A DNA stretch of 64,000 nucleotides, from contig JBBISH010000011.1 in NCBI GenBank assembly GCA_037441385.1, positions 1 through 64,000 of the forward strand. The letters are read 5' to 3'. Shown piece by piece: positions 1 through 64,000 of this stretch (position 1 is the stretch's first letter; every line of letters begins with the position of its first letter). A program made the translations under genes and the position numbers. The notes beneath the pieces were generated by a model. It did no database searches. It saw nothing but the letters and a program-made list of their open reading frames with translations, and was not told the DNA's origin. Origin of the DNA: Myxococcales bacterium. Its GTDB lineage: Bacteria; Myxococcota_A; UBA9042.

Positions 1-1302
1 CAGCCCGGCGTCGCAGCTGTCGCCAGCGGTGCACGCGTTCTGGTCGTCGCACGGCTTGCCGGCCGAGTAGCCGCCGCCGTCGCCCTTGCACAAGAAGGAC
101 TTGCCGCCCGCACAGGCCGGGGTCAGGCAGAGCAGTGGCTTGCACGCGTTGGCGATACAGGCCGTGCCGCTTCCGCAGTCGCCGCTGTCGTAGCACGGGG
201 CGCACTCGCCCACGGCGCCTAGACAAACCGCGCCCGGGCAGTCCTTGCTGGCCTTGCAGGTCTTGACGGAGATGCAGGCGTGGTCGCGGCATTTCTGGCC
301 GGGGCAGTCCGCGTCCGTTGCACAAGCGGCGCATACGCCGATCGCCTTGTCGCAGACGGCAAGGGGGGCCGCGCAATCGGCGCTGGTCTTGCAGGTCTGA
401 CTGGCCAAGCATTTTTGCTGTTGGCACAGGCCGCCCGCCGGGCAGTCGGGGCTAGTCAAGCATGCGACACAAGCGTGGAGGGCGGTGTTGCAGCGCTTGC
501 CGCTGCCCGTGCCCAGACAATCGGCGTCGTTGTCGCACGGCGCGAGCAATTCGGGCGCAGGCGGCCCAGTGTCGGCGGCGGCATCGCCCGGTGCAGCCGT
601 GTCGGCGGGTTGAGACGCGTCGGCCGAATCGACCGCGTCGACCGTGTCGGGCGCATCCGGCGGCAGATCGGGCAGACTGTCGGGCGCAACCTCTGACACC
701 ACGTCTGGCACTGCATCTGGCACCACGTCCGGCACCACGTCCACGCCCGGAGCGGCGTCCGGCGCAGCATCGGCAACGACGTCCACAGCGGTATCCGACG
801 CGCCGTCTGGCTTAGTGTCGGCGACGGAGTCATTCCCCGCGTCTTGAGGCCCAACGGCTTGGTCGTCGGCCAAGCTGTCCGGGGCCAGGGCATCCGACGC
901 ATCAAGTTGAATTGGCGTGTCGGCGGGCGCCGCGTCTGGGCTGGCACTGTCGCCGGTGGTCGTCTCTGCGCCTTGGGCATCGGTGGGCGCGCTGTCGGCC
1001 GAGTCCGGCAGCGGTCCGCCATCGGTCGCCGCGTCGCTCGCTGTGGCATCGCCGGCAGCGGCATCAGAGGAATCGAGCGAGTCGGATGTTGGTTGGGCCG
1101 CGTCGCCGCCCGCCGCGTCGGCCGTATCCAGGGCAGCGGCAAGCCCATCGCTGGCGTCTTGGTCGATTGGGACGGCGCTGAGAGTAGGCGAGTCCTGCGG
1201 GCCCGATCCGCCGCAGGCAGCAGCCGCAAGGCACGCAACCGCGCAGACAAGCAGGCATTTCCAACGGACCCTACGCTGCTTGGGGGAGGCAGCACGGCAC
1301 AT
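1..1302 (-). CDS. Cys-rich repeat lipoprotein with long Asp/Ala/Pro-rich linker (3'-truncated by window edge)
   Basis: Not in the ORF track because it runs off the edge. Hand translation from ATG 1302 gives MCRAASPKQRRVRWKCLLVCAVACLAAAAC-GG (lipobox-like), then a D/A/P/T linker, then repeated CxxxxDC...C...C units (CDNDADCLG, CKTSADCAA, CKASKDCPG, CDDQNACTAGDSC). The frame is open to base 1. Confidence 0.8.
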   Translation of the reverse strand, partial: MCRAASPKQRRVRWKCLLVCAVACLAAAACGGSGPQDSPTLSAVPIDQDASDGLAAALDTADAAGGDAAQPTSDSLDSSDAAAGDATASDAATDGGPLPDSADSAPTDAQGAETTTGDSASPDAAPADTPIQLDASDALAPDSLADDQAVGPQDAGNDSVADTKPDGASDTAVDVVADAAPDAAPGVDVVPDVVPDAVPDVVSEVAPDSLPDLPPDAPDTVDAVDSADASQPADTAAPGDAAADTGPPAPELLAPCDNDADCLGTGSGKRCNTALHACVACLTSPDCPAGGLCQQQKCLASQTCKTSADCAAPLAVCDKAIGVCAACATDADCPGQKCRDHACISVKTCKASKDCPGAVCLGAVGECAPCYDSGDCGSGTACIANACKPLLCLTPACAGGKSFLCKGDGGGYSAGKPCDDQNACTAGDSCDAGL

Positions 1303-1337
1303 CGTTCGACCTCACTGCGGTGGAAGCACTCGCGAGC

Positions 1338-1426
1338 CCTGCTCTGCTCCAAAGCCCGGCTCTGTCCAAAAAACCGGCGCTGTCCAAGAAGCCCGGCTCC
1401 GTCCAAGAAACCGGCTCTGTCCAAAG
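1338..1426. repeat. Five tandem imperfect 18-19 bp repeats (consensus CCGGCTCTGTCCAARAA)
   Basis: Units at 1338, 1356, 1374, 1393 and 1411, in the gap between divergent genes. Confidence 0.8.
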
Positions 1427-1595
1427 CGGCGCAACGGGCCCGGCCAAGTGCGGCCAGCGCTGTGCAGGCAGCGTACGGAATTCCCCGGAATTCGCAACGT
1501 GGTGGAGCCATGACGAAGGCCGACGTGCGCCGCTGGCCATCGTCGCCGTGCTGCCTATACTCGCGGCAAGGGGGCTTGCCCCGTGCGGTGGGCGG

Positions 1596-2147
1596 ATGAG
1601 CGGCACGCCATTTCGATGCCAGATTCGCCTGGGTCTGTCGGACCTGGACCGCAACGTCTATGTCCAGCGGCCCATTGCGACCGCCCAAGCCCCCGAAGAG
1701 CCCGACGAGCACATCTTGCTCCGCTTCTTGGCGTGGGTGCTGTTCTACGACGAGCATCTGCACGACGGTCAGGGGTTTGTGGACTTGCATCAGCCCGACC
1801 TGGATGCCCACGACCTGACGGGCGCGCTGACGCTGTGGATCGAGTGCGGTATGCCGCCGCTCAAGCGTGTGCAAAAAGCGCTGGGGCGGTCGAAGTCGGC
1901 GCGCTTCATTGGCTTGTTTGCCCACCGCGCCGAGGCAGAGAGTTTTCGCAAAGAACTGCTGGGATCGAATGCAAGGCAACGCAGCCAGATCGAGATCTAT
2001 TTGATTCCAGAGGAGTTCTTGGCCTGGCTGGAGGAGCACGGCGGCCGCAACATGGAGTGGACGGCAACCATCAGCGAGGGCACCCTATACCTGGACGTGG
2101 ACGGCAAAGCCGGCCAGTGCCAACCCGAGCGGCTGACGCTGGAGTAG
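1596..2147 (+). CDS. yaeQ: YaeQ family protein
   Basis: LSDLDRNVY...AQAPEEPDEHILLRFLAW...PDLDAHDLTGALTLWIECGMP...WTATISEGTLY matches the YaeQ pattern. ATG at 1596 is preferred over the track start at 1320. Confidence 0.85.
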   Translation: MSGTPFRCQIRLGLSDLDRNVYVQRPIATAQAPEEPDEHILLRFLAWVLFYDEHLHDGQGFVDLHQPDLDAHDLTGALTLWIECGMPPLKRVQKALGRSKSARFIGLFAHRAEAESFRKELLGSNARQRSQIEIYLIPEEFLAWLEEHGGRNMEWTATISEGTLYLDVDGKAGQCQPERLTLE

Positions 2148-2225
2148 CGACGCCGCCGAACGCACGCATTTCAACGACAACTGCAGCAATCCGTCCGGCC
2201 GCCAGGGCCAACGGATAGGAGCGAC

Positions 2226-3377
2226 GTGATGGACAGTGTGATCGAGTTCTTGGAGCGGCGCGAAGGGATCTACCTGCAGCGCCTGCGCAAGTTGGTCGAT
2301 ACCAACTCGGGCCTGGACAACCCGGCCGGACGGACCGCGTGCCTGGAGCAGTTGGAGCGCGTGTACACCAGTTTGGGGTTCCGCTGCGAACGCATTGCGC
2401 GGCCGGGCGACATGGTGCACTTGCTGGCGACACGGCCGGCGCGGCACGCCAACGCATTGAAAGTCATGATTCTTGGGCATTTCGACACGGTCTACGACTC
2501 GACTTCGGGCTTCTTGTCGTACCAAGAACAGGGCGAGTGGCTGGGCGGTCCAGGCGTAGGCGACATGAAGGGCGGGCTCGTGGTGGCGCAGGCGGCGCTG
2601 GAAGCGCTGCACCACGCAGGCAAGCTGGACGACGTGGATTGGCTGTGCTTCCACAACGCGGACGAAGAGATCCAGTCGCCAACATCGCGCGACCTGATCG
2701 AGCAGTACGCCGCCGGGCGCGACGTGGCCCTGGACTTCGAGATTGGCCGCAAGACCGGCGCGGTGGTGCGATCGCGCTCGGGCGTTGGGCGGTTCTTTGT
2801 CACCGTGCGCGGCAAGGCGGCCCACGCGGGCATGGACCACAGCGCCGGCGTCAACGCCATCGTGGGTATGGCCAAAATCGTCGTGAAACTGGCGGAACTG
2901 ACCGATGTCAGCCAGGGCACCACGGTGAACGTGGGCGTGATCAAAGGCGGCACCAAGCGCAACGTGGTACCCGACGAAGCCAAGATCGAAGTGGACGTGC
3001 GCGTGCTGACGCTGCCAGAAGGTGCGCGCGTGGAGCAGAGCATTCGCCAGATTTGTGCAGAGCCGCCAGTGCCTGGAGCTACGGCCGAGGTGGTCGGCAG
3101 CATCGGCAGGCCGCCGTGGCAACGCAACGTCGCTTGCGATCAAGTGATTGCCCACTTCCAGGCCGTCGCCGACCACTATGGCGTGACGCTGGGCTCAGAA
3201 GACACGGGCGGCGGGTCCGACGCGAATTTCACGGCGGCCTTGGGCATCGCCAGCATCGACGGCTTGGGCCCGGTGGGCGAGCAGCCGCACACGCACAACG
3301 AGCGCATCAAGAAGCACACGGTGGTCGAGCGCGCCAAACTGGTGGCGCTGGCCCTGGCGAGCTGGCCGCGCGCGTAG
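2226..3377 (+). CDS. M20 family metallopeptidase (glutamate carboxypeptidase-like)
   Basis: GHFDTV, GPGVGDMKGG, DEEIQS, GKAAHAG, GGGSDAN and H near the C-terminus; AGGAG RBS. Confidence 0.9.
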   Translation: MMDSVIEFLERREGIYLQRLRKLVDTNSGLDNPAGRTACLEQLERVYTSLGFRCERIARPGDMVHLLATRPARHANALKVMILGHFDTVYDSTSGFLSYQEQGEWLGGPGVGDMKGGLVVAQAALEALHHAGKLDDVDWLCFHNADEEIQSPTSRDLIEQYAAGRDVALDFEIGRKTGAVVRSRSGVGRFFVTVRGKAAHAGMDHSAGVNAIVGMAKIVVKLAELTDVSQGTTVNVGVIKGGTKRNVVPDEAKIEVDVRVLTLPEGARVEQSIRQICAEPPVPGATAEVVGSIGRPPWQRNVACDQVIAHFQAVADHYGVTLGSEDTGGGSDANFTAALGIASIDGLGPVGEQPHTHNERIKKHTVVERAKLVALALASWPRA

Positions 3378-3402
3378 GGAACTTTCCGTTGAGACGTGCG
3401 TA

Positions 3403-6384
3403 TCAGACGGATTCGGTAGGATAGTTGGCGCGGAAGGTCAGGTAGCGACCCAGCGAGCGGACCGCCTGATCGGCCGACCGGAACACGGGCATGCCGCTAG
3501 AGCGAAGTTGCTGCACCAGCGGAGTGTAGGCTTCGCCCGAGTCGACGACCGCAACGACCGGCTTGCTGGCCGCCGCAAAGATCGCGCCCAGCCGCTGGGG
3601 CAGCGCCGTGTCCCGGCCGACTTCCTCGGCGCCGGTCTGGAGCGCCGCGGTCAGCGGCACGATGCCCACGACCAAGGCGTCCACTTCGCGGGCATCGAGC
3701 AGAGTCTGCGCCGCAGCCTGGTAGACGGCCTCGCTGGCCATCGGCGTAAGGTCCAGCGGGTTGCGCGGGTTCACCAGGTTGGCCAAGCCGCCATGGGCCA
3801 AGATGGCGCGCAGATCCTCGATGGTGTCCGGGCCCGTCTGGGCCAGCTCTAGCCGGTAGCGCGGCCCGACCAGCGCGTCGGCCATGCCCACGGTCTCAAA
3901 TCCGGCGTTGGACATGACCCCCAGGCGCGTGCCCGACACCGACTTGCCGTGCAAGGCTGCGCACAGCTCAAGAAGTTGCTCGAACTCCTTGAAGGTCTCG
4001 ACCACGATGGCCCCGGCCTGTTCCGCGGCCGCCAGCGCAACGTCGTAGTCGCCCGCCACCGAAGCGGTGTGCCCGGCTGCGGCCGTCCGGCCAGCCTGGG
4101 TGCGGCCAGCCTTGTAGAAGATGACCTCCTTGCCGCGGCGGGTCACGTCGCGAAGCGCACGCTCGAAGGCGAGCCCGTCCAAGTCGCGGAAACCCTCGCA
4201 GTACACGCCAACCACGTCGATGTCGTCGCGCTGACCCACGGCGGCGGTCAGGTCGGCCAGCGTCAGGTCAAGCTGGTTGCCAATCGACAGGGCAAATGCG
4301 GGGTTCAGGTTGTCCAGGTTGCTCATCCGGCTGACGATGAAGGCGCCGCTCTGCGAGACCAGCGCAACCCGACGCGCCGGCTGATCCAAGTGCTTGTTCA
4401 GGCGGTTGGCAGGGATGAACAGCGTGTCGTAGCGGCCTGGGCGCGACAGCACGCCCAGCGAATTCGGTCCCAAGAAGACCGGTCCGCCCGCTTGGCCCGC
4501 ACGGCCCAGGGCGATGGCCTTTTGCACTTCCACCGCCAATTCGGCAGACCCTTCGGTCTCGCCTGCGCCGCCCGGCACCAGGATCGCCGACCGCACCTTG
4601 CCGCACGCGATCGTGTCCGTGACAATTTTGGGCAGTTGCTCGGCGCCAGCGGCCACTACGAGCAAATCGACCACATGCGGAAGGTCGTTCAACGACGCAA
4701 CACAGCGTGCCCCGTCGAGCTCGCGCAGCCCGTCTTTGATGGCGTAGAGGCGTTGCGGATCGTAGCCGGCCTGCAGCACGTTGTTCAGGATGATCCGGCC
4801 AAAATTCATCGAGGTGGCCGAAGCACCCAGCACCGCGATACTGCTGGGTTCGAGCAGCGCGGCGATGTTGGCGACCGGCCGTGGCGCACTGTCTTTGGCG
4901 GCGGGGGCGGTGCGCGCGCGGCCATCCAAAGGCACCAACCGCTGACCGCGGAACGCGAACGGGTTGATCTCGAGCTCGGCCAGGTCCGGCCCGTCGGTGC
5001 CGCGGTCGACGCAGAAGCGCTGGGCCAGGAGCAAAAACGCGCGGAAGCAGCGCAGCAATTCGCCATCCGAGACGCTGCGCTCGTGGCCGCGAGCCTGACC
5101 CGACAGCAGTTCGTAGGCCACGGTGCGCTTGAACTGCTCCAAGAAGTCTTCGGCCTTCAGGTCGGCCGCGGGCGACTTGGCCACCGCCTGACCCGGCCGC
5201 ATGCGCGTGGCCAACAACTCCATGTCCACGCCGCCCAGACCGGCGGCAATCACGGGCCCAAACTCGCGCGTAGCCCGGATCCCCACGAACAATTCGCTGC
5301 CGACCTGGTGCGTGTGCTCAACGAACTCGACCACCAGCACGCCGCGCACGTCTTTGTCGGCGTGGCGCTGCATCAGGCGATCGATCTCGCCACGCACCAA
5401 GTCGCTGCGCTTGGGCGCAAAGACCACGGCCTTGGCGTCGGTCTTGTGCACCACGTCGGTGGCGACCAGCTTGCACACCACCTTCTCGCCCGGGAAGCTG
5501 TCCAGAGCTTGATCGCTGAGCAGTTCGTCCTTGGGCACAAAGATGTGCTTGGGCGGCGAGATCGCGCCCACCAACTGGATGATCTGGTAGACCTCGTGCT
5601 CGAACAGGGTCTTGCGGCCCTCGTCGTACACGTTTTGCAGCGTGCCTTCCACCGCCGCAATCTCGGCGCCCGACAACTGCTCGCCACTGGCCAGCGGCTC
5701 GAAGTACGGCGCGTCCGGCGGTTCGGGTTGCGCGAGGTGCTCGGTGCTCAGCGAGTCAACCCAAGTGCGCACCGACACGGACGTTCCGCCCTTGTCCAGA
5801 CCCAACAGGTAGGCCGCCGCGGCGGTGCGGCCAAAACGGAAGGCGCGGCGGTTGACCTCGACCACCCGCTCGCCCTTGGAGGCAAACCGCTCGGCCATGG
5901 CCTGCTCGAGCGCGGCCTGGTCCAGCTTGAGGAAGCGCGACGCCGCCCCAAGCACGACCATGTTGGCCGATCGGCCCGACCCAGCCGCGCGCGCCAGGCG
6001 ATCCGCGTCGATGAGGGCGTGCTGCGGCCACTGAGCGACGCGCGCCAGCACGTCTTCGACCGGCGGATAGTTGCCGATGTTCACGAACGCGCCCACGCTG
6101 GTGAGCAGCATCGCATCGGGCTTGAGGTACTGAACGTAGCGCAGCGCCTCCAACGGCTCGACCGCGATGACCAAATCCGCAGAACCCAACGGAATCAGGT
6201 CGCTGTAGATCGGCGCGTCGCTCAAGCGCAAATGGGACTGGACCGCGCCGCCGCGCTGGCTCATGCCGTGCGTTTCGGCCTGCTTGACCTGCAGCCCTTG
6301 CGAAAGCGCCACTTGCGAGATGACTTCCGCGATGGTGAGGATGCCTTGGCCGCCGACACCGGCAAGAATGATGTCTTGTTTCAT
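3403..6384 (-). CDS. iorB: Fusion: indolepyruvate:ferredoxin oxidoreductase beta subunit + ADP-forming acyl-CoA synthetase (ATP-grasp + CoA-binding/ligase domains)
   Basis: The N-terminal ~190 aa carry IorB motifs (ILAGVGGQGIL, ETHGMSQRGGAVQSHLR, ANMVVLGA). They are followed by HKTD...EFGPVIAAGLGG...ELEINP (ATP-grasp), then PSSIAVLGAS, GPNSLG, SQSGA, SIGNQ and the phospho-His motif AAAGHTASVAG. Confidence 0.85.
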   Translation of the reverse strand: MKQDIILAGVGGQGILTIAEVISQVALSQGLQVKQAETHGMSQRGGAVQSHLRLSDAPIYSDLIPLGSADLVIAVEPLEALRYVQYLKPDAMLLTSVGAFVNIGNYPPVEDVLARVAQWPQHALIDADRLARAAGSGRSANMVVLGAASRFLKLDQAALEQAMAERFASKGERVVEVNRRAFRFGRTAAAAYLLGLDKGGTSVSVRTWVDSLSTEHLAQPEPPDAPYFEPLASGEQLSGAEIAAVEGTLQNVYDEGRKTLFEHEVYQIIQLVGAISPPKHIFVPKDELLSDQALDSFPGEKVVCKLVATDVVHKTDAKAVVFAPKRSDLVRGEIDRLMQRHADKDVRGVLVVEFVEHTHQVGSELFVGIRATREFGPVIAAGLGGVDMELLATRMRPGQAVAKSPAADLKAEDFLEQFKRTVAYELLSGQARGHERSVSDGELLRCFRAFLLLAQRFCVDRGTDGPDLAELEINPFAFRGQRLVPLDGRARTAPAAKDSAPRPVANIAALLEPSSIAVLGASATSMNFGRIILNNVLQAGYDPQRLYAIKDGLRELDGARCVASLNDLPHVVDLLVVAAGAEQLPKIVTDTIACGKVRSAILVPGGAGETEGSAELAVEVQKAIALGRAGQAGGPVFLGPNSLGVLSRPGRYDTLFIPANRLNKHLDQPARRVALVSQSGAFIVSRMSNLDNLNPAFALSIGNQLDLTLADLTAAVGQRDDIDVVGVYCEGFRDLDGLAFERALRDVTRRGKEVIFYKAGRTQAGRTAAAGHTASVAGDYDVALAAAEQAGAIVVETFKEFEQLLELCAALHGKSVSGTRLGVMSNAGFETVGMADALVGPRYRLELAQTGPDTIEDLRAILAHGGLANLVNPRNPLDLTPMASEAVYQAAAQTLLDAREVDALVVGIVPLTAALQTGAEEVGRDTALPQRLGAIFAAASKPVVAVVDSGEAYTPLVQQLRSSGMPVFRSADQAVRSLGRYLTFRANYPTESV

Positions 6385-6399
6385 GATGGTATGCTCCGC

Positions 6400-8022
6400 T
6401 TAGGCCTGTGCGCTGGGCGCTTTGTCCAAGCCCATTTCGATCCGGGTCGGCTTGTGCTTGCTTTGTACACAGGCGCGGGCCGAGACGACGACCGACAGAC
6501 CTTTGTGTTCCACGGCCTTGCGGATCATCGCCACGTTTTCGTCTTGGCGATTGTGCAACGGCTCGATGACATGAATGTGCTCTGGGTCGACGCCCATGCC
6601 CTGCAAGACCTGCATCAAGCCCGGGCCGGTGGTGAGCGAGCTTTGATCGCCCGTCATCGCCGTGGTGGCGTTGTCCAAAATGACAACGGTCATGTTCGCG
6701 TCGGCGCGCGCGGCCGCCAGCAGCGGCGTCATGCCCGAGTGGGCAAAAGTCGAGTCGCCGATGGTGCAAAGGACCGGCCAGGCACCCGCGCGGGCGGCGC
6801 CCAGCGCCATCGAGATCGACGCGCCCATGTCGACGCAGGTGTGTACGGCGCGGTACGGCGGCGCGACGCCCAGGGTGTAGCAGCCGATGTCGGAAAAGAG
6901 CATCGGGTTCCAGTCTTGCGTGGCCTGAACGATGGCCGAGAAGCTGTCGATGTGCGGGCAGCCGCGGCAGAGCTGCGGTGGGCGGTTGGCGAGGTCGGCC
7001 AGCGCTTCTGGGGCCTCTTTGGCCATGCCGAGTGCGGCCGCCATGATGTCCGGGTTCAGTTCGCCGGTGGCCGGCAGGTCGCCGCTCAGCCGGCCGCGAA
7101 TCCGTTTGGCGGGGACGCCGAGCAACCCGACCAACTTCTTTTCCACAAGCGGATAGCCATCTTCGCAGACCAGGATGTCGTCGCAGTGGTCGACCAGGCG
7201 GCGCACCAGCTCGGCCGGCACCGGGTACTGGCCCAGATGGAGCATGCTCAGGTCGCCGTTGCCTTGGGTGGCCTCTAGGACGTAGTTGCGGGCGATGCCG
7301 CAGGTAATCACACCGCGTTTGCCGGCCAGATGCAGGGTGTTGGCCGGGCTGTGCAGCGCGTCGTCGACCAGCGCGGCTTGCTCTTGCACCAAAGCCGCAT
7401 AGCGCGAACGGGCGATCGCGGGCACCAGCGTCCAACTGCAGGCGGGCGGGCGGTCGCGTTGGTCGATCACGGGCAACTCGGACTCGCTAAGGACGGCCAC
7501 GTTGCCGCGGCTATGCGAAAGGCGCGTCACGATGCGGACCATCACGGGCAGCTTGCGCCGCTCAGAGAGTTCGAAAGCGCGCAACACAAAGTCGTAGGCT
7601 TCTTGCTGGTTGCCGGGTTCGAAGATCGGCACCTGCGCAAAGTCGCCGTAGAAACGACTGTCTTGCTCGTTCTGCGACGAGTGCATGCCAGGATCGTCGG
7701 CGACGAGGAGGACGAGGCCCGCGTTGACGCCGGTGAGCGCCGAGTTGATGAAGGGGTCGGCGGCCACGTTCAGGCCCACATGCTTCATCGAGACGAGGGA
7801 GCGCTTGCCCACCCACGACATGCCCAAGGCCTCTTCGTAGGCGACCTTTTCGTTGGTCGACCAGCGCGCCGAAACCTCGCCCGAGCTCGCCTTGGCATTC
7901 TTGGCAATGTATTCAAAGATTTCTGTGGCGGGCGTGCCTGGGTACGAAAAGGCCCCGCCGATGCCGGCGTCAAGGGCGGCCTGGGCGATGGCTTCGTCGC
8001 CAAGCAGGAGTCGGTAGCGCAT
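6400..8022 (-). CDS. iorA: Indolepyruvate:ferredoxin oxidoreductase alpha subunit (TPP-dependent; no C-terminal ferredoxin domain)
   Basis: LLGDEAIA, YPGTPATEI, NEKVAYE, MKHVGLNVAAD, DDPGMHSSQNEQDSR, RPPQLCRGCPH, DIGCYTLG, IGDSTFAHSG, LDNATTAMTG. Confidence 0.92.
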   Translation of the reverse strand: MRYRLLLGDEAIAQAALDAGIGGAFSYPGTPATEIFEYIAKNAKASSGEVSARWSTNEKVAYEEALGMSWVGKRSLVSMKHVGLNVAADPFINSALTGVNAGLVLLVADDPGMHSSQNEQDSRFYGDFAQVPIFEPGNQQEAYDFVLRAFELSERRKLPVMVRIVTRLSHSRGNVAVLSESELPVIDQRDRPPACSWTLVPAIARSRYAALVQEQAALVDDALHSPANTLHLAGKRGVITCGIARNYVLEATQGNGDLSMLHLGQYPVPAELVRRLVDHCDDILVCEDGYPLVEKKLVGLLGVPAKRIRGRLSGDLPATGELNPDIMAAALGMAKEAPEALADLANRPPQLCRGCPHIDSFSAIVQATQDWNPMLFSDIGCYTLGVAPPYRAVHTCVDMGASISMALGAARAGAWPVLCTIGDSTFAHSGMTPLLAAARADANMTVVILDNATTAMTGDQSSLTTGPGLMQVLQGMGVDPEHIHVIEPLHNRQDENVAMIRKAVEHKGLSVVVSARACVQSKHKPTRIEMGLDKAPSAQA

Positions 8023-8149
8023 GGATCCTCGCGAGCCGCGCCGACGCGGCAACGCGTGCAAGATAGCGCCAAACGGCAACGGCGGCGGATCGTAGCTGGC
8101 CTAGCTTGTCGCCATGCTGTCACGCAACTGGTGTGGCCGCATGACAGTG

Positions 8150-8166
8150 TTGGCACGAATCGTGCG
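8150..8166 (+). promoter_or_regulatory. Putative sigma54 (-24/-12) promoter
   Basis: TTGGCACGAATCGTGCG has GG-N10-GC spacing and lies ~100 bp upstream of the 8271 gene. Confidence 0.5.
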
Positions 8167-8270
8167 CGTTTGGCCAACCGCCTGCGCTGGCTGCCGCAGG
8201 GGCGCCAATTGCGGTGCAGGCGGCGGGCGGCTACGCTGCAGTGGTGCGGCAGGGGTCGCAAGGAGCGCAG

Positions 8271-8900
8271 GTGGCTTGGCAACATGCCAGAAAGCTGTGG
8301 CGGCGCACCGCGTTGCGGATGTGGCTGCTTGGGGCGGCGAGTGCGGCCCAGGTGCACCCCGCGGCGGCGGAGGAGCCCACAAACCTGCCGGCGGCGCCTT
8401 CGCTGATCGAGGACACGGACGACGCGCCCGAGCCCGCCGGCCAGCCGCGCGCCGACACCGTGGCCATCAACCTGGCTCCGGCAGTTTGTGGCCTGCTGGT
8501 TCTGCAGTGGGAACATCGATTTATTGAACGATTTTCAGCTGTACTAATTGGCGGCGCCGGAATCGGCTCGTCGTTGTCCAGTTTTGCCGACATGACGGTT
8601 CTGGAAGTGGGCGCCCAGGTTCGCGGCTATGCCGTGGCGACGCACGCCCAAGCCGCCGGTTTGGCGGTGGAGGCGATGGCTGGCTGGATACCCAGCGACC
8701 CTCACCGCGACCGACGCGGCCTGGCCATAAGCCCCCGCCTGGTCTACAGAATCATGGCAAGCAGTGGCCTGACAACTGAACTGCAGGTGGGCATGGCGTG
8801 GACGCAGCGCAGCGCGATGCAAGTGGGAACCGGGGCCACGGTCACTGCCAGCAGCGGACCGTCGCCGATTCACGCAGTCGTCGTGGGCTACAGCTTCTGA
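8271..8900 (+). CDS. Putative small outer-membrane beta-barrel protein
   Basis: AGGAG RBS before GTG 8271; signal-peptide-like N-terminus; amphipathic strands; C-terminal VVVGYSF ending in Phe. Confidence 0.55.
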   Translation: MAWQHARKLWRRTALRMWLLGAASAAQVHPAAAEEPTNLPAAPSLIEDTDDAPEPAGQPRADTVAINLAPAVCGLLVLQWEHRFIERFSAVLIGGAGIGSSLSSFADMTVLEVGAQVRGYAVATHAQAAGLAVEAMAGWIPSDPHRDRRGLAISPRLVYRIMASSGLTTELQVGMAWTQRSAMQVGTGATVTASSGPSPIHAVVVGYSF

Positions 8901-8917
8901 CCGGCGAGGATGCAGCG

Positions 8918-9484
8918 ATGCGAAAGCGGTGGGCGCGAGGATGGGTGATCGGCGGTGCGGCTTTGGCGGCGGGCTGCCAGTACGATTTCGCGACGATCGA
9001 CGAATGCGTCATTGATCCAGAACGTTGCGCCACGTCGGACTCGGGCTGGGCCACCTACAGCGACTGCGCGGCCAAAGCCCCCCTCAAGATCGAGCTAGGT
9101 CAAGGTGACTCGGCGTTTACGCCCGTGGCGGCTGGCTCGCTGCCGACCCAGCACCAAGCGGTGGGCGCGCAAGGCGGCGGAAGTGCTCATATTTTTGGCG
9201 GCGTTCGCATCGTCAATCCCGACGCCGTGCGCCGCAAGTTCCGGGTCGAGTTCACCACCTGTTCGGGCGAAAAGTCGCTGAGTCAACAGGGCTTCTCTAC
9301 CTCGGACGACTGCGACGGCGTGCTGACCACGCGCATCTCCGTTCTGGAAAGCTCACTGACAGCCGCGAGCGACGGTTCTTTGTCGCGGGCCGGCATCCAG
9401 GTGTTCTTGCAGGGGGCGCTGCACTGGGTCCGGTTGGAAGTCCGCGATGCCTGTGGCCGAACTGCCACCGACCAGCGCCCATAG
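8918..9484 (+). CDS. Hypothetical lipoprotein
   Basis: GAGG RBS; MRKRW...AALAAGC lipobox. Confidence 0.6.
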   Translation: MRKRWARGWVIGGAALAAGCQYDFATIDECVIDPERCATSDSGWATYSDCAAKAPLKIELGQGDSAFTPVAAGSLPTQHQAVGAQGGGSAHIFGGVRIVNPDAVRRKFRVEFTTCSGEKSLSQQGFSTSDDCDGVLTTRISVLESSLTAASDGSLSRAGIQVFLQGALHWVRLEVRDACGRTATDQRP

Positions 9485-9529
9485 ACCTTCGCGAACCGCA
9501 GGGCGGCTGGGCGCGACAAACCCAACCTA

Positions 9530-10681
9530 CTAGATAGAGTGAGCCGATCGTGGACGCGCGGCAATGGCTGCAGCGTAGTGGCCGATCCATTGGTCCACGG
9601 CGTGCGACCAGGATGCGTGCGCGTCGGCCCATCGCTTGCCGTTGGCGGCGAGCTCTGCCGCCAGACCTGGCTCGTCGAGCAAGCGGTCGAGCGCCGCGGC
9701 CAGCCCCGCGCTCTGGTCCGGCGGCGCCAGCAGCGCGCGCTCACCGTGCAGCAACACGCCTTGATAGGCCGGGAGATCGCCCGCCACGATAGGGACTTGC
9801 AGGGCCATCAGTTCCAGGAAAGTCGACGGCACACCGTCGGCCATCGGCACCGAGATCGCGGCGTCGGCCAGTGCGTAGAGCCCGGCAAGCTCGTCGTAGG
9901 CCAGACGCGGAGCCAAGATCACCCGGTCCCGCACGCCCAGCCGCGCGGCCAAGGCCAGCACGCCCTGCATGTAGCTGTCTTCGCCCTCGCGACCGTGAAG
10001 CTTTTGCAGCAGCACGCCCTGCTTGGCCCACTTGCTCGCAGCAAACGCCTGGACGATGCGTTCGATGTGGTAGTGCGGCTTGGGCTGGCGCGGCGACAGC
10101 AGCACTTTGGCGCCGTCTGGGATGCGGAGTTCGCGGCGGAACCGCTCGGCCAGCGGCTGGACCAGGGCGCGGTCAAAGGCCGTCATGTCCGCGCTCCAAA
10201 ACACCAACTCCAGCGGGAGCTTGCGCTCACCCAGCCGCTGTTGCGCCAGGCGCAGCAGCGGCCACGAGTCCGCGGTGATCGCGCTGGCGCCCTGCAAGAT
10301 GGCCTGGACAGCGGCCTCGTAGCGGGCCGAGCGCTTGAAGACCTCGCGGTTCAGGTCGCTGCCCCAGGCCGTGGCGATATAGGGCGGACCGTCCGGAAAG
10401 GCCGTCCAAACGCGCTGCTTGGGCCGGATAAAGTTGAGGTGGACGACGTCGACGCCCAGCCGGCGCACTTCGCGGCGCAGCCACAGGGTCCGCAACGGCG
10501 GTAGCCACGGCGGCGGGCCACGCAACTCCTCGCACTGGCTTCGAAACTCAGTGCGAATCTGCTGCGCGACCTTGGGCGCGTCCAGCACCACGACGCGATG
10601 GCCGCGCTCGGCAAGGGCCGCCCCCAACCGCGCTTGCTGCGGGGCTGTGGGGTCGCCGTCCAGCAGTATGGTCCAGCCCAT
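9530..10681 (-). CDS. GT4 family glycosyltransferase
   Basis: TAWGSD, ADAAISVPMADGVPSTFLELMALQVPIVAGD (GT-B Ex7E-like region). Confidence 0.85.
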   Translation of the reverse strand: MGWTILLDGDPTAPQQARLGAALAERGHRVVVLDAPKVAQQIRTEFRSQCEELRGPPPWLPPLRTLWLRREVRRLGVDVVHLNFIRPKQRVWTAFPDGPPYIATAWGSDLNREVFKRSARYEAAVQAILQGASAITADSWPLLRLAQQRLGERKLPLELVFWSADMTAFDRALVQPLAERFRRELRIPDGAKVLLSPRQPKPHYHIERIVQAFAASKWAKQGVLLQKLHGREGEDSYMQGVLALAARLGVRDRVILAPRLAYDELAGLYALADAAISVPMADGVPSTFLELMALQVPIVAGDLPAYQGVLLHGERALLAPPDQSAGLAAALDRLLDEPGLAAELAANGKRWADAHASWSHAVDQWIGHYAAAIAARPRSAHSI

Positions 10682-10797
10682 CAAGAAGGTCCGTGCGGGG
10701 CCCGAGCCACCGCGGTGCGTAGGGTGCCCGACAACGGGCAGCGGTGCAACGTGCGTCCGGGGCGGACGGCATCGGCAGAAACAGCTTGCCGTTCAAA

Positions 10798-11754
10798 CTA
10801 CTGCGTGTCCGACAACTCGGCCAGGTCCGCGGCTTCGCAAACCACGCGCACCTTCAGGCTGCGGGCCGTGCGCTTGACCAATCCTGGCACAGCACCGGCC
10901 GGACCGCACGCGATCGCCCGGGTGTAGCCCGCAGCGCTCATTGCGGACACCGCTTCTTGCCACAGCACGGGCGCGACCATCTGATCGACGAGCAAGCCCG
11001 CAAATGCACTGGGATCGGCGAGCAGGTTCTCGACGATCGTCGACCGAATGGGCACGCGCGGCGCTGCAAAATCGACGCCGATCAGGGCCCGAGCCAAGCG
11101 CTCGCCAGCCGGCTGCATCAGCGGTGAATGAAACGGCGCACTCACGGCCAGCGGCAAGGCCCGCAGGGCACCGCGTTCGACGCAGACCGCACTGGCCCGA
11201 GCGACGGCCGCCGCGTGCCCGGAAATGACGTTGTTTGCGGCATCGTTGTGGGTGGCACAGACGACCACCTCGCCCGGCCCCGGCTGGCTGTGCGCCACTT
11301 CGGCGCAAACCTGCTCGATCACGTCGCGCGCCAACCCCAAGATGGCGGCCATCGCACCCTGCCCCTCTGGCACCGCTTCCTGCATCAGCCGGCCGCGCAG
11401 GCGCACCAGCTGCAATGCCTGGGCCAGCGGCAGGCAACCCGCGGCCACCAGTGCCGACCACTCGCCCAGCGAGTGCCCAGCCATCACCCCCACGCTCTGG
11501 CCCGCGTCTAGAAGCCGCGGCTCAGCCACACGAAAAGCCGCAATGCTGTGCGCCAGGATCGCCGGTTGGGCAAATTCGGTCCGCTGCAGCTGATCTTCGG
11601 GCCCATCCCAACACAGCGCCGACAGACCAAAGCCCAGTGCTTCGTCCGCTTCGGCAAACACCTCGCGCGCCGCCGCTTCGCCCACCAGCGACTGCCCCAT
11701 TCCCACGAATTGCGAGCCCTGGCCCGGAAACAACACCGCAACTTGATCTGCCAT
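10798..11754 (-). CDS. fabD: Malonyl-CoA:ACP transacylase
   Basis: LFPGQGSQ, AQPAI, catalytic GHSLGE, RGRLMQEA, VSAPFHS. Confidence 0.93.
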   Translation of the reverse strand: MADQVAVLFPGQGSQFVGMGQSLVGEAAAREVFAEADEALGFGLSALCWDGPEDQLQRTEFAQPAILAHSIAAFRVAEPRLLDAGQSVGVMAGHSLGEWSALVAAGCLPLAQALQLVRLRGRLMQEAVPEGQGAMAAILGLARDVIEQVCAEVAHSQPGPGEVVVCATHNDAANNVISGHAAAVARASAVCVERGALRALPLAVSAPFHSPLMQPAGERLARALIGVDFAAPRVPIRSTIVENLLADPSAFAGLLVDQMVAPVLWQEAVSAMSAAGYTRAIACGPAGAVPGLVKRTARSLKVRVVCEAADLAELSDTQ

Positions 11755-11826
11755 AGCCACTCCGCTCCGGACCTGCAACATTCCAACGATCTTCAAGGCG
11801 CCGCGGGCAGATGGGCCGAGCTGACG

Positions 11827-13062
11827 CTAGACTTTGCTCAAGATCAGCGACGTGTTGATGCCGCCAAAGGCAAAGTTGTTGTTCATCACCACCTGCAGCG
11901 CCTTCTGCCGCGGCGCCCCGACCACGTAATCCAGCGCCGCGCAACGTGAATCCACCTCGTCCAGGTTCCGCGTGGGCGGCACCAGGCTGTCGCGCATGGC
12001 CGCCAGGCAAATGATCGTCTCGATGCCGCCGCAGGCCCCCAGCGTGTGCGCGGTGTAGCTCTTGGTCGAGCTCACCGGGATCCCGCCACCCAGCACGCTG
12101 AAGGTTGCCTGACTCTCAGCGATGTCGCCCAGCTCCGTCGCTGTGCCGTGGGCGTTGATGTAGTCGATGCGGTCCGGGGCGATCCCGGCGTCTTGCAGGG
12201 CCAACTTCATCGCTCCGGCCATGCCTTCCCAAGAGGGGCGCGTGATGTGCTGTCCGTCGCAGTTGGTCCCGTAACCCAAGATTTCTCCATAGATCTTCGC
12301 CCCGCGCGCCACGGCTCGATCGTAGGTTTCCAAGATCACCGTCGCGGCGCCTTCGCCCACCACCAGACCGTCGCGGCTGGCGTCAAAGGGCCGCGGGCTC
12401 AACTCTGGCTGATCATTGAACTTGGTCGATGTCGCGTACATGATGTCGAAGATGCCCGCGTGGGTGAAGTGCAGCTCTTCGGCACCGCCGCAGATCATCA
12501 CGTCTTGCTTGCCTTCGGCGACGGCCTCGTAGCCATAGCCGATCGCCTGGCTGGCGCTGACGCAAGCCGAGCAGGTGGTGATGATCCGCCCCTGAATCCC
12601 GTAGTACATCGCCAAGTTGGCGGCGCAGGTGTGGCTCATGAAGGTCAGGTAGCCCGTCGATTCCAGGCCGGCCAGGCTGTTGTTGGCGAACACCTGGCGG
12701 GCATAGATCTCCAGCTCCGACGTCGAGCCGTGCGTCGAGCCATAGGCCAGCCCCACGCGCCCATTGCCCAAGTCCGAGCCCGCCAGGCCGGCATCTTCGA
12801 GCGCCCGGTCGGTGGCAAAGGCCGACAGCAGCGCAACCCTACCCATCGTCCGCACTTTCTTGCGCGGAAAATCGCTGCGCTCAACCCCGTGCACCGGCGC
12901 GGCCAGCCGCGTGGCCAACTGCCCGATCCGGTCCCAATCGGCCATGTGGGCGATCCCGCCGCGCATTTCCGCCAGCGACACGGCCACGTCGTCCATCGTG
13001 TTGCCGATCGGGCTGCACAGGCCCAACCCCGTGATGACGACGCGCTGTTTGTGTCCGCTCAT
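11827..13062 (-). CDS. Beta-ketoacyl-ACP synthase (FabF-like, aryl polyene ApeR type)
   Basis: RVVITGLG, MSHTCAAN, SACVSASQAIG (catalytic Cys), RPFD..RDGLVVGEGA, NAHGT, HTLGACG, NNFAFGGIN; ATG 13062 overlaps the fabG stop. Confidence 0.9.
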   Translation of the reverse strand: MSGHKQRVVITGLGLCSPIGNTMDDVAVSLAEMRGGIAHMADWDRIGQLATRLAAPVHGVERSDFPRKKVRTMGRVALLSAFATDRALEDAGLAGSDLGNGRVGLAYGSTHGSTSELEIYARQVFANNSLAGLESTGYLTFMSHTCAANLAMYYGIQGRIITTCSACVSASQAIGYGYEAVAEGKQDVMICGGAEELHFTHAGIFDIMYATSTKFNDQPELSPRPFDASRDGLVVGEGAATVILETYDRAVARGAKIYGEILGYGTNCDGQHITRPSWEGMAGAMKLALQDAGIAPDRIDYINAHGTATELGDIAESQATFSVLGGGIPVSSTKSYTAHTLGACGGIETIICLAAMRDSLVPPTRNLDEVDSRCAALDYVVGAPRQKALQVVMNNNFAFGGINTSLILSKV

Positions 13063-13799
13063 GCCAACCCCCCATTGATACCAATAACTTGTCCGGTGAT
13101 GTAGGCCGCGGCATCGCTGGCCAAGAACGCGACCAGGGCGGCCACCTCGTCGGGCCGGCCCATTCGCCGCATCGGAATGTACTGTACCGCCTCGGGTGGC
13201 ACATCCTGGACCATCTCGGTCTCGATGAGGCCGGGCGCAACCGCGTTGACCGTCACGCCACGCTTGGCCATCTCTTGCGCCAGCGAGCGAGTCGCGCCGA
13301 TCAGCCCGGCCTTGGCTGCGGAATAGTTGGTCTGCCCGCGGTTGCCCATCACGCCCGAAACCGAGGAAATCGTGATGATGCGTCCCCACTTGCGACGCAC
13401 CATGGGCATCACAAGCGGCTGGGTCACCGCGTAGAATCCGTCCAGGCTGGTTCGCGTGACCGACTGCCACTGGTCCAGGGTCATGCTGGGAAACGGCGCA
13501 TCGTCGATGATGCCCGCGTTGTTCACCAAGATGCCGATCGGTCGACTGGCCAAGTCCAAGCTCGCCAGACCGGCTGCGACGGCATCGGGATCCGCGACAT
13601 CGAATTGCACCAAGTCGGCGCGCACACCAAAACTGCGAACTACTTCGGCCACTTCCTCTGCCGCCTCGCGCCGGGCGTGGTAGTGCACCACCACGTCGTG
13701 ACCCTGCTGGGCCAGGGCCTTGGCGATCGCGGCCCCAATGCCCCGGCTCGCCCCGGTCACAAGGGCGCGCGTGGGCTTGGCGTACAACAGGTTGCTCAC
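13059..13799 (-). CDS. fabG: 3-oxoacyl-ACP reductase (ApeQ/FabG-like)
   Basis: TGASRGIG, NNAG, YSAAK, NAVAPGLIETEM. Confidence 0.9.
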   Translation of the reverse strand: MSNLLYAKPTRALVTGASRGIGAAIAKALAQQGHDVVVHYHARREAAEEVAEVVRSFGVRADLVQFDVADPDAVAAGLASLDLASRPIGILVNNAGIIDDAPFPSMTLDQWQSVTRTSLDGFYAVTQPLVMPMVRRKWGRIITISSVSGVMGNRGQTNYSAAKAGLIGATRSLAQEMAKRGVTVNAVAPGLIETEMVQDVPPEAVQYIPMRRMGRPDEVAALVAFLASDAAAYITGQVIGINGGLA

Positions 13800-14230
13800 A
13801 GTACCTCCGCAAGATCACGCGGTTGCGCTACGTTCAGCACCGCTTCGGCCACCAGCACACCGCCGTTCAGCACCGAGCAGGCAAAGCTGCCCAACTGCGC
13901 GTCGCCCCAGGTTCGCTGCGAACTGACGATCAACTCGGCACCAATGGGCACGTAGTCGCACGTCAACTGCAAATCGCGACAACCCAACAAGAACCCCAAG
14001 CGGACCGGCTCGCCGGCCTCGCGCCCCTGCAGCCCGGCAAACGCCGCCACCGCCTGAGCCATGTACTCCAGCGTCACCAGCGCCGGCAAACCGTGCTCTT
14101 CGACAAAGGGTCGCCCTGCGGCCACCGTTGCCCGCGCCACCAAACGGTCGGCGGCCGCGTCCACGATCTGGTCCAAGAGCACCATCGGCCCGGCATGGGG
14201 CACCAGCTCGGAAACGGGCGGGAAATTCAT
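13796..14230 (-). CDS. Hotdog-fold 3-hydroxyacyl-ACP dehydratase (ApeP-like)
   Basis: LVPHAGPMVLLD, EYMAQAVAA, LGFLLGCR; overlapping start/stop codons with both neighbours. Confidence 0.85.
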   Translation of the reverse strand: MNFPPVSELVPHAGPMVLLDQIVDAAADRLVARATVAAGRPFVEEHGLPALVTLEYMAQAVAAFAGLQGREAGEPVRLGFLLGCRDLQLTCDYVPIGAELIVSSQRTWGDAQLGSFACSVLNGGVLVAEAVLNVAQPRDLAEVL

Positions 14231-14997
14231 GGCGCCCCCCGCAACGGCGCGACGTCCACGCTCCACCCGGGCGCCAGCGGGACCGTGACCCGCGCGTCGC
14301 CCAAGGCGGCGTCGACCAGGGCCAGACCACCGCGCGCTGGATTCGCCTGCAAGTCGATCGGCACGCGAGCAGCCCAGGTGGCATTCGCACGCGCCGCCAA
14401 CGGCTGGATCTCGGCCAGGGCGTGCGCCGGATCCCCCACCAGCCACAAGGCCACCGCCAGCGGCGAAAACCGGACGGAGCTCAAGAAATCCGGAGGCTCC
14501 GCGTCGGCCACGGCCACGATCACATCCTGCTCGCCGGACTCGAGCAAGACCTGCGCCTCCAGCAGCGCCATCGCTAGCGTCGCCTCGCCCGCCGCGACCG
14601 ACGTCGCAAACCCGCGCTGCCCCACCGCGATCGAAAGCTGCCCGATACACGCGTTGTGCACACTGGCTGCAAAACGCGTGGGCGAAAGCTCGCTTCCCGG
14701 GCTGTGCAACTGCCCCAGCAGTTCGGCCAGCGCCGCGGTCTCGCCGTAGGCCGAGCCAAAAACGACCGCCGCGCGCCCCAAGTCGAGCGGCGCGCCGCCG
14801 GAGCCAGCCGCGGCCTGGGCGATGGCGTCCAGTGCCGCCCGCGTCAGCAGGCTTGCGCGTCGCCGCTGCATCGCCGGCAACAGATCCCCGCGCGGCAGCG
14901 CTGGCGTCGACGCCGGCTCGCGTGCCGCCCACGCCGCTGCCGAGGCAAACGACGGAGTCCAGACCCCGATTCCGGCAAGTCCCACGGCCGCGCTCAC
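14227..14997 (-). CDS. Ketosynthase chain-length factor (ApeC-like, non-catalytic)
   Basis: LPAMQRRRAS, VFGSAYGE, LSPTRFAASVHNA; no catalytic Cys; GTG start overlaps the upstream stop. Confidence 0.8.
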   Translation of the reverse strand: MSAAVGLAGIGVWTPSFASAAAWAAREPASTPALPRGDLLPAMQRRRASLLTRAALDAIAQAAAGSGGAPLDLGRAAVVFGSAYGETAALAELLGQLHSPGSELSPTRFAASVHNACIGQLSIAVGQRGFATSVAAGEATLAMALLEAQVLLESGEQDVIVAVADAEPPDFLSSVRFSPLAVALWLVGDPAHALAEIQPLAARANATWAARVPIDLQANPARGGLALVDAALGDARVTVPLAPGWSVDVAPLRGAP

Positions 14998-16184
14998 GCT
15001 GCCCCCACTACAACGGCCGCGTTGTTGCCACCGAACGCAAAGGAATTCGAAACCACCACCTTGACTTGCGCAGCCATAGGCGCGAGTGCGAGGCGCACTG
15101 GAATCGCCGGGTCCGGGGCGGCACAACCCAGATTCGCCGGAATCAGCCCATTCTCTAGGCACAGGGCGCTCAACACGGCCTCGACCGCGCCGGCCGCACC
15201 CAGTAGGTGGCCGGTGTAACCTTTGGTCGACGAGACCCATGGCCGCTGCGCGAACCCAGGGTCGCTATCGCCAAATACCCTTTGAATGGCCAGACCTTCG
15301 GCGATGTCATTGAGGGGCGTCGCCGTCCCGTGGGCGTTGACGTAGTCCACCGCATCGGGCCGCAAGCCGGCCAAGGCCAGGCCGCGCCGCATGGCCGCTT
15401 CAGCTCCCGCACCCTCGGGATGGGGCGCGCTCAGGTGATGCGCGTCGCAGCTCTCGCCCACGGCCAGCAGCCGTACCCGCGCGTCGCCATGGCGCTCCAC
15501 CAAGAGTAGCGCACCGCCCTCGCCAATGCTGATGCCATCGCGGTGCTCGTCAAACGGTCGGCAAGGCTGCGGCGAGATGGCCCCCAGGCTGGCAAACCCG
15601 TGCAGGGTCGTCCCGCAGAGCGTGTCCAGGCCGCCCACCAAGGCCGCGTCGATGCGGCCAGCGGCGATCCAGCGCTGCGCCGTGGCCAAGACCTTGGCAC
15701 CGGACGAACAGGCGGTGGACACCACCATTGCCGGGCCCGACAGGCCCGCAAGCGACTGCACCACATGCAGTATTCCGTCATACGCATGTTGATTGGCAAA
15801 GTCGTAGTTGGTCGGCAAGCTGCCGCGGGCGAGCCATTGCGCGTGGGCCAGCTCACTGGCATGGATGCCGGCATTGCTGGTGCCAAGCAGCACCGCCACC
15901 CGACCGGCCCCCCACCGCTCGCGAGCGCGCCGCAGCTCCGGCAGCAGATCGCCCACGAGCTGTGCCGTCAACCGAGCCAGGCGACTGTCGAAACGGCGCA
16001 GTTCCTCTGGCAGTTCCTTCAGTGGACCGAGCACGCCCACGTGGGTCGCCACGCTCCAATCTACGGCGGCAGGCTGCAACCCACCACGGCCCGAGGCAAG
16101 GGCGCGCACATGCCCCGTGGCATCAGCGCCAAGGGCACTGCAAACGCTGTAGGCTGTGATAGAAACGGCTGGAAGGGCACCCAT
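14994..16184 (-). CDS. Beta-ketoacyl synthase (ApeO-like)
   Basis: VSTACSSGAK, CRPFDEHRDGISIGEG, DAHHLSAPHP, NAHGT, KGYTGHLLGAAG, SNSFAFGGNN. Confidence 0.88.
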   Translation of the reverse strand: MGALPAVSITAYSVCSALGADATGHVRALASGRGGLQPAAVDWSVATHVGVLGPLKELPEELRRFDSRLARLTAQLVGDLLPELRRARERWGAGRVAVLLGTSNAGIHASELAHAQWLARGSLPTNYDFANQHAYDGILHVVQSLAGLSGPAMVVSTACSSGAKVLATAQRWIAAGRIDAALVGGLDTLCGTTLHGFASLGAISPQPCRPFDEHRDGISIGEGGALLLVERHGDARVRLLAVGESCDAHHLSAPHPEGAGAEAAMRRGLALAGLRPDAVDYVNAHGTATPLNDIAEGLAIQRVFGDSDPGFAQRPWVSSTKGYTGHLLGAAGAVEAVLSALCLENGLIPANLGCAAPDPAIPVRLALAPMAAQVKVVVSNSFAFGGNNAAVVVGAA

Positions 16185-16238
16185 TGCGCGGCCGCGTATA
16201 GCACGCCCAGGCCACAAAACGCCAGCCGATCCACACCA

Positions 16239-17072
16239 TCAAGTCGGCAAGAGCTCGCTCAACGTGACGGATCGCATTCCACTTTCTGACATGCTTTCAA
16301 GAAGTTGAGGCAGAACGACCAAGACAGCGTGGGAGCGGTCGGCAGGCCCGTCCACGCCGTCGTGCAAGACCAGGATCGCCCCGGGGCGCAGGTCTTTCCG
16401 CAGGCGCGCCAGGGCGACATCGGCTTGCGCGCGCGCCACACCGTCGCGAGCGGTGGCCGTCCAAATCACCAACCTTTGTCCGGTCATGGCAGACGCCAGC
16501 GCCACCGGGGGACTGACCAACCCCACCGGCGGTCGAAACCATCGGGGCGCCACGCCGGCAATCTTCTGCAGCAACTCGCTGCTTTCGCGCAATTCTCTGG
16601 CAAGCATCCGCGCCGGCAGCGCCGGCGTCCACGGCACATGGCGCCAGCTGTGATTGCCCAGTTCGTGGCCGCGGCGAACGATCTCGGCCACCAAGTCGGG
16701 GTGCGCACTCGCCTTGTGGCCTATCACAAAGAACGTGGCCCGCTGACCGTGGCGGTCCAGCAGGTCCAGAATTTGCGGCGTGTGCACGGGGTGCGGGCCG
16801 TCGTCAAAGGTGAGCGCCACCACCGACTCGCTCGTGGTGCAGCCCAACACCGGCCGGGCAAAAAGACCAGTCTGGGGCGCAGCTACCCCCACGCCGACCA
16901 CCGTCAGCAATCCGGTCAGAGCCAGCAACAGGGCCCAAGTCGGCACGGCCGTGCCCAGCCCCGCGCGGATCACGAGCGCCCACGGCACCGCCAGCGCCAG
17001 GCCCAACAGCCACGGGCCGCCGCGCCAAGCCAGCTCGGGGGTGCGCGATGCTTCTTCCACCCGCCGACTCAC
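16239..17072 (-). CDS. Membrane-anchored polysaccharide deacetylase (NodB/CE4)
   Basis: ALTFDDGP, ATFFVIG, GNHSWRH, WFRPPVG, ILVLHD; two N-terminal hydrophobic segments. Confidence 0.88.
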   Translation of the reverse strand: MSRRVEEASRTPELAWRGGPWLLGLALAVPWALVIRAGLGTAVPTWALLLALTGLLTVVGVGVAAPQTGLFARPVLGCTTSESVVALTFDDGPHPVHTPQILDLLDRHGQRATFFVIGHKASAHPDLVAEIVRRGHELGNHSWRHVPWTPALPARMLARELRESSELLQKIAGVAPRWFRPPVGLVSPPVALASAMTGQRLVIWTATARDGVARAQADVALARLRKDLRPGAILVLHDGVDGPADRSHAVLVVLPQLLESMSESGMRSVTLSELLPT

Positions 17073-18073
17073 CGCACCCGCGCATTGACCACCACATGCA
17101 CGCGACTGACCTTGGGCCAGTCGGCCAGCTTCATGGTGCGCAGGGTGCAAAGGGTGGTGTGGTTGTCCTTTTCGCCTGGGTCGATCGAGTCCTTGCTGTC
17201 GCAGGCGATGGTCTGGCGACCGTCGGCCGTGTCAAAGCTGGCCGATACGCTAAAGGCGATCTCCACAGTGCCCGTATTGGTCACGCCCACTTGCAGAACG
17301 GGGTGGAACGTGTCGTTGGGGTCGTCGGCGGCGGCTTTGGCGATGTCGCCGGCCGTGGGCACCCGCTTGGCCACGACTTCGGTGATCGTCAAAGGTCCCA
17401 CAGCGATTCCGACCTTGGTGCGGCCGCCCTTGTCGAACGGAACAGATTTGTCCAGCGTCCACGGCCCCTTGCCCGGGTCCGCCTTGGCGCCACCCTTGGC
17501 CGGCTCCGCTTTGGCTGGCTCGTCCTTGGCCGATTCCCCCTTTGCTGGCGCGGCCTTGGCCGGCTCAGGCTTGGCGGGCTCGGACTTGATCGGTTCGGAT
17601 TTGGCAGGTGCCGGCTTGGCCGGTTCGCCCTTGGCCGGCTCGGGGTGCCGTTCTCCGTCTTTCTTGGCCGGGGGATCTTCGGCCGGAGCGCTGGTGTCGC
17701 CCCCAAGGGCCTCGATGCGCGCCCGCGCCTCTTCGCGCCCCGCCACTTCCTTCTCGATCGCGATGTACTGACGATAGATCTCGATCGCCTCGGCCTTTTG
17801 GCCGGCGGCCTCGCGAGCGCGTCCGGCGTTGAACAAGAGCGGCGGCCGCTTGGCCAACTCAAACGCCTTGAGGTACAGCCGCGCGGCAATGTCGTACTGG
17901 CCTTCCATGTAGCGACGCTTGGCCAGCTCCGCAATGGCTTTGGCATCTTCGGCCGGCTGTGCGGCATGCGCGACCGGGCTCGCCACGTGGGCGATCAGCA
18001 GCGCCGCCGCCGTGGCCACGGCCATCGCCAAGGCAGCGACCGATTTTCCTGCGTTTGTCTTAGTTTGCTGCAT
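17069..18073 (-). CDS. Secreted TPR-containing protein with (AKxEP)n linker
   Basis: Signal peptide; TPR-like YDIAARLYLKAFEL..PPLLFNAGRAREAAG; pentapeptide repeats at ~17470-17645. Confidence 0.65.
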   Translation of the reverse strand: MQQTKTNAGKSVAALAMAVATAAALLIAHVASPVAHAAQPAEDAKAIAELAKRRYMEGQYDIAARLYLKAFELAKRPPLLFNAGRAREAAGQKAEAIEIYRQYIAIEKEVAGREEARARIEALGGDTSAPAEDPPAKKDGERHPEPAKGEPAKPAPAKSEPIKSEPAKPEPAKAAPAKGESAKDEPAKAEPAKGGAKADPGKGPWTLDKSVPFDKGGRTKVGIAVGPLTITEVVAKRVPTAGDIAKAAADDPNDTFHPVLQVGVTNTGTVEIAFSVSASFDTADGRQTIACDSKDSIDPGEKDNHTTLCTLRTMKLADWPKVSRVHVVVNARVR

Positions 18074-18095
18074 CGACCTGCCTCGTCGCACGCCG

Positions 18096-18740
18096 CTACG
18101 GAGTCGCGGTGCCCGCTGCCGGCGTGGCAGCCGCAGGGGGCGGAGCAGGAATTGGCTCGGCGGCCGGCGGCGCCATCGGCTCGGCCCGCGGGGGCGCGAT
18201 CGGCGCAGGCGGCGGAGCCGGCACGTCCACGGCGCGGCGCGCGACCGCGCCGGCAAAATGGGCCGACTTGATCCGACCCGACAGCAGCGATCCCAGCGCA
18301 AGGCCTGCAAAAGCACCGATGGCGGTACCCATGCCGATCGTCAAGCCCGCATTGCTCGTGCCGTTGCCGTCCGACCCTTGCACCCCCGTACCGACCAAGG
18401 CACCGACCTGGGCCAAGGCCACCGCGCACAGGATCGAGGGCCACGTGCGCACGTCGTCGGTGGTCAAGATCGCCTCGGTCCCCGGCTCTTTGGGCAACGA
18501 GGCCTGCAACACCCGCTCCGCATCGGGCATGGTCGACTCGACCGGCGCCACATTTTCGGCCGGGTCGACCGCCAGGATGCGGTGCGTGTCGACCTCGCCG
18601 TCGTCCAGGAGCCGAACCGGCCCAGAAAACACTTGCTTACCAACAAGTTCGTGCGCAGGCACCGCATAGCGGATCGGCACGCCGCACGCGGGAGTGGTCC
18701 CTAGTAGCAGCACGGCCAGCAGCTTCCTGGTCTGATTCAT
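18096..18740 (-). CDS. Hypothetical lipoprotein/membrane protein with Pro-rich tail
   Basis: MNQTRKLLAVLLLGTTPAC lipobox-like; Gly-rich hydrophobic segments. Confidence 0.55.
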   Translation of the reverse strand: MNQTRKLLAVLLLGTTPACGVPIRYAVPAHELVGKQVFSGPVRLLDDGEVDTHRILAVDPAENVAPVESTMPDAERVLQASLPKEPGTEAILTTDDVRTWPSILCAVALAQVGALVGTGVQGSDGNGTSNAGLTIGMGTAIGAFAGLALGSLLSGRIKSAHFAGAVARRAVDVPAPPPAPIAPPRAEPMAPPAAEPIPAPPPAAATPAAGTATP

Positions 18741-18874
18741 CGGCAACTCCCGGTGCCCTTGCGCCGGCTGGCTGCGGGCTAGCTCAGCGAGGATGCGCCA
18801 AGCCTAGCCCTTGCCGTGGGCCGACACAACTTGCCCCGCCAAGAGTCGCGTCTCAGGTCCTGCGGAGTCCACGT

Positions 18875-18991
18875 GAATCGGCTCGGAGACTTGGGCGATT
18901 CTTCCGGCCCCAAACGGGACCGCGTCTGATTCTCGCCGGTTGCAGACCGGATCAGAGAAACGGTACAGGTCCAAACCAGCTGGAGTGCATA
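18875..18991. repeat. Dispersed ~118-bp intergenic repeat, copy A
   Basis: Aligns with 49934-50051 at about 92/118 identities with one gap (hand count). Confidence 0.8.
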
Positions 18992-19378
18992 TCAGTCGAT
19001 GGGCGTGCCGGTCTGCACTGGACTGGTGCTGCTCGAGGCCGAGAAGATCCGCTCGTCCAGGTGCGCGGCCTTCAGGATGCGCAGACCAGGGTCGTCCGGG
19101 TTCGAATGCTGCGGAGTCACGCTGGGCGTGCCGCGGTGCCGCTCGTCCAAGTGCCCAGCCACGGTCTCTACGCCCGGGTAGTGCAGGCCTTCGATCACTT
19201 TCTCGGCGCCGGCATGGATGGCCGCGTCGACGGCGATGGCCTCTTCTTCCGCGTTGTGGACTTCGCCATCCAGGTAGGTGGCGTCGTTGGCGATCACGGT
19301 GACGTGCACGCCATCGACCCCGCGCGACTCGATGGCCTGCGTGATCACTTCTTGTTGGCGTTCAACTTTGTGCATCAT
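18992..19378 (-). CDS. BON-domain-like protein
   Basis: GVHVTV..DATYLDGEVHNAEEEAIAVDAA..AGAEKVIEGL resembles a BON domain; GGAGG RBS. Confidence 0.6.
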   Translation of the reverse strand: MMHKVERQQEVITQAIESRGVDGVHVTVIANDATYLDGEVHNAEEEAIAVDAAIHAGAEKVIEGLHYPGVETVAGHLDERHRGTPSVTPQHSNPDDPGLRILKAAHLDERIFSASSSTSPVQTGTPID

Positions 19379-19509
19379 GGCGTCCTCCTTGCCCCTTGCC
19401 ACCAAGATAGGACGGCGGCGCCCACAAGCACGCGCCGGGGTACGGTTGCCGCTGGCGGCCGCTGGTCGTATCGTCACACCGGCGGCAATCCGCCCTGTCG
19501 AGCGCGACC

Positions 19510-21123
19510 ATGGCCGAAGTACCCGCCAAACCTAAGGGATCGCCGCAGGCCCGTCCGGCGGCCAAGGCCAGTGCAGGGGGGGCAGGTGCGGTGGCGGTGC
19601 TGGTCGCGGCAGCTGCGGCGTTGATTGCACCAACCCTGTCTTGGCCGTTTGGCCGCGATCAGGCCATCTTCCACTACATCGGCCGGCAGTGGGGCGCCGG
19701 GCAGTTGCCCTATCGCGACACGTTCGACGTAAAGCCACCGGGTATTTTCGCCCTCTACCGCCTGACCAGCGCCCTAGCCGGCGACGCCATGTGGGCCGTG
19801 CGCGCTGCCGATGCGTTGGGGTGGTTGGCCATCGGGGCCCTGCTGCCGTGGGCCTGGCCAGGGCGCGCCGATCGCCGGCCGAGCGGACCACTCATGGCCG
19901 CCGGCGCCCTGATCGCCACCGCAGGATACTTTGCAGTGTTCAATTTTTGGGACACCGCACAGACCGAGACGTGGCAAGTGCTTGGATGTGTTGCCGGTGC
20001 CGCCGCCGCGCGCTGGTTGCCGGGGCTGTGGGCGGCGGTGGCCGCGGGTGGTCTGCTGGGTGGGGCGATGCTTTTCAAGCCGACTGCCGTGGTCATGGCG
20101 CCCTGGCTGCTGGGCAATTTCGTGGCGAGTCCGCGGCAGACCAAGGGCATGTCGCGCGCCGTTGCGGGTACCGCCGTGGCCGTGCTGGCCTGTGCGACCG
20201 TGTTCGGCGGGGCCTTTGGCTGGCTGTACTACCGCGGCGCCGGCCCGGCCTTGAGCGAGCTGTGGGACTATCAGCGCGCCTACGCCAAGGTGCCCCTGGG
20301 CCATGGCGAGGCCTTGCCGCGGCTCGCGTTGGTCTGGGATCGCCAGCACCACCTGTGGCCAGCGCTGCTGGGCGTGTCGCTGCTGCTCGATTTGGCGTTG
20401 CTGTGGTACGCGACCACCGCCGGGCCAGCGCTCCTGGGGTTCTTGGCGGCGGTCGGCCTGCTGGCGCTGAGCTTTGGCGCCGTCGCGGTGCAGGGCAAGT
20501 ACTTTACGTATCACTTCGTCGCGATGCTGCCGGTGGTGGCGGGCGCGGCGACCTCGGCCATGGGCCGCCTGGCCGATCGTGCGGGCGGAACCAAGTTGTT
20601 GGTCGGAGTTTCGCTCGTTCTTTCCCTTGGTTCGTTTGCCACGGCAGCGCCTTGGCCGTACGGCGATCGGGTCAACGCGCCCAGCTTGGCGGTGGGTCCA
20701 TGGCCCAAGTGGCTGGCGCACGACCTGGACGCGCCGACTTGGTACGGGCAGTTCCGCGAGATCGCGAACTACGATTTTGCCAATCACTATCGCATCGCCA
20801 AGGCTATCAACGCGCTGAAAAAGCCGGGCGATCGTCTGCATGTGCGCGGGTTCGAGCTGCCGATCTACGCGCTGACCGGGCTGAGCACGCCGGCGCGCTT
20901 TGTGTCCGAGCTCCCCTTGGAAGACGACACGCTGGCGACCGAGCACCGCGAGCGCTGGCAGGCCGACCACGACAAGCGCCTGTGGACCGACCACCCGCCG
21001 CGCTTTGTCGTGACCTTTGTGGACCGCCAATGGGACTTGGACGCACTGAAGCAGCGCGGCTACCAGAAGAACGTCGCCTCGGGCCTGCTGCAGTTGATGG
21101 TGCTCGAGCCGGCGTCCCCGTAG
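19510..21123 (+). CDS. Polytopic membrane GT-C glycosyltransferase (ArnT/PMT-like)
   Basis: GRDQAIFHYIG...LPYRDTFDVKPPGIFALY loop; many TM segments. Confidence 0.7.
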   Translation: MAEVPAKPKGSPQARPAAKASAGGAGAVAVLVAAAAALIAPTLSWPFGRDQAIFHYIGRQWGAGQLPYRDTFDVKPPGIFALYRLTSALAGDAMWAVRAADALGWLAIGALLPWAWPGRADRRPSGPLMAAGALIATAGYFAVFNFWDTAQTETWQVLGCVAGAAAARWLPGLWAAVAAGGLLGGAMLFKPTAVVMAPWLLGNFVASPRQTKGMSRAVAGTAVAVLACATVFGGAFGWLYYRGAGPALSELWDYQRAYAKVPLGHGEALPRLALVWDRQHHLWPALLGVSLLLDLALLWYATTAGPALLGFLAAVGLLALSFGAVAVQGKYFTYHFVAMLPVVAGAATSAMGRLADRAGGTKLLVGVSLVLSLGSFATAAPWPYGDRVNAPSLAVGPWPKWLAHDLDAPTWYGQFREIANYDFANHYRIAKAINALKKPGDRLHVRGFELPIYALTGLSTPARFVSELPLEDDTLATEHRERWQADHDKRLWTDHPPRFVVTFVDRQWDLDALKQRGYQKNVASGLLQLMVLEPASP

Positions 21124-21138
21124 GGCCCCCAATCCCCA

Positions 21139-21198
21139 AAAAAACGCCGCGGCCTGGGTCCTCAGAGTGTCTGCGAGGAGCCAGGCCGCACGTTTTTC
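21139..21198. terminator. Bidirectional intrinsic terminator between convergent genes
   Basis: AAAAACG-CCGCGGCCTGG...CCAGGCCGC-ACGTTTTT hairpin flanked by A and T runs. Confidence 0.7.
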
Positions 21199-21258
21199 TA
21201 GTACCCGATGGCTTGGTGTCCGCTGGATGCCCTGGGGATCAAATCCCCCGCCGTCGGT

Positions 21259-22233
21259 CTACAGACCCGCGGTCTTGGGCGCCAGTTGGCCGTCCAGGGC
21301 GTCGACCACCGTCTTGAACTGCGTCTTGGCCGCCGAGTCGAGCTCGCGGCGGGTCGTGCCGTGATAAGCAACTGGATCCAAGACCTTTTCGCCCTGGTTC
21401 AGCTGGTAGTGCAGGTGCGGCGCCGTGGAGTGCCCGGTGTTGCCGCTCAGGCCCACCACCTGGCCGGCGGCCAGCGTGTCGCCCTCTTTGACCTTGTTCT
21501 CGGACATATGCAGGAACTTGGCCAGCGTGCCGTCGGCGTACTGCACTTCGACGCAGTTGCCGTTGAACTTCCAGTTCCAGTTGGCGCGCAGCACTTTGCC
21601 GGCAAACGGCGTGACGACCTCGGTGCCGACCGGGGTCTTGAAGTCCATGCCGGCGTGACCGCGGCCGTCGCCCACCAAGCTGGTCACCTGCTGGTACTCC
21701 TTGATCGGCGTATTCTTCAGCTGCATCGGCACTTCCACGCCCTGCTCGTTCCACCACGAAGCGAATTTGTCGCCCGGGGCCTGCCACTTGTACACGCGGA
21801 AGGTCTTGCCCTTCTTCGCCGCCACCAGCCGCGCCGCGGCGATGTCGATCTCGTTATTGCCCAGCTCGCGGTAGATCACGTCCACAGCGTCGTTCGGCGA
21901 CAATTCGGTGCGCAGGTTGACGTCCCACACGAACAGCCGCGCCACGGTCTGGCTCACCTGCGGGCCCAGGGCCGAGCCCAGCAACTGGGTAAAGGTGCGC
22001 TCAAAGGTTCCGCTGACCTGCAAATTGGCCTGCTGCCACTCGACTTGCGGACCTGTGGCTGCCGCCGGGGCCGGAGCCGCGGCCGGGGCCGTCGCCGCCG
22101 GTTTGGCAGCTGCCACCTCGGGTTTGGGGTCGGCCTTGGGGCTGCGCGCCACCAGCAGGACGATGTTCAAGATGACCGAGCACGCGAGCAAGACCCAGGG
22201 CACCCCGCGCTTGCCAAAAACCGACGTATCCAT
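21259..22233 (-). CDS. M23 family peptidoglycan endopeptidase
   Basis: HAGMD (HxxxD), SGNTGHSTAPHLHY; N-terminal TM anchor; GGGAGG RBS. Confidence 0.9.
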   Translation of the reverse strand: MDTSVFGKRGVPWVLLACSVILNIVLLVARSPKADPKPEVAAAKPAATAPAAAPAPAAATGPQVEWQQANLQVSGTFERTFTQLLGSALGPQVSQTVARLFVWDVNLRTELSPNDAVDVIYRELGNNEIDIAAARLVAAKKGKTFRVYKWQAPGDKFASWWNEQGVEVPMQLKNTPIKEYQQVTSLVGDGRGHAGMDFKTPVGTEVVTPFAGKVLRANWNWKFNGNCVEVQYADGTLAKFLHMSENKVKEGDTLAAGQVVGLSGNTGHSTAPHLHYQLNQGEKVLDPVAYHGTTRRELDSAAKTQFKTVVDALDGQLAPKTAGL

Positions 22234-22496
22234 GGCGACCTCCCGATAATTGCGCACGACCCAAGCCAGACGGGCCTGACTGCGAGCATGGCCCGCGCCG
22301 AAAAGTCGTCAAATAATTCGCACGAAAACTTGGCGACCGCTTATCTGTCGCGCTTATCTGTGACGCGCCAGCGGGTGTCGACTTGTTACCTTATGGAATT
22401 GCGGATGTTTTCCCGAATACATCCCGTACCGTTTCGCGTCACACTTGGGCGCGGCCCTGCCGACGAAAAAAAAGCGCACGCGAGCGCACACGGGGC

Positions 22497-22525
22497 TTGC
22501 ACACCGGCGAGAATGCCGCTAGACT
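22497..22525 (+). promoter_or_regulatory. Putative sigma70 promoter for tRNA-Ala
   Basis: TTGCAC-17bp-TAGACT. Confidence 0.5.
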
Positions 22526-22601
22526 GCGCCGCGCTGAACCGGACACGCTCTGGTTCACGGGCACCTCGCGGGGCGTATAGGACCTCGCACAGTGGCGTAT
22601 C

Positions 22602-22674
22602 GGGGATGTAGCTCAGCTGGGAGAGTACCTGAATGGCATTCAGGGGGTCACGGGTTCGATCCCCGTCATCTCCA
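22602..22674 (+). tRNA. tRNA-Ala(GGC); CCA not encoded
   Basis: Acceptor stem GGGGATG/CATCTCC with G3:U70; D arm GCTCAGCTGGGAGAGT; anticodon stem CCTGA/TCAGG with GGC; T loop GGTTCGATCC. Confidence 0.96.
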
Positions 22675-22726
22675 CCCGACGCAGCCCAAAGCAGCCAGCC
22701 CGTGCAAATCGGGCAGGCCAAGCGCC

Positions 22727-22770
22727 GAAAGGGCTCGAAATCGCGAGATTTCGGGCCCTTCGCATTTTTG
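22727..22770. terminator. Intrinsic terminator between tRNA-Ala and the convergent MFS gene
   Basis: AAGGGCTCGAAATC-GCGA-GATTTCGGGCCCTT hairpin followed by a T run. Confidence 0.7.
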
Positions 22771-22859
22771 CCCGCGGCCGCCGCCGTCTGCGGATCGCCC
22801 GCGCGGTGCCGGCCGACCGCCTGTGCATCTTGGTCGGGCACGCGCCGCAGCGGGTCGCG

Positions 22860-24155
22860 CTACACGTCGCTCTGGCCCAAACGATTGCGCAAAAGGATCG
22901 CGGCGACGAACCCGGCCGCCAGCACCGCCGCGCCAAACAGCATGGCCAGCACGGGGCCCAAGTCGCCGCTGCTGCTCTGGAAGGCCTTGCCGATCCACAG
23001 CTCTTGCACGACTGAGCCGGCCGAGCCCAGGCCCGAGATGATGCCCGCCGCTCGCACCGCACCGCCGCCCTTGCCGATGTCCATCGCGCCAGCGCCGGTC
23101 AGCAGCGCATCGGGCCCAAACAGCGTAAAGCCGACCAGGCCTATGCAAACCGCGAACATGGTGACCGACGCGCCGCCCAAGGTGAACAGCAGCCCGGTCG
23201 CGCCGATATTGGCCACCAGCATCCACATCGAGATGCCCGCCCGGCGGCCGCCGAAGAGCTTGTCCGACAGCCAACCTGTGGCAATCACACCGGCAATTCC
23301 GCAGAGATCGAAAAGAGTAGACAAATAACCGGCCTGGTCACCGGGGAGCTTGAAGTTGTTCTGCAGCACGTACGGTGCCCAGGACCACAGCGCGTACCGG
23401 ATGAATTTCAAACAGAAGTAGGTCAGGCCCACCAGCACCACACTCGTCCACGTGCCGGCGGACCACTTGCTGTCGCTGCCGTCGCTGTCGTCGCTGGCGC
23501 CCTCGCTGTCGTCCACTACGGCGGGCAGACCAACGTCTTCTGGTCGGTTGGCCTGGTTGAAGTAAAAGACCGCCAGGATGCCCAGCATCACCGCCGATCC
23601 GGCCCAGAACGCCCAGGTCCAGCCCATGCGCGCCAAGACAAACGCCGCCAGCGCGTTGGCAAAAACGCCGCCGAACTGAAAGTTGGTCGACCACAAGCCC
23701 ATGACTCGGCCGCGCTCGTCGCGGCGGAACCACATCGCCATGGTGCCCACGTTGCTGGACCAGCCGGTAGCTTGGGCAAAGCCGTTGACGGCCATCAGGC
23801 CAATGAACACGGCGAGACCACTGGACAACCCCAGCGCAATACCACACGCGGCGGTCACGCTCATGCCCACCAAGAGCATCTTGCGCGGCCCGACCCGCGG
23901 TCCCACGCCACCGGCCAGGAACTGCCCCGCAGTGTACGCGAGCAAGTAACTTGCGTAGATCAATGCAAGATCTGCCGTTCCAAACTGCAGTGCGTCGCCC
24001 AGATCCTTCTTGACAATCGAGTACGGCTTGCGACAAATGTAGAAGCCGATGTACGACAGCCAGGTCGCACCGAACACCCGATAGCGCCACATTTTCAGGC
24101 GCTGCGCCACCTTCGGGTCGACATGCAGGGGCGGCAGTTTGGACAGTGCGCTCAC
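22860..24155 (-). CDS. MFS transporter, organophosphate:Pi antiporter (GlpT/UhpC-like) family
   Basis: YIGFYICRK, NGFAQATGW, WFRRDERGRVMGLWST, GWLSDKLFGGRR; about 12 TM segments. Confidence 0.85.
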   Translation of the reverse strand: MSALSKLPPLHVDPKVAQRLKMWRYRVFGATWLSYIGFYICRKPYSIVKKDLGDALQFGTADLALIYASYLLAYTAGQFLAGGVGPRVGPRKMLLVGMSVTAACGIALGLSSGLAVFIGLMAVNGFAQATGWSSNVGTMAMWFRRDERGRVMGLWSTNFQFGGVFANALAAFVLARMGWTWAFWAGSAVMLGILAVFYFNQANRPEDVGLPAVVDDSEGASDDSDGSDSKWSAGTWTSVVLVGLTYFCLKFIRYALWSWAPYVLQNNFKLPGDQAGYLSTLFDLCGIAGVIATGWLSDKLFGGRRAGISMWMLVANIGATGLLFTLGGASVTMFAVCIGLVGFTLFGPDALLTGAGAMDIGKGGGAVRAAGIISGLGSAGSVVQELWIGKAFQSSSGDLGPVLAMLFGAAVLAAGFVAAILLRNRLGQSDV

Positions 24156-24170
24156 AGGTGCCTCACGGAG

Positions 24171-26462
24171 CTATTTCTTGGGTTTGCCGCCCTTGGCCTG
24201 CGCCTGACCCTTGGGCGGCACCGGCTTGCCAGCGGCCAGCGCGTCGGCCACTTCTTGGCGCCGCTCGGCCTCTTCCTTGTCGGCCTGCGCCAACGCTGCC
24301 AGCGCCTTGGCCTTTTTGGCCTGGTACGCCGCTTCTGCCCGCCGCTCCGCTTCTTCCGCGTCCAGATCGTGCACGCCGGCCGCGGCGTCCTTGATCCACT
24401 GCTCGTCTGTCTCGGCGCGCAAGTAGCTGCCTTCTTTGGGCAACTCCAGCACACCCATCTCAACGCTTTGCTCCGAGGCGACCAGGTACGGCTCCGTCTC
24501 GATCGGCATTTGGCTCAAGTCCAACACCGCCGTGCCCTCGCCCTGGGCCGCCTTGAGCCTTTCAGCCCACTCCAGATCGCGCTTTTGCTCCACGTCCAAG
24601 TCTAGCACCCAGCCCACCATGTGCGGATAAGTAGCGATCTCGTCCCAGCTTTTCAGCGGGAACTGCGTGCGCCACAGCAGCGTGGCCTGCTTGGCCTCCA
24701 CGTCGATGACCAGCGTGTCCAGCTTCAGGTCCTGGCGCTCGACGCCGTTGCCGCGATCCAGCTCGCCAGTCAGCACTTTGCCGGGCAATTTGAACCACAT
24801 CGTGCCGTTCTTGGTCAGGTTCGTCAGGGTCACGGGCTCGTCGCCGCGCAAGTCGGGCCACTGCATCTGCATCGCCGCGGCGTTGTAGAACCCGGCCTTG
24901 ATCGGCTCGGGCGGCGGCTGGTTGCCCATCGCCTGCAAAATGCGCACTTGCTCTTCGTCTTCCAAGTCCAGGCTGCGCTGGTACTCCTCCATCGCCTTCT
25001 TCACACTCGCCATGGCCGACGGCGGCGGTCCAAACAACTGCACCCGCGGCCGGGCATGGCGCGGAAACGTGCCAAACCCATAGGCAAATGGCACTTCGTT
25101 CAGCCGGACCACGTCGCGGATCAGGTCCTGCGGCGTCAGTGGCGCGTCCGGGTGTTCGATTTGCGGCAGCTCTAGCCGCTGCAGCAGTGCGCGGTGGTTG
25201 CCCAGGCAAAACCCCTTGCCGTACGGGTTGGTAGGGCACAGCACCTGCGGGTACTGCGCCAGCGCCGCGTCGATCGCCTTTTGCCGCTCGATCTCCGCCT
25301 TCTCGCGCGCCGACTTGCCGGCCTCGTCCTGTTCGGCCAATTTCGCCCGCAGCTCGGCGGGCCAAGTCTCGGGATCGCCCTCGGGGATCGCGTCCAGATC
25401 CAGCACTTGCGTGCCGTCGCTGCTCTGGACCGACTCGCGGGCGCGCTTCTTGGCCGCCTCGGCCAGAGCCAGCGCGTCCTTCTCGGCCTGCAACCCCGCT
25501 TCTTTCTTGGCCTTCTCCCATTCTTCGTCGCTCAGTAGTTCGGCGCCGTCGTCGACCTCGATCCACTCGCCCTCGGCGTTCTTGCGCAGCTTCTGCTTCT
25601 TCGCTTCGCGCTCGCGCTCGACCTGCTCTTCAGCCTCGCGACGCATTTTAGCCGCCATCTCGGCCAGTTCCGCCTTGTCCAGCTCTTCCAGGCTCAGCAC
25701 CGCGGTGCCGTCGTTGCTGGCGGCAGCGTTCCACAAACGTACGCCCTCGTCGTCAAACCCTTCGGACCCATCCCCGAATTTCAGCTTTTCGGCCTTGGCG
25801 GACTCGGTCTTGCTCTGCAATAGCGCCGCGATCTCGTCTTCCTTGGCCTTCTTGGCGGCCTCTTTGGCCTTTTGCGCCTTCTTGGCCTCGGCCGCTTTCT
25901 TCTTGTCGGCGTTCTCTGCGTCGATGACTTCTTGGATCTGGCTGGCGCGCTTGAGCTCTGCGTCGTCTTGGATGAACCACGACTTGCCGCCATAGGCGTG
26001 CAGATACGAGAGGTTCAGCTCTTTGATCGCTTCGGGCTCGCTGAACTTGGGCAACTGCGGCACCAGTTTCTGATTCTCTTTGCGGGGCGGCTGCCACAGC
26101 GCCTTGCGGGGTCCCCAAATCCGAAGCCGCTCCAGGCGGCTCCCCACCTGCACGGCACACTCAAAGCTGGCTGCCGCCTTGCCACCGGGAGCATAGGCCT
26201 TGCCCACCACGATCACGTCGACCTTGGGCTTTTCGGGCACCAGGTCCGACTCCACCGTGGGCGGCGCCTTGTCGGGCTTGCCTTCGTCGCAGCGGTCCTG
26301 TTCCAGAATCGGCGGTTGCTCTTCGTCGGGCAGCGGCACCAGCACGGCGCTGTCCGCGGCGATCGTGTAGGTGCGCCGGGCAATCAACGTGATCGCCAGC
26401 GCGCCGCTGGGTCGCTCTACGGGCAACAAGTGCACCCAATAGCCTTTGCGCAACTCGGCCAT
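24171..26462 (-). CDS. DUF2169 family (T6SS adaptor-like) protein with large charged insertion
   Basis: ESDLVPEKPKVDVIVVGKAYAP, AYGG...NPYGKGF, LPQIEHP, GFG..PR, FYNAA, LRGDEPVTLTNL, LDTLVID..ATLLWR. Confidence 0.8.
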   Translation of the reverse strand: MAELRKGYWVHLLPVERPSGALAITLIARRTYTIAADSAVLVPLPDEEQPPILEQDRCDEGKPDKAPPTVESDLVPEKPKVDVIVVGKAYAPGGKAAASFECAVQVGSRLERLRIWGPRKALWQPPRKENQKLVPQLPKFSEPEAIKELNLSYLHAYGGKSWFIQDDAELKRASQIQEVIDAENADKKKAAEAKKAQKAKEAAKKAKEDEIAALLQSKTESAKAEKLKFGDGSEGFDDEGVRLWNAAASNDGTAVLSLEELDKAELAEMAAKMRREAEEQVEREREAKKQKLRKNAEGEWIEVDDGAELLSDEEWEKAKKEAGLQAEKDALALAEAAKKRARESVQSSDGTQVLDLDAIPEGDPETWPAELRAKLAEQDEAGKSAREKAEIERQKAIDAALAQYPQVLCPTNPYGKGFCLGNHRALLQRLELPQIEHPDAPLTPQDLIRDVVRLNEVPFAYGFGTFPRHARPRVQLFGPPPSAMASVKKAMEEYQRSLDLEDEEQVRILQAMGNQPPPEPIKAGFYNAAAMQMQWPDLRGDEPVTLTNLTKNGTMWFKLPGKVLTGELDRGNGVERQDLKLDTLVIDVEAKQATLLWRTQFPLKSWDEIATYPHMVGWVLDLDVEQKRDLEWAERLKAAQGEGTAVLDLSQMPIETEPYLVASEQSVEMGVLELPKEGSYLRAETDEQWIKDAAAGVHDLDAEEAERRAEAAYQAKKAKALAALAQADKEEAERRQEVADALAAGKPVPPKGQAQAKGGKPKK

Positions 26463-26702
26463 CGCCGCCTCCAGGGCGGCAGGTTAGCTGGGGTCGCGCC
26501 CGCCGTCTACCGCCTTGGGCCGATGCGGCCCTGCTCGCTGAATCGTTGGCCGCGCCAGCCGTTGTACGACAGACGGCCGCCGGACTCGCGGCAGGATCTT
26601 GACGCCGCTGCGAAATCCGGCACCGTGTTCCTGTTCTGCGCCGTGTCGTCCAGCTGGACCACCCGCCGGACGTGCGCCGCCGCTTGCGGCAAAAGAGGTT
26701 CG

Positions 26703-27707
26703 ATGCCGGTACGCGCCCCATTCCTAGCGATTCTTGCGGGTTGTCTTGCCCTTCCCGCTGCCGTCTGGGCCGCCGATCCCCCACCTGCCGGGCCCGCGGC
26801 CGACGCACCTGCGGCCGACGCACCTGCGGCCGGGGCGGATATCGCGCTGCTCGAGTCGGTGGTCAAAGCCAAAGGCCGCGACCGAGCTGCTGCGGACGAG
26901 GTCGCCAAAACCCTGACGCGTATTGCGCAAATTCACGACGCCAAGGGCGATGCCAAGGCGGGCAACCAAGCGCGGCAACGGCTCGTCGACTGGTTCGACT
27001 CGCTGGGGCTGCCACGCGACGGCGCGCCGCCCGCGCAGCTCACGGCTGAGGCGCGACTGAAGCTGCTGGACCCGCACCTGGCCAAAGAAATGGCCCGCAA
27101 GCTGGTCGAGGGCGGCAAACCGGTGGTCGATAGCCGAAAGGCCCTGGAGTCTTGGCAAGATGCCGTGGTCGGTCCCCTGAAAGAAGCCCGCGCCCCCAAG
27201 GGGATCCCGCTGGTCGAGCAGCTGGAAAAGGTACGTGAGTACAAGGCACTGGCGCCGGCGAAGCTGGCTTCGCTCAAGCAAGGCCGCCTGCTGTTGGCGC
27301 TGGCCGCTGAAGCCGCGGCGGTGGGCGCGCTGGAGACGGGCGACGGCCAAGCCTTCTGGATCGAAATCGGCAAGGTGTTCCGCGACCAAGCGGCCGCGGC
27401 CCTGGAGAAGGGTTGGAAAGAAACCGACGTGGCCGGTCAGCGCGACGCCGTGGCCTTCGAGATTCGCGGCGAGCTCAGCAAGCTCAAGCCGGCTGAGTAC
27501 CCGCCGCTCGACTCGATCCAAGAGGAGACTCTGACCCCACAGCAGCAAGAAGCCAGCAAGCTCGCAGCATTGGCCCAGCGCGCGGCCAAGCCGGCGCTCA
27601 AGGTCATGTACCTCAAGAAAGCGCTGGCACTGGACCCGAACAACGGCAAGCTCAAGGAATTGCTGCGTTCGGCAGAGGCCGAGCTGGCCAAGGAAGGCGG
27701 CGGCTAG
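26703..27707 (+). CDS. Secreted helical/TPR-like hypothetical protein
   Basis: Signal peptide ending AVWA; C-terminal YLKKALALDPNN; GC3-biased codons. Confidence 0.7.
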   Translation: MPVRAPFLAILAGCLALPAAVWAADPPPAGPAADAPAADAPAAGADIALLESVVKAKGRDRAAADEVAKTLTRIAQIHDAKGDAKAGNQARQRLVDWFDSLGLPRDGAPPAQLTAEARLKLLDPHLAKEMARKLVEGGKPVVDSRKALESWQDAVVGPLKEARAPKGIPLVEQLEKVREYKALAPAKLASLKQGRLLLALAAEAAAVGALETGDGQAFWIEIGKVFRDQAAAALEKGWKETDVAGQRDAVAFEIRGELSKLKPAEYPPLDSIQEETLTPQQQEASKLAALAQRAAKPALKVMYLKKALALDPNNGKLKELLRSAEAELAKEGGG

Positions 27708-27736
27708 GCCGTGCCCCAAATCATGGGCGCTGGCGT

Positions 27737-28375
27737 CTACCCCGGTTGTCCTGCCAGGGCGTCCACTTCGCGGCGCACGCCGTCGAAGGCTGCGGTGGCG
27801 GCGTCGATGGCCTGGCCGGCTGTTTGCACCATTGCTGCTACGGAATCGCGCGCCACCGCCTGATCATAGGCCTCGAGCACGGCTTTGAGGTGCAGCACCA
27901 CCTCGGCGTCGTGGGTCAGGGGGCGCAGCACCAGCGCCGCCCGCACCAGCGCCTGGATCAACTCGAACAGCGTCAGCTCGGACCACTGGCTGCCGTACTT
28001 GGCGGCGGCAAAGCGCCCTTGTGTCTGCGCAGCCAGGCGCCACAGAACCTCGTCGGCGCCAGCGGCTCGCAGAGGCAGCTCTCGCAAAGCACCGTATGGA
28101 TTGCGAATTGCCTGCGCAGCGGCCTCGACGGCCGCCGCCCGCTGCTGCCATACGTCAACGTCGCTGCGAAGCGCCGCCCGTTGGCACGCATCCCGCAACC
28201 CCACGGCTTGGGTCAGGATTTGCGCCGTGGTCAGGCGCACGGCCGCGATCTGGGCGGCCGCGCACAGGACGTCGTCGGCATCGCCTAGCGGCACACCGGC
28301 GGCGGCCACCTGCAGGTCGGCCTGCGCCTGAGCCAGGGCCGCGGAAAACGCGATTGTCTCTGTAGGAATGCTCAC
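27737..28375 (-). CDS. Hypothetical helical protein
   Basis: GGAG RBS before GTG; in line with the upstream minus-strand operon. Confidence 0.55.
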   Translation of the reverse strand: MSIPTETIAFSAALAQAQADLQVAAAGVPLGDADDVLCAAAQIAAVRLTTAQILTQAVGLRDACQRAALRSDVDVWQQRAAAVEAAAQAIRNPYGALRELPLRAAGADEVLWRLAAQTQGRFAAAKYGSQWSELTLFELIQALVRAALVLRPLTHDAEVVLHLKAVLEAYDQAVARDSVAAMVQTAGQAIDAATAAFDGVRREVDALAGQPG

Positions 28376-28429
28376 TTCAGTCTCCTTCGCGGCGCGGAAG
28401 CGCTTGGGCGCCCGCGGCCCGGTCCTGGC

Positions 28430-29605
28430 TTACGGCCCAAACACGCCGTCTTCCGGGGTCAGCATGCGCGGTCGGGGCCGCGGCGGCGGCGGGGGCCTGG
28501 GCACTTGCCCGTCCATGGCGTTGCGGTACTCCGTCTCGGCTCGGCGCATCTCCACGATCTGCAGGGACGCCAGCCACGCCAGCGCCAGGGCCAAAAGAAC
28601 CAGCAGGACCAAGGTGTTGCGACGCACACGCCAGCCGGCAGGCACGTCCTCCTCTTGGCTCAGCCCACGCAACTGGTGCAGCGCGGCCCTGACGCGGACG
28701 TCAGTGGTCGGCCCCTGCGCCGGCTGACCGGGCCGAGAAAACGGCGTGGCGGCGGGCAGTGGCGCAGGCAAAGCCTTGAACCACGGCTCGGTTGGCAGCC
28801 AGGCCGCCAACTCCAGCGTGGGCGAGCCTCGCAGCCACGCGGCCACCACACTGTGCTCGCCCAGGCTCACCCGCGGCGCGGCCGAAGACGCTTGGCGCAA
28901 CGCGTCGACCAGGCCCGCAAGCCCGGCAATTCGCTTGGATTCATCCGGATCGCGGCACTGCGTCAGCCACGGTGCCCAGTCCAGCGGCGGCTCGCCCAAG
29001 CAATGCGCCAGGCACGCCGCAAATTGGAACACGTCGGTCGCGGCCGTGGGCCATTTCCCGGCGGCCAGTTCGGGGGCAGCTTCTGGCAGCACCACGGGCC
29101 ACGGCAGCGCGCTCTGTGCCGCCACCACCTGCAATTGCTGCGAAAGTCCAGCATGCAGCAGAACCAGCGGCGCCTGGCCGTCGTGGCCAACCGGGCAGAC
29201 CACCAAGTTCGGCAGATCGATCGACCCCGCCACCAACCCTTGGGCGTGCAGAGCCAGCAGGGCCTGGCCCAGGTCCGCGAAGAGCGCCGCCGCCGCCTTG
29301 AACGAGACGCGCGGCGCCTTGGCCAGCACCGCCGCTAGCGAGGGACCCGTGGGGGCCCGCGCGTGACGCGCCGTAGTGCCCGCGTCCGCCTCTAAGGGAG
29401 CATACGCCAAGACGCTTGGATGGTTCGCAGCCAGCCAGCGCTGCGCCACTGCGGCCGTCTCGTCGGCAGCGTTCGGCGGGACTTTCCACTTTTCAATAAG
29501 TTGCAGTGGGCCGCCCTGGCCATCGTCGACCAAGCTGACCCGCCCCCACGGCTCGTGGCGCAGCGAGTGCACTTGCACTGCGGGCAGCGGGCGCGCCTTG
29601 TTCAC
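28430..29605 (-). CDS. Degenerate Hanks-type Ser/Thr kinase (pseudokinase) with C-terminal TM helix
   Basis: NHPSVL, GPSLA..L, LLALHAQGLV, AAPE, ATDVFQFA are retained; HRD/KPxN and DFG are replaced; GTG overlaps the aldolase stop. Confidence 0.6.
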   Translation of the reverse strand: MNKARPLPAVQVHSLRHEPWGRVSLVDDGQGGPLQLIEKWKVPPNAADETAAVAQRWLAANHPSVLAYAPLEADAGTTARHARAPTGPSLAAVLAKAPRVSFKAAAALFADLGQALLALHAQGLVAGSIDLPNLVVCPVGHDGQAPLVLLHAGLSQQLQVVAAQSALPWPVVLPEAAPELAAGKWPTAATDVFQFAACLAHCLGEPPLDWAPWLTQCRDPDESKRIAGLAGLVDALRQASSAAPRVSLGEHSVVAAWLRGSPTLELAAWLPTEPWFKALPAPLPAATPFSRPGQPAQGPTTDVRVRAALHQLRGLSQEEDVPAGWRVRRNTLVLLVLLALALAWLASLQIVEMRRAETEYRNAMDGQVPRPPPPPRPRPRMLTPEDGVFGP

Positions 29606-30405
29606 GGCCTTTGGCTCAGCGCTCGCAAAACTTCTTGGACCAAGCGGGCTTCTAACTCGCCGGTCGCAGGCGGATCCAGGCGGCGCGCCGCCGGCGGCTC
29701 GGGCGGCGGACAGGCGTTCGTCTCGCAGCGGTAGGGCGGCGGCACGGGTCGCGCCAAGTCGAACAGCCGGTCGACCTCGCCGGTCTGGATCGGCGGCGCA
29801 CCACCCAACATCTTGACCATGCAGGCAATATTCGCCGTGTGTTCCAGGGCGTCCAGGCGGGCCAGGGCCAGGTCCAGCGTAGCCCCCACCGTCACCGAGC
29901 CATGGCGCGGCATGATGATGCAGTCGTAGCACGCCACATAATCACCAAGCACCTCGGGAACTTGTGTCGTAGTCGGCGTGGTGTACGGGGCGGTGGCGAT
30001 CTGCCCGACCGCAAAAATCACCTCGCTGACCAGGGGCTCAGACAGCTTGCCGCCAGCCAAGGTATAGGCAATGGCCAGCGGCGGGTGCGCGTGGATGACC
30101 GCGCCGATGTCGGGCCGACGCGCATAGCTGATCAGGTGGAGGCCCAACTCGCTGGACGGCTTGAGCGATTTTCCATCCGGCGCCTTGCCGGGCGTGCCGA
30201 TGACCCGGCCGGCCGCGTCGACCACCAGCATGTCCGCGGGCGTCAGCCGCCCCTTGTGGACCCCCGACGGCGTGGTCACGAATCGATCTTTTCCTAGCCG
30301 AATCGAGAGGTTGCCGTCCATGGCTCCGGACAGCTTGCGCGCATAGATTTCGCGCGCCGCCTCGGCCAATTGACTCCGCGCCGCCCGCTCGTCCAGATTC
30401 TGCAT
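29602..30405 (-). CDS. Class II aldolase/adducin family protein
   Basis: DGNLSIR, TPSGVHKG, KPSSELGLH, AVIHAHP, MPRHG. Confidence 0.88.
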   Translation of the reverse strand: MQNLDERAARSQLAEAAREIYARKLSGAMDGNLSIRLGKDRFVTTPSGVHKGRLTPADMLVVDAAGRVIGTPGKAPDGKSLKPSSELGLHLISYARRPDIGAVIHAHPPLAIAYTLAGGKLSEPLVSEVIFAVGQIATAPYTTPTTTQVPEVLGDYVACYDCIIMPRHGSVTVGATLDLALARLDALEHTANIACMVKMLGGAPPIQTGEVDRLFDLARPVPPPYRCETNACPPPEPPAARRLDPPATGELEARLVQEVLRALSQRP

Positions 30406-30429
30406 GGTGGCCCCAACCCCTTGTGGATC

Positions 30430-30903
30430 CTAGCGGTCTCTGGCCGCGTCCATCGGCTTGGCGTCAAAGCGCTTGGCGTCGATTTTCCAGCGCGGAAGCA
30501 GACAGTATTTGTCCAAAAGCAAGTACTTGGCCTCGCATTGCCGCGCCATCGGGATGTCGTAGCCCTTGCTTTTGTCGTCGCCGGGCCGCCGCACCCGCAC
30601 GCGCGCCTCGCCCACGGCGTCGTGCTCCACGCTCACGATGTTCTCGGTCGCCAGGTAGTAGTAGGGATGGCGCGGACTTTTGCTCAAATCCTCACCGCGC
30701 GACAGCGCCATCACGGCCGAAACCAGCCCGCGCGAGTCGTCGGTAAAGCCATCCAAAAAGCCCTCTTCGTCCCCCAGGGTGGCGCAGGCCACGGTGCGCA
30801 GCAGCGATTGGTCCGGCTTCTCGTCAAACTGCCAATACCAAACGCCAAAGAGCGCCGCGATCAGCAGCAGCAGGACCAGGATGGCGATCAGGACCTTCTT
30901 CAC
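30430..30903 (-). CDS. Hypothetical membrane-anchored protein
   Basis: N-terminal TM helix; GC3-biased codons. Confidence 0.6.
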   Translation of the reverse strand: MKKVLIAILVLLLLIAALFGVWYWQFDEKPDQSLLRTVACATLGDEEGFLDGFTDDSRGLVSAVMALSRGEDLSKSPRHPYYYLATENIVSVEHDAVGEARVRVRRPGDDKSKGYDIPMARQCEAKYLLLDKYCLLPRWKIDAKRFDAKPMDAARDR

Positions 30904-30942
30904 GCACAACTCCGAATTCGGCCGGCCGATTCGCGCCGCGGG

Positions 30943-31434
30943 CTACTTCTCGCGCACGCGGATGGCGGCGTTGAACGAATCCATGTCCAACAGCGCGATT
31001 TTCCACCGCCCTTCGACCAACTGCATGGGCACCATCAGGTTGCCCCGGCTGCCCTTGCCCTTGACCCACACCTTGGCCACCGTGGGCTCCGCCTCGACCT
31101 TGACGACTTCGCCCGCCGGCAAGACCGTGGGCGGCGGCTTGCAGGTGACAAAGACCGTGAATTGCCCTGTGGAAGTGCGCCCCACCTCCGGCGCCGCTTG
31201 GATCAGCTTGGCGGCCTTGGGCTCCACATAGCGGGCCAGTTCGCCAAGCCCGTCTTGCAGCCGCTCTTTGTCGCCGCACGGGATTTTGCCCAGGGCGTTC
31301 AGGGCATCGCGGGCGTTCTGCAGCACGGTTTCAGGGGGTTCGCGGCACGCGCTCGTCGCCAGCGCCGCGGCGATCACCAGCGCGATCGGCCACCGGCGCA
31401 GTATTTCGCTTGGAACTGTCAAGAGTTTCGTCAT
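30943..31434 (-). CDS. Hypothetical lipoprotein
   Basis: ALATSAC lipobox; C-terminal VEGRWKI strand. Confidence 0.6.
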   Translation of the reverse strand: MTKLLTVPSEILRRWPIALVIAAALATSACREPPETVLQNARDALNALGKIPCGDKERLQDGLGELARYVEPKAAKLIQAAPEVGRTSTGQFTVFVTCKPPPTVLPAGEVVKVEAEPTVAKVWVKGKGSRGNLMVPMQLVEGRWKIALLDMDSFNAAIRVREK

Positions 31435-31624
31435 CGGGGTCGCAACTCGGCAGCGCTCGGCGTTGTGCAGCCCTGGGCCCCCCATGGGCGCAAATCGGGC
31501 CACGCTATCGGCGCTAGTGTGACGCAGGCGGGCAAAACCGCAACACGCCGGGCGACGTTTTGGCCAAATCGCGCTATCCTTGCGCCGTCCACCGAGTTGG
31601 TTCGGTTCGCTTGCGGTAGCGCTC

Positions 31625-32434
31625 ATGGATTGGCTTGTCGACCTCGAAAGTCCCGAACTAGTCGGCCCTTCGTCCTGGTCGCCCGCGTCCATCGTCGCTC
31701 CAAGCAGCGCAGCCCAAGCCTCTACGCCCAAGGGCCGCCGGCGGGTCAAGGCCGTGCCCGCCTCGCCTTCGGTCGAACTGCGCGGCGAGCCCGCGACCAG
31801 CAGCGCCCGCTTCGTGGCCATCGCCGGCAACATCGGGGCGGGCAAGTCGACCATGACCAAGCTGCTTGCCGACAGCTTCAGCATCCAGCCCTTCTACGAG
31901 CCCAACGACAACAACCCGTATTTGAAAGACTTCTATGCCGACATGGGGCGCTACGCCTTCCACAGCCAGATGTACTTCTTGTCGGCCAAGTTCCGCGCGC
32001 ACCTCGAGTTGGGCAAGTTGCTCGCGGCCGAGCCGCGCACGGTGTTCGTGCAGGACCGCACCATCTACGAAGACGCCGAGATCTTTGCCCGCACGCTGCA
32101 CACCACCGGGATCATGAGCGAGCGCGATTTCGCCACGTACCAGTCGATGTACTGCGCCATTCGCGACAGCCTGCCCAAGCCGGACCTGCTCATCTACTTG
32201 CGCTGCTCGCTCAAGGGCCTGCGCAACCGGATCGCCAAACGCGGTCGCCCCGAAGAGCAGGCCATGGACCCCAAGTACTTGAAGTCGCTGCAAGACTCGT
32301 ACGACGACTGGTTCCAGCGCTACGATCTGGGCCCAACGCTGGTCATCGAGACGGATCGCCTGGACTATCTGCGCAACTGGGTCGATCGCGCCGAGCTCGA
32401 AGGCGCTCTAGCCCGCATCGTCGCCCGCTCCTGA
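31625..32434 (+). CDS. Deoxynucleoside kinase (dNK family)
   Basis: IAGNIGAGKST P-loop, NPYLKDFY, QDRTIYED, PDLLIYL, RIAKRGR. Confidence 0.92.
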   Translation: MDWLVDLESPELVGPSSWSPASIVAPSSAAQASTPKGRRRVKAVPASPSVELRGEPATSSARFVAIAGNIGAGKSTMTKLLADSFSIQPFYEPNDNNPYLKDFYADMGRYAFHSQMYFLSAKFRAHLELGKLLAAEPRTVFVQDRTIYEDAEIFARTLHTTGIMSERDFATYQSMYCAIRDSLPKPDLLIYLRCSLKGLRNRIAKRGRPEEQAMDPKYLKSLQDSYDDWFQRYDLGPTLVIETDRLDYLRNWVDRAELEGALARIVARS

Positions 32435-32448
32435 TCGTCTCGAACCTG

Positions 32449-35400
32449 CTAATCCTTGCGGTTTTCCGGCACCGGCTGGATGTCGCCGCACTGTCCGTCG
32501 CTCATGCACGGCTTCAGTTCAGGCCAAACCTTGCCGCCCGAGCCCAGGTACAGGCCGATGGCGTGCATGACCATCGCGCCGTGGTCAAAGAACGATTGCT
32601 TGTCGCAGGTAGCCGGGTCCTGCCCTGCCTTGCCTGCCGCCGACTTGCACCGGGCGCGCAGGGCGTCGACCTGCTCGCCAGGGTTCCAGAATCCGTGCTT
32701 GCCCTCTGGTTCCACGTACGGAAAGAAGGTGCCCGACTGGCCGCCGGCCTGGTCCGGACCGATCGCGTGCGTGTGCAGCGGCGGGCTTAGGCGCGGCACC
32801 GGCCAACCATCCTTGCCCTCGGGTGCCGGCGCGGCGAGCTGCACCTTTTGGCCTTGCGGCGGCAGACTGGACTGACCGGCCGCCACCGGCGTGGCGCTCT
32901 GCGACAGGTCTTCCACATCGAACAGGAGGCCATTGCCCGAGCCATCCAGAAAGCGCGGAATCTTGTCCACCGCTTCTAGCACGTAGGTATCGATGACGGT
33001 TTGGTTGACCGTTCGGCCGCCCCATTCGGCGATCTTCTTCTTCCAGTCCAACAGACCCGCCGCGCGGCCGATGGCCGCCCCGGTATTGACCGGCACGTTC
33101 ATGTCGCCAATGGTGTTCAACACGATCGCGTGAGTCCCCATGTCCGCGTCAAAGAAGTGCGAGGCCCACACCGCCGGGTCGGCCGGATCCAGGACCATCT
33201 GGGCAAAGCCAAAGAATTTTCGTAGTTCTGGCCGCGCTCGGTGCAAGCCCAGGCCTTCCGCTAACGGCGCCAGGGCCTCGCCCGCCTTGAATTGCAGCGG
33301 TGCCGAGCGGTAGTGGAAGGCAATGTCGTGGGTGAACTGGTCGACCACAAAGAGTTTCTTGGCGTCCAGCTTGACCGCGCAGGCCTTGTGCTTGAGCCGA
33401 TCGACTTGGCCCGACACGAACGCATCGCCCTTGTAGAACGTCAGCAGGTGCCGTTGCGGCGGCACGGTGATGTCCGAAGCGAGGCCGACGCGAAACGCGA
33501 GGCAGCGCGCGGTGCACACTTGCTTGTCCGCGACCGCGGCATCGGCCGTGCAGGTGGCCAAACAGCCCTTGTCCACAAACAGGCGGGCGCAGTCGTACTC
33601 GAAATTGCTGACATTGTCGGCGCGCACGCTGTCACCGGCGGCCAACTGGCCCCACAGCTCGGCGGGCACGCTCGCGACTTCTTTGTCGTACGTGTCGTTG
33701 AGCGACGGCACGATGGTGTGGATGCTCATCGTCGACGTCGCCGGGTTGGGCGTGCTCACGTACAGCGGCCCCATCAAGCGCAGCTGCACCGACTCGCGCA
33801 CACCGCCCTGGATCGACCGCACGCCCACGTCGATCAAACCGCCGCCGCCCGAAACCGGAACCACGGCGCTGATCTCGGTCTCTACGCCGCCCATCACGGC
33901 GCTCATGATGCCGCCCAGCGAGCCGCCCATCATGAAGATCGGCATCGTCGGCCCGCCCACGTCGACCACGCCGTCGCCGTCGGTGTCGCCGGCCAGGTCG
34001 TCCAACTTGCCGTTGCCGTTCAGATCCACCGGCCACACCGTCTTGCCGTCAAAGGCGCGCAAGATCCGCACCAACTGCATGTAGTCCACGGCGGTCTGGC
34101 GCACCACGTCGCGGGTGTGGAAGGTATAGGCAGTCCAGAAGTCGGCGCCCGAGTCGGCTAGACCGTCCAAGTCCTGATCCCAGTTGCGATTGCTGGTCAG
34201 CGCTTTGGCCAGGTTCAGCAGGCCAAAACCACCAAAGACGTTGGTCAGCAGCGCGCTGTCTTGCTTGCCCAGGGTGAAGCCGTGGCTCACGTTGTCGATG
34301 GCGATGGTGATAAAGCCCATGCGCGCCAAGTACGGGCCAAAGCTGAAGGCTTCGGTCTTGTTGCCCGTATAGCCGTGGCCCAGGATCACGATGCCGCGCG
34401 GCTTGCCGTCGGGCGTGGCCTCCTTGCGCGGGGTCATCGCCCAAAACGTCACGGTCTCGCTGCGGTCCTTGGCCTTCTTGCTCGCCACGTCGGGCGGCCA
34501 GCTCATGTCGTTGTAGCCCAGGTAGTGGCCGTCTTTGTCTTGGCGGTCGAACAGTTGCGGGCTTTGGTAGGTGCCAAAGAAGTGCACGCCCACGTACTTG
34601 AGCGCCTCGCCAAAACGCTTGGACTGTTCCGGCCCGCCCGTGCCGACCAAACCACCCGCGATGATGAGCTGGGCGACTTGCTGGAACGACTCGCCAGAGA
34701 GCGTGTACTTCGTCTCGAATTTTGGATGCTTGGGGTCGTTGTCGAACAACGGCAGCAGTTCGCCGAGTTGGGGCGGGTAGGCCTCGTGCAGGTGCTTTTG
34801 CGCGCCGGTGCCATACAAACCCTGGCGAACTGCACGCAGGTCGGCCTCAATGCTGCCCGTGGTGAACGACCAGGCAAAGGCGATGTCGCCCAGACCCAGG
34901 CCACCAAAGTCCTTGCCGTGACTAGCTAAAATCCCTTCCAAGGGCCGCAGCGCCTCGGTCTGCTGGAGGTGGTGGATGTATAGGCCCGGCGATCCCACGG
35001 GCTTGCCCTGCAGGTCCAGCACCCGCCGCGTCACCAGCACGGCGTAGGTGGTGCGCTCGCGCAGCGGAACCAAGGGCCGCAACAGAAGCGTATTGGTCTC
35101 GCGCTCGTAGAACGTCATCAGCGCGTCGGCGCGCTCGGCCAGGTTCATCTCGCCGGGCTTCTTGGTGACGCCGGGCAAGTAGTTGGGCTTGTCCAGTACA
35201 CCGTCCAGGTCGTCGTCTTCGCCCGGGTCCAGCGCGCCATTGCCATTGGCGTCCTCGTCGTGCTCTTCAAACGACAGTGTCAGGCTGTCGCCGCGCGCGT
35301 CGCCCCGCCAATAGCCGCCGATTTGCTCCAGTACTTGCGGGAAGTTGCCGTTGCCCACGTCCAGCTCGCGCGGCTGGCCAAAGGTAGGCGACCCCTCTGT

Positions 35401-35799
35401 GATATCGACCAGATAGACCGCGTCATCGGCAAAGGCGTAGTCGTCGCCGTGGTGCCGCAGCATGAGCGACTTGGGATCGATGGGCCCGTCGAACGGCACG
35501 CTGATCGGCGAATACGTGCCCCAACCGTCCAGCTGATCGACCAGCTGACGCGTCCGACTTTCCATGTTAGTGTCGGCCAGTTGCGAAGCATTGATGCGCC
35601 GCAGCGTGGGCGAACTGGCGTCGTAGCGCGTCGCCAGGTCGTTCGGCAGCGGAATTTCTGGCAGCGGCTTGGCGTCAAAATCGATCTTGACGTGGACGCT
35701 GGCGGCGCCGGCTTTGGCCAAGCCCTCGGGCTCGCTCTGACAAGCGCTCGCCGCCAGAACTAGCCACAAGTGCGCGAACCATCTTGAGTGCCTCTGCAT
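32449..35799 (-). CDS. Large lipoprotein with alpha/beta-hydrolase (lipase-like) domain
   Basis: LAASAC lipobox; IPLPND and LDGWGT N-terminal motifs; ILGHGYTG; nucleophile elbow GGSLGG; late KHGF. Confidence 0.7.
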   Translation of the reverse strand: MQRHSRWFAHLWLVLAASACQSEPEGLAKAGAASVHVKIDFDAKPLPEIPLPNDLATRYDASSPTLRRINASQLADTNMESRTRQLVDQLDGWGTYSPISVPFDGPIDPKSLMLRHHGDDYAFADDAVYLVDITEGSPTFGQPRELDVGNGNFPQVLEQIGGYWRGDARGDSLTLSFEEHDEDANGNGALDPGEDDDLDGVLDKPNYLPGVTKKPGEMNLAERADALMTFYERETNTLLLRPLVPLRERTTYAVLVTRRVLDLQGKPVGSPGLYIHHLQQTEALRPLEGILASHGKDFGGLGLGDIAFAWSFTTGSIEADLRAVRQGLYGTGAQKHLHEAYPPQLGELLPLFDNDPKHPKFETKYTLSGESFQQVAQLIIAGGLVGTGGPEQSKRFGEALKYVGVHFFGTYQSPQLFDRQDKDGHYLGYNDMSWPPDVASKKAKDRSETVTFWAMTPRKEATPDGKPRGIVILGHGYTGNKTEAFSFGPYLARMGFITIAIDNVSHGFTLGKQDSALLTNVFGGFGLLNLAKALTSNRNWDQDLDGLADSGADFWTAYTFHTRDVVRQTAVDYMQLVRILRAFDGKTVWPVDLNGNGKLDDLAGDTDGDGVVDVGGPTMPIFMMGGSLGGIMSAVMGGVETEISAVVPVSGGGGLIDVGVRSIQGGVRESVQLRLMGPLYVSTPNPATSTMSIHTIVPSLNDTYDKEVASVPAELWGQLAAGDSVRADNVSNFEYDCARLFVDKGCLATCTADAAVADKQVCTARCLAFRVGLASDITVPPQRHLLTFYKGDAFVSGQVDRLKHKACAVKLDAKKLFVVDQFTHDIAFHYRSAPLQFKAGEALAPLAEGLGLHRARPELRKFFGFAQMVLDPADPAVWASHFFDADMGTHAIVLNTIGDMNVPVNTGAAIGRAAGLLDWKKKIAEWGGRTVNQTVIDTYVLEAVDKIPRFLDGSGNGLLFDVEDLSQSATPVAAGQSSLPPQGQKVQLAAPAPEGKDGWPVPRLSPPLHTHAIGPDQAGGQSGTFFPYVEPEGKHGFWNPGEQVDALRARCKSAAGKAGQDPATCDKQSFFDHGAMVMHAIGLYLGSGGKVWPELKPCMSDGQCGDIQPVPENRKD

Positions 35800-35814
35800 G
35801 GTCCCTCCCGCAGG

Positions 35815-37503
35815 CTACGGCGCCTCGCGGCCCAGCCAAGCCAGCGTAACTCGCCCAGCTGGAATCGGTTCGTTCAGGCCTGCCAGCGCGCCGCCGGGGA
35901 TCAGCACGCCCGCCTCAGCACAGAGGAGCAGGTGGGCCGGATAGTGCGGCACCGGCATGCGCCAACGCACGCCCGCGTCCAACTCGGCGCCCAGCAGCGA
36001 GCCCGTGGCAGCGTTGCCCAAGAAGTTGCGAGGAGAACCGCCACCTTCGCTGACCGTCCAGCGCGGGTCCGCGAGCGGCACCGACGTCCACGCCAGCAAA
36101 GCGCCGCCGTAGACCTCGCCGCGCTCCAAGAAGGTGTGGCCTACTTTGGGGAACACGACCCAGCTATTGGTCACCGCGCCGCCGGTCGCCAATCGATCCA
36201 GGTCCTCGGGCGGCTGGCCGACCAAGTTGGGGTCCGAGGCCGAGAGCCTCGCCCGTCCGGTCTGCCACGCAAGGACCCGCGGAAACAGCACGATGCCCAG
36301 CTGCGCGTTTGGGTCGGCCTTGAACGCCGTCACCTTGCCGTCGCCCAAGTTGGCATCGCCCGAGAGCCAAGCCAGGTCCAGCTGCGTGCGCAACCCAGGA
36401 GTCAGCTCGGCCGACGCCCGCAGCAGCGCAGCGCCTTGCAGCACGTCGTGCTTGGGGAAGTCGGGGCTGGGCGCCAACGTGGTCGTGCCCGCGATCAAAG
36501 CGGCCTCGCCCTGCAGGCGAATCGCGTGCAACGGCGTGGGCAGGCGCAAATCGAAGGCGCCGTCGACCAGACTGACGTCCAGGCCGCGCCCAGAGGCCGC
36601 GGTCTGACTCCTCCCGGCATAGTACAGGCCAAGCCACTCGTCCGACGCCACGTACCAGCGCACCGAGCCAACGACTTGATTGGCCGTGTCGCCGTCCAGC
36701 AGGACATCGTCGGCAAACACGCGGTCGACCGCGAGCGACACCGCCAGGCCGCGCAAGACCGAAGACGTGTTGCGGAAAGGGGTCAAGACCAGCGCGCCGC
36801 GGACCACGCGGTCGCCGACCCGCGGCACATAGAACCACTGCTTGTCCATGCCCTGGACTCGGCCATCGCGTGCGACCAAGCCATTGCCCCACGACGAGCC
36901 CATCAGGCCGCCGCGCACCTCCGCAATTTGATTCCAGTTCGCCCCGATCCAAGCTTCGGTTGGCTCTAGCTTGCCCTCGCGACTGGCCGGCAAGCGATCC
37001 CCGGGCAGCGGGGTCAGACCGCCCCAACCGCCGCTCAGCAGTTCGCCGCCCAGCGCGCCGCGCACGACCAAGCGGCCCAGCCAGCGGCCAGTCTGACCGC
37101 CCACGCCAAAGTGCAGGCGACCATCCAAGTCCGCATTCGCCGGCGATTTCGTGCCTGTGCGGTCGACCATGAACTGGCCCATTTGGGTAGCGGTGGCCAG
37201 GATCGCAACGTCGGGGTGCCAGCTGGGCCGATTGGCAGCTTCGCGCATGGCCAGGGCCATGACGCCGGGCGGCGTGGCGATCCGCTCCATAGTAGGCGTG
37301 GCCGATTCTGCTGGAGGCACAGCGGGTTTGCTGGCAGGCCCCTCGGCTGGCGTGGCGGCAGCGGGCGTATCGACCGCATCGGCCCAGGCTGGCCCCGTTC
37401 CGGCCAGCGCCAGCACCGCCCAACCCAACAAGGTCAAGCGCGGCAGGAGCACGCCCGGCCGGGCCCAACTCCCAGCGCCCCAGGGCGTTCGCGTGCGAGA
37501 CAT
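35815..37503 (-). CDS. Putative outer-membrane beta-barrel (alginate-export-like)
   Basis: Signal peptide ending PAWA; amphipathic strands; SGDAN...LGAELDAGVRW pattern. Confidence 0.6.
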   Translation of the reverse strand: MSRTRTPWGAGSWARPGVLLPRLTLLGWAVLALAGTGPAWADAVDTPAAATPAEGPASKPAVPPAESATPTMERIATPPGVMALAMREAANRPSWHPDVAILATATQMGQFMVDRTGTKSPANADLDGRLHFGVGGQTGRWLGRLVVRGALGGELLSGGWGGLTPLPGDRLPASREGKLEPTEAWIGANWNQIAEVRGGLMGSSWGNGLVARDGRVQGMDKQWFYVPRVGDRVVRGALVLTPFRNTSSVLRGLAVSLAVDRVFADDVLLDGDTANQVVGSVRWYVASDEWLGLYYAGRSQTAASGRGLDVSLVDGAFDLRLPTPLHAIRLQGEAALIAGTTTLAPSPDFPKHDVLQGAALLRASAELTPGLRTQLDLAWLSGDANLGDGKVTAFKADPNAQLGIVLFPRVLAWQTGRARLSASDPNLVGQPPEDLDRLATGGAVTNSWVVFPKVGHTFLERGEVYGGALLAWTSVPLADPRWTVSEGGGSPRNFLGNAATGSLLGAELDAGVRWRMPVPHYPAHLLLCAEAGVLIPGGALAGLNEPIPAGRVTLAWLGREAP

Positions 37504-37555
37504 GGCGTCCTTTGGCGGCTCCAGGGGCCGCGGCGACAACGGGTGCCGTGGCGGC

Positions 37556-37585
37556 AACGTACGCAGATCGGCGCCAGAGCGTCAA
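37556..37585 (-). promoter_or_regulatory. Putative sigma70 promoter for the barrel/hydrolase pair
   Basis: Minus-strand TTGACG-18bp-TACGTT, ~50 bp upstream of ATG 37503. Confidence 0.4.
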
Positions 37586-37710
37586 GGGGCCGGCAGCGGT
37601 CGCAGGTCCAGAGACTTGTGCTGCGTAGTCTGGCGCGGGCATCGCAAAACGGCCGCCCCGCCCACCTGCCGCAGCAGGCCGACGAGGGCCGCAAACCCTT
37701 GTGCGTGCGA

Positions 37711-40701
37711 CTACTTCACGGTCGCCATCGCCGCCTTGGTGGCGTTGATGGTCTCGCTGAAGAAGGTCGGGTTGTGTAGGCCGCCGCTCTTGTCGTTGTT
37801 CAGCAGTTGCATGTTCCAGATGCCCTTGAACACGGTGGTGCCCGCGCCGATGACCGCGGTGTTCTTGCCGGCCACGGGCGTCTGCAGCGCCGTCCACGAC
37901 ACGCCGAACTGGGTCACGCTGGTGGTGGTGTTGTCCGTCCAGGTGATCGAGATGGCCTTGGGCATGGTGAACCACAGGAAGAACGAGGTGCCCACGTACT
38001 TGGCCTCGATGCTGGTCGGCACGTCGGTCAGCTCCACGTTGTAGGTGGTGCTGGAGCTGGACGAATACAGGCCGTTGCCGTTGTTCGCCCGCACGAGCAC
38101 CTTGCCGTTGGCGGCAATCGCCTGGCTGGTCAGCACCTTGGCGGCGGCGCCGATGCTCTGGCCCATCTCGGTCATCTGCATGGCGATCACGCCCTTGAGC
38201 GCCTTGCCGTCCACGTTGGCGGCGTGGCACGAAGCGCAGACTTTCTCGTCTGGCTTGAAGCTGTGGTTGCCGGTCTCGTTGGCCGCGGCTTGCGCCTCGG
38301 TCGGGATTTTGACGTGGCAGGCCGCGCAAGTATCGGTGACCGCCAAGTGCTTGCTGGGCGTGTAGCGCGGCATGAAGTAGGCGTTGAAGCCGTACAGCAC
38401 GTCAGTCTGCGCCGGGGCGTGCGGGCCCGAGGTCGAGGTCGTCGCGGCGACAAAGTCGGTGTGCTCGCCGTTGCGGGTGTTGTGGCAGGCCATGCAGGTC
38501 AGGCCGGTGCCGGCGCCGGTGATGCCGGTCATGCCGTTGGGCAGCGCGGCCACGCTGTCGTACAGACGGACTTGCGCCGGGTGATCCGCGGCGTGCGGGT
38601 CGTGGCAGGTCTGGCAGGTCTGCGGCTCCACGGTCGAGCGCTGCAGGCCGGCCGCGCGCAGGTAGGCTTCGTCGGCGGGCGAGCCGTCGGGCTTGACGAT
38701 CAGGCCAGCGTTGCCTTTGTCGAGCTGATCGGCGTACAGGACGAAGCCTTGCGCGGCGTGGCAGCGGCCACAGTGGGCGGCGTTGGCGCCACTGGCTTCA
38801 AACGTGCCGCGGTCGGCCAGGGCCGGGTTGGCGTGACCGCTGGTCTGCCACTGCGCGGGCTTGTAGTGATGCGGGCCTTCCTGGTGGCACTGCGCGCAGA
38901 CCGCCGTGCTCATCGACACGCGCGCAAAGTGCAGGTCGTTGACCACGGCCGCGTTCTTGCCCATGCCCGACGACGAGTGCCCTTGCGAATTGTTGGGGCC
39001 GTGGCAGTTCTCGCACTGCACGCCCGCGAGCTTGCCCAGGTCCGGGTGATCTTTCTGCAGCGCATCCCAGGTGCCGGCGGCGGGCTTGAAGACCCAGCCG
39101 TTGTTCTTCTGCACGTCGTCAAAGCCGCCGTTGTCCACAAACGGCGAGTAGCCTACTGTGTGGCATTCGATGCAGCCCTGGCCAAAGAACGCGCCGCCCT
39201 TGACGCCGTTGAACTTGTCGATGCTGCCCAGCAGGTGGTTGGTCTTGGCCCACGCGCCAAATGGATCCGGGGCCACGGTGTTGTTGTGGCACGCCTTGCA
39301 GACGTCCTGGCCGTTGTACATGCCGGCCCAGCTGCCCGCGTAGATGGTCAGCGTCATCTTGGCGACCGTCTCGGTGAGCACGTAAGCGCCCTTGGCGTCA
39401 GGGGTAAAGTGCGGGAACTGCGTGGTAGCGTCGACCAGCTTGGCGGTCGAGCCGCTGGCGCCACTGCTGTCCAACGTCCAGTTCCAGCTGGTCACGGTGG
39501 CGTCGCCCTGCAGGTACACGGGCAGGCCCAAGGTCACGTTGCGCAGTCCGGCGCCGGGCGCGGCCGACATGACCGTCACGTTGGCCGTGCTGCTGTGGCC
39601 CTGCGGGTCCTTGACGGTCAGGCTGAAGGTGTAGTGACCAGCGTCGTCCGGCGAGATGCCCACCACGCCAAAGCGGATCGGCGTGGCAAAGGTCTTCGAG
39701 TTCGGCAGCGACAACGTCTTGAAGGTCAGCGTGTTGCTGGTGGGGTTGGTCAGGGTCACGGGCAGGCCGCCGGTCTGGGTCCACTGATAGCTCAGCTTGG
39801 CCACGTCGCTGTCGGCGTCGGTCACCGTCGCCTTCAGAGCCACGTTGGCGTCGTAGCCCGCCAGCAGATCGCTCGCCACCACGATGGTCGGTGCGCCGCC
39901 ACTCTTGCTGTCGGCCGTCAGGGCCGCGCCCACGTTGGTCGTGTTCAGCGCCACAACGCCCACGTTGTTGATCTGGGCGGTGGCGTAGCCGGCCAGGCTC
40001 ACCGTCAGCTGGTAGGCACCGATCGGCACGCCGGTCAGCGTGAAGGTGCCATCAGCGCCCGACTTGACCTGCAGACTCAACGGGTTGCTGGTCACCAGCG
40101 CGCCAACCAGGGCCGAGCCGTCGGCCGCCGCCGTCACCTTGCCGCTGATGGTGCCCTTGGCCGAGGCTGGGTCGCCGCTGTCGCCCTTGGGGCCTTGGGC
40201 GCCGTCTTTGCCGTTCACGCCGTCTTTGCCGTCTTGCACGGTCGCGGTCGGCGAGCCTGGGCAGTTGATGGTCTTGGTGCCGGCGCCGTCGTCGGCCACG
40301 GTGCAGGGCGCGCCGTCTTTGCCGTTCTTGCCGTCGTATACGGTGACTGTGCTGCCGTCAGGGCAGGTGATGGTCTTGCTGCCGTTGGCGTTGGCGGCCA
40401 CCGTGCAGTTCTTGCCGTCCAAACCGGCCTTGCCGGCGGGCAACGTCACGGTGGTGCCGTCTTCGCAGGCGATGGTGGCGCTGCCGTCGGTATTCGCCTT
40501 GACCGCGCACGACTTGCCGTTGGCGCCGGGGGCACCGTTGGCCCCGTTCGTCCCGTTCTGCCCGGCCGCGCCCGTCGCGCCGATCGGCCCGGTTGCTTCA
40601 CAGCCGGCCAACGAAAGCAGGGCTGCGAACGCCCCGACGAGCACCCTGCCAAAGACAGGGGTGGCCATGCCCGTTTGGTTCCACTTGATTGCGTTCATCA
40701 C
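37711..40701 (-). CDS. Multiheme c-type cytochrome lipoprotein (9 CxxCH) with collagen-like stalk and beta-sandwich domains
   Basis: LSLAGC lipobox; GXY runs; carboxypeptidase-regulatory-like domain (GTISGKVT...GAYQLTVSLAGY); PKD/Ig-like domain (SYQWTQTGG); CKACH, CIECH, CENCH, CAQCH, CGRCH, CQTCH, CMACH, CAACH, CASCH; C-terminal DKSGGLHNP. Confidence 0.9.
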   Translation of the reverse strand: MMNAIKWNQTGMATPVFGRVLVGAFAALLSLAGCEATGPIGATGAAGQNGTNGANGAPGANGKSCAVKANTDGSATIACEDGTTVTLPAGKAGLDGKNCTVAANANGSKTITCPDGSTVTVYDGKNGKDGAPCTVADDGAGTKTINCPGSPTATVQDGKDGVNGKDGAQGPKGDSGDPASAKGTISGKVTAAADGSALVGALVTSNPLSLQVKSGADGTFTLTGVPIGAYQLTVSLAGYATAQINNVGVVALNTTNVGAALTADSKSGGAPTIVVASDLLAGYDANVALKATVTDADSDVAKLSYQWTQTGGLPVTLTNPTSNTLTFKTLSLPNSKTFATPIRFGVVGISPDDAGHYTFSLTVKDPQGHSSTANVTVMSAAPGAGLRNVTLGLPVYLQGDATVTSWNWTLDSSGASGSTAKLVDATTQFPHFTPDAKGAYVLTETVAKMTLTIYAGSWAGMYNGQDVCKACHNNTVAPDPFGAWAKTNHLLGSIDKFNGVKGGAFFGQGCIECHTVGYSPFVDNGGFDDVQKNNGWVFKPAAGTWDALQKDHPDLGKLAGVQCENCHGPNNSQGHSSSGMGKNAAVVNDLHFARVSMSTAVCAQCHQEGPHHYKPAQWQTSGHANPALADRGTFEASGANAAHCGRCHAAQGFVLYADQLDKGNAGLIVKPDGSPADEAYLRAAGLQRSTVEPQTCQTCHDPHAADHPAQVRLYDSVAALPNGMTGITGAGTGLTCMACHNTRNGEHTDFVAATTSTSGPHAPAQTDVLYGFNAYFMPRYTPSKHLAVTDTCAACHVKIPTEAQAAANETGNHSFKPDEKVCASCHAANVDGKALKGVIAMQMTEMGQSIGAAAKVLTSQAIAANGKVLVRANNGNGLYSSSSSTTYNVELTDVPTSIEAKYVGTSFFLWFTMPKAISITWTDNTTTSVTQFGVSWTALQTPVAGKNTAVIGAGTTVFKGIWNMQLLNNDKSGGLHNPTFFSETINATKAAMATVK

Positions 40702-40821
40702 CCTACCTCCATGGACTCTGGCCCTCTTGGCCCCTGCTGCCGCGCTCGCGGCCCCTTTCAGCGCTCGACTCGCCTGGACTGCGGAACGGTCCTCACCCTT
40801 GTGGGCCCGTCCGTACCTCGG

Positions 40822-41985
40822 CTACGTGTGGCACGGCGTGCACGCCGGTGCCGTCTTGGGATCTTGCTTGCTCGACCAGCCCGGCGGGTGCGGGTTGCCG
40901 CCCGGCTCGCCGACTTTGTGGCACTTGACGCAGTTGCTGGCGGCGCCGCGGTCGTGGCAGGCCGCACAGGCCGTGATGTCTTGGCGCGCGGCCCGACCGT
41001 GGTTGTCCACACCGCCGCGGTCCATCCACCCGGCTGGGTGCGGGCTGGGGCCGCCGCCGGCTACGGGCTGCGAAAGGCCCATGCGTTCGTGGCACTTGAC
41101 GCATGTCTGCGGCGCGTGGCAAGTCTGGCAACCCTTGCTGTCCAGCTTGGCTTCCATCGAGTGGCGGCTCATGTAGTCGCCGCGGTGGTGGAACGACGCG
41201 TCAACCCGGTCGGCATGCAGCAAGTCTGGGCGGATCGCGTTGTTCTTGCTGTGGCACTCGGCGCAGCTAGTGTCTTGGTGGCAGTGGCCGCAGACCTTGC
41301 TCTGGCCCTTGGCGACGACGCCGTGGCGGCGCAACCAGTCCGCGCCGTGGTCGAAGTCGCGCACCGGCTTGTCCTGCATGGATTTCAGACCCTTGTGGCA
41401 GGTGTAGCAGTTCTCGGTGCGGAAATCGCGGCTGTGGCAGCTGGTGCAGGCGACCAGCATGTTGGGGCGCATGTCTTCAGACACCTTACCGTGCTTGCGG
41501 ATGTCGCCGTGGCAGCGCACGCAGGTGTCTTTGTCGCCGGCCTTTTGCACGCGGTCCAGGTGGTTCTTGTGGCTGAAGTTGACGTCAAAGGTGCGGCGCG
41601 TGTCGACGAACGTGGTGGGCATGCTGGGGTTGGCGTGGCACTTGTCGCAGCCGCCCTCGGCTTTGTCGTGGCAGTCCATGCACTTGGCTTCGGTGGGGAT
41701 CTCGCGCTTCTTGCTAAGGTCTTCCGAGGCGGCAATGCCGTCGTGGCAGTCGGCGCAGGCCAGGCCCTGGCAGGCGCCCGTGTCGCCCTTGGCGTTGGGC
41801 AGGCAGTCGGCGTCTTCGGCGGCGGCGACGTGCCAATTGTGCGAGAACTTGACGTTGTCGCGCACGTTGCGCTCCGGTGCGCTGCCGCCCCACGAGCCGA
41901 GCAGCCAGGCGCAGGCAGGTAGCGTTGCCGCCATCGCCAGTACCAGCGCGAGCCGGAGCAGTGCGGATCCTTGCAAGGATTTCAT
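40822..41985 (-). CDS. Multiheme cytochrome c3-like lipoprotein (13 CxxCH)
   Basis: TLPAC lipobox; FSH..H motifs; 13 CxxCH counted in 387 aa. Confidence 0.92.
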   Translation of the reverse strand: MKSLQGSALLRLALVLAMAATLPACAWLLGSWGGSAPERNVRDNVKFSHNWHVAAAEDADCLPNAKGDTGACQGLACADCHDGIAASEDLSKKREIPTEAKCMDCHDKAEGGCDKCHANPSMPTTFVDTRRTFDVNFSHKNHLDRVQKAGDKDTCVRCHGDIRKHGKVSEDMRPNMLVACTSCHSRDFRTENCYTCHKGLKSMQDKPVRDFDHGADWLRRHGVVAKGQSKVCGHCHQDTSCAECHSKNNAIRPDLLHADRVDASFHHRGDYMSRHSMEAKLDSKGCQTCHAPQTCVKCHERMGLSQPVAGGGPSPHPAGWMDRGGVDNHGRAARQDITACAACHDRGAASNCVKCHKVGEPGGNPHPPGWSSKQDPKTAPACTPCHT

Positions 41986-43487
41986 GGATTTCCTCCGGCG
42001 GGCTTGGCGTCGTCGGCTTTCTCGGGCGCTTTGTCGGGGGCCTTCTCGGCGGGCTTGTTCGGGGCTTTCTCGGCCGGCTTGCCGTCGCCCTCGTCGTCCT
42101 TCTTCTCTTCGGCCTTCTTCTCGTCGGCCTTTTTCTCTGGCGGGGCTGCGACTTCGGTAGCACCCGCGCCCGAGACCAGGGCAGCCGGAATCGGGCGGGG
42201 AGCCATCAACATGCCCTCGTTGACGGTCAAGGTCAGCAGCCCCAGGGCCTGCGCGTCAAAGTACGGGTTGCGCCAAATCTGGGCGTCCACGCCAGCGTCT
42301 AGCCCGCGAATCACGGCATAGCGGGCCGAGGCGCCGCCGCGGACCGAGAACGTCTCGCCGTGCACCGCCCGCATGAAGGCGTAGCAGTCGATGTCAGCCG
42401 CCACGGTCAGGCGGTCCATGGGCTTGCCGCTGCCAAAGATGCGCACTTGGTCGTAGCCGTTGTCGCCATTGAACAAGCGCGCGTACTGCACGCCGGCCCG
42501 GTAGCGCCCCGCGGGGTCGATCTTGACGCGGCCTTCCACGAAGGCGCGGTAACCGTCTGCCACGCCATCGTTTTTCACAAAGCGGTCGTAGCCGCCCGCC
42601 ACGGTCAGCGCGCCGGGGGTGATCAAGTCAAAGCTGCCGCCGACCATGCCGTCGGTCCGCTGCAAGAACGCCTGGAAGATCGACGTCTTGCTCATCCACG
42701 CCAAGGGGTCGCGCAACTCGGCCTTGGTGTGCACGATCAAGAAGTCCTTGACCTTGTAGTTCAAGTCCAACCGCGCCTGCTGCAAGCGGTTCTCTAGCAG
42801 GTCCTGCGCGTAGAAGGCCACCAGCGTCAGCGGGTCCAACATGCGCAGCGACCCGTCGATCGACAGCGACCGGCGGTTGGTGTAGTCCACCTTGGCGTTC
42901 GCACCGGGCACGTCGTCGATGGCCTGCAGGCCCACGCCGACATGGCCGAGTTCCCAGGGCGTCCACGCGACGCGAGCGCCGTAAGTGGGCGCCTTGAAGA
43001 CATTGTCAAAGTTCTCGTACACACCCGTGCCAAAGTAACCGTCGACGCGGACGGCCTTGGGCAGGTGCATGATCAGCGAGGCGCCGTCCATGTACTGGTA
43101 CTGGGCGCCGCCCGTGAATACGGCGATACGGCCAATCTGGAAGCGGATTTCGTCCTTCTTGGCCGCCCAGCCCAAGTTGCCAAGCATCAGATCCGCGCCG
43201 TGCCCCGCAGGGCCGCTCGCGAACTGCTGCTGCAAGTAGCCGTAGGCCGAAGCAAAGATGCCCGTGCCGCCCGCGTTGGTGGCGTCAAAGGACAGCAGCG
43301 CCAAGCCTGGGACGCTCGTATCGGTCGCGGGGGTCGTACCGGGACGCAACTGCCCGGTGAACAAGCCGATCGCCTTCAAGCTGGCGTGGATGTCGCCCGT
43401 TTCGGCAGCTTGCGCGGCCAGCGCGGTCCCGCCAAGGGCCAGCGCCAGTGCCGCAGTCAAAAACCGCTTGGGGAATCTGCAGTTCAT
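41982..43487 (-). CDS. Putative outer-membrane porin of a porin-cytochrome complex
   Basis: Signal peptide (ALAAQA); long run of amphipathic beta-strands; no heme motif; ATGA overlaps with both flanking cytochrome genes; K/E/D/P-rich tail. Confidence 0.7.
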   Translation of the reverse strand: MNCRFPKRFLTAALALALGGTALAAQAAETGDIHASLKAIGLFTGQLRPGTTPATDTSVPGLALLSFDATNAGGTGIFASAYGYLQQQFASGPAGHGADLMLGNLGWAAKKDEIRFQIGRIAVFTGGAQYQYMDGASLIMHLPKAVRVDGYFGTGVYENFDNVFKAPTYGARVAWTPWELGHVGVGLQAIDDVPGANAKVDYTNRRSLSIDGSLRMLDPLTLVAFYAQDLLENRLQQARLDLNYKVKDFLIVHTKAELRDPLAWMSKTSIFQAFLQRTDGMVGGSFDLITPGALTVAGGYDRFVKNDGVADGYRAFVEGRVKIDPAGRYRAGVQYARLFNGDNGYDQVRIFGSGKPMDRLTVAADIDCYAFMRAVHGETFSVRGGASARYAVIRGLDAGVDAQIWRNPYFDAQALGLLTLTVNEGMLMAPRPIPAALVSGAGATEVAAPPEKKADEKKAEEKKDDEGDGKPAEKAPNKPAEKAPDKAPEKADDAKPAGGNP

Positions 43488-46192
43488 GGGTCCACCCATC
43501 CGTTGATGTGGTAGCCGTCCTTGAGGTTCAAGGTGCCGTCCGCGTTGACCGTCTTGGAGTGGCAGGCGGCGCAGGCCTTGGTGGTGCTGCTGCCCACGTA
43601 GGGGTGACCCGCCAGAACCGACGGCGGCAGGCCGTGGCAGTCGCCGCAAGTCACGCTGCCTGCTGCGGTCCACGTCACGGTGGGCTTGGCGGCACTGTCT
43701 TGGGTAGCGCCGTGGCAGTAGGTCTGCGAGCAGGTTTGCTTGACCGGGTCGTAGGTCGGCTTGGAGCCAAAGTACTTGGCCAAACCGCCGGGGAACACGA
43801 TGGTGCTGAGGCCGGCAAAGTGCCCGGGCTCGTCCACCGTCTTGGGCAGCTTGTGGCACTCTTCGCAGGCCATGCCGCCGCCGCTGAACTGCTTGCCGTT
43901 CAAGTGGGCCGCGTGGGCGCCGACCATGGGCGAGGTGGGGACGCTATTGCCGGCGGTGTCCGGGGCCGGCGCGCCCTTGCTCTGCTCGGTCCCGTGGCAG
44001 GCGTAGCAGTTGCTGGGGTAGGCCGTGTCCACTTTGCCATTGTAGTGGAGGCCGCCGGCCAAGATGTTCTTGGTCGAATCCACACTGGTCGCGTGGCACT
44101 TGCTGCAATCCTTGACGGTTTGCGGGTGGGCGTCGCCGCTGGCGATGGTCTTGGGGGGCTCTTGGTGGCACTGGTTGCAGGTGCCGGCGCCGATGGCGAA
44201 CTCGACCTTGCCGTCGTAGTGCGATCCGCCGCTGACCACATGCATGTCCGCGTCGATACTGGCGGCGTGGCAGGCGCTGCACTGGCCGGCCTGCGGGTGC
44301 GGCTTGCCAGCGGCGGTGGTCTTGGGCGGTAGCGCGTGGCAACCCGTGCACGAGGTGGGCGCGGTGGCGACGACGACCTCGACCGTGCCATCCATGTGCT
44401 TGCCACCACTGATGATCTCTTTGCTGCCCTTGACCGAGGCCGAGTGGCAGTCGCCGCAGACGGTCGAGGTCGGGTGCGCCTTGCCGGTGGCCGCGATGAC
44501 TTTGGGCGGCGCGGCGTGGCAGCCGCTGCAGCTGGTGGGGTTGGCGGCGAGCTGCACTTCGACCTTGCCGTCCATGTGGCTGCCGCCGCTGATGATCTTC
44601 TTGTCCGCGTCCACAGTGCCGGCGTGGCAGTCGTTGCACACCGCCTGCTGCGGGTGGGCCTTGCCGGTGGCGGCGATGACCTTGGGCGGCGCGGCGTGGC
44701 AGCCTTCGCACGACGTGGGCACGGGCGCCAGCTGCACTTCGACCTTGCCGTTCATGTGGCTGCCGCCAGCGACGAGCGTGTTGTCGGCCGCGACCGTGCT
44801 GGCATGGCAGTCGTTGCATTGGCTCTGCTGCGGGTGCGGTTTGCCGGTGGCGGCGATGGTGACCGGCGGCGCCAGGTGGCATCCGTCGCAGGCGGTGGGC
44901 TTGGCCGCGATTTGCACTTGGACCTTGCCGTCCATGTGGGTGCCGCCCTCTACGATGGCCTTATCCGCGGTGACCGAGCTGGCGTGGCAGTCGTTGCATT
45001 GGTTTTGCTGCGGGTGTGGCTTGCCCGTGGCCGCGATCACGACCGGCGGCGCCAGATGACAGCCGTCGCACGAGGTCGGCTTGGCCGCCAACTTGACGTC
45101 GACCTTGTCGTTCATGTGCGTGCCGCCAGCGATCAGCGCGTGCGAGGCGTCCACGGTCGACGCGTGGCAGTCATTGCACTGGCTCTTTTGGGGGTGCGGC
45201 TTCTTGTCCTTGCCGGCGACCAGCGGCGGGGCACCGTGGCAGCCGTTGCAGCTGTTGCCGGCGGGCAGCAGGGCTACTTCCACCTTGCCGTTCATGTGCG
45301 TGCCGCCCGCGATCAGGTCGCGCGTGCCCTTGACGGTGGTGGCGTGGCAGTCGCCACAGTTGGCCGCGACCGCTGGGTGCTTGTCGGTGAACGGCGGCGC
45401 GCCGTGGCAACTGGCGCAGTTCACGTTGTTGGCCAGCACCACGTCCACCTTGCCGTTGATGTGCATGGCGCGGTCGGTGACGACCATCTTGGCGCCCATG
45501 GTGGCGGCGTGGCAGGTTTCGCAGTTGGTGTCTTTGGGGTGCGGGGCGGGCGGCGGCGCACCGTGGCACGAGTCGCAGCCGCGCTGGCTGCCGTCCACTT
45601 TGGTCCACAGCGGCTTGCTGTCCTTGCCGGGCGCCTTCAGCGTCGCGCCGTGGCAGTAGCTGTTGCTGCAGGTGTTGCTGGCCGCGTCGTAGGTCGGAGT
45701 CGCGCCACCCGCCAAGGCCAAGCCGCCAAAAGTCACGGTGGCTTTCTCGTCCGGGGCGTCCAAGTGGCCGGTTTGATACTTGCTCGTCGGCACGATATGG
45801 CAGGTCTGGCAGGGAATTGGTGTGTGAACCGGCCCGTAGCCCAGGTGCTGCTGGTGGGCACCCACGCCGGCGTCGGTCGTCGCGGTCTGCCCTTTGAGCC
45901 CGCGCGGTGGGGCGGCGTTGTTGGTGGTGCCGTGGCAGGCGGCGCAATCGGCGGTCTTCAGCACTTCGTCTGCAGTCGGCGCGGGCGTCTTGGCGACCGG
46001 GGTCACGGCGACCCGCGCGGTGTCGCAACCGCTGGCCCACACCAGGGCCGAGGCCAAAAGCGCCAAGCCGATTGGCAAGCGCCTGGCGGCGGTCGGGTCG
46101 GCGCCGCGGCGACGCGGACTCTCGATGTGCAGACGGTGGGGATGCGGACTGTCGGGATGCGGACTGTCTGCGCACAGGTTGACCTTGCCCAT
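43484..46192 (-). CDS. CxxxxCH/CxxCH-domain multiheme cytochrome lipoprotein (24 CxxCH + 2 CX4CH) with tandem di-heme repeats
   Basis: WASGC lipobox; CSNSYCH and CSQTYCH plus 24 CxxCH counted; 180-nt periodic repeats. Confidence 0.92.
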   Translation of the reverse strand: MGKVNLCADSPHPDSPHPHRLHIESPRRRGADPTAARRLPIGLALLASALVWASGCDTARVAVTPVAKTPAPTADEVLKTADCAACHGTTNNAAPPRGLKGQTATTDAGVGAHQQHLGYGPVHTPIPCQTCHIVPTSKYQTGHLDAPDEKATVTFGGLALAGGATPTYDAASNTCSNSYCHGATLKAPGKDSKPLWTKVDGSQRGCDSCHGAPPPAPHPKDTNCETCHAATMGAKMVVTDRAMHINGKVDVVLANNVNCASCHGAPPFTDKHPAVAANCGDCHATTVKGTRDLIAGGTHMNGKVEVALLPAGNSCNGCHGAPPLVAGKDKKPHPQKSQCNDCHASTVDASHALIAGGTHMNDKVDVKLAAKPTSCDGCHLAPPVVIAATGKPHPQQNQCNDCHASSVTADKAIVEGGTHMDGKVQVQIAAKPTACDGCHLAPPVTIAATGKPHPQQSQCNDCHASTVAADNTLVAGGSHMNGKVEVQLAPVPTSCEGCHAAPPKVIAATGKAHPQQAVCNDCHAGTVDADKKIISGGSHMDGKVEVQLAANPTSCSGCHAAPPKVIAATGKAHPTSTVCGDCHSASVKGSKEIISGGKHMDGTVEVVVATAPTSCTGCHALPPKTTAAGKPHPQAGQCSACHAASIDADMHVVSGGSHYDGKVEFAIGAGTCNQCHQEPPKTIASGDAHPQTVKDCSKCHATSVDSTKNILAGGLHYNGKVDTAYPSNCYACHGTEQSKGAPAPDTAGNSVPTSPMVGAHAAHLNGKQFSGGGMACEECHKLPKTVDEPGHFAGLSTIVFPGGLAKYFGSKPTYDPVKQTCSQTYCHGATQDSAAKPTVTWTAAGSVTCGDCHGLPPSVLAGHPYVGSSTTKACAACHSKTVNADGTLNLKDGYHINGWVDP
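44009..45577 (-). repeat. Nine tandem ~174-180 bp coding repeats (di-heme module)
   Basis: Equivalent positions recur exactly 180 nt apart at 44341, 44521, 44701, 44881, 45061 and 45241. Confidence 0.9.
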
Positions 46193-46250
46193 GTTGGCCT
46201 CGACGAATACGGCGACGTGTTCGAGCTTCGCTGCCGCTCGAACCGTAGCG

Positions 46251-46268
46251 TAGCAAGCGACATACCAG
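46251..46268 (-). promoter_or_regulatory. Putative sigma54 promoter of the cytochrome operon
   Basis: Minus-strand CTGGTATGTCGCTTGCTA matches YTGGCACG-N4-TTGCW with exact GG-N10-GC spacing, ~60 bp upstream of ATG 46192. Confidence 0.7.
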
Positions 46269-47012
46269 TTGGGCAGGACGGCAAGGCCCGTTCTGCAAGG
46301 GTTTCGTCACAGCTTCGCAAGCCAACCATGGGCGACAATTCCATGACCATTCACGGCCCTGTTGCCTTGGGACCGTTGTCGCCAACCCTCGCAGTCGCCA
46401 AAGTCGCTCGGCGTACCAGCGCGGCCTACTGCCGCGGATCGCGGCCGTCGCTTGGCCTGTCTGCGCTCCCGTCGGATGGCGTCAGCTGTTGGGTAGACCA
46501 TCGCGGGCGCGAGACTGCGAACGCCACAGACGAAATTGCCGCCTGTGGCCCAGTCTGTCTGCGATTTTGAGCGGCGGCAGTCGTGCAGAGCGCGGCGAGT
46601 GCAGAGCGCGGCCAGTTGGTACCAAGTTTGTCACCGGCTCCTTCCACGACGATTTCACTTTTGATATGGAGTGTCCCAATCGGAGCCATGCGCTCCAACG
46701 CACCCAGGCCCAGGCGCAAACCGTGCCGATGGACCGGGCACTTCTAAACCTGCGCGTGCTGCCTCGGCACCTCAAGGGCCGCCCAAGCCGGCCCATCCGG
46801 GGCGACGCGTACGGCGCACCGCAAGACCAAGTCCGCCGGCCTCCGCCACGAGCGGGCCGGCGTGCAGGGGGAGGTTGCCGGCTGGATCGAGGGGTCAGCC
46901 GGCACCTCCAACCCCTGTGCCGCGCCGATTTCGACGGCCCGGATGCGCGGAGAAAGTCTAAACTGATCCGCTCCCTAGAGCGTCCTACCCTCCGGCCCAA
47001 ATCGGCGCAGGT

Positions 47013-47060
47013 TACAGATCGGTGTACAGATCGGTGTACGGATCGGTGTACGGATCGGTG
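47013..47060. repeat. Four tandem 12-bp repeats TACRGATCGGTG
   Basis: TACAGATCGGTG x2 followed by TACGGATCGGTG x2, intergenic. Confidence 0.9.
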
Positions 47061-47401
47061 CAGTGGGCCCTACCGCGGTTCGACAGCGCCCACCAAGGTC
47101 CCTATACTTCGCGGCGCTGCGGCACGGCCATTTGGGCCGCCGCCGCGCTGTCACCCCCAACGGGGACTGCCCCTGGTCCCGTGGCGCTTGCCCATGATCC
47201 AAGCCGTTGCGCTGGTTGTGGACGTTGAAATCCCGAGGCCTTGGGCACAGGGCCAACGGCGGGCTGCCAACGGCCACGGCATCCTACGCCTCCCGATTCG
47301 GCGGCCAGCCAGTCTGGCGTCTTCTGACCAGGCCAGGCAGGGCCACGCTGTCGGGACGAACCTGGGATTTGGTGCAGCAGAACGCAGTCTTGGGGATTGA
47401 A

Positions 47402-49084
47402 ATGACCCTTTCCGTAGCCCAGCGACCCGCGCTGATTCAACGCCTGCGCACAGAGGTTTTTGACCTGCTGGTCGTGGGCGGTGGCATCACCGGAGCGGGC
47501 ATCGCTCGCGACGCCGCCTTGCGGGGCCTGCAAGTCGCCCTGATCGAACGCGGCGACTTCGCCGTGGGGACTTCGTCGCGCTCGACCAAGCTCATCCACG
47601 GCGGCCTCCGCTACCTAGAGATGGGCGACGTGCCGCTGGTGTTCGAGGCGGTCCGCGAACGGCAACGCCTTTTGCAGCTGGCGCCGCACTTGGCGCGGCC
47701 GCAAAGCTTCATCCTCCCGGTGCAGGGGCACGTCAAACACAGTGTTTTCAAGCTGGACGTGGGTCTGACCGTCTACGATATGTTGGCGGCCGGCTCGGGC
47801 GTCATGCCGCACCGCGCGGTACGTCACAAGGCGCTGCTGCGCATGGAGCCGCTGCTGAAGTCCAAGGATTTGGCCGGCGGCGTCCGCTACTTCGACGCCA
47901 TGACCGACGATGCGCGCCTGGTGATGGCCAATGTGCGCGGTGCCTTTGAAGCCGGCGCGGTGACCCTGTCGCAACTCGACTTTCTGCAGCCGCGCCTGGG
48001 CAAGGACGGCAAGGTGATGGGCGCCGAAGTGTGCGATCAGCGCACGGGCGAGCACCTGCCGGTGGCCGCGCGCCTGGTGGTGGCCGCCGCCGGTCCGTGG
48101 ACCGACGAGGTCCTGCGGCGTTGGAAGGGCGGCTCGCCGATTCCGCCGCTGATGCCCAGCAAAGGGGTCCACGTGGTCGTGCCGCGCGCCCGCTTGCCGC
48201 TGACGCACGCGGTGATGATGACGTCGCCGCTGGACGGCCGGGTGGTGTTCGCGTTGCCTTGGCCGCACGCGACGGTCATCGGCACGACCGATACCGCCTA
48301 CCAAGGGCCGCTGGACGAGCCGGCGTGCACGCACGAGGATGCGGCGTACCTGATCGCGACCACCAATGGCTGCCTGCAGTCGCAGGGCGATCCACTTCAA
48401 CTTACCGATATCATTAGCACTTGGGCGGGTATTCGCCCGCTGGTGGCGCAGGCCGGGCACTCGGTCTACAAGACATCGCGCGAGCACGTGATTGCGTCCG
48501 ATCCGCGCGGGCTGGTGGCCATTGCCGGCGGCAAACTGACGACGTACCGCGTCATGGCCGAGCAAACGGTGGATGCGGCCCTCAAGCTTCTGCCGCCGGC
48601 GCGGGTCGCCGAGTGCAAACCGTGCGCCACCGCGAACCTGCCTCTGCCCGGGGCTACGGCGTTTTCCAGCAAAGTTCGCCCCCTAGAGCAGCTCCAGATC
48701 GACCTAGTGCGCGGCGAGGGCCAAAGCGAGGCCAGAGCCAGGCACTTGGCGCTCAACTACGGCAGCGATGCACGCGCTGTTCTAGAGAGCTGCCGCCAGG
48801 AACCAGAGGGCGATCAGCCAGTTCTGGCCGATTTGCCCTGGACCTGGGGCGAATTGGCGTGGTTGACCGCAAACGAAGTACCGATGAACCTTCTGGATCT
48901 GGCGGTTCGGCGCACGCAGCTTTACTATGTGGCGGGCGAGCGCCTGCTGACGGTAGCGGACAAGTTGGCCGAGCGCATGGGCCAGTGGTGCGGCTACCCG
49001 GCGAGTCGAGGGCCAGAGATGGTGGAACAGTTGCGCAATTACGTAGCGATTCGCCGCGTCACTCCGCCCGAGGCGGCTTCGTGA
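47402..49084 (+). CDS. glpD: FAD-dependent glycerol-3-phosphate dehydrogenase
   Basis: VVGGGITGAGIARDAALRG, GTSSRSTKLIHGGLRYLE, DDARL, GTTD, WAGIRPL, GGKLTTYRVMAE. Confidence 0.93.
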   Translation: MTLSVAQRPALIQRLRTEVFDLLVVGGGITGAGIARDAALRGLQVALIERGDFAVGTSSRSTKLIHGGLRYLEMGDVPLVFEAVRERQRLLQLAPHLARPQSFILPVQGHVKHSVFKLDVGLTVYDMLAAGSGVMPHRAVRHKALLRMEPLLKSKDLAGGVRYFDAMTDDARLVMANVRGAFEAGAVTLSQLDFLQPRLGKDGKVMGAEVCDQRTGEHLPVAARLVVAAAGPWTDEVLRRWKGGSPIPPLMPSKGVHVVVPRARLPLTHAVMMTSPLDGRVVFALPWPHATVIGTTDTAYQGPLDEPACTHEDAAYLIATTNGCLQSQGDPLQLTDIISTWAGIRPLVAQAGHSVYKTSREHVIASDPRGLVAIAGGKLTTYRVMAEQTVDAALKLLPPARVAECKPCATANLPLPGATAFSSKVRPLEQLQIDLVRGEGQSEARARHLALNYGSDARAVLESCRQEPEGDQPVLADLPWTWGELAWLTANEVPMNLLDLAVRRTQLYYVAGERLLTVADKLAERMGQWCGYPASRGPEMVEQLRNYVAIRRVTPPEAAS

Positions 49085-49923
49085 CCCTGCCTGTGCCCCC
49101 CAGCTTGGCTGCGGTCGAGGCCGTTTGCGATGCGGCGTGCGTGCTGGTGCGCGAACTGCTGACCCAGCCTTTGGACAGTCGCAACAAGGCCGATCACTCG
49201 CCAGTGACCGCCATCGACCTGGCCATCGACGCCTTCTTGCACCGCCAACTGCGCCCGCTGATGCCGGCCGCCGGCTGGCTGTCCGAAGAGACCGCCGACC
49301 AGCCCGACCGCCTCGACAATCCGTGGCTGTGGGTCGTGGATCCGATCGACGGCACCCGTTCGCTCATCGCAGGCAAGCCCGAGTTCTGCGTGTCAATTGC
49401 GCTGGTCCACGCGGGTGAAGGCCCTGTACTGGGTGTGATTGGCAACCCGAGCACCCACGAGCGCTGGAGTGCCCACAAGGGCCGCGGTGCCCACGACCAG
49501 TCCGGTCGCCGCCTGCAAGTGCGGCTCTCGCCGCCGGCCGACCCGATCGACCTACTGGTGTCGCGGTCCGACGCTCGGCTGGGTCTTTGGGACGACGTGC
49601 CGGGCCATCCCGACTTCCGCCGCGTCGGCAGTCTGGCCTACAAGATGGCGCTGGTCGCCGCCGGCCTGTGCGACGGGCACGCGACGCCCACGCCCCGAAG
49701 CGAGTGGGACGCGGCCGCCGGTGAGCTGCTGATCTCAGAAGCCGGCGGTGCTACTTCGGATTTGCATGGCCAGCCGCTGCGGTTCAACCAACCGCGTCCC
49801 CAGTACGACGGCTTTGTGGTCGCGAGCCGCGCCGCCTTTCCCAAGGTGCTGGACTTGGCGCGCGCCGCCAACCGCCGCTGGCTGGCGCTGACACGCAACG
49901 GCTCGGACCCGCGCCCAACCTGA
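49081..49923 (+). CDS. Inositol monophosphatase / CysQ family phosphatase
   Basis: SPVTAID, WLSEE, WVVDPIDGT, GSLAYK, EWDAAAG; GTG overlaps the glpD stop. Confidence 0.88.
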   Translation: MTLPVPPSLAAVEAVCDAACVLVRELLTQPLDSRNKADHSPVTAIDLAIDAFLHRQLRPLMPAAGWLSEETADQPDRLDNPWLWVVDPIDGTRSLIAGKPEFCVSIALVHAGEGPVLGVIGNPSTHERWSAHKGRGAHDQSGRRLQVRLSPPADPIDLLVSRSDARLGLWDDVPGHPDFRRVGSLAYKMALVAAGLCDGHATPTPRSEWDAAAGELLISEAGGATSDLHGQPLRFNQPRPQYDGFVVASRAAFPKVLDLARAANRRWLALTRNGSDPRPT

Positions 49924-50051
49924 TACCCCGTCCGAATCGGATGGAAAACTCGGGCAATTCTTCGGGCCCGAACCGGGGTCCCCGCCTGATTCTCGCCAGT
50001 TGCAGAACGGGTCAGAAAAGCCGTACAGGCGCGAATCAGGTGGGGTGCGTA
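49924..50051. repeat. Dispersed ~118-bp intergenic repeat, copy B (contains an 18-bp stem)
   Basis: Homologous to 18875-18991; CCCCGCCTGATTCTCGCC pairs with GGCGCGAATCAGGTGGGG. Confidence 0.75.
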
Positions 50052-50205
50052 CCAAAATCCACCAGCGAAATTGGCCCCGGCCGTCGATTTGGGATGCAAA
50101 TCAAGGCGCAAGAAGCGGAGCGACTGAGGCGACCTAGAGGTCGCCGCAGGGAGAGTAGTGACGCAGCAACGCCGAGTTGCGCCCAAGGCGGCGGATCGGT
50201 GCGTA
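50050..50205. repeat. Long imperfect palindrome, MITE/ERIC-like element
   Basis: Nested stems TTGGGATGCAAATCAAGGCG / CGCCGAGTTGCGCCCAA around a central GGCGACC-TAGA-GGTCGCC; GGTGCGTA at both 50044-50051 and 50198-50205. Confidence 0.55.
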
Positions 50206-50248
50206 TGAGCCCGCTTGCGCCGCAGCCCAAGTGTGCTTCAATGGCCCC

Positions 50249-50482
50249 ATGCTTGTTCGCCCGCCGCGCCGCCTTACCCTTGCCACCTTTGCCCTGGTCG
50301 CCCTTGCCGGTCCGGGGTGCGACCGGTCGTGTGCGCGTTTGGCCGAGCAGCTTTGCGAGCAGGCGAGCTTGAGCAACGCCAAGAACGCCGACGAGATTTG
50401 CGAGACGTGGCGCGCCCGCGTGTCGCGCGTGTCGCCGACCACCTGCCAGGGGGCCCTGCGTCGCCTTGGTCAGCAGCGGTGA
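50249..50482 (+). CDS. Small Cys-containing lipoprotein (77 aa)
   Basis: MLVRPPRRLTLATFALVALAGPGC signal/lipobox followed by four further Cys. Confidence 0.55.
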   Translation: MLVRPPRRLTLATFALVALAGPGCDRSCARLAEQLCEQASLSNAKNADEICETWRARVSRVSPTTCQGALRRLGQQR

Positions 50483-50486
50483 CGGC

Positions 50487-51989
50487 GTGAGCGATTCTGG
50501 CCACCGATCGCCCTTGCTCGTGCGCGACGAATCCCAACCGCTGTGGCGGCTGCGGCTGCCCGGTCCGCGCTGGATCTGGTGGACGGTCTCGTGCGCGCTG
50601 ATCGGGTTGTCGCTCGCGCTCTCGGTCATGGCACGCACTGTGCCCGAGCAAGAGCGAGAGTCGGTGCGCCTGGCCGTGCGGCTGTCGTCGCTGAGCTGGC
50701 GGCTGACGCGCTGGGCAGGCCTGGACCAAGCCAGCAGCGCCAAGACAAGGCGACAGGCTTCGACCCTGGGGGATTTGCGCAGCACCGAGGCGGCAGAACT
50801 CTTCCACATGGCGACGGCAACGGACGGCGCGGCCACGGGCCAGCCGCTGGCCGAAGAGGTGATGGCCCACCTTGTTGCGACGGAACAGGACGCGCTCGCA
50901 CAGCAGCTATTGCCACAGATCCGCAAGCCTTCTGCCGATTTACAGACGATCACGGTCTTGCTTTCCCAGCCCGCCACGGCGACCACCGCGGCGGCCGAGC
51001 GATCGGCACAGCTGAGCAGTTTTGGTCGCGGTTGGAGCAGCTGGACCCGCGATCGCTTGCGCTTGCGCATCTTTGGTCTGCCTGGCGCCACCGGGGCGTC
51101 GTCCCTAGCGGCCGAGTTGATTGAGCGCGACCGCGCTGTGACCGCAACGGCCATGACGCTGGTGTACGTGGTCGCCCTGGTGGCCCTGTGGGGCTTGTCG
51201 CTGTGGCTGAGCGCCTGGCTGCGGGCGGCCGTGCAGCGATCGCGCGGCCAGCCGCCGTGGGAATGGCTGCGGCGGCGCTATCCGGGCCTGCCCAATGACA
51301 ATCCGTACGCGGTGGACCGTATCGTGCCGTGGCTGGCGCTGGCCGGTTGGATCGCGGTGCAACTGGCCATGACGCCGCTACTCGCCATGCCGGGCCTGCG
51401 CACGGGATCGCCGTTCGGCGTCTTGATGGAGGCCATGGTGGGCCTGGCGGCGGCGCAGTGGGCCGTGACCTACCTCTCCCCCACGCGAGTTCCGTTGCTG
51501 CACGCGGCGCGCCTGGGCGGCGATCCGGCGATCCCTCTGGGCCGGGCCAGCACGGCTGCGCTGCGGGTCTTGGCGGCGCTTTTGCCAACGATGGCGGTGG
51601 CTTCGCTGTTATCGGCACTGTTCTCGACCGAAGCCGACCGCATCCATCCCGTCGCCGGGATGCTGCTGGCGAACGCCGACCCGGTCACGCTGTCGGTGGT
51701 GGGCATCGCGGCCGTGGTGGTGGCGCCCCTGGGCGAAGAGCTGCTGTTCCGCGGGCTGCTCTACCGCCACCTGCGGCAGCGACTGGGCATTCGGCCGGCG
51801 GTGTGGGTGTCGGCCCTGGTCTTTGCCGCCATGCACGGCTCGCCCAGCCAGATGTTGCCCTACGTCGTACTTGGGCTCGCGTTCGCGCTCGTGTACGAGT
51901 GGGTCGGCTCGCTGTGGGCCAGCGTCATTTTGCACAGCCTTTGGAATTTAGGAACTTTTGTAGTCCTAGTCTGCGCGGCGCTTTCCTGA
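50487..51989 (+). CDS. CPBP (CAAX/Abi) family intramembrane metalloprotease
   Basis: APLGEELLFRG, FAAMH, ILHSLWN motifs; multiple TM segments. Confidence 0.88.
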   Translation: MSDSGHRSPLLVRDESQPLWRLRLPGPRWIWWTVSCALIGLSLALSVMARTVPEQERESVRLAVRLSSLSWRLTRWAGLDQASSAKTRRQASTLGDLRSTEAAELFHMATATDGAATGQPLAEEVMAHLVATEQDALAQQLLPQIRKPSADLQTITVLLSQPATATTAAAERSAQLSSFGRGWSSWTRDRLRLRIFGLPGATGASSLAAELIERDRAVTATAMTLVYVVALVALWGLSLWLSAWLRAAVQRSRGQPPWEWLRRRYPGLPNDNPYAVDRIVPWLALAGWIAVQLAMTPLLAMPGLRTGSPFGVLMEAMVGLAAAQWAVTYLSPTRVPLLHAARLGGDPAIPLGRASTAALRVLAALLPTMAVASLLSALFSTEADRIHPVAGMLLANADPVTLSVVGIAAVVVAPLGEELLFRGLLYRHLRQRLGIRPAVWVSALVFAAMHGSPSQMLPYVVLGLAFALVYEWVGSLWASVILHSLWNLGTFVVLVCAALS

Positions 51990-52079
51990 CCAGCGCGACT
52001 TGGGCTGTTGCTTCTCGCGTGATTCTGCTATGCTCTGCGCGGCGCTCATTTTTGTCGCTGCGCCTGACCGGAGCCGCCC

Positions 52080-55000
52080 ATGCGCGTGTTGCGAAACGCC
52101 GAACTGCGAAGTGCCGTAGTTCGAAGTGTTGTGCCCTACCTTTCCGTTTTCGTGACCTTGGCCGGTCTGGCCGCCTGCAGTGACAGTGGCAGCGGCAACA
52201 ACGGGGGCAAGGTCGACCCGGCTGCTGCCACCGGCCTGCCGTCCGGTCAATTCAACACGTTCAACGACATCGACACCGCTCTGTCCGAAACCAAGGTCGC
52301 CGCCGGCACCGACGTCAAGGTCGTTTGCACCGCCTCGCCCGGCGCAGTCGTCGTGCCCAAGCCCACTTTCTCGCTGACGCCGGCCACCGGAATCAGCTTT
52401 GTGGGCGACACGATCAAGACGAGCAAGGCCGGCAGCTACACCGTGGCCTGCACGCTGGCCAACAGCAAGAAGCTGGTGGATGTGACGCCGGTCATCCTTA
52501 CCGTAGTGGCCGGTCCCGCCAAAGAGCTCACGGCTACGGTCAACCCGGCCAAGATCGCGGCAGGGGCCACGGCGCAGATCGCTTGCACCGGCAAGGACGC
52601 GTTTGGCAACCCGCTGGGCCAAGACGATCAGAAGTTCTCGGCTGTGACCAGCCCGGCCGAACTCGGAACCGTCGACGCCTCGCTGGTCGTAACCGGCAAG
52701 AAGGCCGGCAAGGGCGACGTGCGCTGCCAAGTCCCCAACATGACGAGCGACGCCAACGTGGTGCCGGCCAACTTTGAAGTCGTGGCCGGCAAAGCGACCA
52801 AGACCATCGCCACGGTCAGCCCTGGCGAAATCACCGCTGGCGACGCGGGCGCAAGCGTCACCTGCGAAGCGCAAGACGCGTTTGGCAACAAGGTCGACAC
52901 CGCGGACTTCACCATCGACCCGCCCACCGGCACCAGCCTGCAGGGCACCAAGATCGTCAGCACCAAGGCGGGCAGCTACGACGTCAAATGCGGCCTGACC
53001 GGCGTGACCGACAACACCGCAGCCAAATTGACTGTAAAGCCAGCCGCTTCGGTAGCATGGTCGCTGGCGATCTCGCCGGACAAGAAGATCTATGCCCAGA
53101 ACGACACCGTCAAAACCATGGCGAACGAAGAGGACCAGTACGGCAACGTGACGCCGGTGTGGATCAAGACGGACGTCACCGTGGACCCGGCCGACGCGGT
53201 CAAGGCCAACGCCGGCGGCGCCAGCTTCGACCTGCTGCAAGACGGCAACGTCACCTTTACCTACACGCATCCCACGCTCAAGACCAAGGCCGGCAGCAAC
53301 AAGGATAGCAAGACCATCAAGGTCGACTCCACGGGTCCGCTGCTCCTCATCAGCAGCCCCAAGCGCGGCGAGACCCGCGACGGCAACGTCAACGTCGAGA
53401 TCAAGGGCACGTGCGCCGACGAGCTGAGCGCGCTCAAGTCGCTGAAGATCAACAAGAATGACGTCGTCGTGGCCAAGGACGGCAGCTTCGCGGTGACCCA
53501 GGTCAGCCAGCCCGGCATGAACCCGATCGTGTGGGAGGCCGAGGACGAGTGGGGCAACAAGTCGAACGGCGTGCAGACCTGGTACTACACCACCAAGTGG
53601 TACCCGAACGACACGACCAAGCCCGAAGACGCGCGCGTGGCCTCGGGCATCGGCTTTTGGATGTCGCAGTCCACGGTCGACGCCGGCCCGCCGCACAACC
53701 ACCAGAAGCCCAAGGATCTGGCCTCGATCGCCGAGATCGTCATCGGTACCCTGGACCTCAAGAGCCTGCTCGGCTCGGCCGGTTTCCCCATCAACCAGGG
53801 CATCTCGGGCATCTTTACCATCAAGGACATCGCCATCAAGAGCGTGACCTTTGGCGACAAGACCAAGAACGAGGGCTTCCCCGAATTCAGCTTCACGGTC
53901 ATCAAGGGCGGCCTGCACATCGCCGCCAAGATCTACAACTTGAACGTGCTCTTGCAGCTCAACGTCGACGCCTTTGGCACCACGGGTTGGCAAGAATTCG
54001 TCGCGACCAGCGATTGGATCACCTTCGAAAGTGACCTGATGATGTCGCTGGATCCGGCAACCAAGAAGCCGGTGACCGAGCTGAAGAACACCAAGATCAA
54101 GATGCAGGACTTTGTCATCAAGCTGGGCGGCAACAGCCTGCCAGCGCCGCTGGACAAGCTGGTCACGGGCGCCATCAACCTGGTGATCGATGTCGTCAAC
54201 CAGTGGGTGGGCAGCACCTTCACCGGCTTGCTGGAAGGCATCCTGCAAGACCAAATCCAAAAGCAGCTGGGCGGCGCGCTGGGCAAGGCCTTCGAGGCCC
54301 TGGCGATCAACACCAAGCTGCCCATGAAGCCGTTCATCGGCGGCGGCGATGCGGTGGATCTGGACCTCAACTCCGCGCTGGGCCTGCTGGATTTCAAGGC
54401 GGCCGAGGGCATCTTGGTCGGTCTGGACGCGTCGATGACGGCGCCCAAGAAGGTGGAGCACACCGTGCTGGGCTCGTACGGTCGCGCCGCGTGCCTGCAG
54501 GCGAACGCCAAGGATGTGTTCAACCCGGCGCTGAAGTACGCGCTGGAAGTGGGCCTGGCCGATGACTTTGTCAACGAATTGCTGCACGCGCTGTGGAATG
54601 GCGGCTTGCTGCAGCTCAAGATCGGCGCGGCTGACCTGGGCAGTGTGGACCTCAGCTCGTTTGGCGTCAAAGACCTGAGCGTGGACACCGACTTCTGGCT
54701 GCAGCCGGTGCTCAACACCTGCGTGGCCAAAGACGGCCAGCTGGAGCTGCAGGTCGGCGACCTGAACATCCACGCCAAGCTGACTATGGGCGGCACGCCG
54801 GTCGACGTGTGGATGTTCGCCTCGCTGGGCGCCACGGCCGAGCTGAGCGCCGTCGCGGATCCGGCTACCGGCAGCAAGAAGATCGGCTTTGCGCTGAAGG
54901 CCGTGGACTTCCTGGAGATCGAAGTCACGCAAATCAACGCCGAAGCCAAGAACATGAAGGGCCTGTTTGGCACGCTGATCAAGACGGTGCTGGTGCCCAA

Positions 55001-55163
55001 GCTGTTGGGCAGCCTGGGCAGCGGCCTGGGTTCGTTCCCGCTGCCCGAGCTGGACCTGTCCACGCTGTCGCCGGCCATCCCCGCGGGCACCAAGTTCGCG
55101 ATCGACGTGCAGCAGATCGACAACACCGGCGGCTACACCTACTTGCGCGGCAAGATTAAGTAA
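52080..55163 (+). CDS. Large lipoprotein: tandem Ig-like domains + C-terminal BPI/LBP/CETP (TULIP)-like region
   Basis: GLAAC lipobox; repeated Ig-like units (AGSYxVxC, CxxxDAFGN); C-terminal ~510 aa with VGLADDFVNELLHALWNGGLLQLKI and LVPKLL..LGSFPLP, resembling BPI-family motifs. Confidence 0.65.
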   Translation: MRVLRNAELRSAVVRSVVPYLSVFVTLAGLAACSDSGSGNNGGKVDPAAATGLPSGQFNTFNDIDTALSETKVAAGTDVKVVCTASPGAVVVPKPTFSLTPATGISFVGDTIKTSKAGSYTVACTLANSKKLVDVTPVILTVVAGPAKELTATVNPAKIAAGATAQIACTGKDAFGNPLGQDDQKFSAVTSPAELGTVDASLVVTGKKAGKGDVRCQVPNMTSDANVVPANFEVVAGKATKTIATVSPGEITAGDAGASVTCEAQDAFGNKVDTADFTIDPPTGTSLQGTKIVSTKAGSYDVKCGLTGVTDNTAAKLTVKPAASVAWSLAISPDKKIYAQNDTVKTMANEEDQYGNVTPVWIKTDVTVDPADAVKANAGGASFDLLQDGNVTFTYTHPTLKTKAGSNKDSKTIKVDSTGPLLLISSPKRGETRDGNVNVEIKGTCADELSALKSLKINKNDVVVAKDGSFAVTQVSQPGMNPIVWEAEDEWGNKSNGVQTWYYTTKWYPNDTTKPEDARVASGIGFWMSQSTVDAGPPHNHQKPKDLASIAEIVIGTLDLKSLLGSAGFPINQGISGIFTIKDIAIKSVTFGDKTKNEGFPEFSFTVIKGGLHIAAKIYNLNVLLQLNVDAFGTTGWQEFVATSDWITFESDLMMSLDPATKKPVTELKNTKIKMQDFVIKLGGNSLPAPLDKLVTGAINLVIDVVNQWVGSTFTGLLEGILQDQIQKQLGGALGKAFEALAINTKLPMKPFIGGGDAVDLDLNSALGLLDFKAAEGILVGLDASMTAPKKVEHTVLGSYGRAACLQANAKDVFNPALKYALEVGLADDFVNELLHALWNGGLLQLKIGAADLGSVDLSSFGVKDLSVDTDFWLQPVLNTCVAKDGQLELQVGDLNIHAKLTMGGTPVDVWMFASLGATAELSAVADPATGSKKIGFALKAVDFLEIEVTQINAEAKNMKGLFGTLIKTVLVPKLLGSLGSGLGSFPLPELDLSTLSPAIPAGTKFAIDVQQIDNTGGYTYLRGKIK

Positions 55164-55232
55164 TTTCACAACTTGCACTGCATCGCGCCGGACTCGCCCG
55201 CGGCATGGGCGGCCTGCCGATCAAGGGCAAAC

Positions 55233-55289
55233 TTCGCAACAAAATGATTGCGAATCGGCGTTGCTTACTGGCGGCGGCCGCGCTAGGGT
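55233..55289 (+). promoter_or_regulatory. Palindromic operator plus sigma70-like promoter upstream of the PAD gene
   Basis: TTCGCAA-N8-TTGCGAA (55233-55254) followed by TTGCTT-17bp-TAGGGT (55261-55289). Confidence 0.45.
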
Positions 55290-55349
55290 GCATGCCGGTC
55301 GTGCGTCGACCGCTCCCAACTTCGCGGCTTGGCCGCTCCAGGTGAATGC

Positions 55350-57341
55350 ATGCGTTCTCTCTTCAATAATGCCGCTTTGCGGGCATTGGCGGTCCCGACC
55401 GCGCTGGCGGCCCTGAGCTGCGGGCCGATCGGCTGCGGCACGACTCCATCCAATGGCGGCGGAGGCACCACCGTGACCACCGACGCGGCGGGCGGCGACC
55501 TGGGCACCAAGACCGACACCGCCGCCGACACCGCCGCCGACACCGGCGCCGACACCGGCGCCGACTCCAGCGCAGTGGTCACCCCGGTGGTCAATCTGAT
55601 CGTCGACTCCAACCGCGATGGCATTGCGAAGCCGGGCGACAAGGACGACGAAGACTTCGAGACCGCGTTCGACGACAAGCACGGCGCGTCGTTCTTGCCC
55701 AATTTGGACGACGACAACAGCAACAAGAAAGAAGATTTCTACGACGAGGCCATCCCCGACGACAAGGCAGCCCAAGACCTGGCGCCGATCTTGGTCCAGG
55801 CCTGGAAAGACGTGCCAGACGGCGCCACGGCCAAGCTGACCGTGGAACCGGCCGACAAGGCGCGCATTTGGGCCAAGCTCAGCGACGGCACCTGGGGCTG
55901 GCTGGCCGGCGCCCAAGGCGTTTGCGACGGCGTGGGCGAGTGCAACGGCGTGGGCGAAGTGCAGTTCCCGCTCGACCTGCTCAAGAGCGGCGCCGAGTTG
56001 GGCTTGGAAGGTCGGCAGTTCCGCATGTCGGCGAGCGACAAGGACACCGACCCGCTGTTCTGGGACGGCCAGGTGACGGTGTCGCTGACGGTCTACGACA
56101 AGGCGGGCATGCCCTACAACAACGCACCGGGCACGGACAAGGGCACGGACAAGGTGCTGCTGCGCGTCGCGCCGTGGCTGCAAAACGGCAACTTGTCCGA
56201 GTTCGACAAGTGGACGTCGCTCAGCTGGGGCAATCAAGCCGACGCGGCGACGTTCAACGCCGACCTGGACAAGGCCCAGCAAGCCGTAGGCAGCAAGGTA
56301 ACCTACGATAAGTACACCTATTACAGCGATCAGTGGACCCAAGACTGGTACCAGACGGGCACCGTGCAGATCCCCGGCCCCAATGGCACGGTCCACGGCA
56401 TGCGCGTCTACAACGCGCGCCCCTACAGCAACGGCCCCAAGACGCTGCCGATCACCATCTTGAAGTCCAAGTTCATGGGCCCGGACCGCATTGCCATCAA
56501 GATCTACAAGAAAGACAACTTTGGCACGTCGTTCGACTCGCACGGCAACCACGACCTGCTCCCCGCCTACACCAACGGCAAGGACAGCTACCCGCTGAGT
56601 CGCATCCTGACCGGTTCGGGCGCCCTGCCCGAGACGATGGACTTCTACGCCGCCCAGCGCGTGCAGGGGCCACCGGTCGTGGTCGACACCACTTGGTTGG
56701 CGGTGGGCCACTGCGACGAGATCCTGAGCTACGCGCCCGCCAAGACCGCACGCGGCTGGAAGCTGCTGTATGCCAACGACAAGATGGCGATCGACATGTT
56801 CACGCAGCTGCAGAAGGACGGCAACGGCAAGATCGAGGTGTTCTCGGGCCGCGACGTCGAGCGCAAGGGCAAGGCCGTGACCACGCAGCCGACGATTGAC
56901 TCGGTGATGGCCGATGTGGATCTGCTCACCTCGTCTCAGGGCGCCCACGTCAAGACGGATGCGGCCGTGGAGTTGGTCAAGGGTGTGGTCGGTCTGACCG
57001 AGGACGAACTGGTGCCGATTCCGTTCCTGACCGAGGACTGGAGCAAGAACGAGATGATCGCCTGGCAGCCCGGCACCGTGAACTCGATGATTGTTTACGA
57101 TCACATCATGGCGCCGAACACCTATGGCCCGATCGTGAACGGCGCCGATGTGTTCGCCAAGGACCTGCAAGACCGCCTGGGCACCGACAAGCTGGGCTTG
57201 GGCAGCGATGGCAAGGGCATGAAGGTTCACCTGATCGACGACTGGTACGGCTACCACTTGCTCATGGGCGAAGTGCACTGCGGGACCAACCCCGAGATGC
57301 CGCCGTCGCCCAAACTGACCTGGTGGAAGGTCGTTCACTAA
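55350..57341 (+). CDS. Protein-arginine deiminase (animal PADI-type), lipoprotein
   Basis: VLLRVAPW, DQWTQD, FDSHGN, WLAVGHCDEILSY, GEVHCGTN and terminal WWK parallel PADI motifs; ALSC/IGC lipobox and (DTxA)n linker. Confidence 0.88.
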   Translation: MRSLFNNAALRALAVPTALAALSCGPIGCGTTPSNGGGGTTVTTDAAGGDLGTKTDTAADTAADTGADTGADSSAVVTPVVNLIVDSNRDGIAKPGDKDDEDFETAFDDKHGASFLPNLDDDNSNKKEDFYDEAIPDDKAAQDLAPILVQAWKDVPDGATAKLTVEPADKARIWAKLSDGTWGWLAGAQGVCDGVGECNGVGEVQFPLDLLKSGAELGLEGRQFRMSASDKDTDPLFWDGQVTVSLTVYDKAGMPYNNAPGTDKGTDKVLLRVAPWLQNGNLSEFDKWTSLSWGNQADAATFNADLDKAQQAVGSKVTYDKYTYYSDQWTQDWYQTGTVQIPGPNGTVHGMRVYNARPYSNGPKTLPITILKSKFMGPDRIAIKIYKKDNFGTSFDSHGNHDLLPAYTNGKDSYPLSRILTGSGALPETMDFYAAQRVQGPPVVVDTTWLAVGHCDEILSYAPAKTARGWKLLYANDKMAIDMFTQLQKDGNGKIEVFSGRDVERKGKAVTTQPTIDSVMADVDLLTSSQGAHVKTDAAVELVKGVVGLTEDELVPIPFLTEDWSKNEMIAWQPGTVNSMIVYDHIMAPNTYGPIVNGADVFAKDLQDRLGTDKLGLGSDGKGMKVHLIDDWYGYHLLMGEVHCGTNPEMPPSPKLTWWKVVH

Positions 57342-57369
57342 GCCAAGCTGCACCCAAGGAACCGGAGGA

Positions 57370-58329
57370 ATGATGAAGACTTTTGCAATCAAGCTTGGTG
57401 CGGTCGCGCTGGGCAGCCTGTTCGCCGCCACGGCCATGGCGGCCCCTGCGGGCGGCCTGCTGCTGAAACCCGACCAACTGCCGACGGCGGCGCGCACGGC
57501 ACTGACCAGCGCCTACAACGCCGAAAAGGCCCAACATCCCGAGCGTTTTGAGGCCGTCGCCGCGGTGCGCGACTGCACGGCCGCGGGCTACGTGGGCAAG
57601 CGCAATCCCAAGCCGCAGTGCATGCCCGAGCTGCACAACCTGGGCCGCGAGTACGGCCTGGCGATGTTGTCGGGCTTGGTGTTCGAAGCGCCGCGCACCC
57701 GCGACGGGCACGTGCCCTACGGTACGGCCGCCGAGCAGCAGGCCTATGTCAAGGCCGTGCTCGAGTCGGTGGGCCGCTTCCGTATGCCGATCGCCGCGCC
57801 CGTGCTGTACGCCAGCCTGATGCACGGCAATTCGGCCCACTGGCAATCGGCGGCAGACGCGCTGGGTCGCCTGGGCGGCGATGCCGAGGCGCGGGCGCTG
57901 ATCGACTTGGCGAGCGCAGACAACCCGCGGCAATTGGCGGCCATCAGCGGCCTGGGTGAGTGCCGGCGCGTGGATGCGGCGGCGGCCCTAGCGTCGCTGC
58001 TGGGCAAGCACCCGCAAGGCGAGCAGCTTGCGATGGTGGCGGACTCGCTGGGTCGCGTTGCCTCGGCGTGGGGCTGGCAGGCGATGGGTGCGGGCAAGGC
58101 GGCCATGGGCTTGGAAGTGCGCACGATCGCAGCCAAAGCGGCCGTGCAGGCGCTGGCGACCTACAGCGATGCCACCGGACTGGAGCAGGTTCGCCAGGCG
58201 CTTTGGATGGCCGAGCACCCCGAGACGGTGGCGATGCTGCAGGCAGGTGGCCAGAACGCCGCGGCCGACGTCCGCTTGCGTCTGGAAGCGTTGGCGCGGC
58301 GCTACCAGATCTATATGGCGCGCCGGTAG
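57370..58329 (+). CDS. Secreted HEAT-repeat-like protein
   Basis: GGAGG RBS; signal peptide (TAMA); AADALGRLG, AAISGLG, VADSLGRV helical repeats. Confidence 0.65.
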   Translation: MMKTFAIKLGAVALGSLFAATAMAAPAGGLLLKPDQLPTAARTALTSAYNAEKAQHPERFEAVAAVRDCTAAGYVGKRNPKPQCMPELHNLGREYGLAMLSGLVFEAPRTRDGHVPYGTAAEQQAYVKAVLESVGRFRMPIAAPVLYASLMHGNSAHWQSAADALGRLGGDAEARALIDLASADNPRQLAAISGLGECRRVDAAAALASLLGKHPQGEQLAMVADSLGRVASAWGWQAMGAGKAAMGLEVRTIAAKAAVQALATYSDATGLEQVRQALWMAEHPETVAMLQAGGQNAAADVRLRLEALARRYQIYMARR

Positions 58330-58344
58330 GCCCACGGCATCCGC

Positions 58345-59601
58345 GTGAGAGTGGCTCCTCGGCTTTGGCTGTGCCCCTTCGCGGCCTTGGCGATCGGTGC
58401 GTCCAGCGGCGGCTGGGCTCAACCGCGACCGGCGGGCGAGGTCAAGACCGGTGAGCGAGTGCTGGGCGATGACGCCGATCCCGCCGCCGAACGCCGCGTG
58501 GACTTCTTGAGTGGCGGGGCGCTGACCGCAGCCAAAGCCGGAACAGGCTTGGCCGTAGCGGCGCCCAACCCGCCCGCATGGCTTAGCCATTGGATTCGGC
58601 GCTTTCGCGAGGCGGCGCAACCGCAGCAGGTGGCCCGCTTTCCGCTGACCCATCCGCTGACCCAGCGCGACGCCAAAGTGCTGACCTTGCAGCGCCGCGC
58701 GGGCACTGAAGTGCTGCAACCGGCGATGCTGGCGTGGAGCGAGCTGCTGTGTCCGGCGGCCGCCAAACCCATGCAACGGCTGGATGTGCAGGCTCAGCCG
58801 CTGTGGCAGTTCGAAGACGGCCGCCTGGATCTGGGCTTGGAATTGATTTGCCGCAAGACCGATCAGGTGGTCGCGCGGGCCGTGCGGCTGGTGGCCGAAG
58901 CCGACGCATTGGGTAGGGTGACAGCGGTGTATGGTCTGCGGCTAGAGGGCGAGCAGGCCACTTTGAGTGCGCCCGCGGGCGACGCTCGTCTGACCTGGCC
59001 GCTGGAGCCGGCAGAATTGACGCAGCGCCGGCCCGCCTGGCAGTTGGAGCAGCACTTGGGTTGGCTGGTGCAACTGCAGTGGCTGCCGCGGCTGCGCTGG
59101 ACGGTCGACGAAGGCCTGCCGCAATTGGAGTCGCTGGGCGACGACGACGCCATGGAACTGGGGAAGCTGCCGGTCCGGTTGCTGCTGGTGTTCGAGCAAC
59201 ATGGGGCGCCGCGCGCCCGTTTGCTGGTCCACGGTGCGCCGTTGCCGCGCAGCAACGCGGTGCGCCAGCCGCTGTCGCGCGAGTCCGCCGACACGCTGCA
59301 ACTAGGCGATCAGGCCGGGCTTTGGCTGACGCAGCGGCTCGCCCTGCAGGGCGACGACCACGGCGCCAAGCTGGCCACCGTGCAGTTTTGGCACCTGAGC
59401 GACGCGGGCGTCCAGCCCTGGCCGGCGCAGCTGCCGATGTTGGACCTGGAGGGCCTGTGGCAGTGCCACGCGGTGCTGGATCAAAAGCGACTGCGGTGCG
59501 CGTTCTTGGCGGCCGGCGCAGCCGTGCAAGTCCAAGTGCCGGACCGGACGCTCAAGCCCGACTTCAAAGCTCGGCAATTTGCCGAAGACGCGAGCGAATA
59601 G
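58345..59601 (+). CDS. Hypothetical secreted protein
   Basis: Long ORF in operon order; signal-like N-terminus; no recognised motif. Confidence 0.5.
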   Translation: MRVAPRLWLCPFAALAIGASSGGWAQPRPAGEVKTGERVLGDDADPAAERRVDFLSGGALTAAKAGTGLAVAAPNPPAWLSHWIRRFREAAQPQQVARFPLTHPLTQRDAKVLTLQRRAGTEVLQPAMLAWSELLCPAAAKPMQRLDVQAQPLWQFEDGRLDLGLELICRKTDQVVARAVRLVAEADALGRVTAVYGLRLEGEQATLSAPAGDARLTWPLEPAELTQRRPAWQLEQHLGWLVQLQWLPRLRWTVDEGLPQLESLGDDDAMELGKLPVRLLLVFEQHGAPRARLLVHGAPLPRSNAVRQPLSRESADTLQLGDQAGLWLTQRLALQGDDHGAKLATVQFWHLSDAGVQPWPAQLPMLDLEGLWQCHAVLDQKRLRCAFLAAGAAVQVQVPDRTLKPDFKARQFAEDASE

Positions 59602-59604
59602 GTC

Positions 59605-61563
59605 ATGCGCCGGCCTCGCTGGGCGACGGGATGGATCCCGCTGGCGCTGCTGGCCTGTCTGGCGTGGTCCAAGCTGGCGCAGGCCGACGAGCCGGCGCAG
59701 GCGGTGCGGGACTGGCGGGCTCCGGCGGGCACACAAGTTACCGTTACTCCAGGCGATCCGGCTACCGTGTGGCTGCTGCGTGGGGACCAAAGTCTGCGAG
59801 TGCTGCTGGCGCGCAGGCCGACAGACGGTGTGCCGCACGGGGCCCATGCCCTGCCCTCGCTGATTTGGTTCACGGACCCGCGGCAACCGTCGCCCGACTG
59901 GCAGCCGGTGCTGGACAGCCTGGACCAGGCGCTAAGACGGACGGATCACGGACAGTTTCGCGATCGGGCGCATGCGCCGACGCCGCAACACGCGCCGCCA
60001 CCGCCGTTGTTGCTTAGCCTGACCTGGCTGCTGCTGGCCCTGGCGGCGGTGGCTTTGCCGTGGGCCCTGTGGCGATCGCTACGGATCGTGCGCAATCACC
60101 TGTCTGCATGGGAGATCGCCGCGGGACTGGCCCTTGCCCTGCTGCCGCGGGTCTTTGCGCCCCACCGGATGGTGATGGTGCACTTTGGCTACCTGCACGT
60201 GGACCAAGCGCGCACATTGGCCGAGCTGCCGCGCTATGGGCCGGCGACGACGCTTCTGGACCACGCTTGGTTCGCGCTGGTGGGTGCGCACCACGCGGCC
60301 GTGCAGTGGCTTCACGTGGGCCTGGGCACGTTGACGGTGTTGCCGATGGCCGCAATGGCGCTGCGCTTGGGCGGGCCGATTGCGGCGCGTTGGATGGCGG
60401 TGCTGGTGGCGTTGGCGCCGTTTTCTTGGCTGGATCACGGCTCGGAGTCGATGCTGGTGCCGGCGATGTTGGCGTGGTGGTCGGCGCTGGTCCTGCTGGA
60501 AGACTACCTGGTTTGGCGCAGTGGCTGGCTGCTGGGCCAGGCTGCGGTGCTGTTGGCGCTGACGGGCCTGTGTCGCCCCGATGCGCTGCTGATGGCGCTG
60601 CCCACGGCGGCTCTGGTGGTTTGGCCCGGCGTGGGCAGTCGCCGGCTCGCAGGGCCGCTGGCGGTGGCGGCGGTGGTGATCGGCCTGCTGTGGCTGCCGG
60701 ACATCGCCTACCTGCAGGAACGCACTGCAGAAGACGTGGCGATGGGCAACCTACCGCGGTTGGCGGAGGGATTCGGCGATCTGCCGCGGCGGTTTCTGCA
60801 CGGCTGGCTACCCCTGGACCCGCTTTGGTTCCCGGCGGGGGCGACGCTCCTGGCCACGTTGGGCCTGGCGATGGGCCACCGCGGTCCCGTGGTGCGCGTG
60901 TGGGCGGCCGCGTTGCTGTGGGCGCTGCCGATGTTCGTCGACTTCAACGACACGTCGAAACTGCGGCTCCACGCCCCGTCTGCCCTGTTGATTTTGCTGG
61001 CGGCAGCCCTGGTGACGGCGCGTGTGCACGCCCAGACCGTGTCCCGGCTGGCGCTGTGGGTGGGTGGCGGGCTTTTGGCGGCCAGCGCCCTGTTCACGGC
61101 GCCGGCCGTGCTGGCACCGCAACTGTCCGACGCCAGTGAGGAAGTGATGGCCCAGGCCGCCGCGCTGGCCCGCGATGGCAGGCCCACCGCGCTGGTGGTG
61201 CGCAGTTTTGTCGACGAACCGGCGCGCGGCGTGCACCTGTTCTGGCCCGACTACTTGCTGGAACCGGGCGACCGCTGGCTGTCCGTCCGCGACTGGCAAG
61301 CGGGGGCGTTGCGGCCTGGCGAGCAGGTCCTGGGGGTGGTCGACGTCCGCTGCTGGGCGCACCTGACCGAGCAGCGGCCGCAACTGGGCAACCACGGGCT
61401 GCACCCGGCGTGCCAGCGACTGCTCGAGGCGGGCGCCCCCGTCCTGTGGCGACAGGATGTGATCAATGTGGACGAGCGCGGGTTTGCGTGGTATGTGCCC
61501 GCTGCGGACGCGCCCACGTTCACTCAGCAGGTGCTGGGCCCGCTTCCCAATCCGCCGCGATAG
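59605..61563 (+). CDS. Polytopic membrane protein (possible GT-C fold)
   Basis: More than 10 hydrophobic segments; RPD motif after a TM helix; soluble C-terminal domain. Confidence 0.6.
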   Translation: MRRPRWATGWIPLALLACLAWSKLAQADEPAQAVRDWRAPAGTQVTVTPGDPATVWLLRGDQSLRVLLARRPTDGVPHGAHALPSLIWFTDPRQPSPDWQPVLDSLDQALRRTDHGQFRDRAHAPTPQHAPPPPLLLSLTWLLLALAAVALPWALWRSLRIVRNHLSAWEIAAGLALALLPRVFAPHRMVMVHFGYLHVDQARTLAELPRYGPATTLLDHAWFALVGAHHAAVQWLHVGLGTLTVLPMAAMALRLGGPIAARWMAVLVALAPFSWLDHGSESMLVPAMLAWWSALVLLEDYLVWRSGWLLGQAAVLLALTGLCRPDALLMALPTAALVVWPGVGSRRLAGPLAVAAVVIGLLWLPDIAYLQERTAEDVAMGNLPRLAEGFGDLPRRFLHGWLPLDPLWFPAGATLLATLGLAMGHRGPVVRVWAAALLWALPMFVDFNDTSKLRLHAPSALLILLAAALVTARVHAQTVSRLALWVGGGLLAASALFTAPAVLAPQLSDASEEVMAQAAALARDGRPTALVVRSFVDEPARGVHLFWPDYLLEPGDRWLSVRDWQAGALRPGEQVLGVVDVRCWAHLTEQRPQLGNHGLHPACQRLLEAGAPVLWRQDVINVDERGFAWYVPAADAPTFTQQVLGPLPNPPR

Positions 61564-61568
61564 ACACC

Positions 61569-63074
61569 CTATTGGCAGGCGGTGCAGGTCGACCCGGCGC
61601 AGCTGGCGCCCTTGCCGCCGGCCGCCGTGCAGCAGTCGCCGCCGTTCATGCACTCCGCGTCGCACCAGCAGCCCAACGCCGTGTTCTGCTTGCCGCAGAA
61701 GCCGTCACAGGGGTGGGTCTTGCAGTCGCTGGCGCACGAGGTAGAGGTCTCGCCCGTTTCGCAGACGCCGTTGCCGCACTTGGGCGTCACCTGGCACTGG
61801 CCGGTGGCATCGACGCACTGGCTTCCAGTCGGGCAGACGCCGCAGTTGCCGCCGCAGCCATCGGGCCCGCACTTTTTGCCGGTGCAGGCCGGCGTGCAGG
61901 TGCAGTAGGTGGGGTAGTCCGCACAACAATCGCCGTTTGACTTGCACAGCTTGTCGCAGTAGCAAATGGTGCCCTTGTCGTCAACGGCGGACAGACCGCA
62001 GCGCCCCTTGCAACCCGATGTGTTGACTGCACAATCAGCTGGGCAGCTCTTGAAGTTTTCGGTGATCGAGCAGGTGCCATCGCCGCACCCGGGCAGTGTG
62101 CTAGGGCAGTCTTTGGGGCACAGCGCGGTCGTCTCGCCATTTTCGCAGGTGCCATTGCCGCACACCGCCACGTTCTTGCAGTCTTTGGGGCAAGTTGCGG
62201 TGGTTTCCTTGGTGCTGCACTTGCCGTCGCCGCAGACATAGCCGGCCTTGGACACGCACACGTTGACGTAGTCGCCTTTGACGTTCTGCACTTCCGTGCA
62301 GGTCCAGTCCGTCGGGCACACGTCGATGCACTCCTGTGGGCAGGTCTTCTTGTTGGACCCCGAGGTATGGCAGACCCCGATGCTACAATCCGCGTCGCCC
62401 GTGCAAACACACGCGGTGCCGCCCGGGCACTGGTTGGCGCAGTCCTTGGTGCAGCTGGCGGCCGACTCGCCCGCCTCGCAGACGCCATTGCCGCACTTGG
62501 GATTGGGGCAATCGCCCAGGCAGTTCAGCGTGTTCTCGCCGATTTCGCATACACCGTTGCCGCAGACTGCGTTGGGGTCGACCAGGTCCGCCGCGGCCGC
62601 GTCGGCATCTGCGCCCCCAGCGGTATCGGGCTCGACCGTGTCGGCGGGCGCCACGCTGTCTTTGGCGGCCACGTCTGGCTCAGCGGTATCCGGGGGCGCG
62701 TCAGCGTCCGTCTGCCCGCTGGCGTCCTCGCTGCTTTTCAGGTCCGCGCCGGCGTCTTGGCCCCCGGTGGCGGTGCCCTTGCAGGTGCCTTGAATGGTGG
62801 GGCCGCTGACGATCTCGATGCAGTACTGCCCCGCCGGGCAGGCGATCACCAACTGCCAGGTGCTGGCCTCGCACGCCACGACGATGGCGCCCTCGGACGA
62901 CTGGTAGCACGCCGTGCTGCCGGCAGCGTAGCTGCACGGTTGCCCCGGAGCGCCGCCCACGGGGGCCGGAGCGCCGCCGCTGGTGGTGCTGCTTCCGCAT
63001 GCGGCCAAGGTCGCCGCGGCCAACACAGTGGCAAGCCGGAACGCCAGGGATCGGAATGGGTTGGCGAAGGGCAT
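61569..63074 (-). CDS. Cys-rich lipoprotein with six CG(N/D)GxC..E....C..DC repeats and somatomedin-B-like domains
   Basis: TLAAC lipobox; six repeats counted; CKGRCG...CYCDKLCKSNGDCCADYPTYC. Confidence 0.85.
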   Translation of the reverse strand: MPFANPFRSLAFRLATVLAAATLAACGSSTTSGGAPAPVGGAPGQPCSYAAGSTACYQSSEGAIVVACEASTWQLVIACPAGQYCIEIVSGPTIQGTCKGTATGGQDAGADLKSSEDASGQTDADAPPDTAEPDVAAKDSVAPADTVEPDTAGGADADAAAADLVDPNAVCGNGVCEIGENTLNCLGDCPNPKCGNGVCEAGESAASCTKDCANQCPGGTACVCTGDADCSIGVCHTSGSNKKTCPQECIDVCPTDWTCTEVQNVKGDYVNVCVSKAGYVCGDGKCSTKETTATCPKDCKNVAVCGNGTCENGETTALCPKDCPSTLPGCGDGTCSITENFKSCPADCAVNTSGCKGRCGLSAVDDKGTICYCDKLCKSNGDCCADYPTYCTCTPACTGKKCGPDGCGGNCGVCPTGSQCVDATGQCQVTPKCGNGVCETGETSTSCASDCKTHPCDGFCGKQNTALGCWCDAECMNGGDCCTAAGGKGASCAGSTCTACQ

Positions 63075-63091
63075 AGCAGGCCAGCCTTGGG

Positions 63092-63628
63092 CTACTGGGT
63101 ACGCCGGCAGCGGTTGTCGGTGCAGGCGGCGGCCGGTCCCAGCCAACTAGCGGGGCACGCGGCAGAACCGGCGCAGGCCACGGTCAGGCAAGCCTCGCCG
63201 CCACACAGGCCGCTTTCGCAGCCATTGTCGGTCGTTCCGGTGCACACCGCCGCCATGTCGGCCACGACATCCACGTGCGACTGCACTTGCGAGGTCTTGC
63301 CGTGATCGTCTTGCACCGCCAGCAGGATGTCGTACGACCCCGGCGAGTCGAACACGTGGGTCCACTCGGGCGCGCCGGTCTCGTAGACTGGAGTCCCGTC
63401 CGAAACTTCAAAACGGTAGCGGGCAATGCGTGCACTCAGGTCCGGCCGGTTCGCCACCAGCGCCACCGCGGTGGGCGCCGCCGACATGACGAGCGTCTGG
63501 CCAACCCGCACCGTCTGCGGATGGGCCAGCCCGGCGACCGGCGCCGGCAGCTCGACCACAAGCTCGCTGTCTTGGCAGGCGATCAAGCTTGCCGCGATCG
63601 CCAGAATGCCTGCGCTACGCCACCACAT
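63092..63628 (-). CDS. PKD-domain lipoprotein
   Basis: SLIAC lipobox; HVFDSPGSYDILLAVQDDHG PKD motif; Cys-rich tail. Confidence 0.7.
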   Translation of the reverse strand: MWWRSAGILAIAASLIACQDSELVVELPAPVAGLAHPQTVRVGQTLVMSAAPTAVALVANRPDLSARIARYRFEVSDGTPVYETGAPEWTHVFDSPGSYDILLAVQDDHGKTSQVQSHVDVVADMAAVCTGTTDNGCESGLCGGEACLTVACAGSAACPASWLGPAAACTDNRCRRTQ

Positions 63629-64000
63629 GACCCACCACATCGTGTTCGCCGGCCTCGGTGACGTGCACCTGCCGGAACTGCCCGCGGCCAATGTCGCGCG
63701 GGGCGTCGTTGATGTAGACCACGCCGTCGATCTCGGGCGCCTGACCGGGCAGGCGGCCCTGCAGCAGCAGGTCGGTCTCGTCGCTCAACCCCTCGACCAA
63801 GACCTCGAATTCGCGGCCGACGTAGCCCTGCAGGATTTCGGCAGAAATCTGCTGTTGCACCGCCATCACCTCGTCGCGCCGCGCCGTCTTGACCGCGGTG
63901 GGCACTTGATTGCCCAGCCTGGCAGACAGCGTACCCTCCTCGCGCGAATAGGCAAAACAACCGACGCGGTGGAAGCGCTGCTCGCGCACGAAATCCAAAA
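63615..64000 (-). CDS. rimO: Ribosomal protein S12 methylthiotransferase, C-terminal part (5'-truncated by window edge)
   Basis: GCFAYSREEGT and TRAM domain GRLPGQAPEIDGVVYI. Confidence 0.85.
   Translation of the reverse strand, partial: LDFVREQRFHRVGCFAYSREEGTLSARLGNQVPTAVKTARRDEVMAVQQQISAEILQGYVGREFEVLVEGLSDETDLLLQGRLPGQAPEIDGVVYINDAPRDIGRGQFRQVHVTEAGEHDVVGHVVA

Follow-up and report, generated by a model that had tools for sequence, protein, structure and literature searches.

We examined a four-gene operon in a window of 64,000 nucleotides (the whole stretch of contig JBBISH010000011.1, from a Myxococcales bacterium, that was analysed). All four genes lie on the minus strand. Gene A (43484..46192) encodes a lipoprotein-type cytochrome of 902 aa with 26 heme motifs, gene B (41982..43487) an outer-membrane protein of 501 aa with none, gene C (40822..41985) a 13-heme lipoprotein-type cytochrome of 387 aa with 13 CxxCH motifs, and gene D (37711..40701) a lipoprotein-type protein of 996 aa with 9 CxxCH motifs. 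The recount (26 + 0 + 13 + 9 = 48) agrees with an earlier note on this DNA, which had described four co-oriented genes with about 48 heme motifs. ATGA overlaps at A/B and B/C confirm the proposed coupling of the first three genes, and a gap of 120 nt separates C from D. The lipoboxes claimed for all three cytochromes also hold: judged by eye and by pattern, A (WASG-C56), C (TLPA-C25), and D (SLAG-C34) each have a Cys after a hydrophobic stretch, which is conserved in the family-level orthologues inspected. The neighbors of the operon are glpD upstream and a porin-like and a lipase-like gene downstream. Contigs of run X1 cover positions 37000-46958 in three pieces with zero mismatches; this run is possibly the source of the sequence, so the agreement is not independent.

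A sigma54-type -24/-12 element (CTGGTAT-GTCGC-TTGCT; 46252..46268, minus strand) precedes the start of A by 60 nt. Its GG-N10-GC spacing is correct, but the element is degenerate here; its score of 5/7 was reached by 12 of 200 shuffles and is shared by 2503 sites in the genome, and the site is therefore not significant alone. Locus L001 has a 7/7 site at the equivalent place, and a 6/7 or 7/7 site stands at the operon head in 10 of 13 relatives, within scan windows placed from the lipobox Cys. The genome encodes rpoN. The idea of a well-spaced sigma54-type promoter is supported by the spacing and by the near-consensus sites in relatives, the single site here being weak. The operon head carries what we predict to be a conserved sigma54 site.

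Gene B has the properties expected of the middle protein, which had been proposed to model as a β-barrel: an AlphaFold2 model of residues 28-430 is a plug-less 22-strand outer-membrane barrel (pLDDT, 93; pTM, 0.84) with long, amphipathic strands, followed by a charged low-complexity tail. The best structural matches are outer-membrane barrels of 22-24 strands, the top ones being transport barrels, at only 8-12% identity, so that they reflect shape only. MtrB is absent from the 50 best structural matches, and a distant relation to it is possible. B had no match in Pfam or NCBIfam, its profile had none among the solved structures of the PDB, and PF11854 (MtrB_PioB) matched nothing genome-wide, B included. 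The B profile matches 144 of 401 Myxococcota genomes, and one Atlas cluster of B look-alikes is mostly Thermodesulfobacteriota. A positively charged lumen was sought in B barrels and was not consistently present (medians of 18 for both R/K and D/E, with 44% of 138 rows carrying a net positive charge), and charge thus gives no argument for an inserted cytochrome. Kinship of B with the downstream gene E, which follows D only in loci L001 and L002, was rejected (hhalign probability, 0.1%). The view of B as the sole conduit of this genome was likewise given up, as other barrel-like genes adjoin multiheme genes on contigs C20 and C87.

The N-terminus of C comprises two c7 (PpcA/GSU1996-like) triheme domains and the C-terminus a seven-heme chain, with 28 residues per heme overall. 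Hemes 7-13 (40825..41292, minus strand) are retained in short seven-heme homologues that lie next to weaker B homologues and align to profile positions 162/175-355 only. Judging from sequence, this is the likely barrel-threading segment. C is the constant genetic partner of B: a C-type gene follows B in all 11 named loci, the two are adjacent in 76 of 80 fetched (chosen) Myxococcota loci, and they are co-stranded in 83 of 83 pairs. At locus L044, both are fused in one open frame, with C behind the C-terminus of the barrel and without a second signal peptide. The trees of B and C gave a Mantel r of 0.88 and share 45 of 77 splits; among kin, such congruence is expected of any co-inherited neighbors. 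C-clade homologues are mostly 341-374 aa long, and among the Atlas look-alikes of C are Myxococcota clusters of 345-355 aa and Ignavibacteriota clusters of 402-404 aa. No C homologue was found in plasmid records. Within one B+C clade of 22 rows, the fetched flanks hold zero other multiheme genes, and so the core is not always accompanied by outer modules; the studied locus groups with the clade that has such modules. This refines the earlier four-gene picture: B+C forms the conserved core, with A and D as modules that can be exchanged.

Gene A has 24 CxxCH and two CxxxxCH motifs, arranged as two five-heme CxxxxCH/CxxCH caps (TIGR01904, PF09698) that flank a core (44009..45418, minus strand) of eight tandem units of 56-60 aa, each with two CxxCH motifs and two spare His. 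The TIGR01904 score is 98.7 bits (cut-off, 27); A differs from the Geobacter cytochromes of TIGR01904/PF09698 in that CxxxxCH is limited to the two caps, between which two-heme units are arrayed in variable copy number. Orthologues within the family have 14 to 36 hemes in two-heme steps (14, 16, 18, 26, 28, and 36), with the caps fixed. A has 33 residues per heme, and a value of ~33 is described for MtrA as typical of wires (PMC5566968). The generic heme-domain model PF22113 was above cut-off on both A and D, and PDB single-sequence searches with A, C, and the head of D each returned zero matches. We predict that A is a dense heme chain of variable length. Such a chain could point inward, in which case the B-C conduit would be kept, A would span the periplasm as a lipid-anchored wire and deliver electrons to C, and D or MtrC-family proteins encoded elsewhere would be the sole outer part. 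Twenty-six hemes at an estimated ~1 nm each come near the periplasm width of 170-200 Å (PMC11492766, PMC7096707), A is translationally coupled to B, and the periplasmic cytochromes of PCC3 are described as having a median of 21 hemes (PMC5566968). We nevertheless consider this arrangement unlikely, because heme counts that range from 14 to 36 within one family are easier to reconcile with a surface stalk than with a gap whose width is fixed, C is already equipped with c7 domains, and A-like genes are nearby in 0 of the 22 rows of the clade mentioned above.

In gene D, a collagen/Ig-like stalk, made up of collagen-like repeats with CarboxypepD_reg and PKD domains, precedes a nonaheme head (37714..39348, minus strand) with the OcwA/OmhA (NrfA/c554 superfamily) fold. 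OcwA of Thermincola potens (6I5B; E, 5e-6) and OmhA of Carboxydothermus ferrireducens (6QVM; E, 2e-5) were the sole Foldseek entries below 0.001, and a sequence-profile comparison with OcwA gave an E of 1e-7. Structural Z scores were 15.1 for OcwA (rmsd of 3.9 Å over 333 residues, 23% identity), 15.0 for OmhA, and 14.7 for NrfA, the last tied with OcwA within 1. The head is like OcwA and OmhA in its nine hemes, c554+NrfA-type core, and C-terminal helical bundle; it differs in a β-rich insertion in the helical part. OcwA and OmhA belong to Gram-positive thermophiles, in which they sit in the cell wall or S-layer and have no porin, whereas D has its collagen/CarboxypepD/PKD stalk in a diderm. 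Two hemes of OcwA are five-coordinate, with distal non-bonding His residues H282 and H381 (PMC9250108). The GPHHYK stretch of D aligns with the His-His segment of OcwA; equating it with H281/H282 depends on an inferred numbering offset, and the model is heme-free. D occurs in 14 of 37 family genomes, all 14 of which have a B match, and in relatives its position shifts or the gene is missing. A homologue of D at 43% identity (A7982_00743) is encoded by Minicystis rosea, which is in culture.

In vitro, OcwA acts as a reductase of nitrite and hydroxylamine (PMC7096707), and the place of D in the NrfA/c554 superfamily fits a reading of the operon as an envelope redox store or a reductase of soluble substrates. 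The hemes would be a capacitor, D would be a periplasmic reductase of nitrite, hydroxylamine, or sulfur oxyanions, and B would be a substrate or export pore, as the transport barrels among its top matches might suggest. We judge this improbable: all nine motifs of D are CxxCH and CxxCK is absent, the phylum-wide neighbor of B is C rather than D, with B and C fused once, and the barrel matches reflect shape.

The components had been said not to look like MtrA or MtrC and perhaps to form a distinct architecture. No operon component reached the MtrA, MtrB, or MtrC family cut-offs (NCBIfam, PF11854): TIGR03508 (decaheme DmsE/MtrA) did not match the 13-heme C and scored 32.5 on A against a cut-off of 192, and TIGR03507 (OmcA/MtrC decaheme) matched none of A, C, and D. 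That much of the claim survives; the parts are not unrelated to known proteins, given TIGR01904, the c7 domains, and the OcwA/OmhA fold. The operon would share with Shewanella MtrCAB (PDB 6R2Q) the logic of a barrel-threaded cytochrome passing on to a surface cytochrome, with 22 strands in B versus the 26 described for MtrCAB (PMC12133095). C has a lipobox, whereas MtrA, OmaB, and ExtA are described without one (PMC6148476, PMC4245776).

Geobacter ExtABCD, ExtEFG, and OmaB-OmbB-OmcB likewise combine a periplasmic multiheme cytochrome, a barrel, and one or more redox lipoproteins, and, as here, the outer lipoprotein is described as the part most often swapped between species (PMC6148476). Compared by that description, ExtA has 12 hemes, ExtB 18 predicted strands, and OmaB 8 hemes, ExtC/D are small, and a repeat wire and a stalked OcwA-like partner do not figure in it. 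Neither B nor C had a Pfam or NCBIfam match naming ExtAB or OmaB-OmbB. The PCC3 systems, as described by He et al. (2017, PMC5566968), share a porin and very heme-rich, repeat-built, low-complexity cytochromes; they are mostly from Proteobacteria and include a ~21-heme periplasmic cytochrome and a conserved five-helix inner-membrane protein, of which the operon has none. DFE_0448-0465 of Desulfovibrio ferrophilus was set aside as a comparison, the word porin being absent from its paper.

Pcc group IV of Shi et al. (2014, PMC4245776) is described as the Anaeromyxobacter pair Adeh_3391/Adeh_3392, with Kuenenia and Ignavibacterium pairs unplaced; in the pairs described there, a porin of 18-22 predicted strands stands beside a cytochrome of 338-400 aa (338-344 aa in Anaeromyxobacter) with 12-14 hemes. 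By this description, the 22 strands of B and 13 hemes of C, from the same phylum, fit, and C is longer at 387 aa. The clusters described for group IV consist of two genes and have a periplasmic but no outer cytochrome, whereas the operon studied here has A and D in addition and its C carries a lipobox; the two-gene layout fits the 22-row sister clade, not the studied operon. A two-gene arrangement of a porin and a 12-14-heme cytochrome was already known by genomics for Anaeromyxobacter (PMC4245776), and B+C may be its kin. The same paper describes two-gene porin-cytochrome pairs as typical of Fe(II) oxidizers, and the genome has NapA and two genes of the heme-copper oxidase family, all of which would suit a conduit that runs inward and supplies the respiration of oxygen or nitrate with electrons drawn from Fe(II), reduced humics, or partner cells. 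This direction seems to us quite improbable, as D resembles OcwA and OmhA, terminal reductases of Fe(III) reducers, and the locus belongs to the outer-module clade.

The wide unplugged barrel of B, its constant partner C, the heme chain of A, and the OcwA-like D lead us to read the operon, with a probability of about 0.72, as a conduit of the porin-cytochrome type that crosses the outer membrane for extracellular electron transfer and whose outer modules are exchangeable. C would be lipid-anchored on the periplasmic side, where its c7 domains would receive electrons from quinol-oxidizing complexes encoded elsewhere, and its last seven hemes would thread through B. At the cell surface, the lipoproteins A and D would take over the electrons, with A serving as a single-chain wire that can be extended and D as a terminal reductase kept at some distance from the surface. 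A and D may instead face the periplasm; we infer that the conduit is exposed extracellularly and active. Under a shortage of oxygen, electrons would probably flow outward, with Fe(III)/Mn(IV) minerals, humic matter, or other cells as acceptors. The heme maturation genes that the earlier note had proposed to look for are present and of the CcsA/ResB type; other redox genes of the genome include four NrfD-type subunits, NapC-like proteins, and two MtrC-family (TIGR03507) decahemes over cut-off. The relatives are Myxococcota, as expected for the myxobacterium-like organism suggested before.

Myxobacteria have mostly been studied as aerobic predators. B and C are common in Myxococcota and fall outside every curated conduit family that was tested; with B lacking a hit in Pfam and NCBIfam, the conduit would go unnamed in family-based screens. 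A lake survey is described as ranking Myxococcota first for unexplained multiheme clusters (10.1101/2022.03.26.485925). In the literature searched, mostly open papers, neither the operon nor a porin-linked OcwA homologue was found described, and the novel-cluster table of that survey may list the proteins. At somewhat less than even odds, we propose that B+C is an unrecognized conduit family, distinct from Mtr, Omb/Oma, Ext, and the Anaeromyxobacter Pcc and carried by roughly one-third of the sampled Myxococcota genomes. In this proposal, a seven-heme core threads a 22-strand barrel, and a single clade has gained a lipid anchor together with exchangeable parts at the surface, namely, a single-chain heme wire lengthened in two-heme steps (14-36) and a stalked terminal reductase of the OcwA type. 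The locus offers a concrete conduit and a marker gene for the multiheme cytochromes of Myxococcota, and the natural length series of A, with its fixed caps, would make conduction versus wire length testable within one protein family. To our knowledge, the OcwA-type fold has so far been solved only from Gram-positive cell walls, and a porin-linked head of this fold would connect the routes of extracellular respiration used by Gram-positive and by Gram-negative bacteria. If the proposal is true, myxobacteria would be widespread agents of extracellular electron transfer.

Re-reading the sequence bore out the anatomy and genetic coupling described in the earlier note: four minus-strand genes encode a 26-heme cytochrome (A, 43484..46192), a porin (B, 41982..43487), a 13-heme cytochrome (C, 40822..41985), and a stalked nonaheme protein (D, 37711..40701), which together carry 48 heme motifs, overlap by ATGA at two junctions, and encode lipobox cysteines in the three cytochromes. 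The proposed sigma54 element upstream of A fared less evenly. It scores just 5/7, which is equalled by 12 of 200 shuffles and reached at 2503 sites genome-wide, so it would not stand alone; however, its orthologue in a related locus (L001) scores 7/7, and sites of 6/7 or 7/7 occur at the operon heads of 10 of 13 relatives scanned, being absent from those of L006, L011, and L041. The site stands before A, or before D where D is the first gene, and rpoN is encoded in the source genome (6.63 Mb, 66.9% GC, 90.9% complete), whose contig C11 begins with the window. Also upstream of A, between genes, lie a 60-bp element (46919-46978; 36 BLAST matches in the genome) and a 12-bp unit repeated four times in tandem (about 47010-47058). 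Other window genes include a 2-oxoacid:ferredoxin oxidoreductase adjoined by a POR-domain/ATP-grasp/CoA-ligase fusion (3403-8079, minus strand), an acyltransferase with two ketosynthases (10798-16217, minus strand), and a protein-arginine deiminase family gene (55329-57341, plus strand).

B has no match in Pfam, NCBIfam, or PDB sequences, including a search of its profile against PDB. As the earlier note anticipated for the middle protein, it models as a beta-barrel (AlphaFold2, 138-sequence alignment; pLDDT 93, pTM 0.84), with 22 long strands counted on the model, alternating hydrophobic faces, and no plug domain. The model matches TonB-type, usher, and porin barrels structurally (identity 8 to 12%, best Z 18.7), which establishes barrel shape only. 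The profile recovers 313 representatives (E ≤ 0.001) and, with the source genome counted in, matches 29 of 41 near relatives and 144 of 401 sampled Myxococcota genomes (E ≤ 1e-8). Downstream of D, an unannotated, porin-like-looking protein, E (35815-37557, minus strand; two paralogues in the genome), proved unrelated to B; it is paired with a 1,116-aa lipoprotein weakly resembling VolA/Pla-1 lipases (32449-35799, minus strand).

The porin's constant partner is C, whose profile matches 184 of the 401 genomes (E ≤ 1e-35). Among 80 porin loci chosen for top scores, family spread, and long open frames, 76 contain a C-type gene; of the other four, two run into a contig edge, and in two the neighbor is a different seven-heme gene. 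In 83 pairs, some from one record, porin and C share a strand throughout, and the first heme of C lies 96 to 416 nt past the porin end except in L044 (7806-10403 of the locus, from G015:C24, minus strand), where a 13-heme C is naturally fused to a B-family porin in a single 866-codon frame; codon bias along it is steady, and a second signal peptide is lacking. The same genome carries an ordinary D-A-B-C operon (L041). FastTree phylogenies of B and C (80 pairs, three truncated duplicates dropped) agree at 45 of 77 splits (Mantel r 0.88), weak evidence of binding because kin share history.

Hemes 1 to 6 of C form two c7 domains (triheme cytochrome domains), for which PDB gives 3OV0, a c7 polymer of 318 residues, as best match (E 3e-33), and the last seven, within His-Trp-His repeats, have no strong match among solved structures. 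Two short C homologues from family f23, adjoining a weak B homologue, keep hemes 7 to 13 only, which suggests that the C-terminal seven hemes run through the barrel, with the c7 domains remaining periplasmic. The L044 fusion agrees with this placement, since beta-barrel C-termini normally finish in the periplasm.

Two clades are well supported in the porin tree. Across the smaller, of 22 rows, C lacks a lipobox and the fetched flanks hold no other gene with at least five hemes. In the 58-row clade, which includes the source locus, the lipobox pattern matched 53 C proteins; the other five are two with a lipobox just outside the pattern window, two without one, and the fusion. A pattern search, which missed some cases that BLAST adds, placed A-like genes near 42 of 54 loci of this clade versus 0 of 22 in the other. 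In the distant loci L051-L057, L070-L076, L132, and L138, a 23- to 27-heme cytochrome follows C and the porin usually has a small NapC-like tetraheme gene beside it on the opposite strand, possibly a complete quinol-to-surface path. Of 11 related loci from named records, nine bear the name Myxococcales or Myxococcota in the record title, and the remaining two Deltaproteobacteria and, for L005 (CAYHHL010000029.1), Enterobacteriaceae; the porin of L005 nests among the Myxococcota of this family in the tree, and the title is probably wrong. Two metagenome runs, both subsurface and from one study, contain window DNA, and one is possibly the source.

A matches TIGR01904 and PF09698 and consists of two five-heme caps enclosing eight two-heme repeats (26 motifs, 29 spare His). 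Thirteen full-length orthologues in the family (f1) have 14, 16, 18, 26, 28, or 36 motifs, with constant caps and a repeat period of 51 to 69 aa. In Geobacter, proteins of this domain family are extracellular. We read A as a putative surface wire and consider a periplasmic bridge unlikely. The longest form (36 hemes in four loci counted) occurs in genus g9, where D is absent from 6 of 6 genomes, and the shortest (14 to 18) have D adjacent, a possible trade-off seen in few, non-independent lineages. A 3,290-codon frame elsewhere (G000:C10:70753-80622; L103:5754-15623, plus strand) shares CxxxxCH/CxxCH modules with the caps; a lipobox and then an acidic linker precede 50 CxxCH and 33 CX3-4CH motifs (about 83 possible hemes), and C13 and C168 carry smaller paralogues.

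The N-terminal 450 aa of D comprise collagen-like, CarboxypepD_reg, and PKD domains. Its head (model pLDDT 94) has Foldseek matches at E < 0.001 only to OcwA and OmhA, nonaheme surface reductases of Gram-positive bacteria; VIA-align Z scores are 15.1, 15.0, and, for NrfA, 14.7. The D profile matches OcwA (E 1e-7) in collinear pieces, a His-His segment among them. A soluble-substrate or capacitor role for the system appears very unlikely, and we favor D as a putative terminal reductase. D homologues are common, numbering 239 (E ≤ 1e-10) among 7,999 candidates. D occurs in 14 of 37 family genomes, all with B; of the other 23, nine have B, 11 have no B match, and three were outside the B search. 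As its place varies, following C, preceding A, or falling on a separate contig, D is an accessory module.

We give a probability of roughly 0.7 to the whole path, in which electrons would pass from a quinol-oxidising complex through periplasmic carriers to the c7 domains of C, cross the membrane along its seven-heme chain inside B, and reach an external acceptor via the surface lipoproteins A and D, with expression under sigma54 control; binding, sidedness, direction, and activity are predicted. Inward flow through the same conduit appears very unlikely. The source genome has 60 open frames with at least two CxxCH motifs and the heme maturation genes sought: PF01578 matches four times, and a ResB/CcsB pair is encoded. 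Four NrfD-family subunits, NapC-like proteins, NapA, QrcA/B-like genes, two MtrC-family decahemes over cut-off, and two heme-copper oxidase family genes suggest a facultative respirer. The decahemes (G000:C49:17338-20835 and G000:C141:2-2866; OmcA/MtrC family, TIGR03507) have N-terminal repeats like those of D, and no MtrB matched in the genome carrying them. At G000:C87:12173-18369 (minus strand), three cytochromes (23, 13, and 19 CxxCH) precede a beta-rich frame of 610 codons that matches no Pfam model; together they are perhaps a further conduit.

The operon would work like MtrCAB and Geobacter conduits in its proposed logic; it fails Mtr family tests, in keeping with the earlier claim of dissimilarity to MtrA/MtrC, and PF11854 (MtrB) matches nothing in the genome. 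A literature search found no published description of it. The nearest, in PMC4245776, is of two-gene Pcc systems with 12- to 14-heme cytochromes in Anaeromyxobacter, Kuenenia, and Ignavibacterium (Table S1 gives Adeh_3391 24% identity to GSU2644 and GSU2726); Atlas look-alikes of C are similar to these proteins in size and taxa, a lead only. Exchange of the outer lipoprotein around a constant core is known from Ext clusters (PMC6148476), and heme wires built of repeats from PCC3 (PMC5566968). A lake survey found Myxococcota richest in novel multiheme clusters (10.1101/2022.03.26.485925). The operon is real and probably a porin-cytochrome conduit of a family without a curated model, widespread in Myxococcota, and its most unusual parts are the variable-length wire A and the porin-linked, OcwA-fold head of D.
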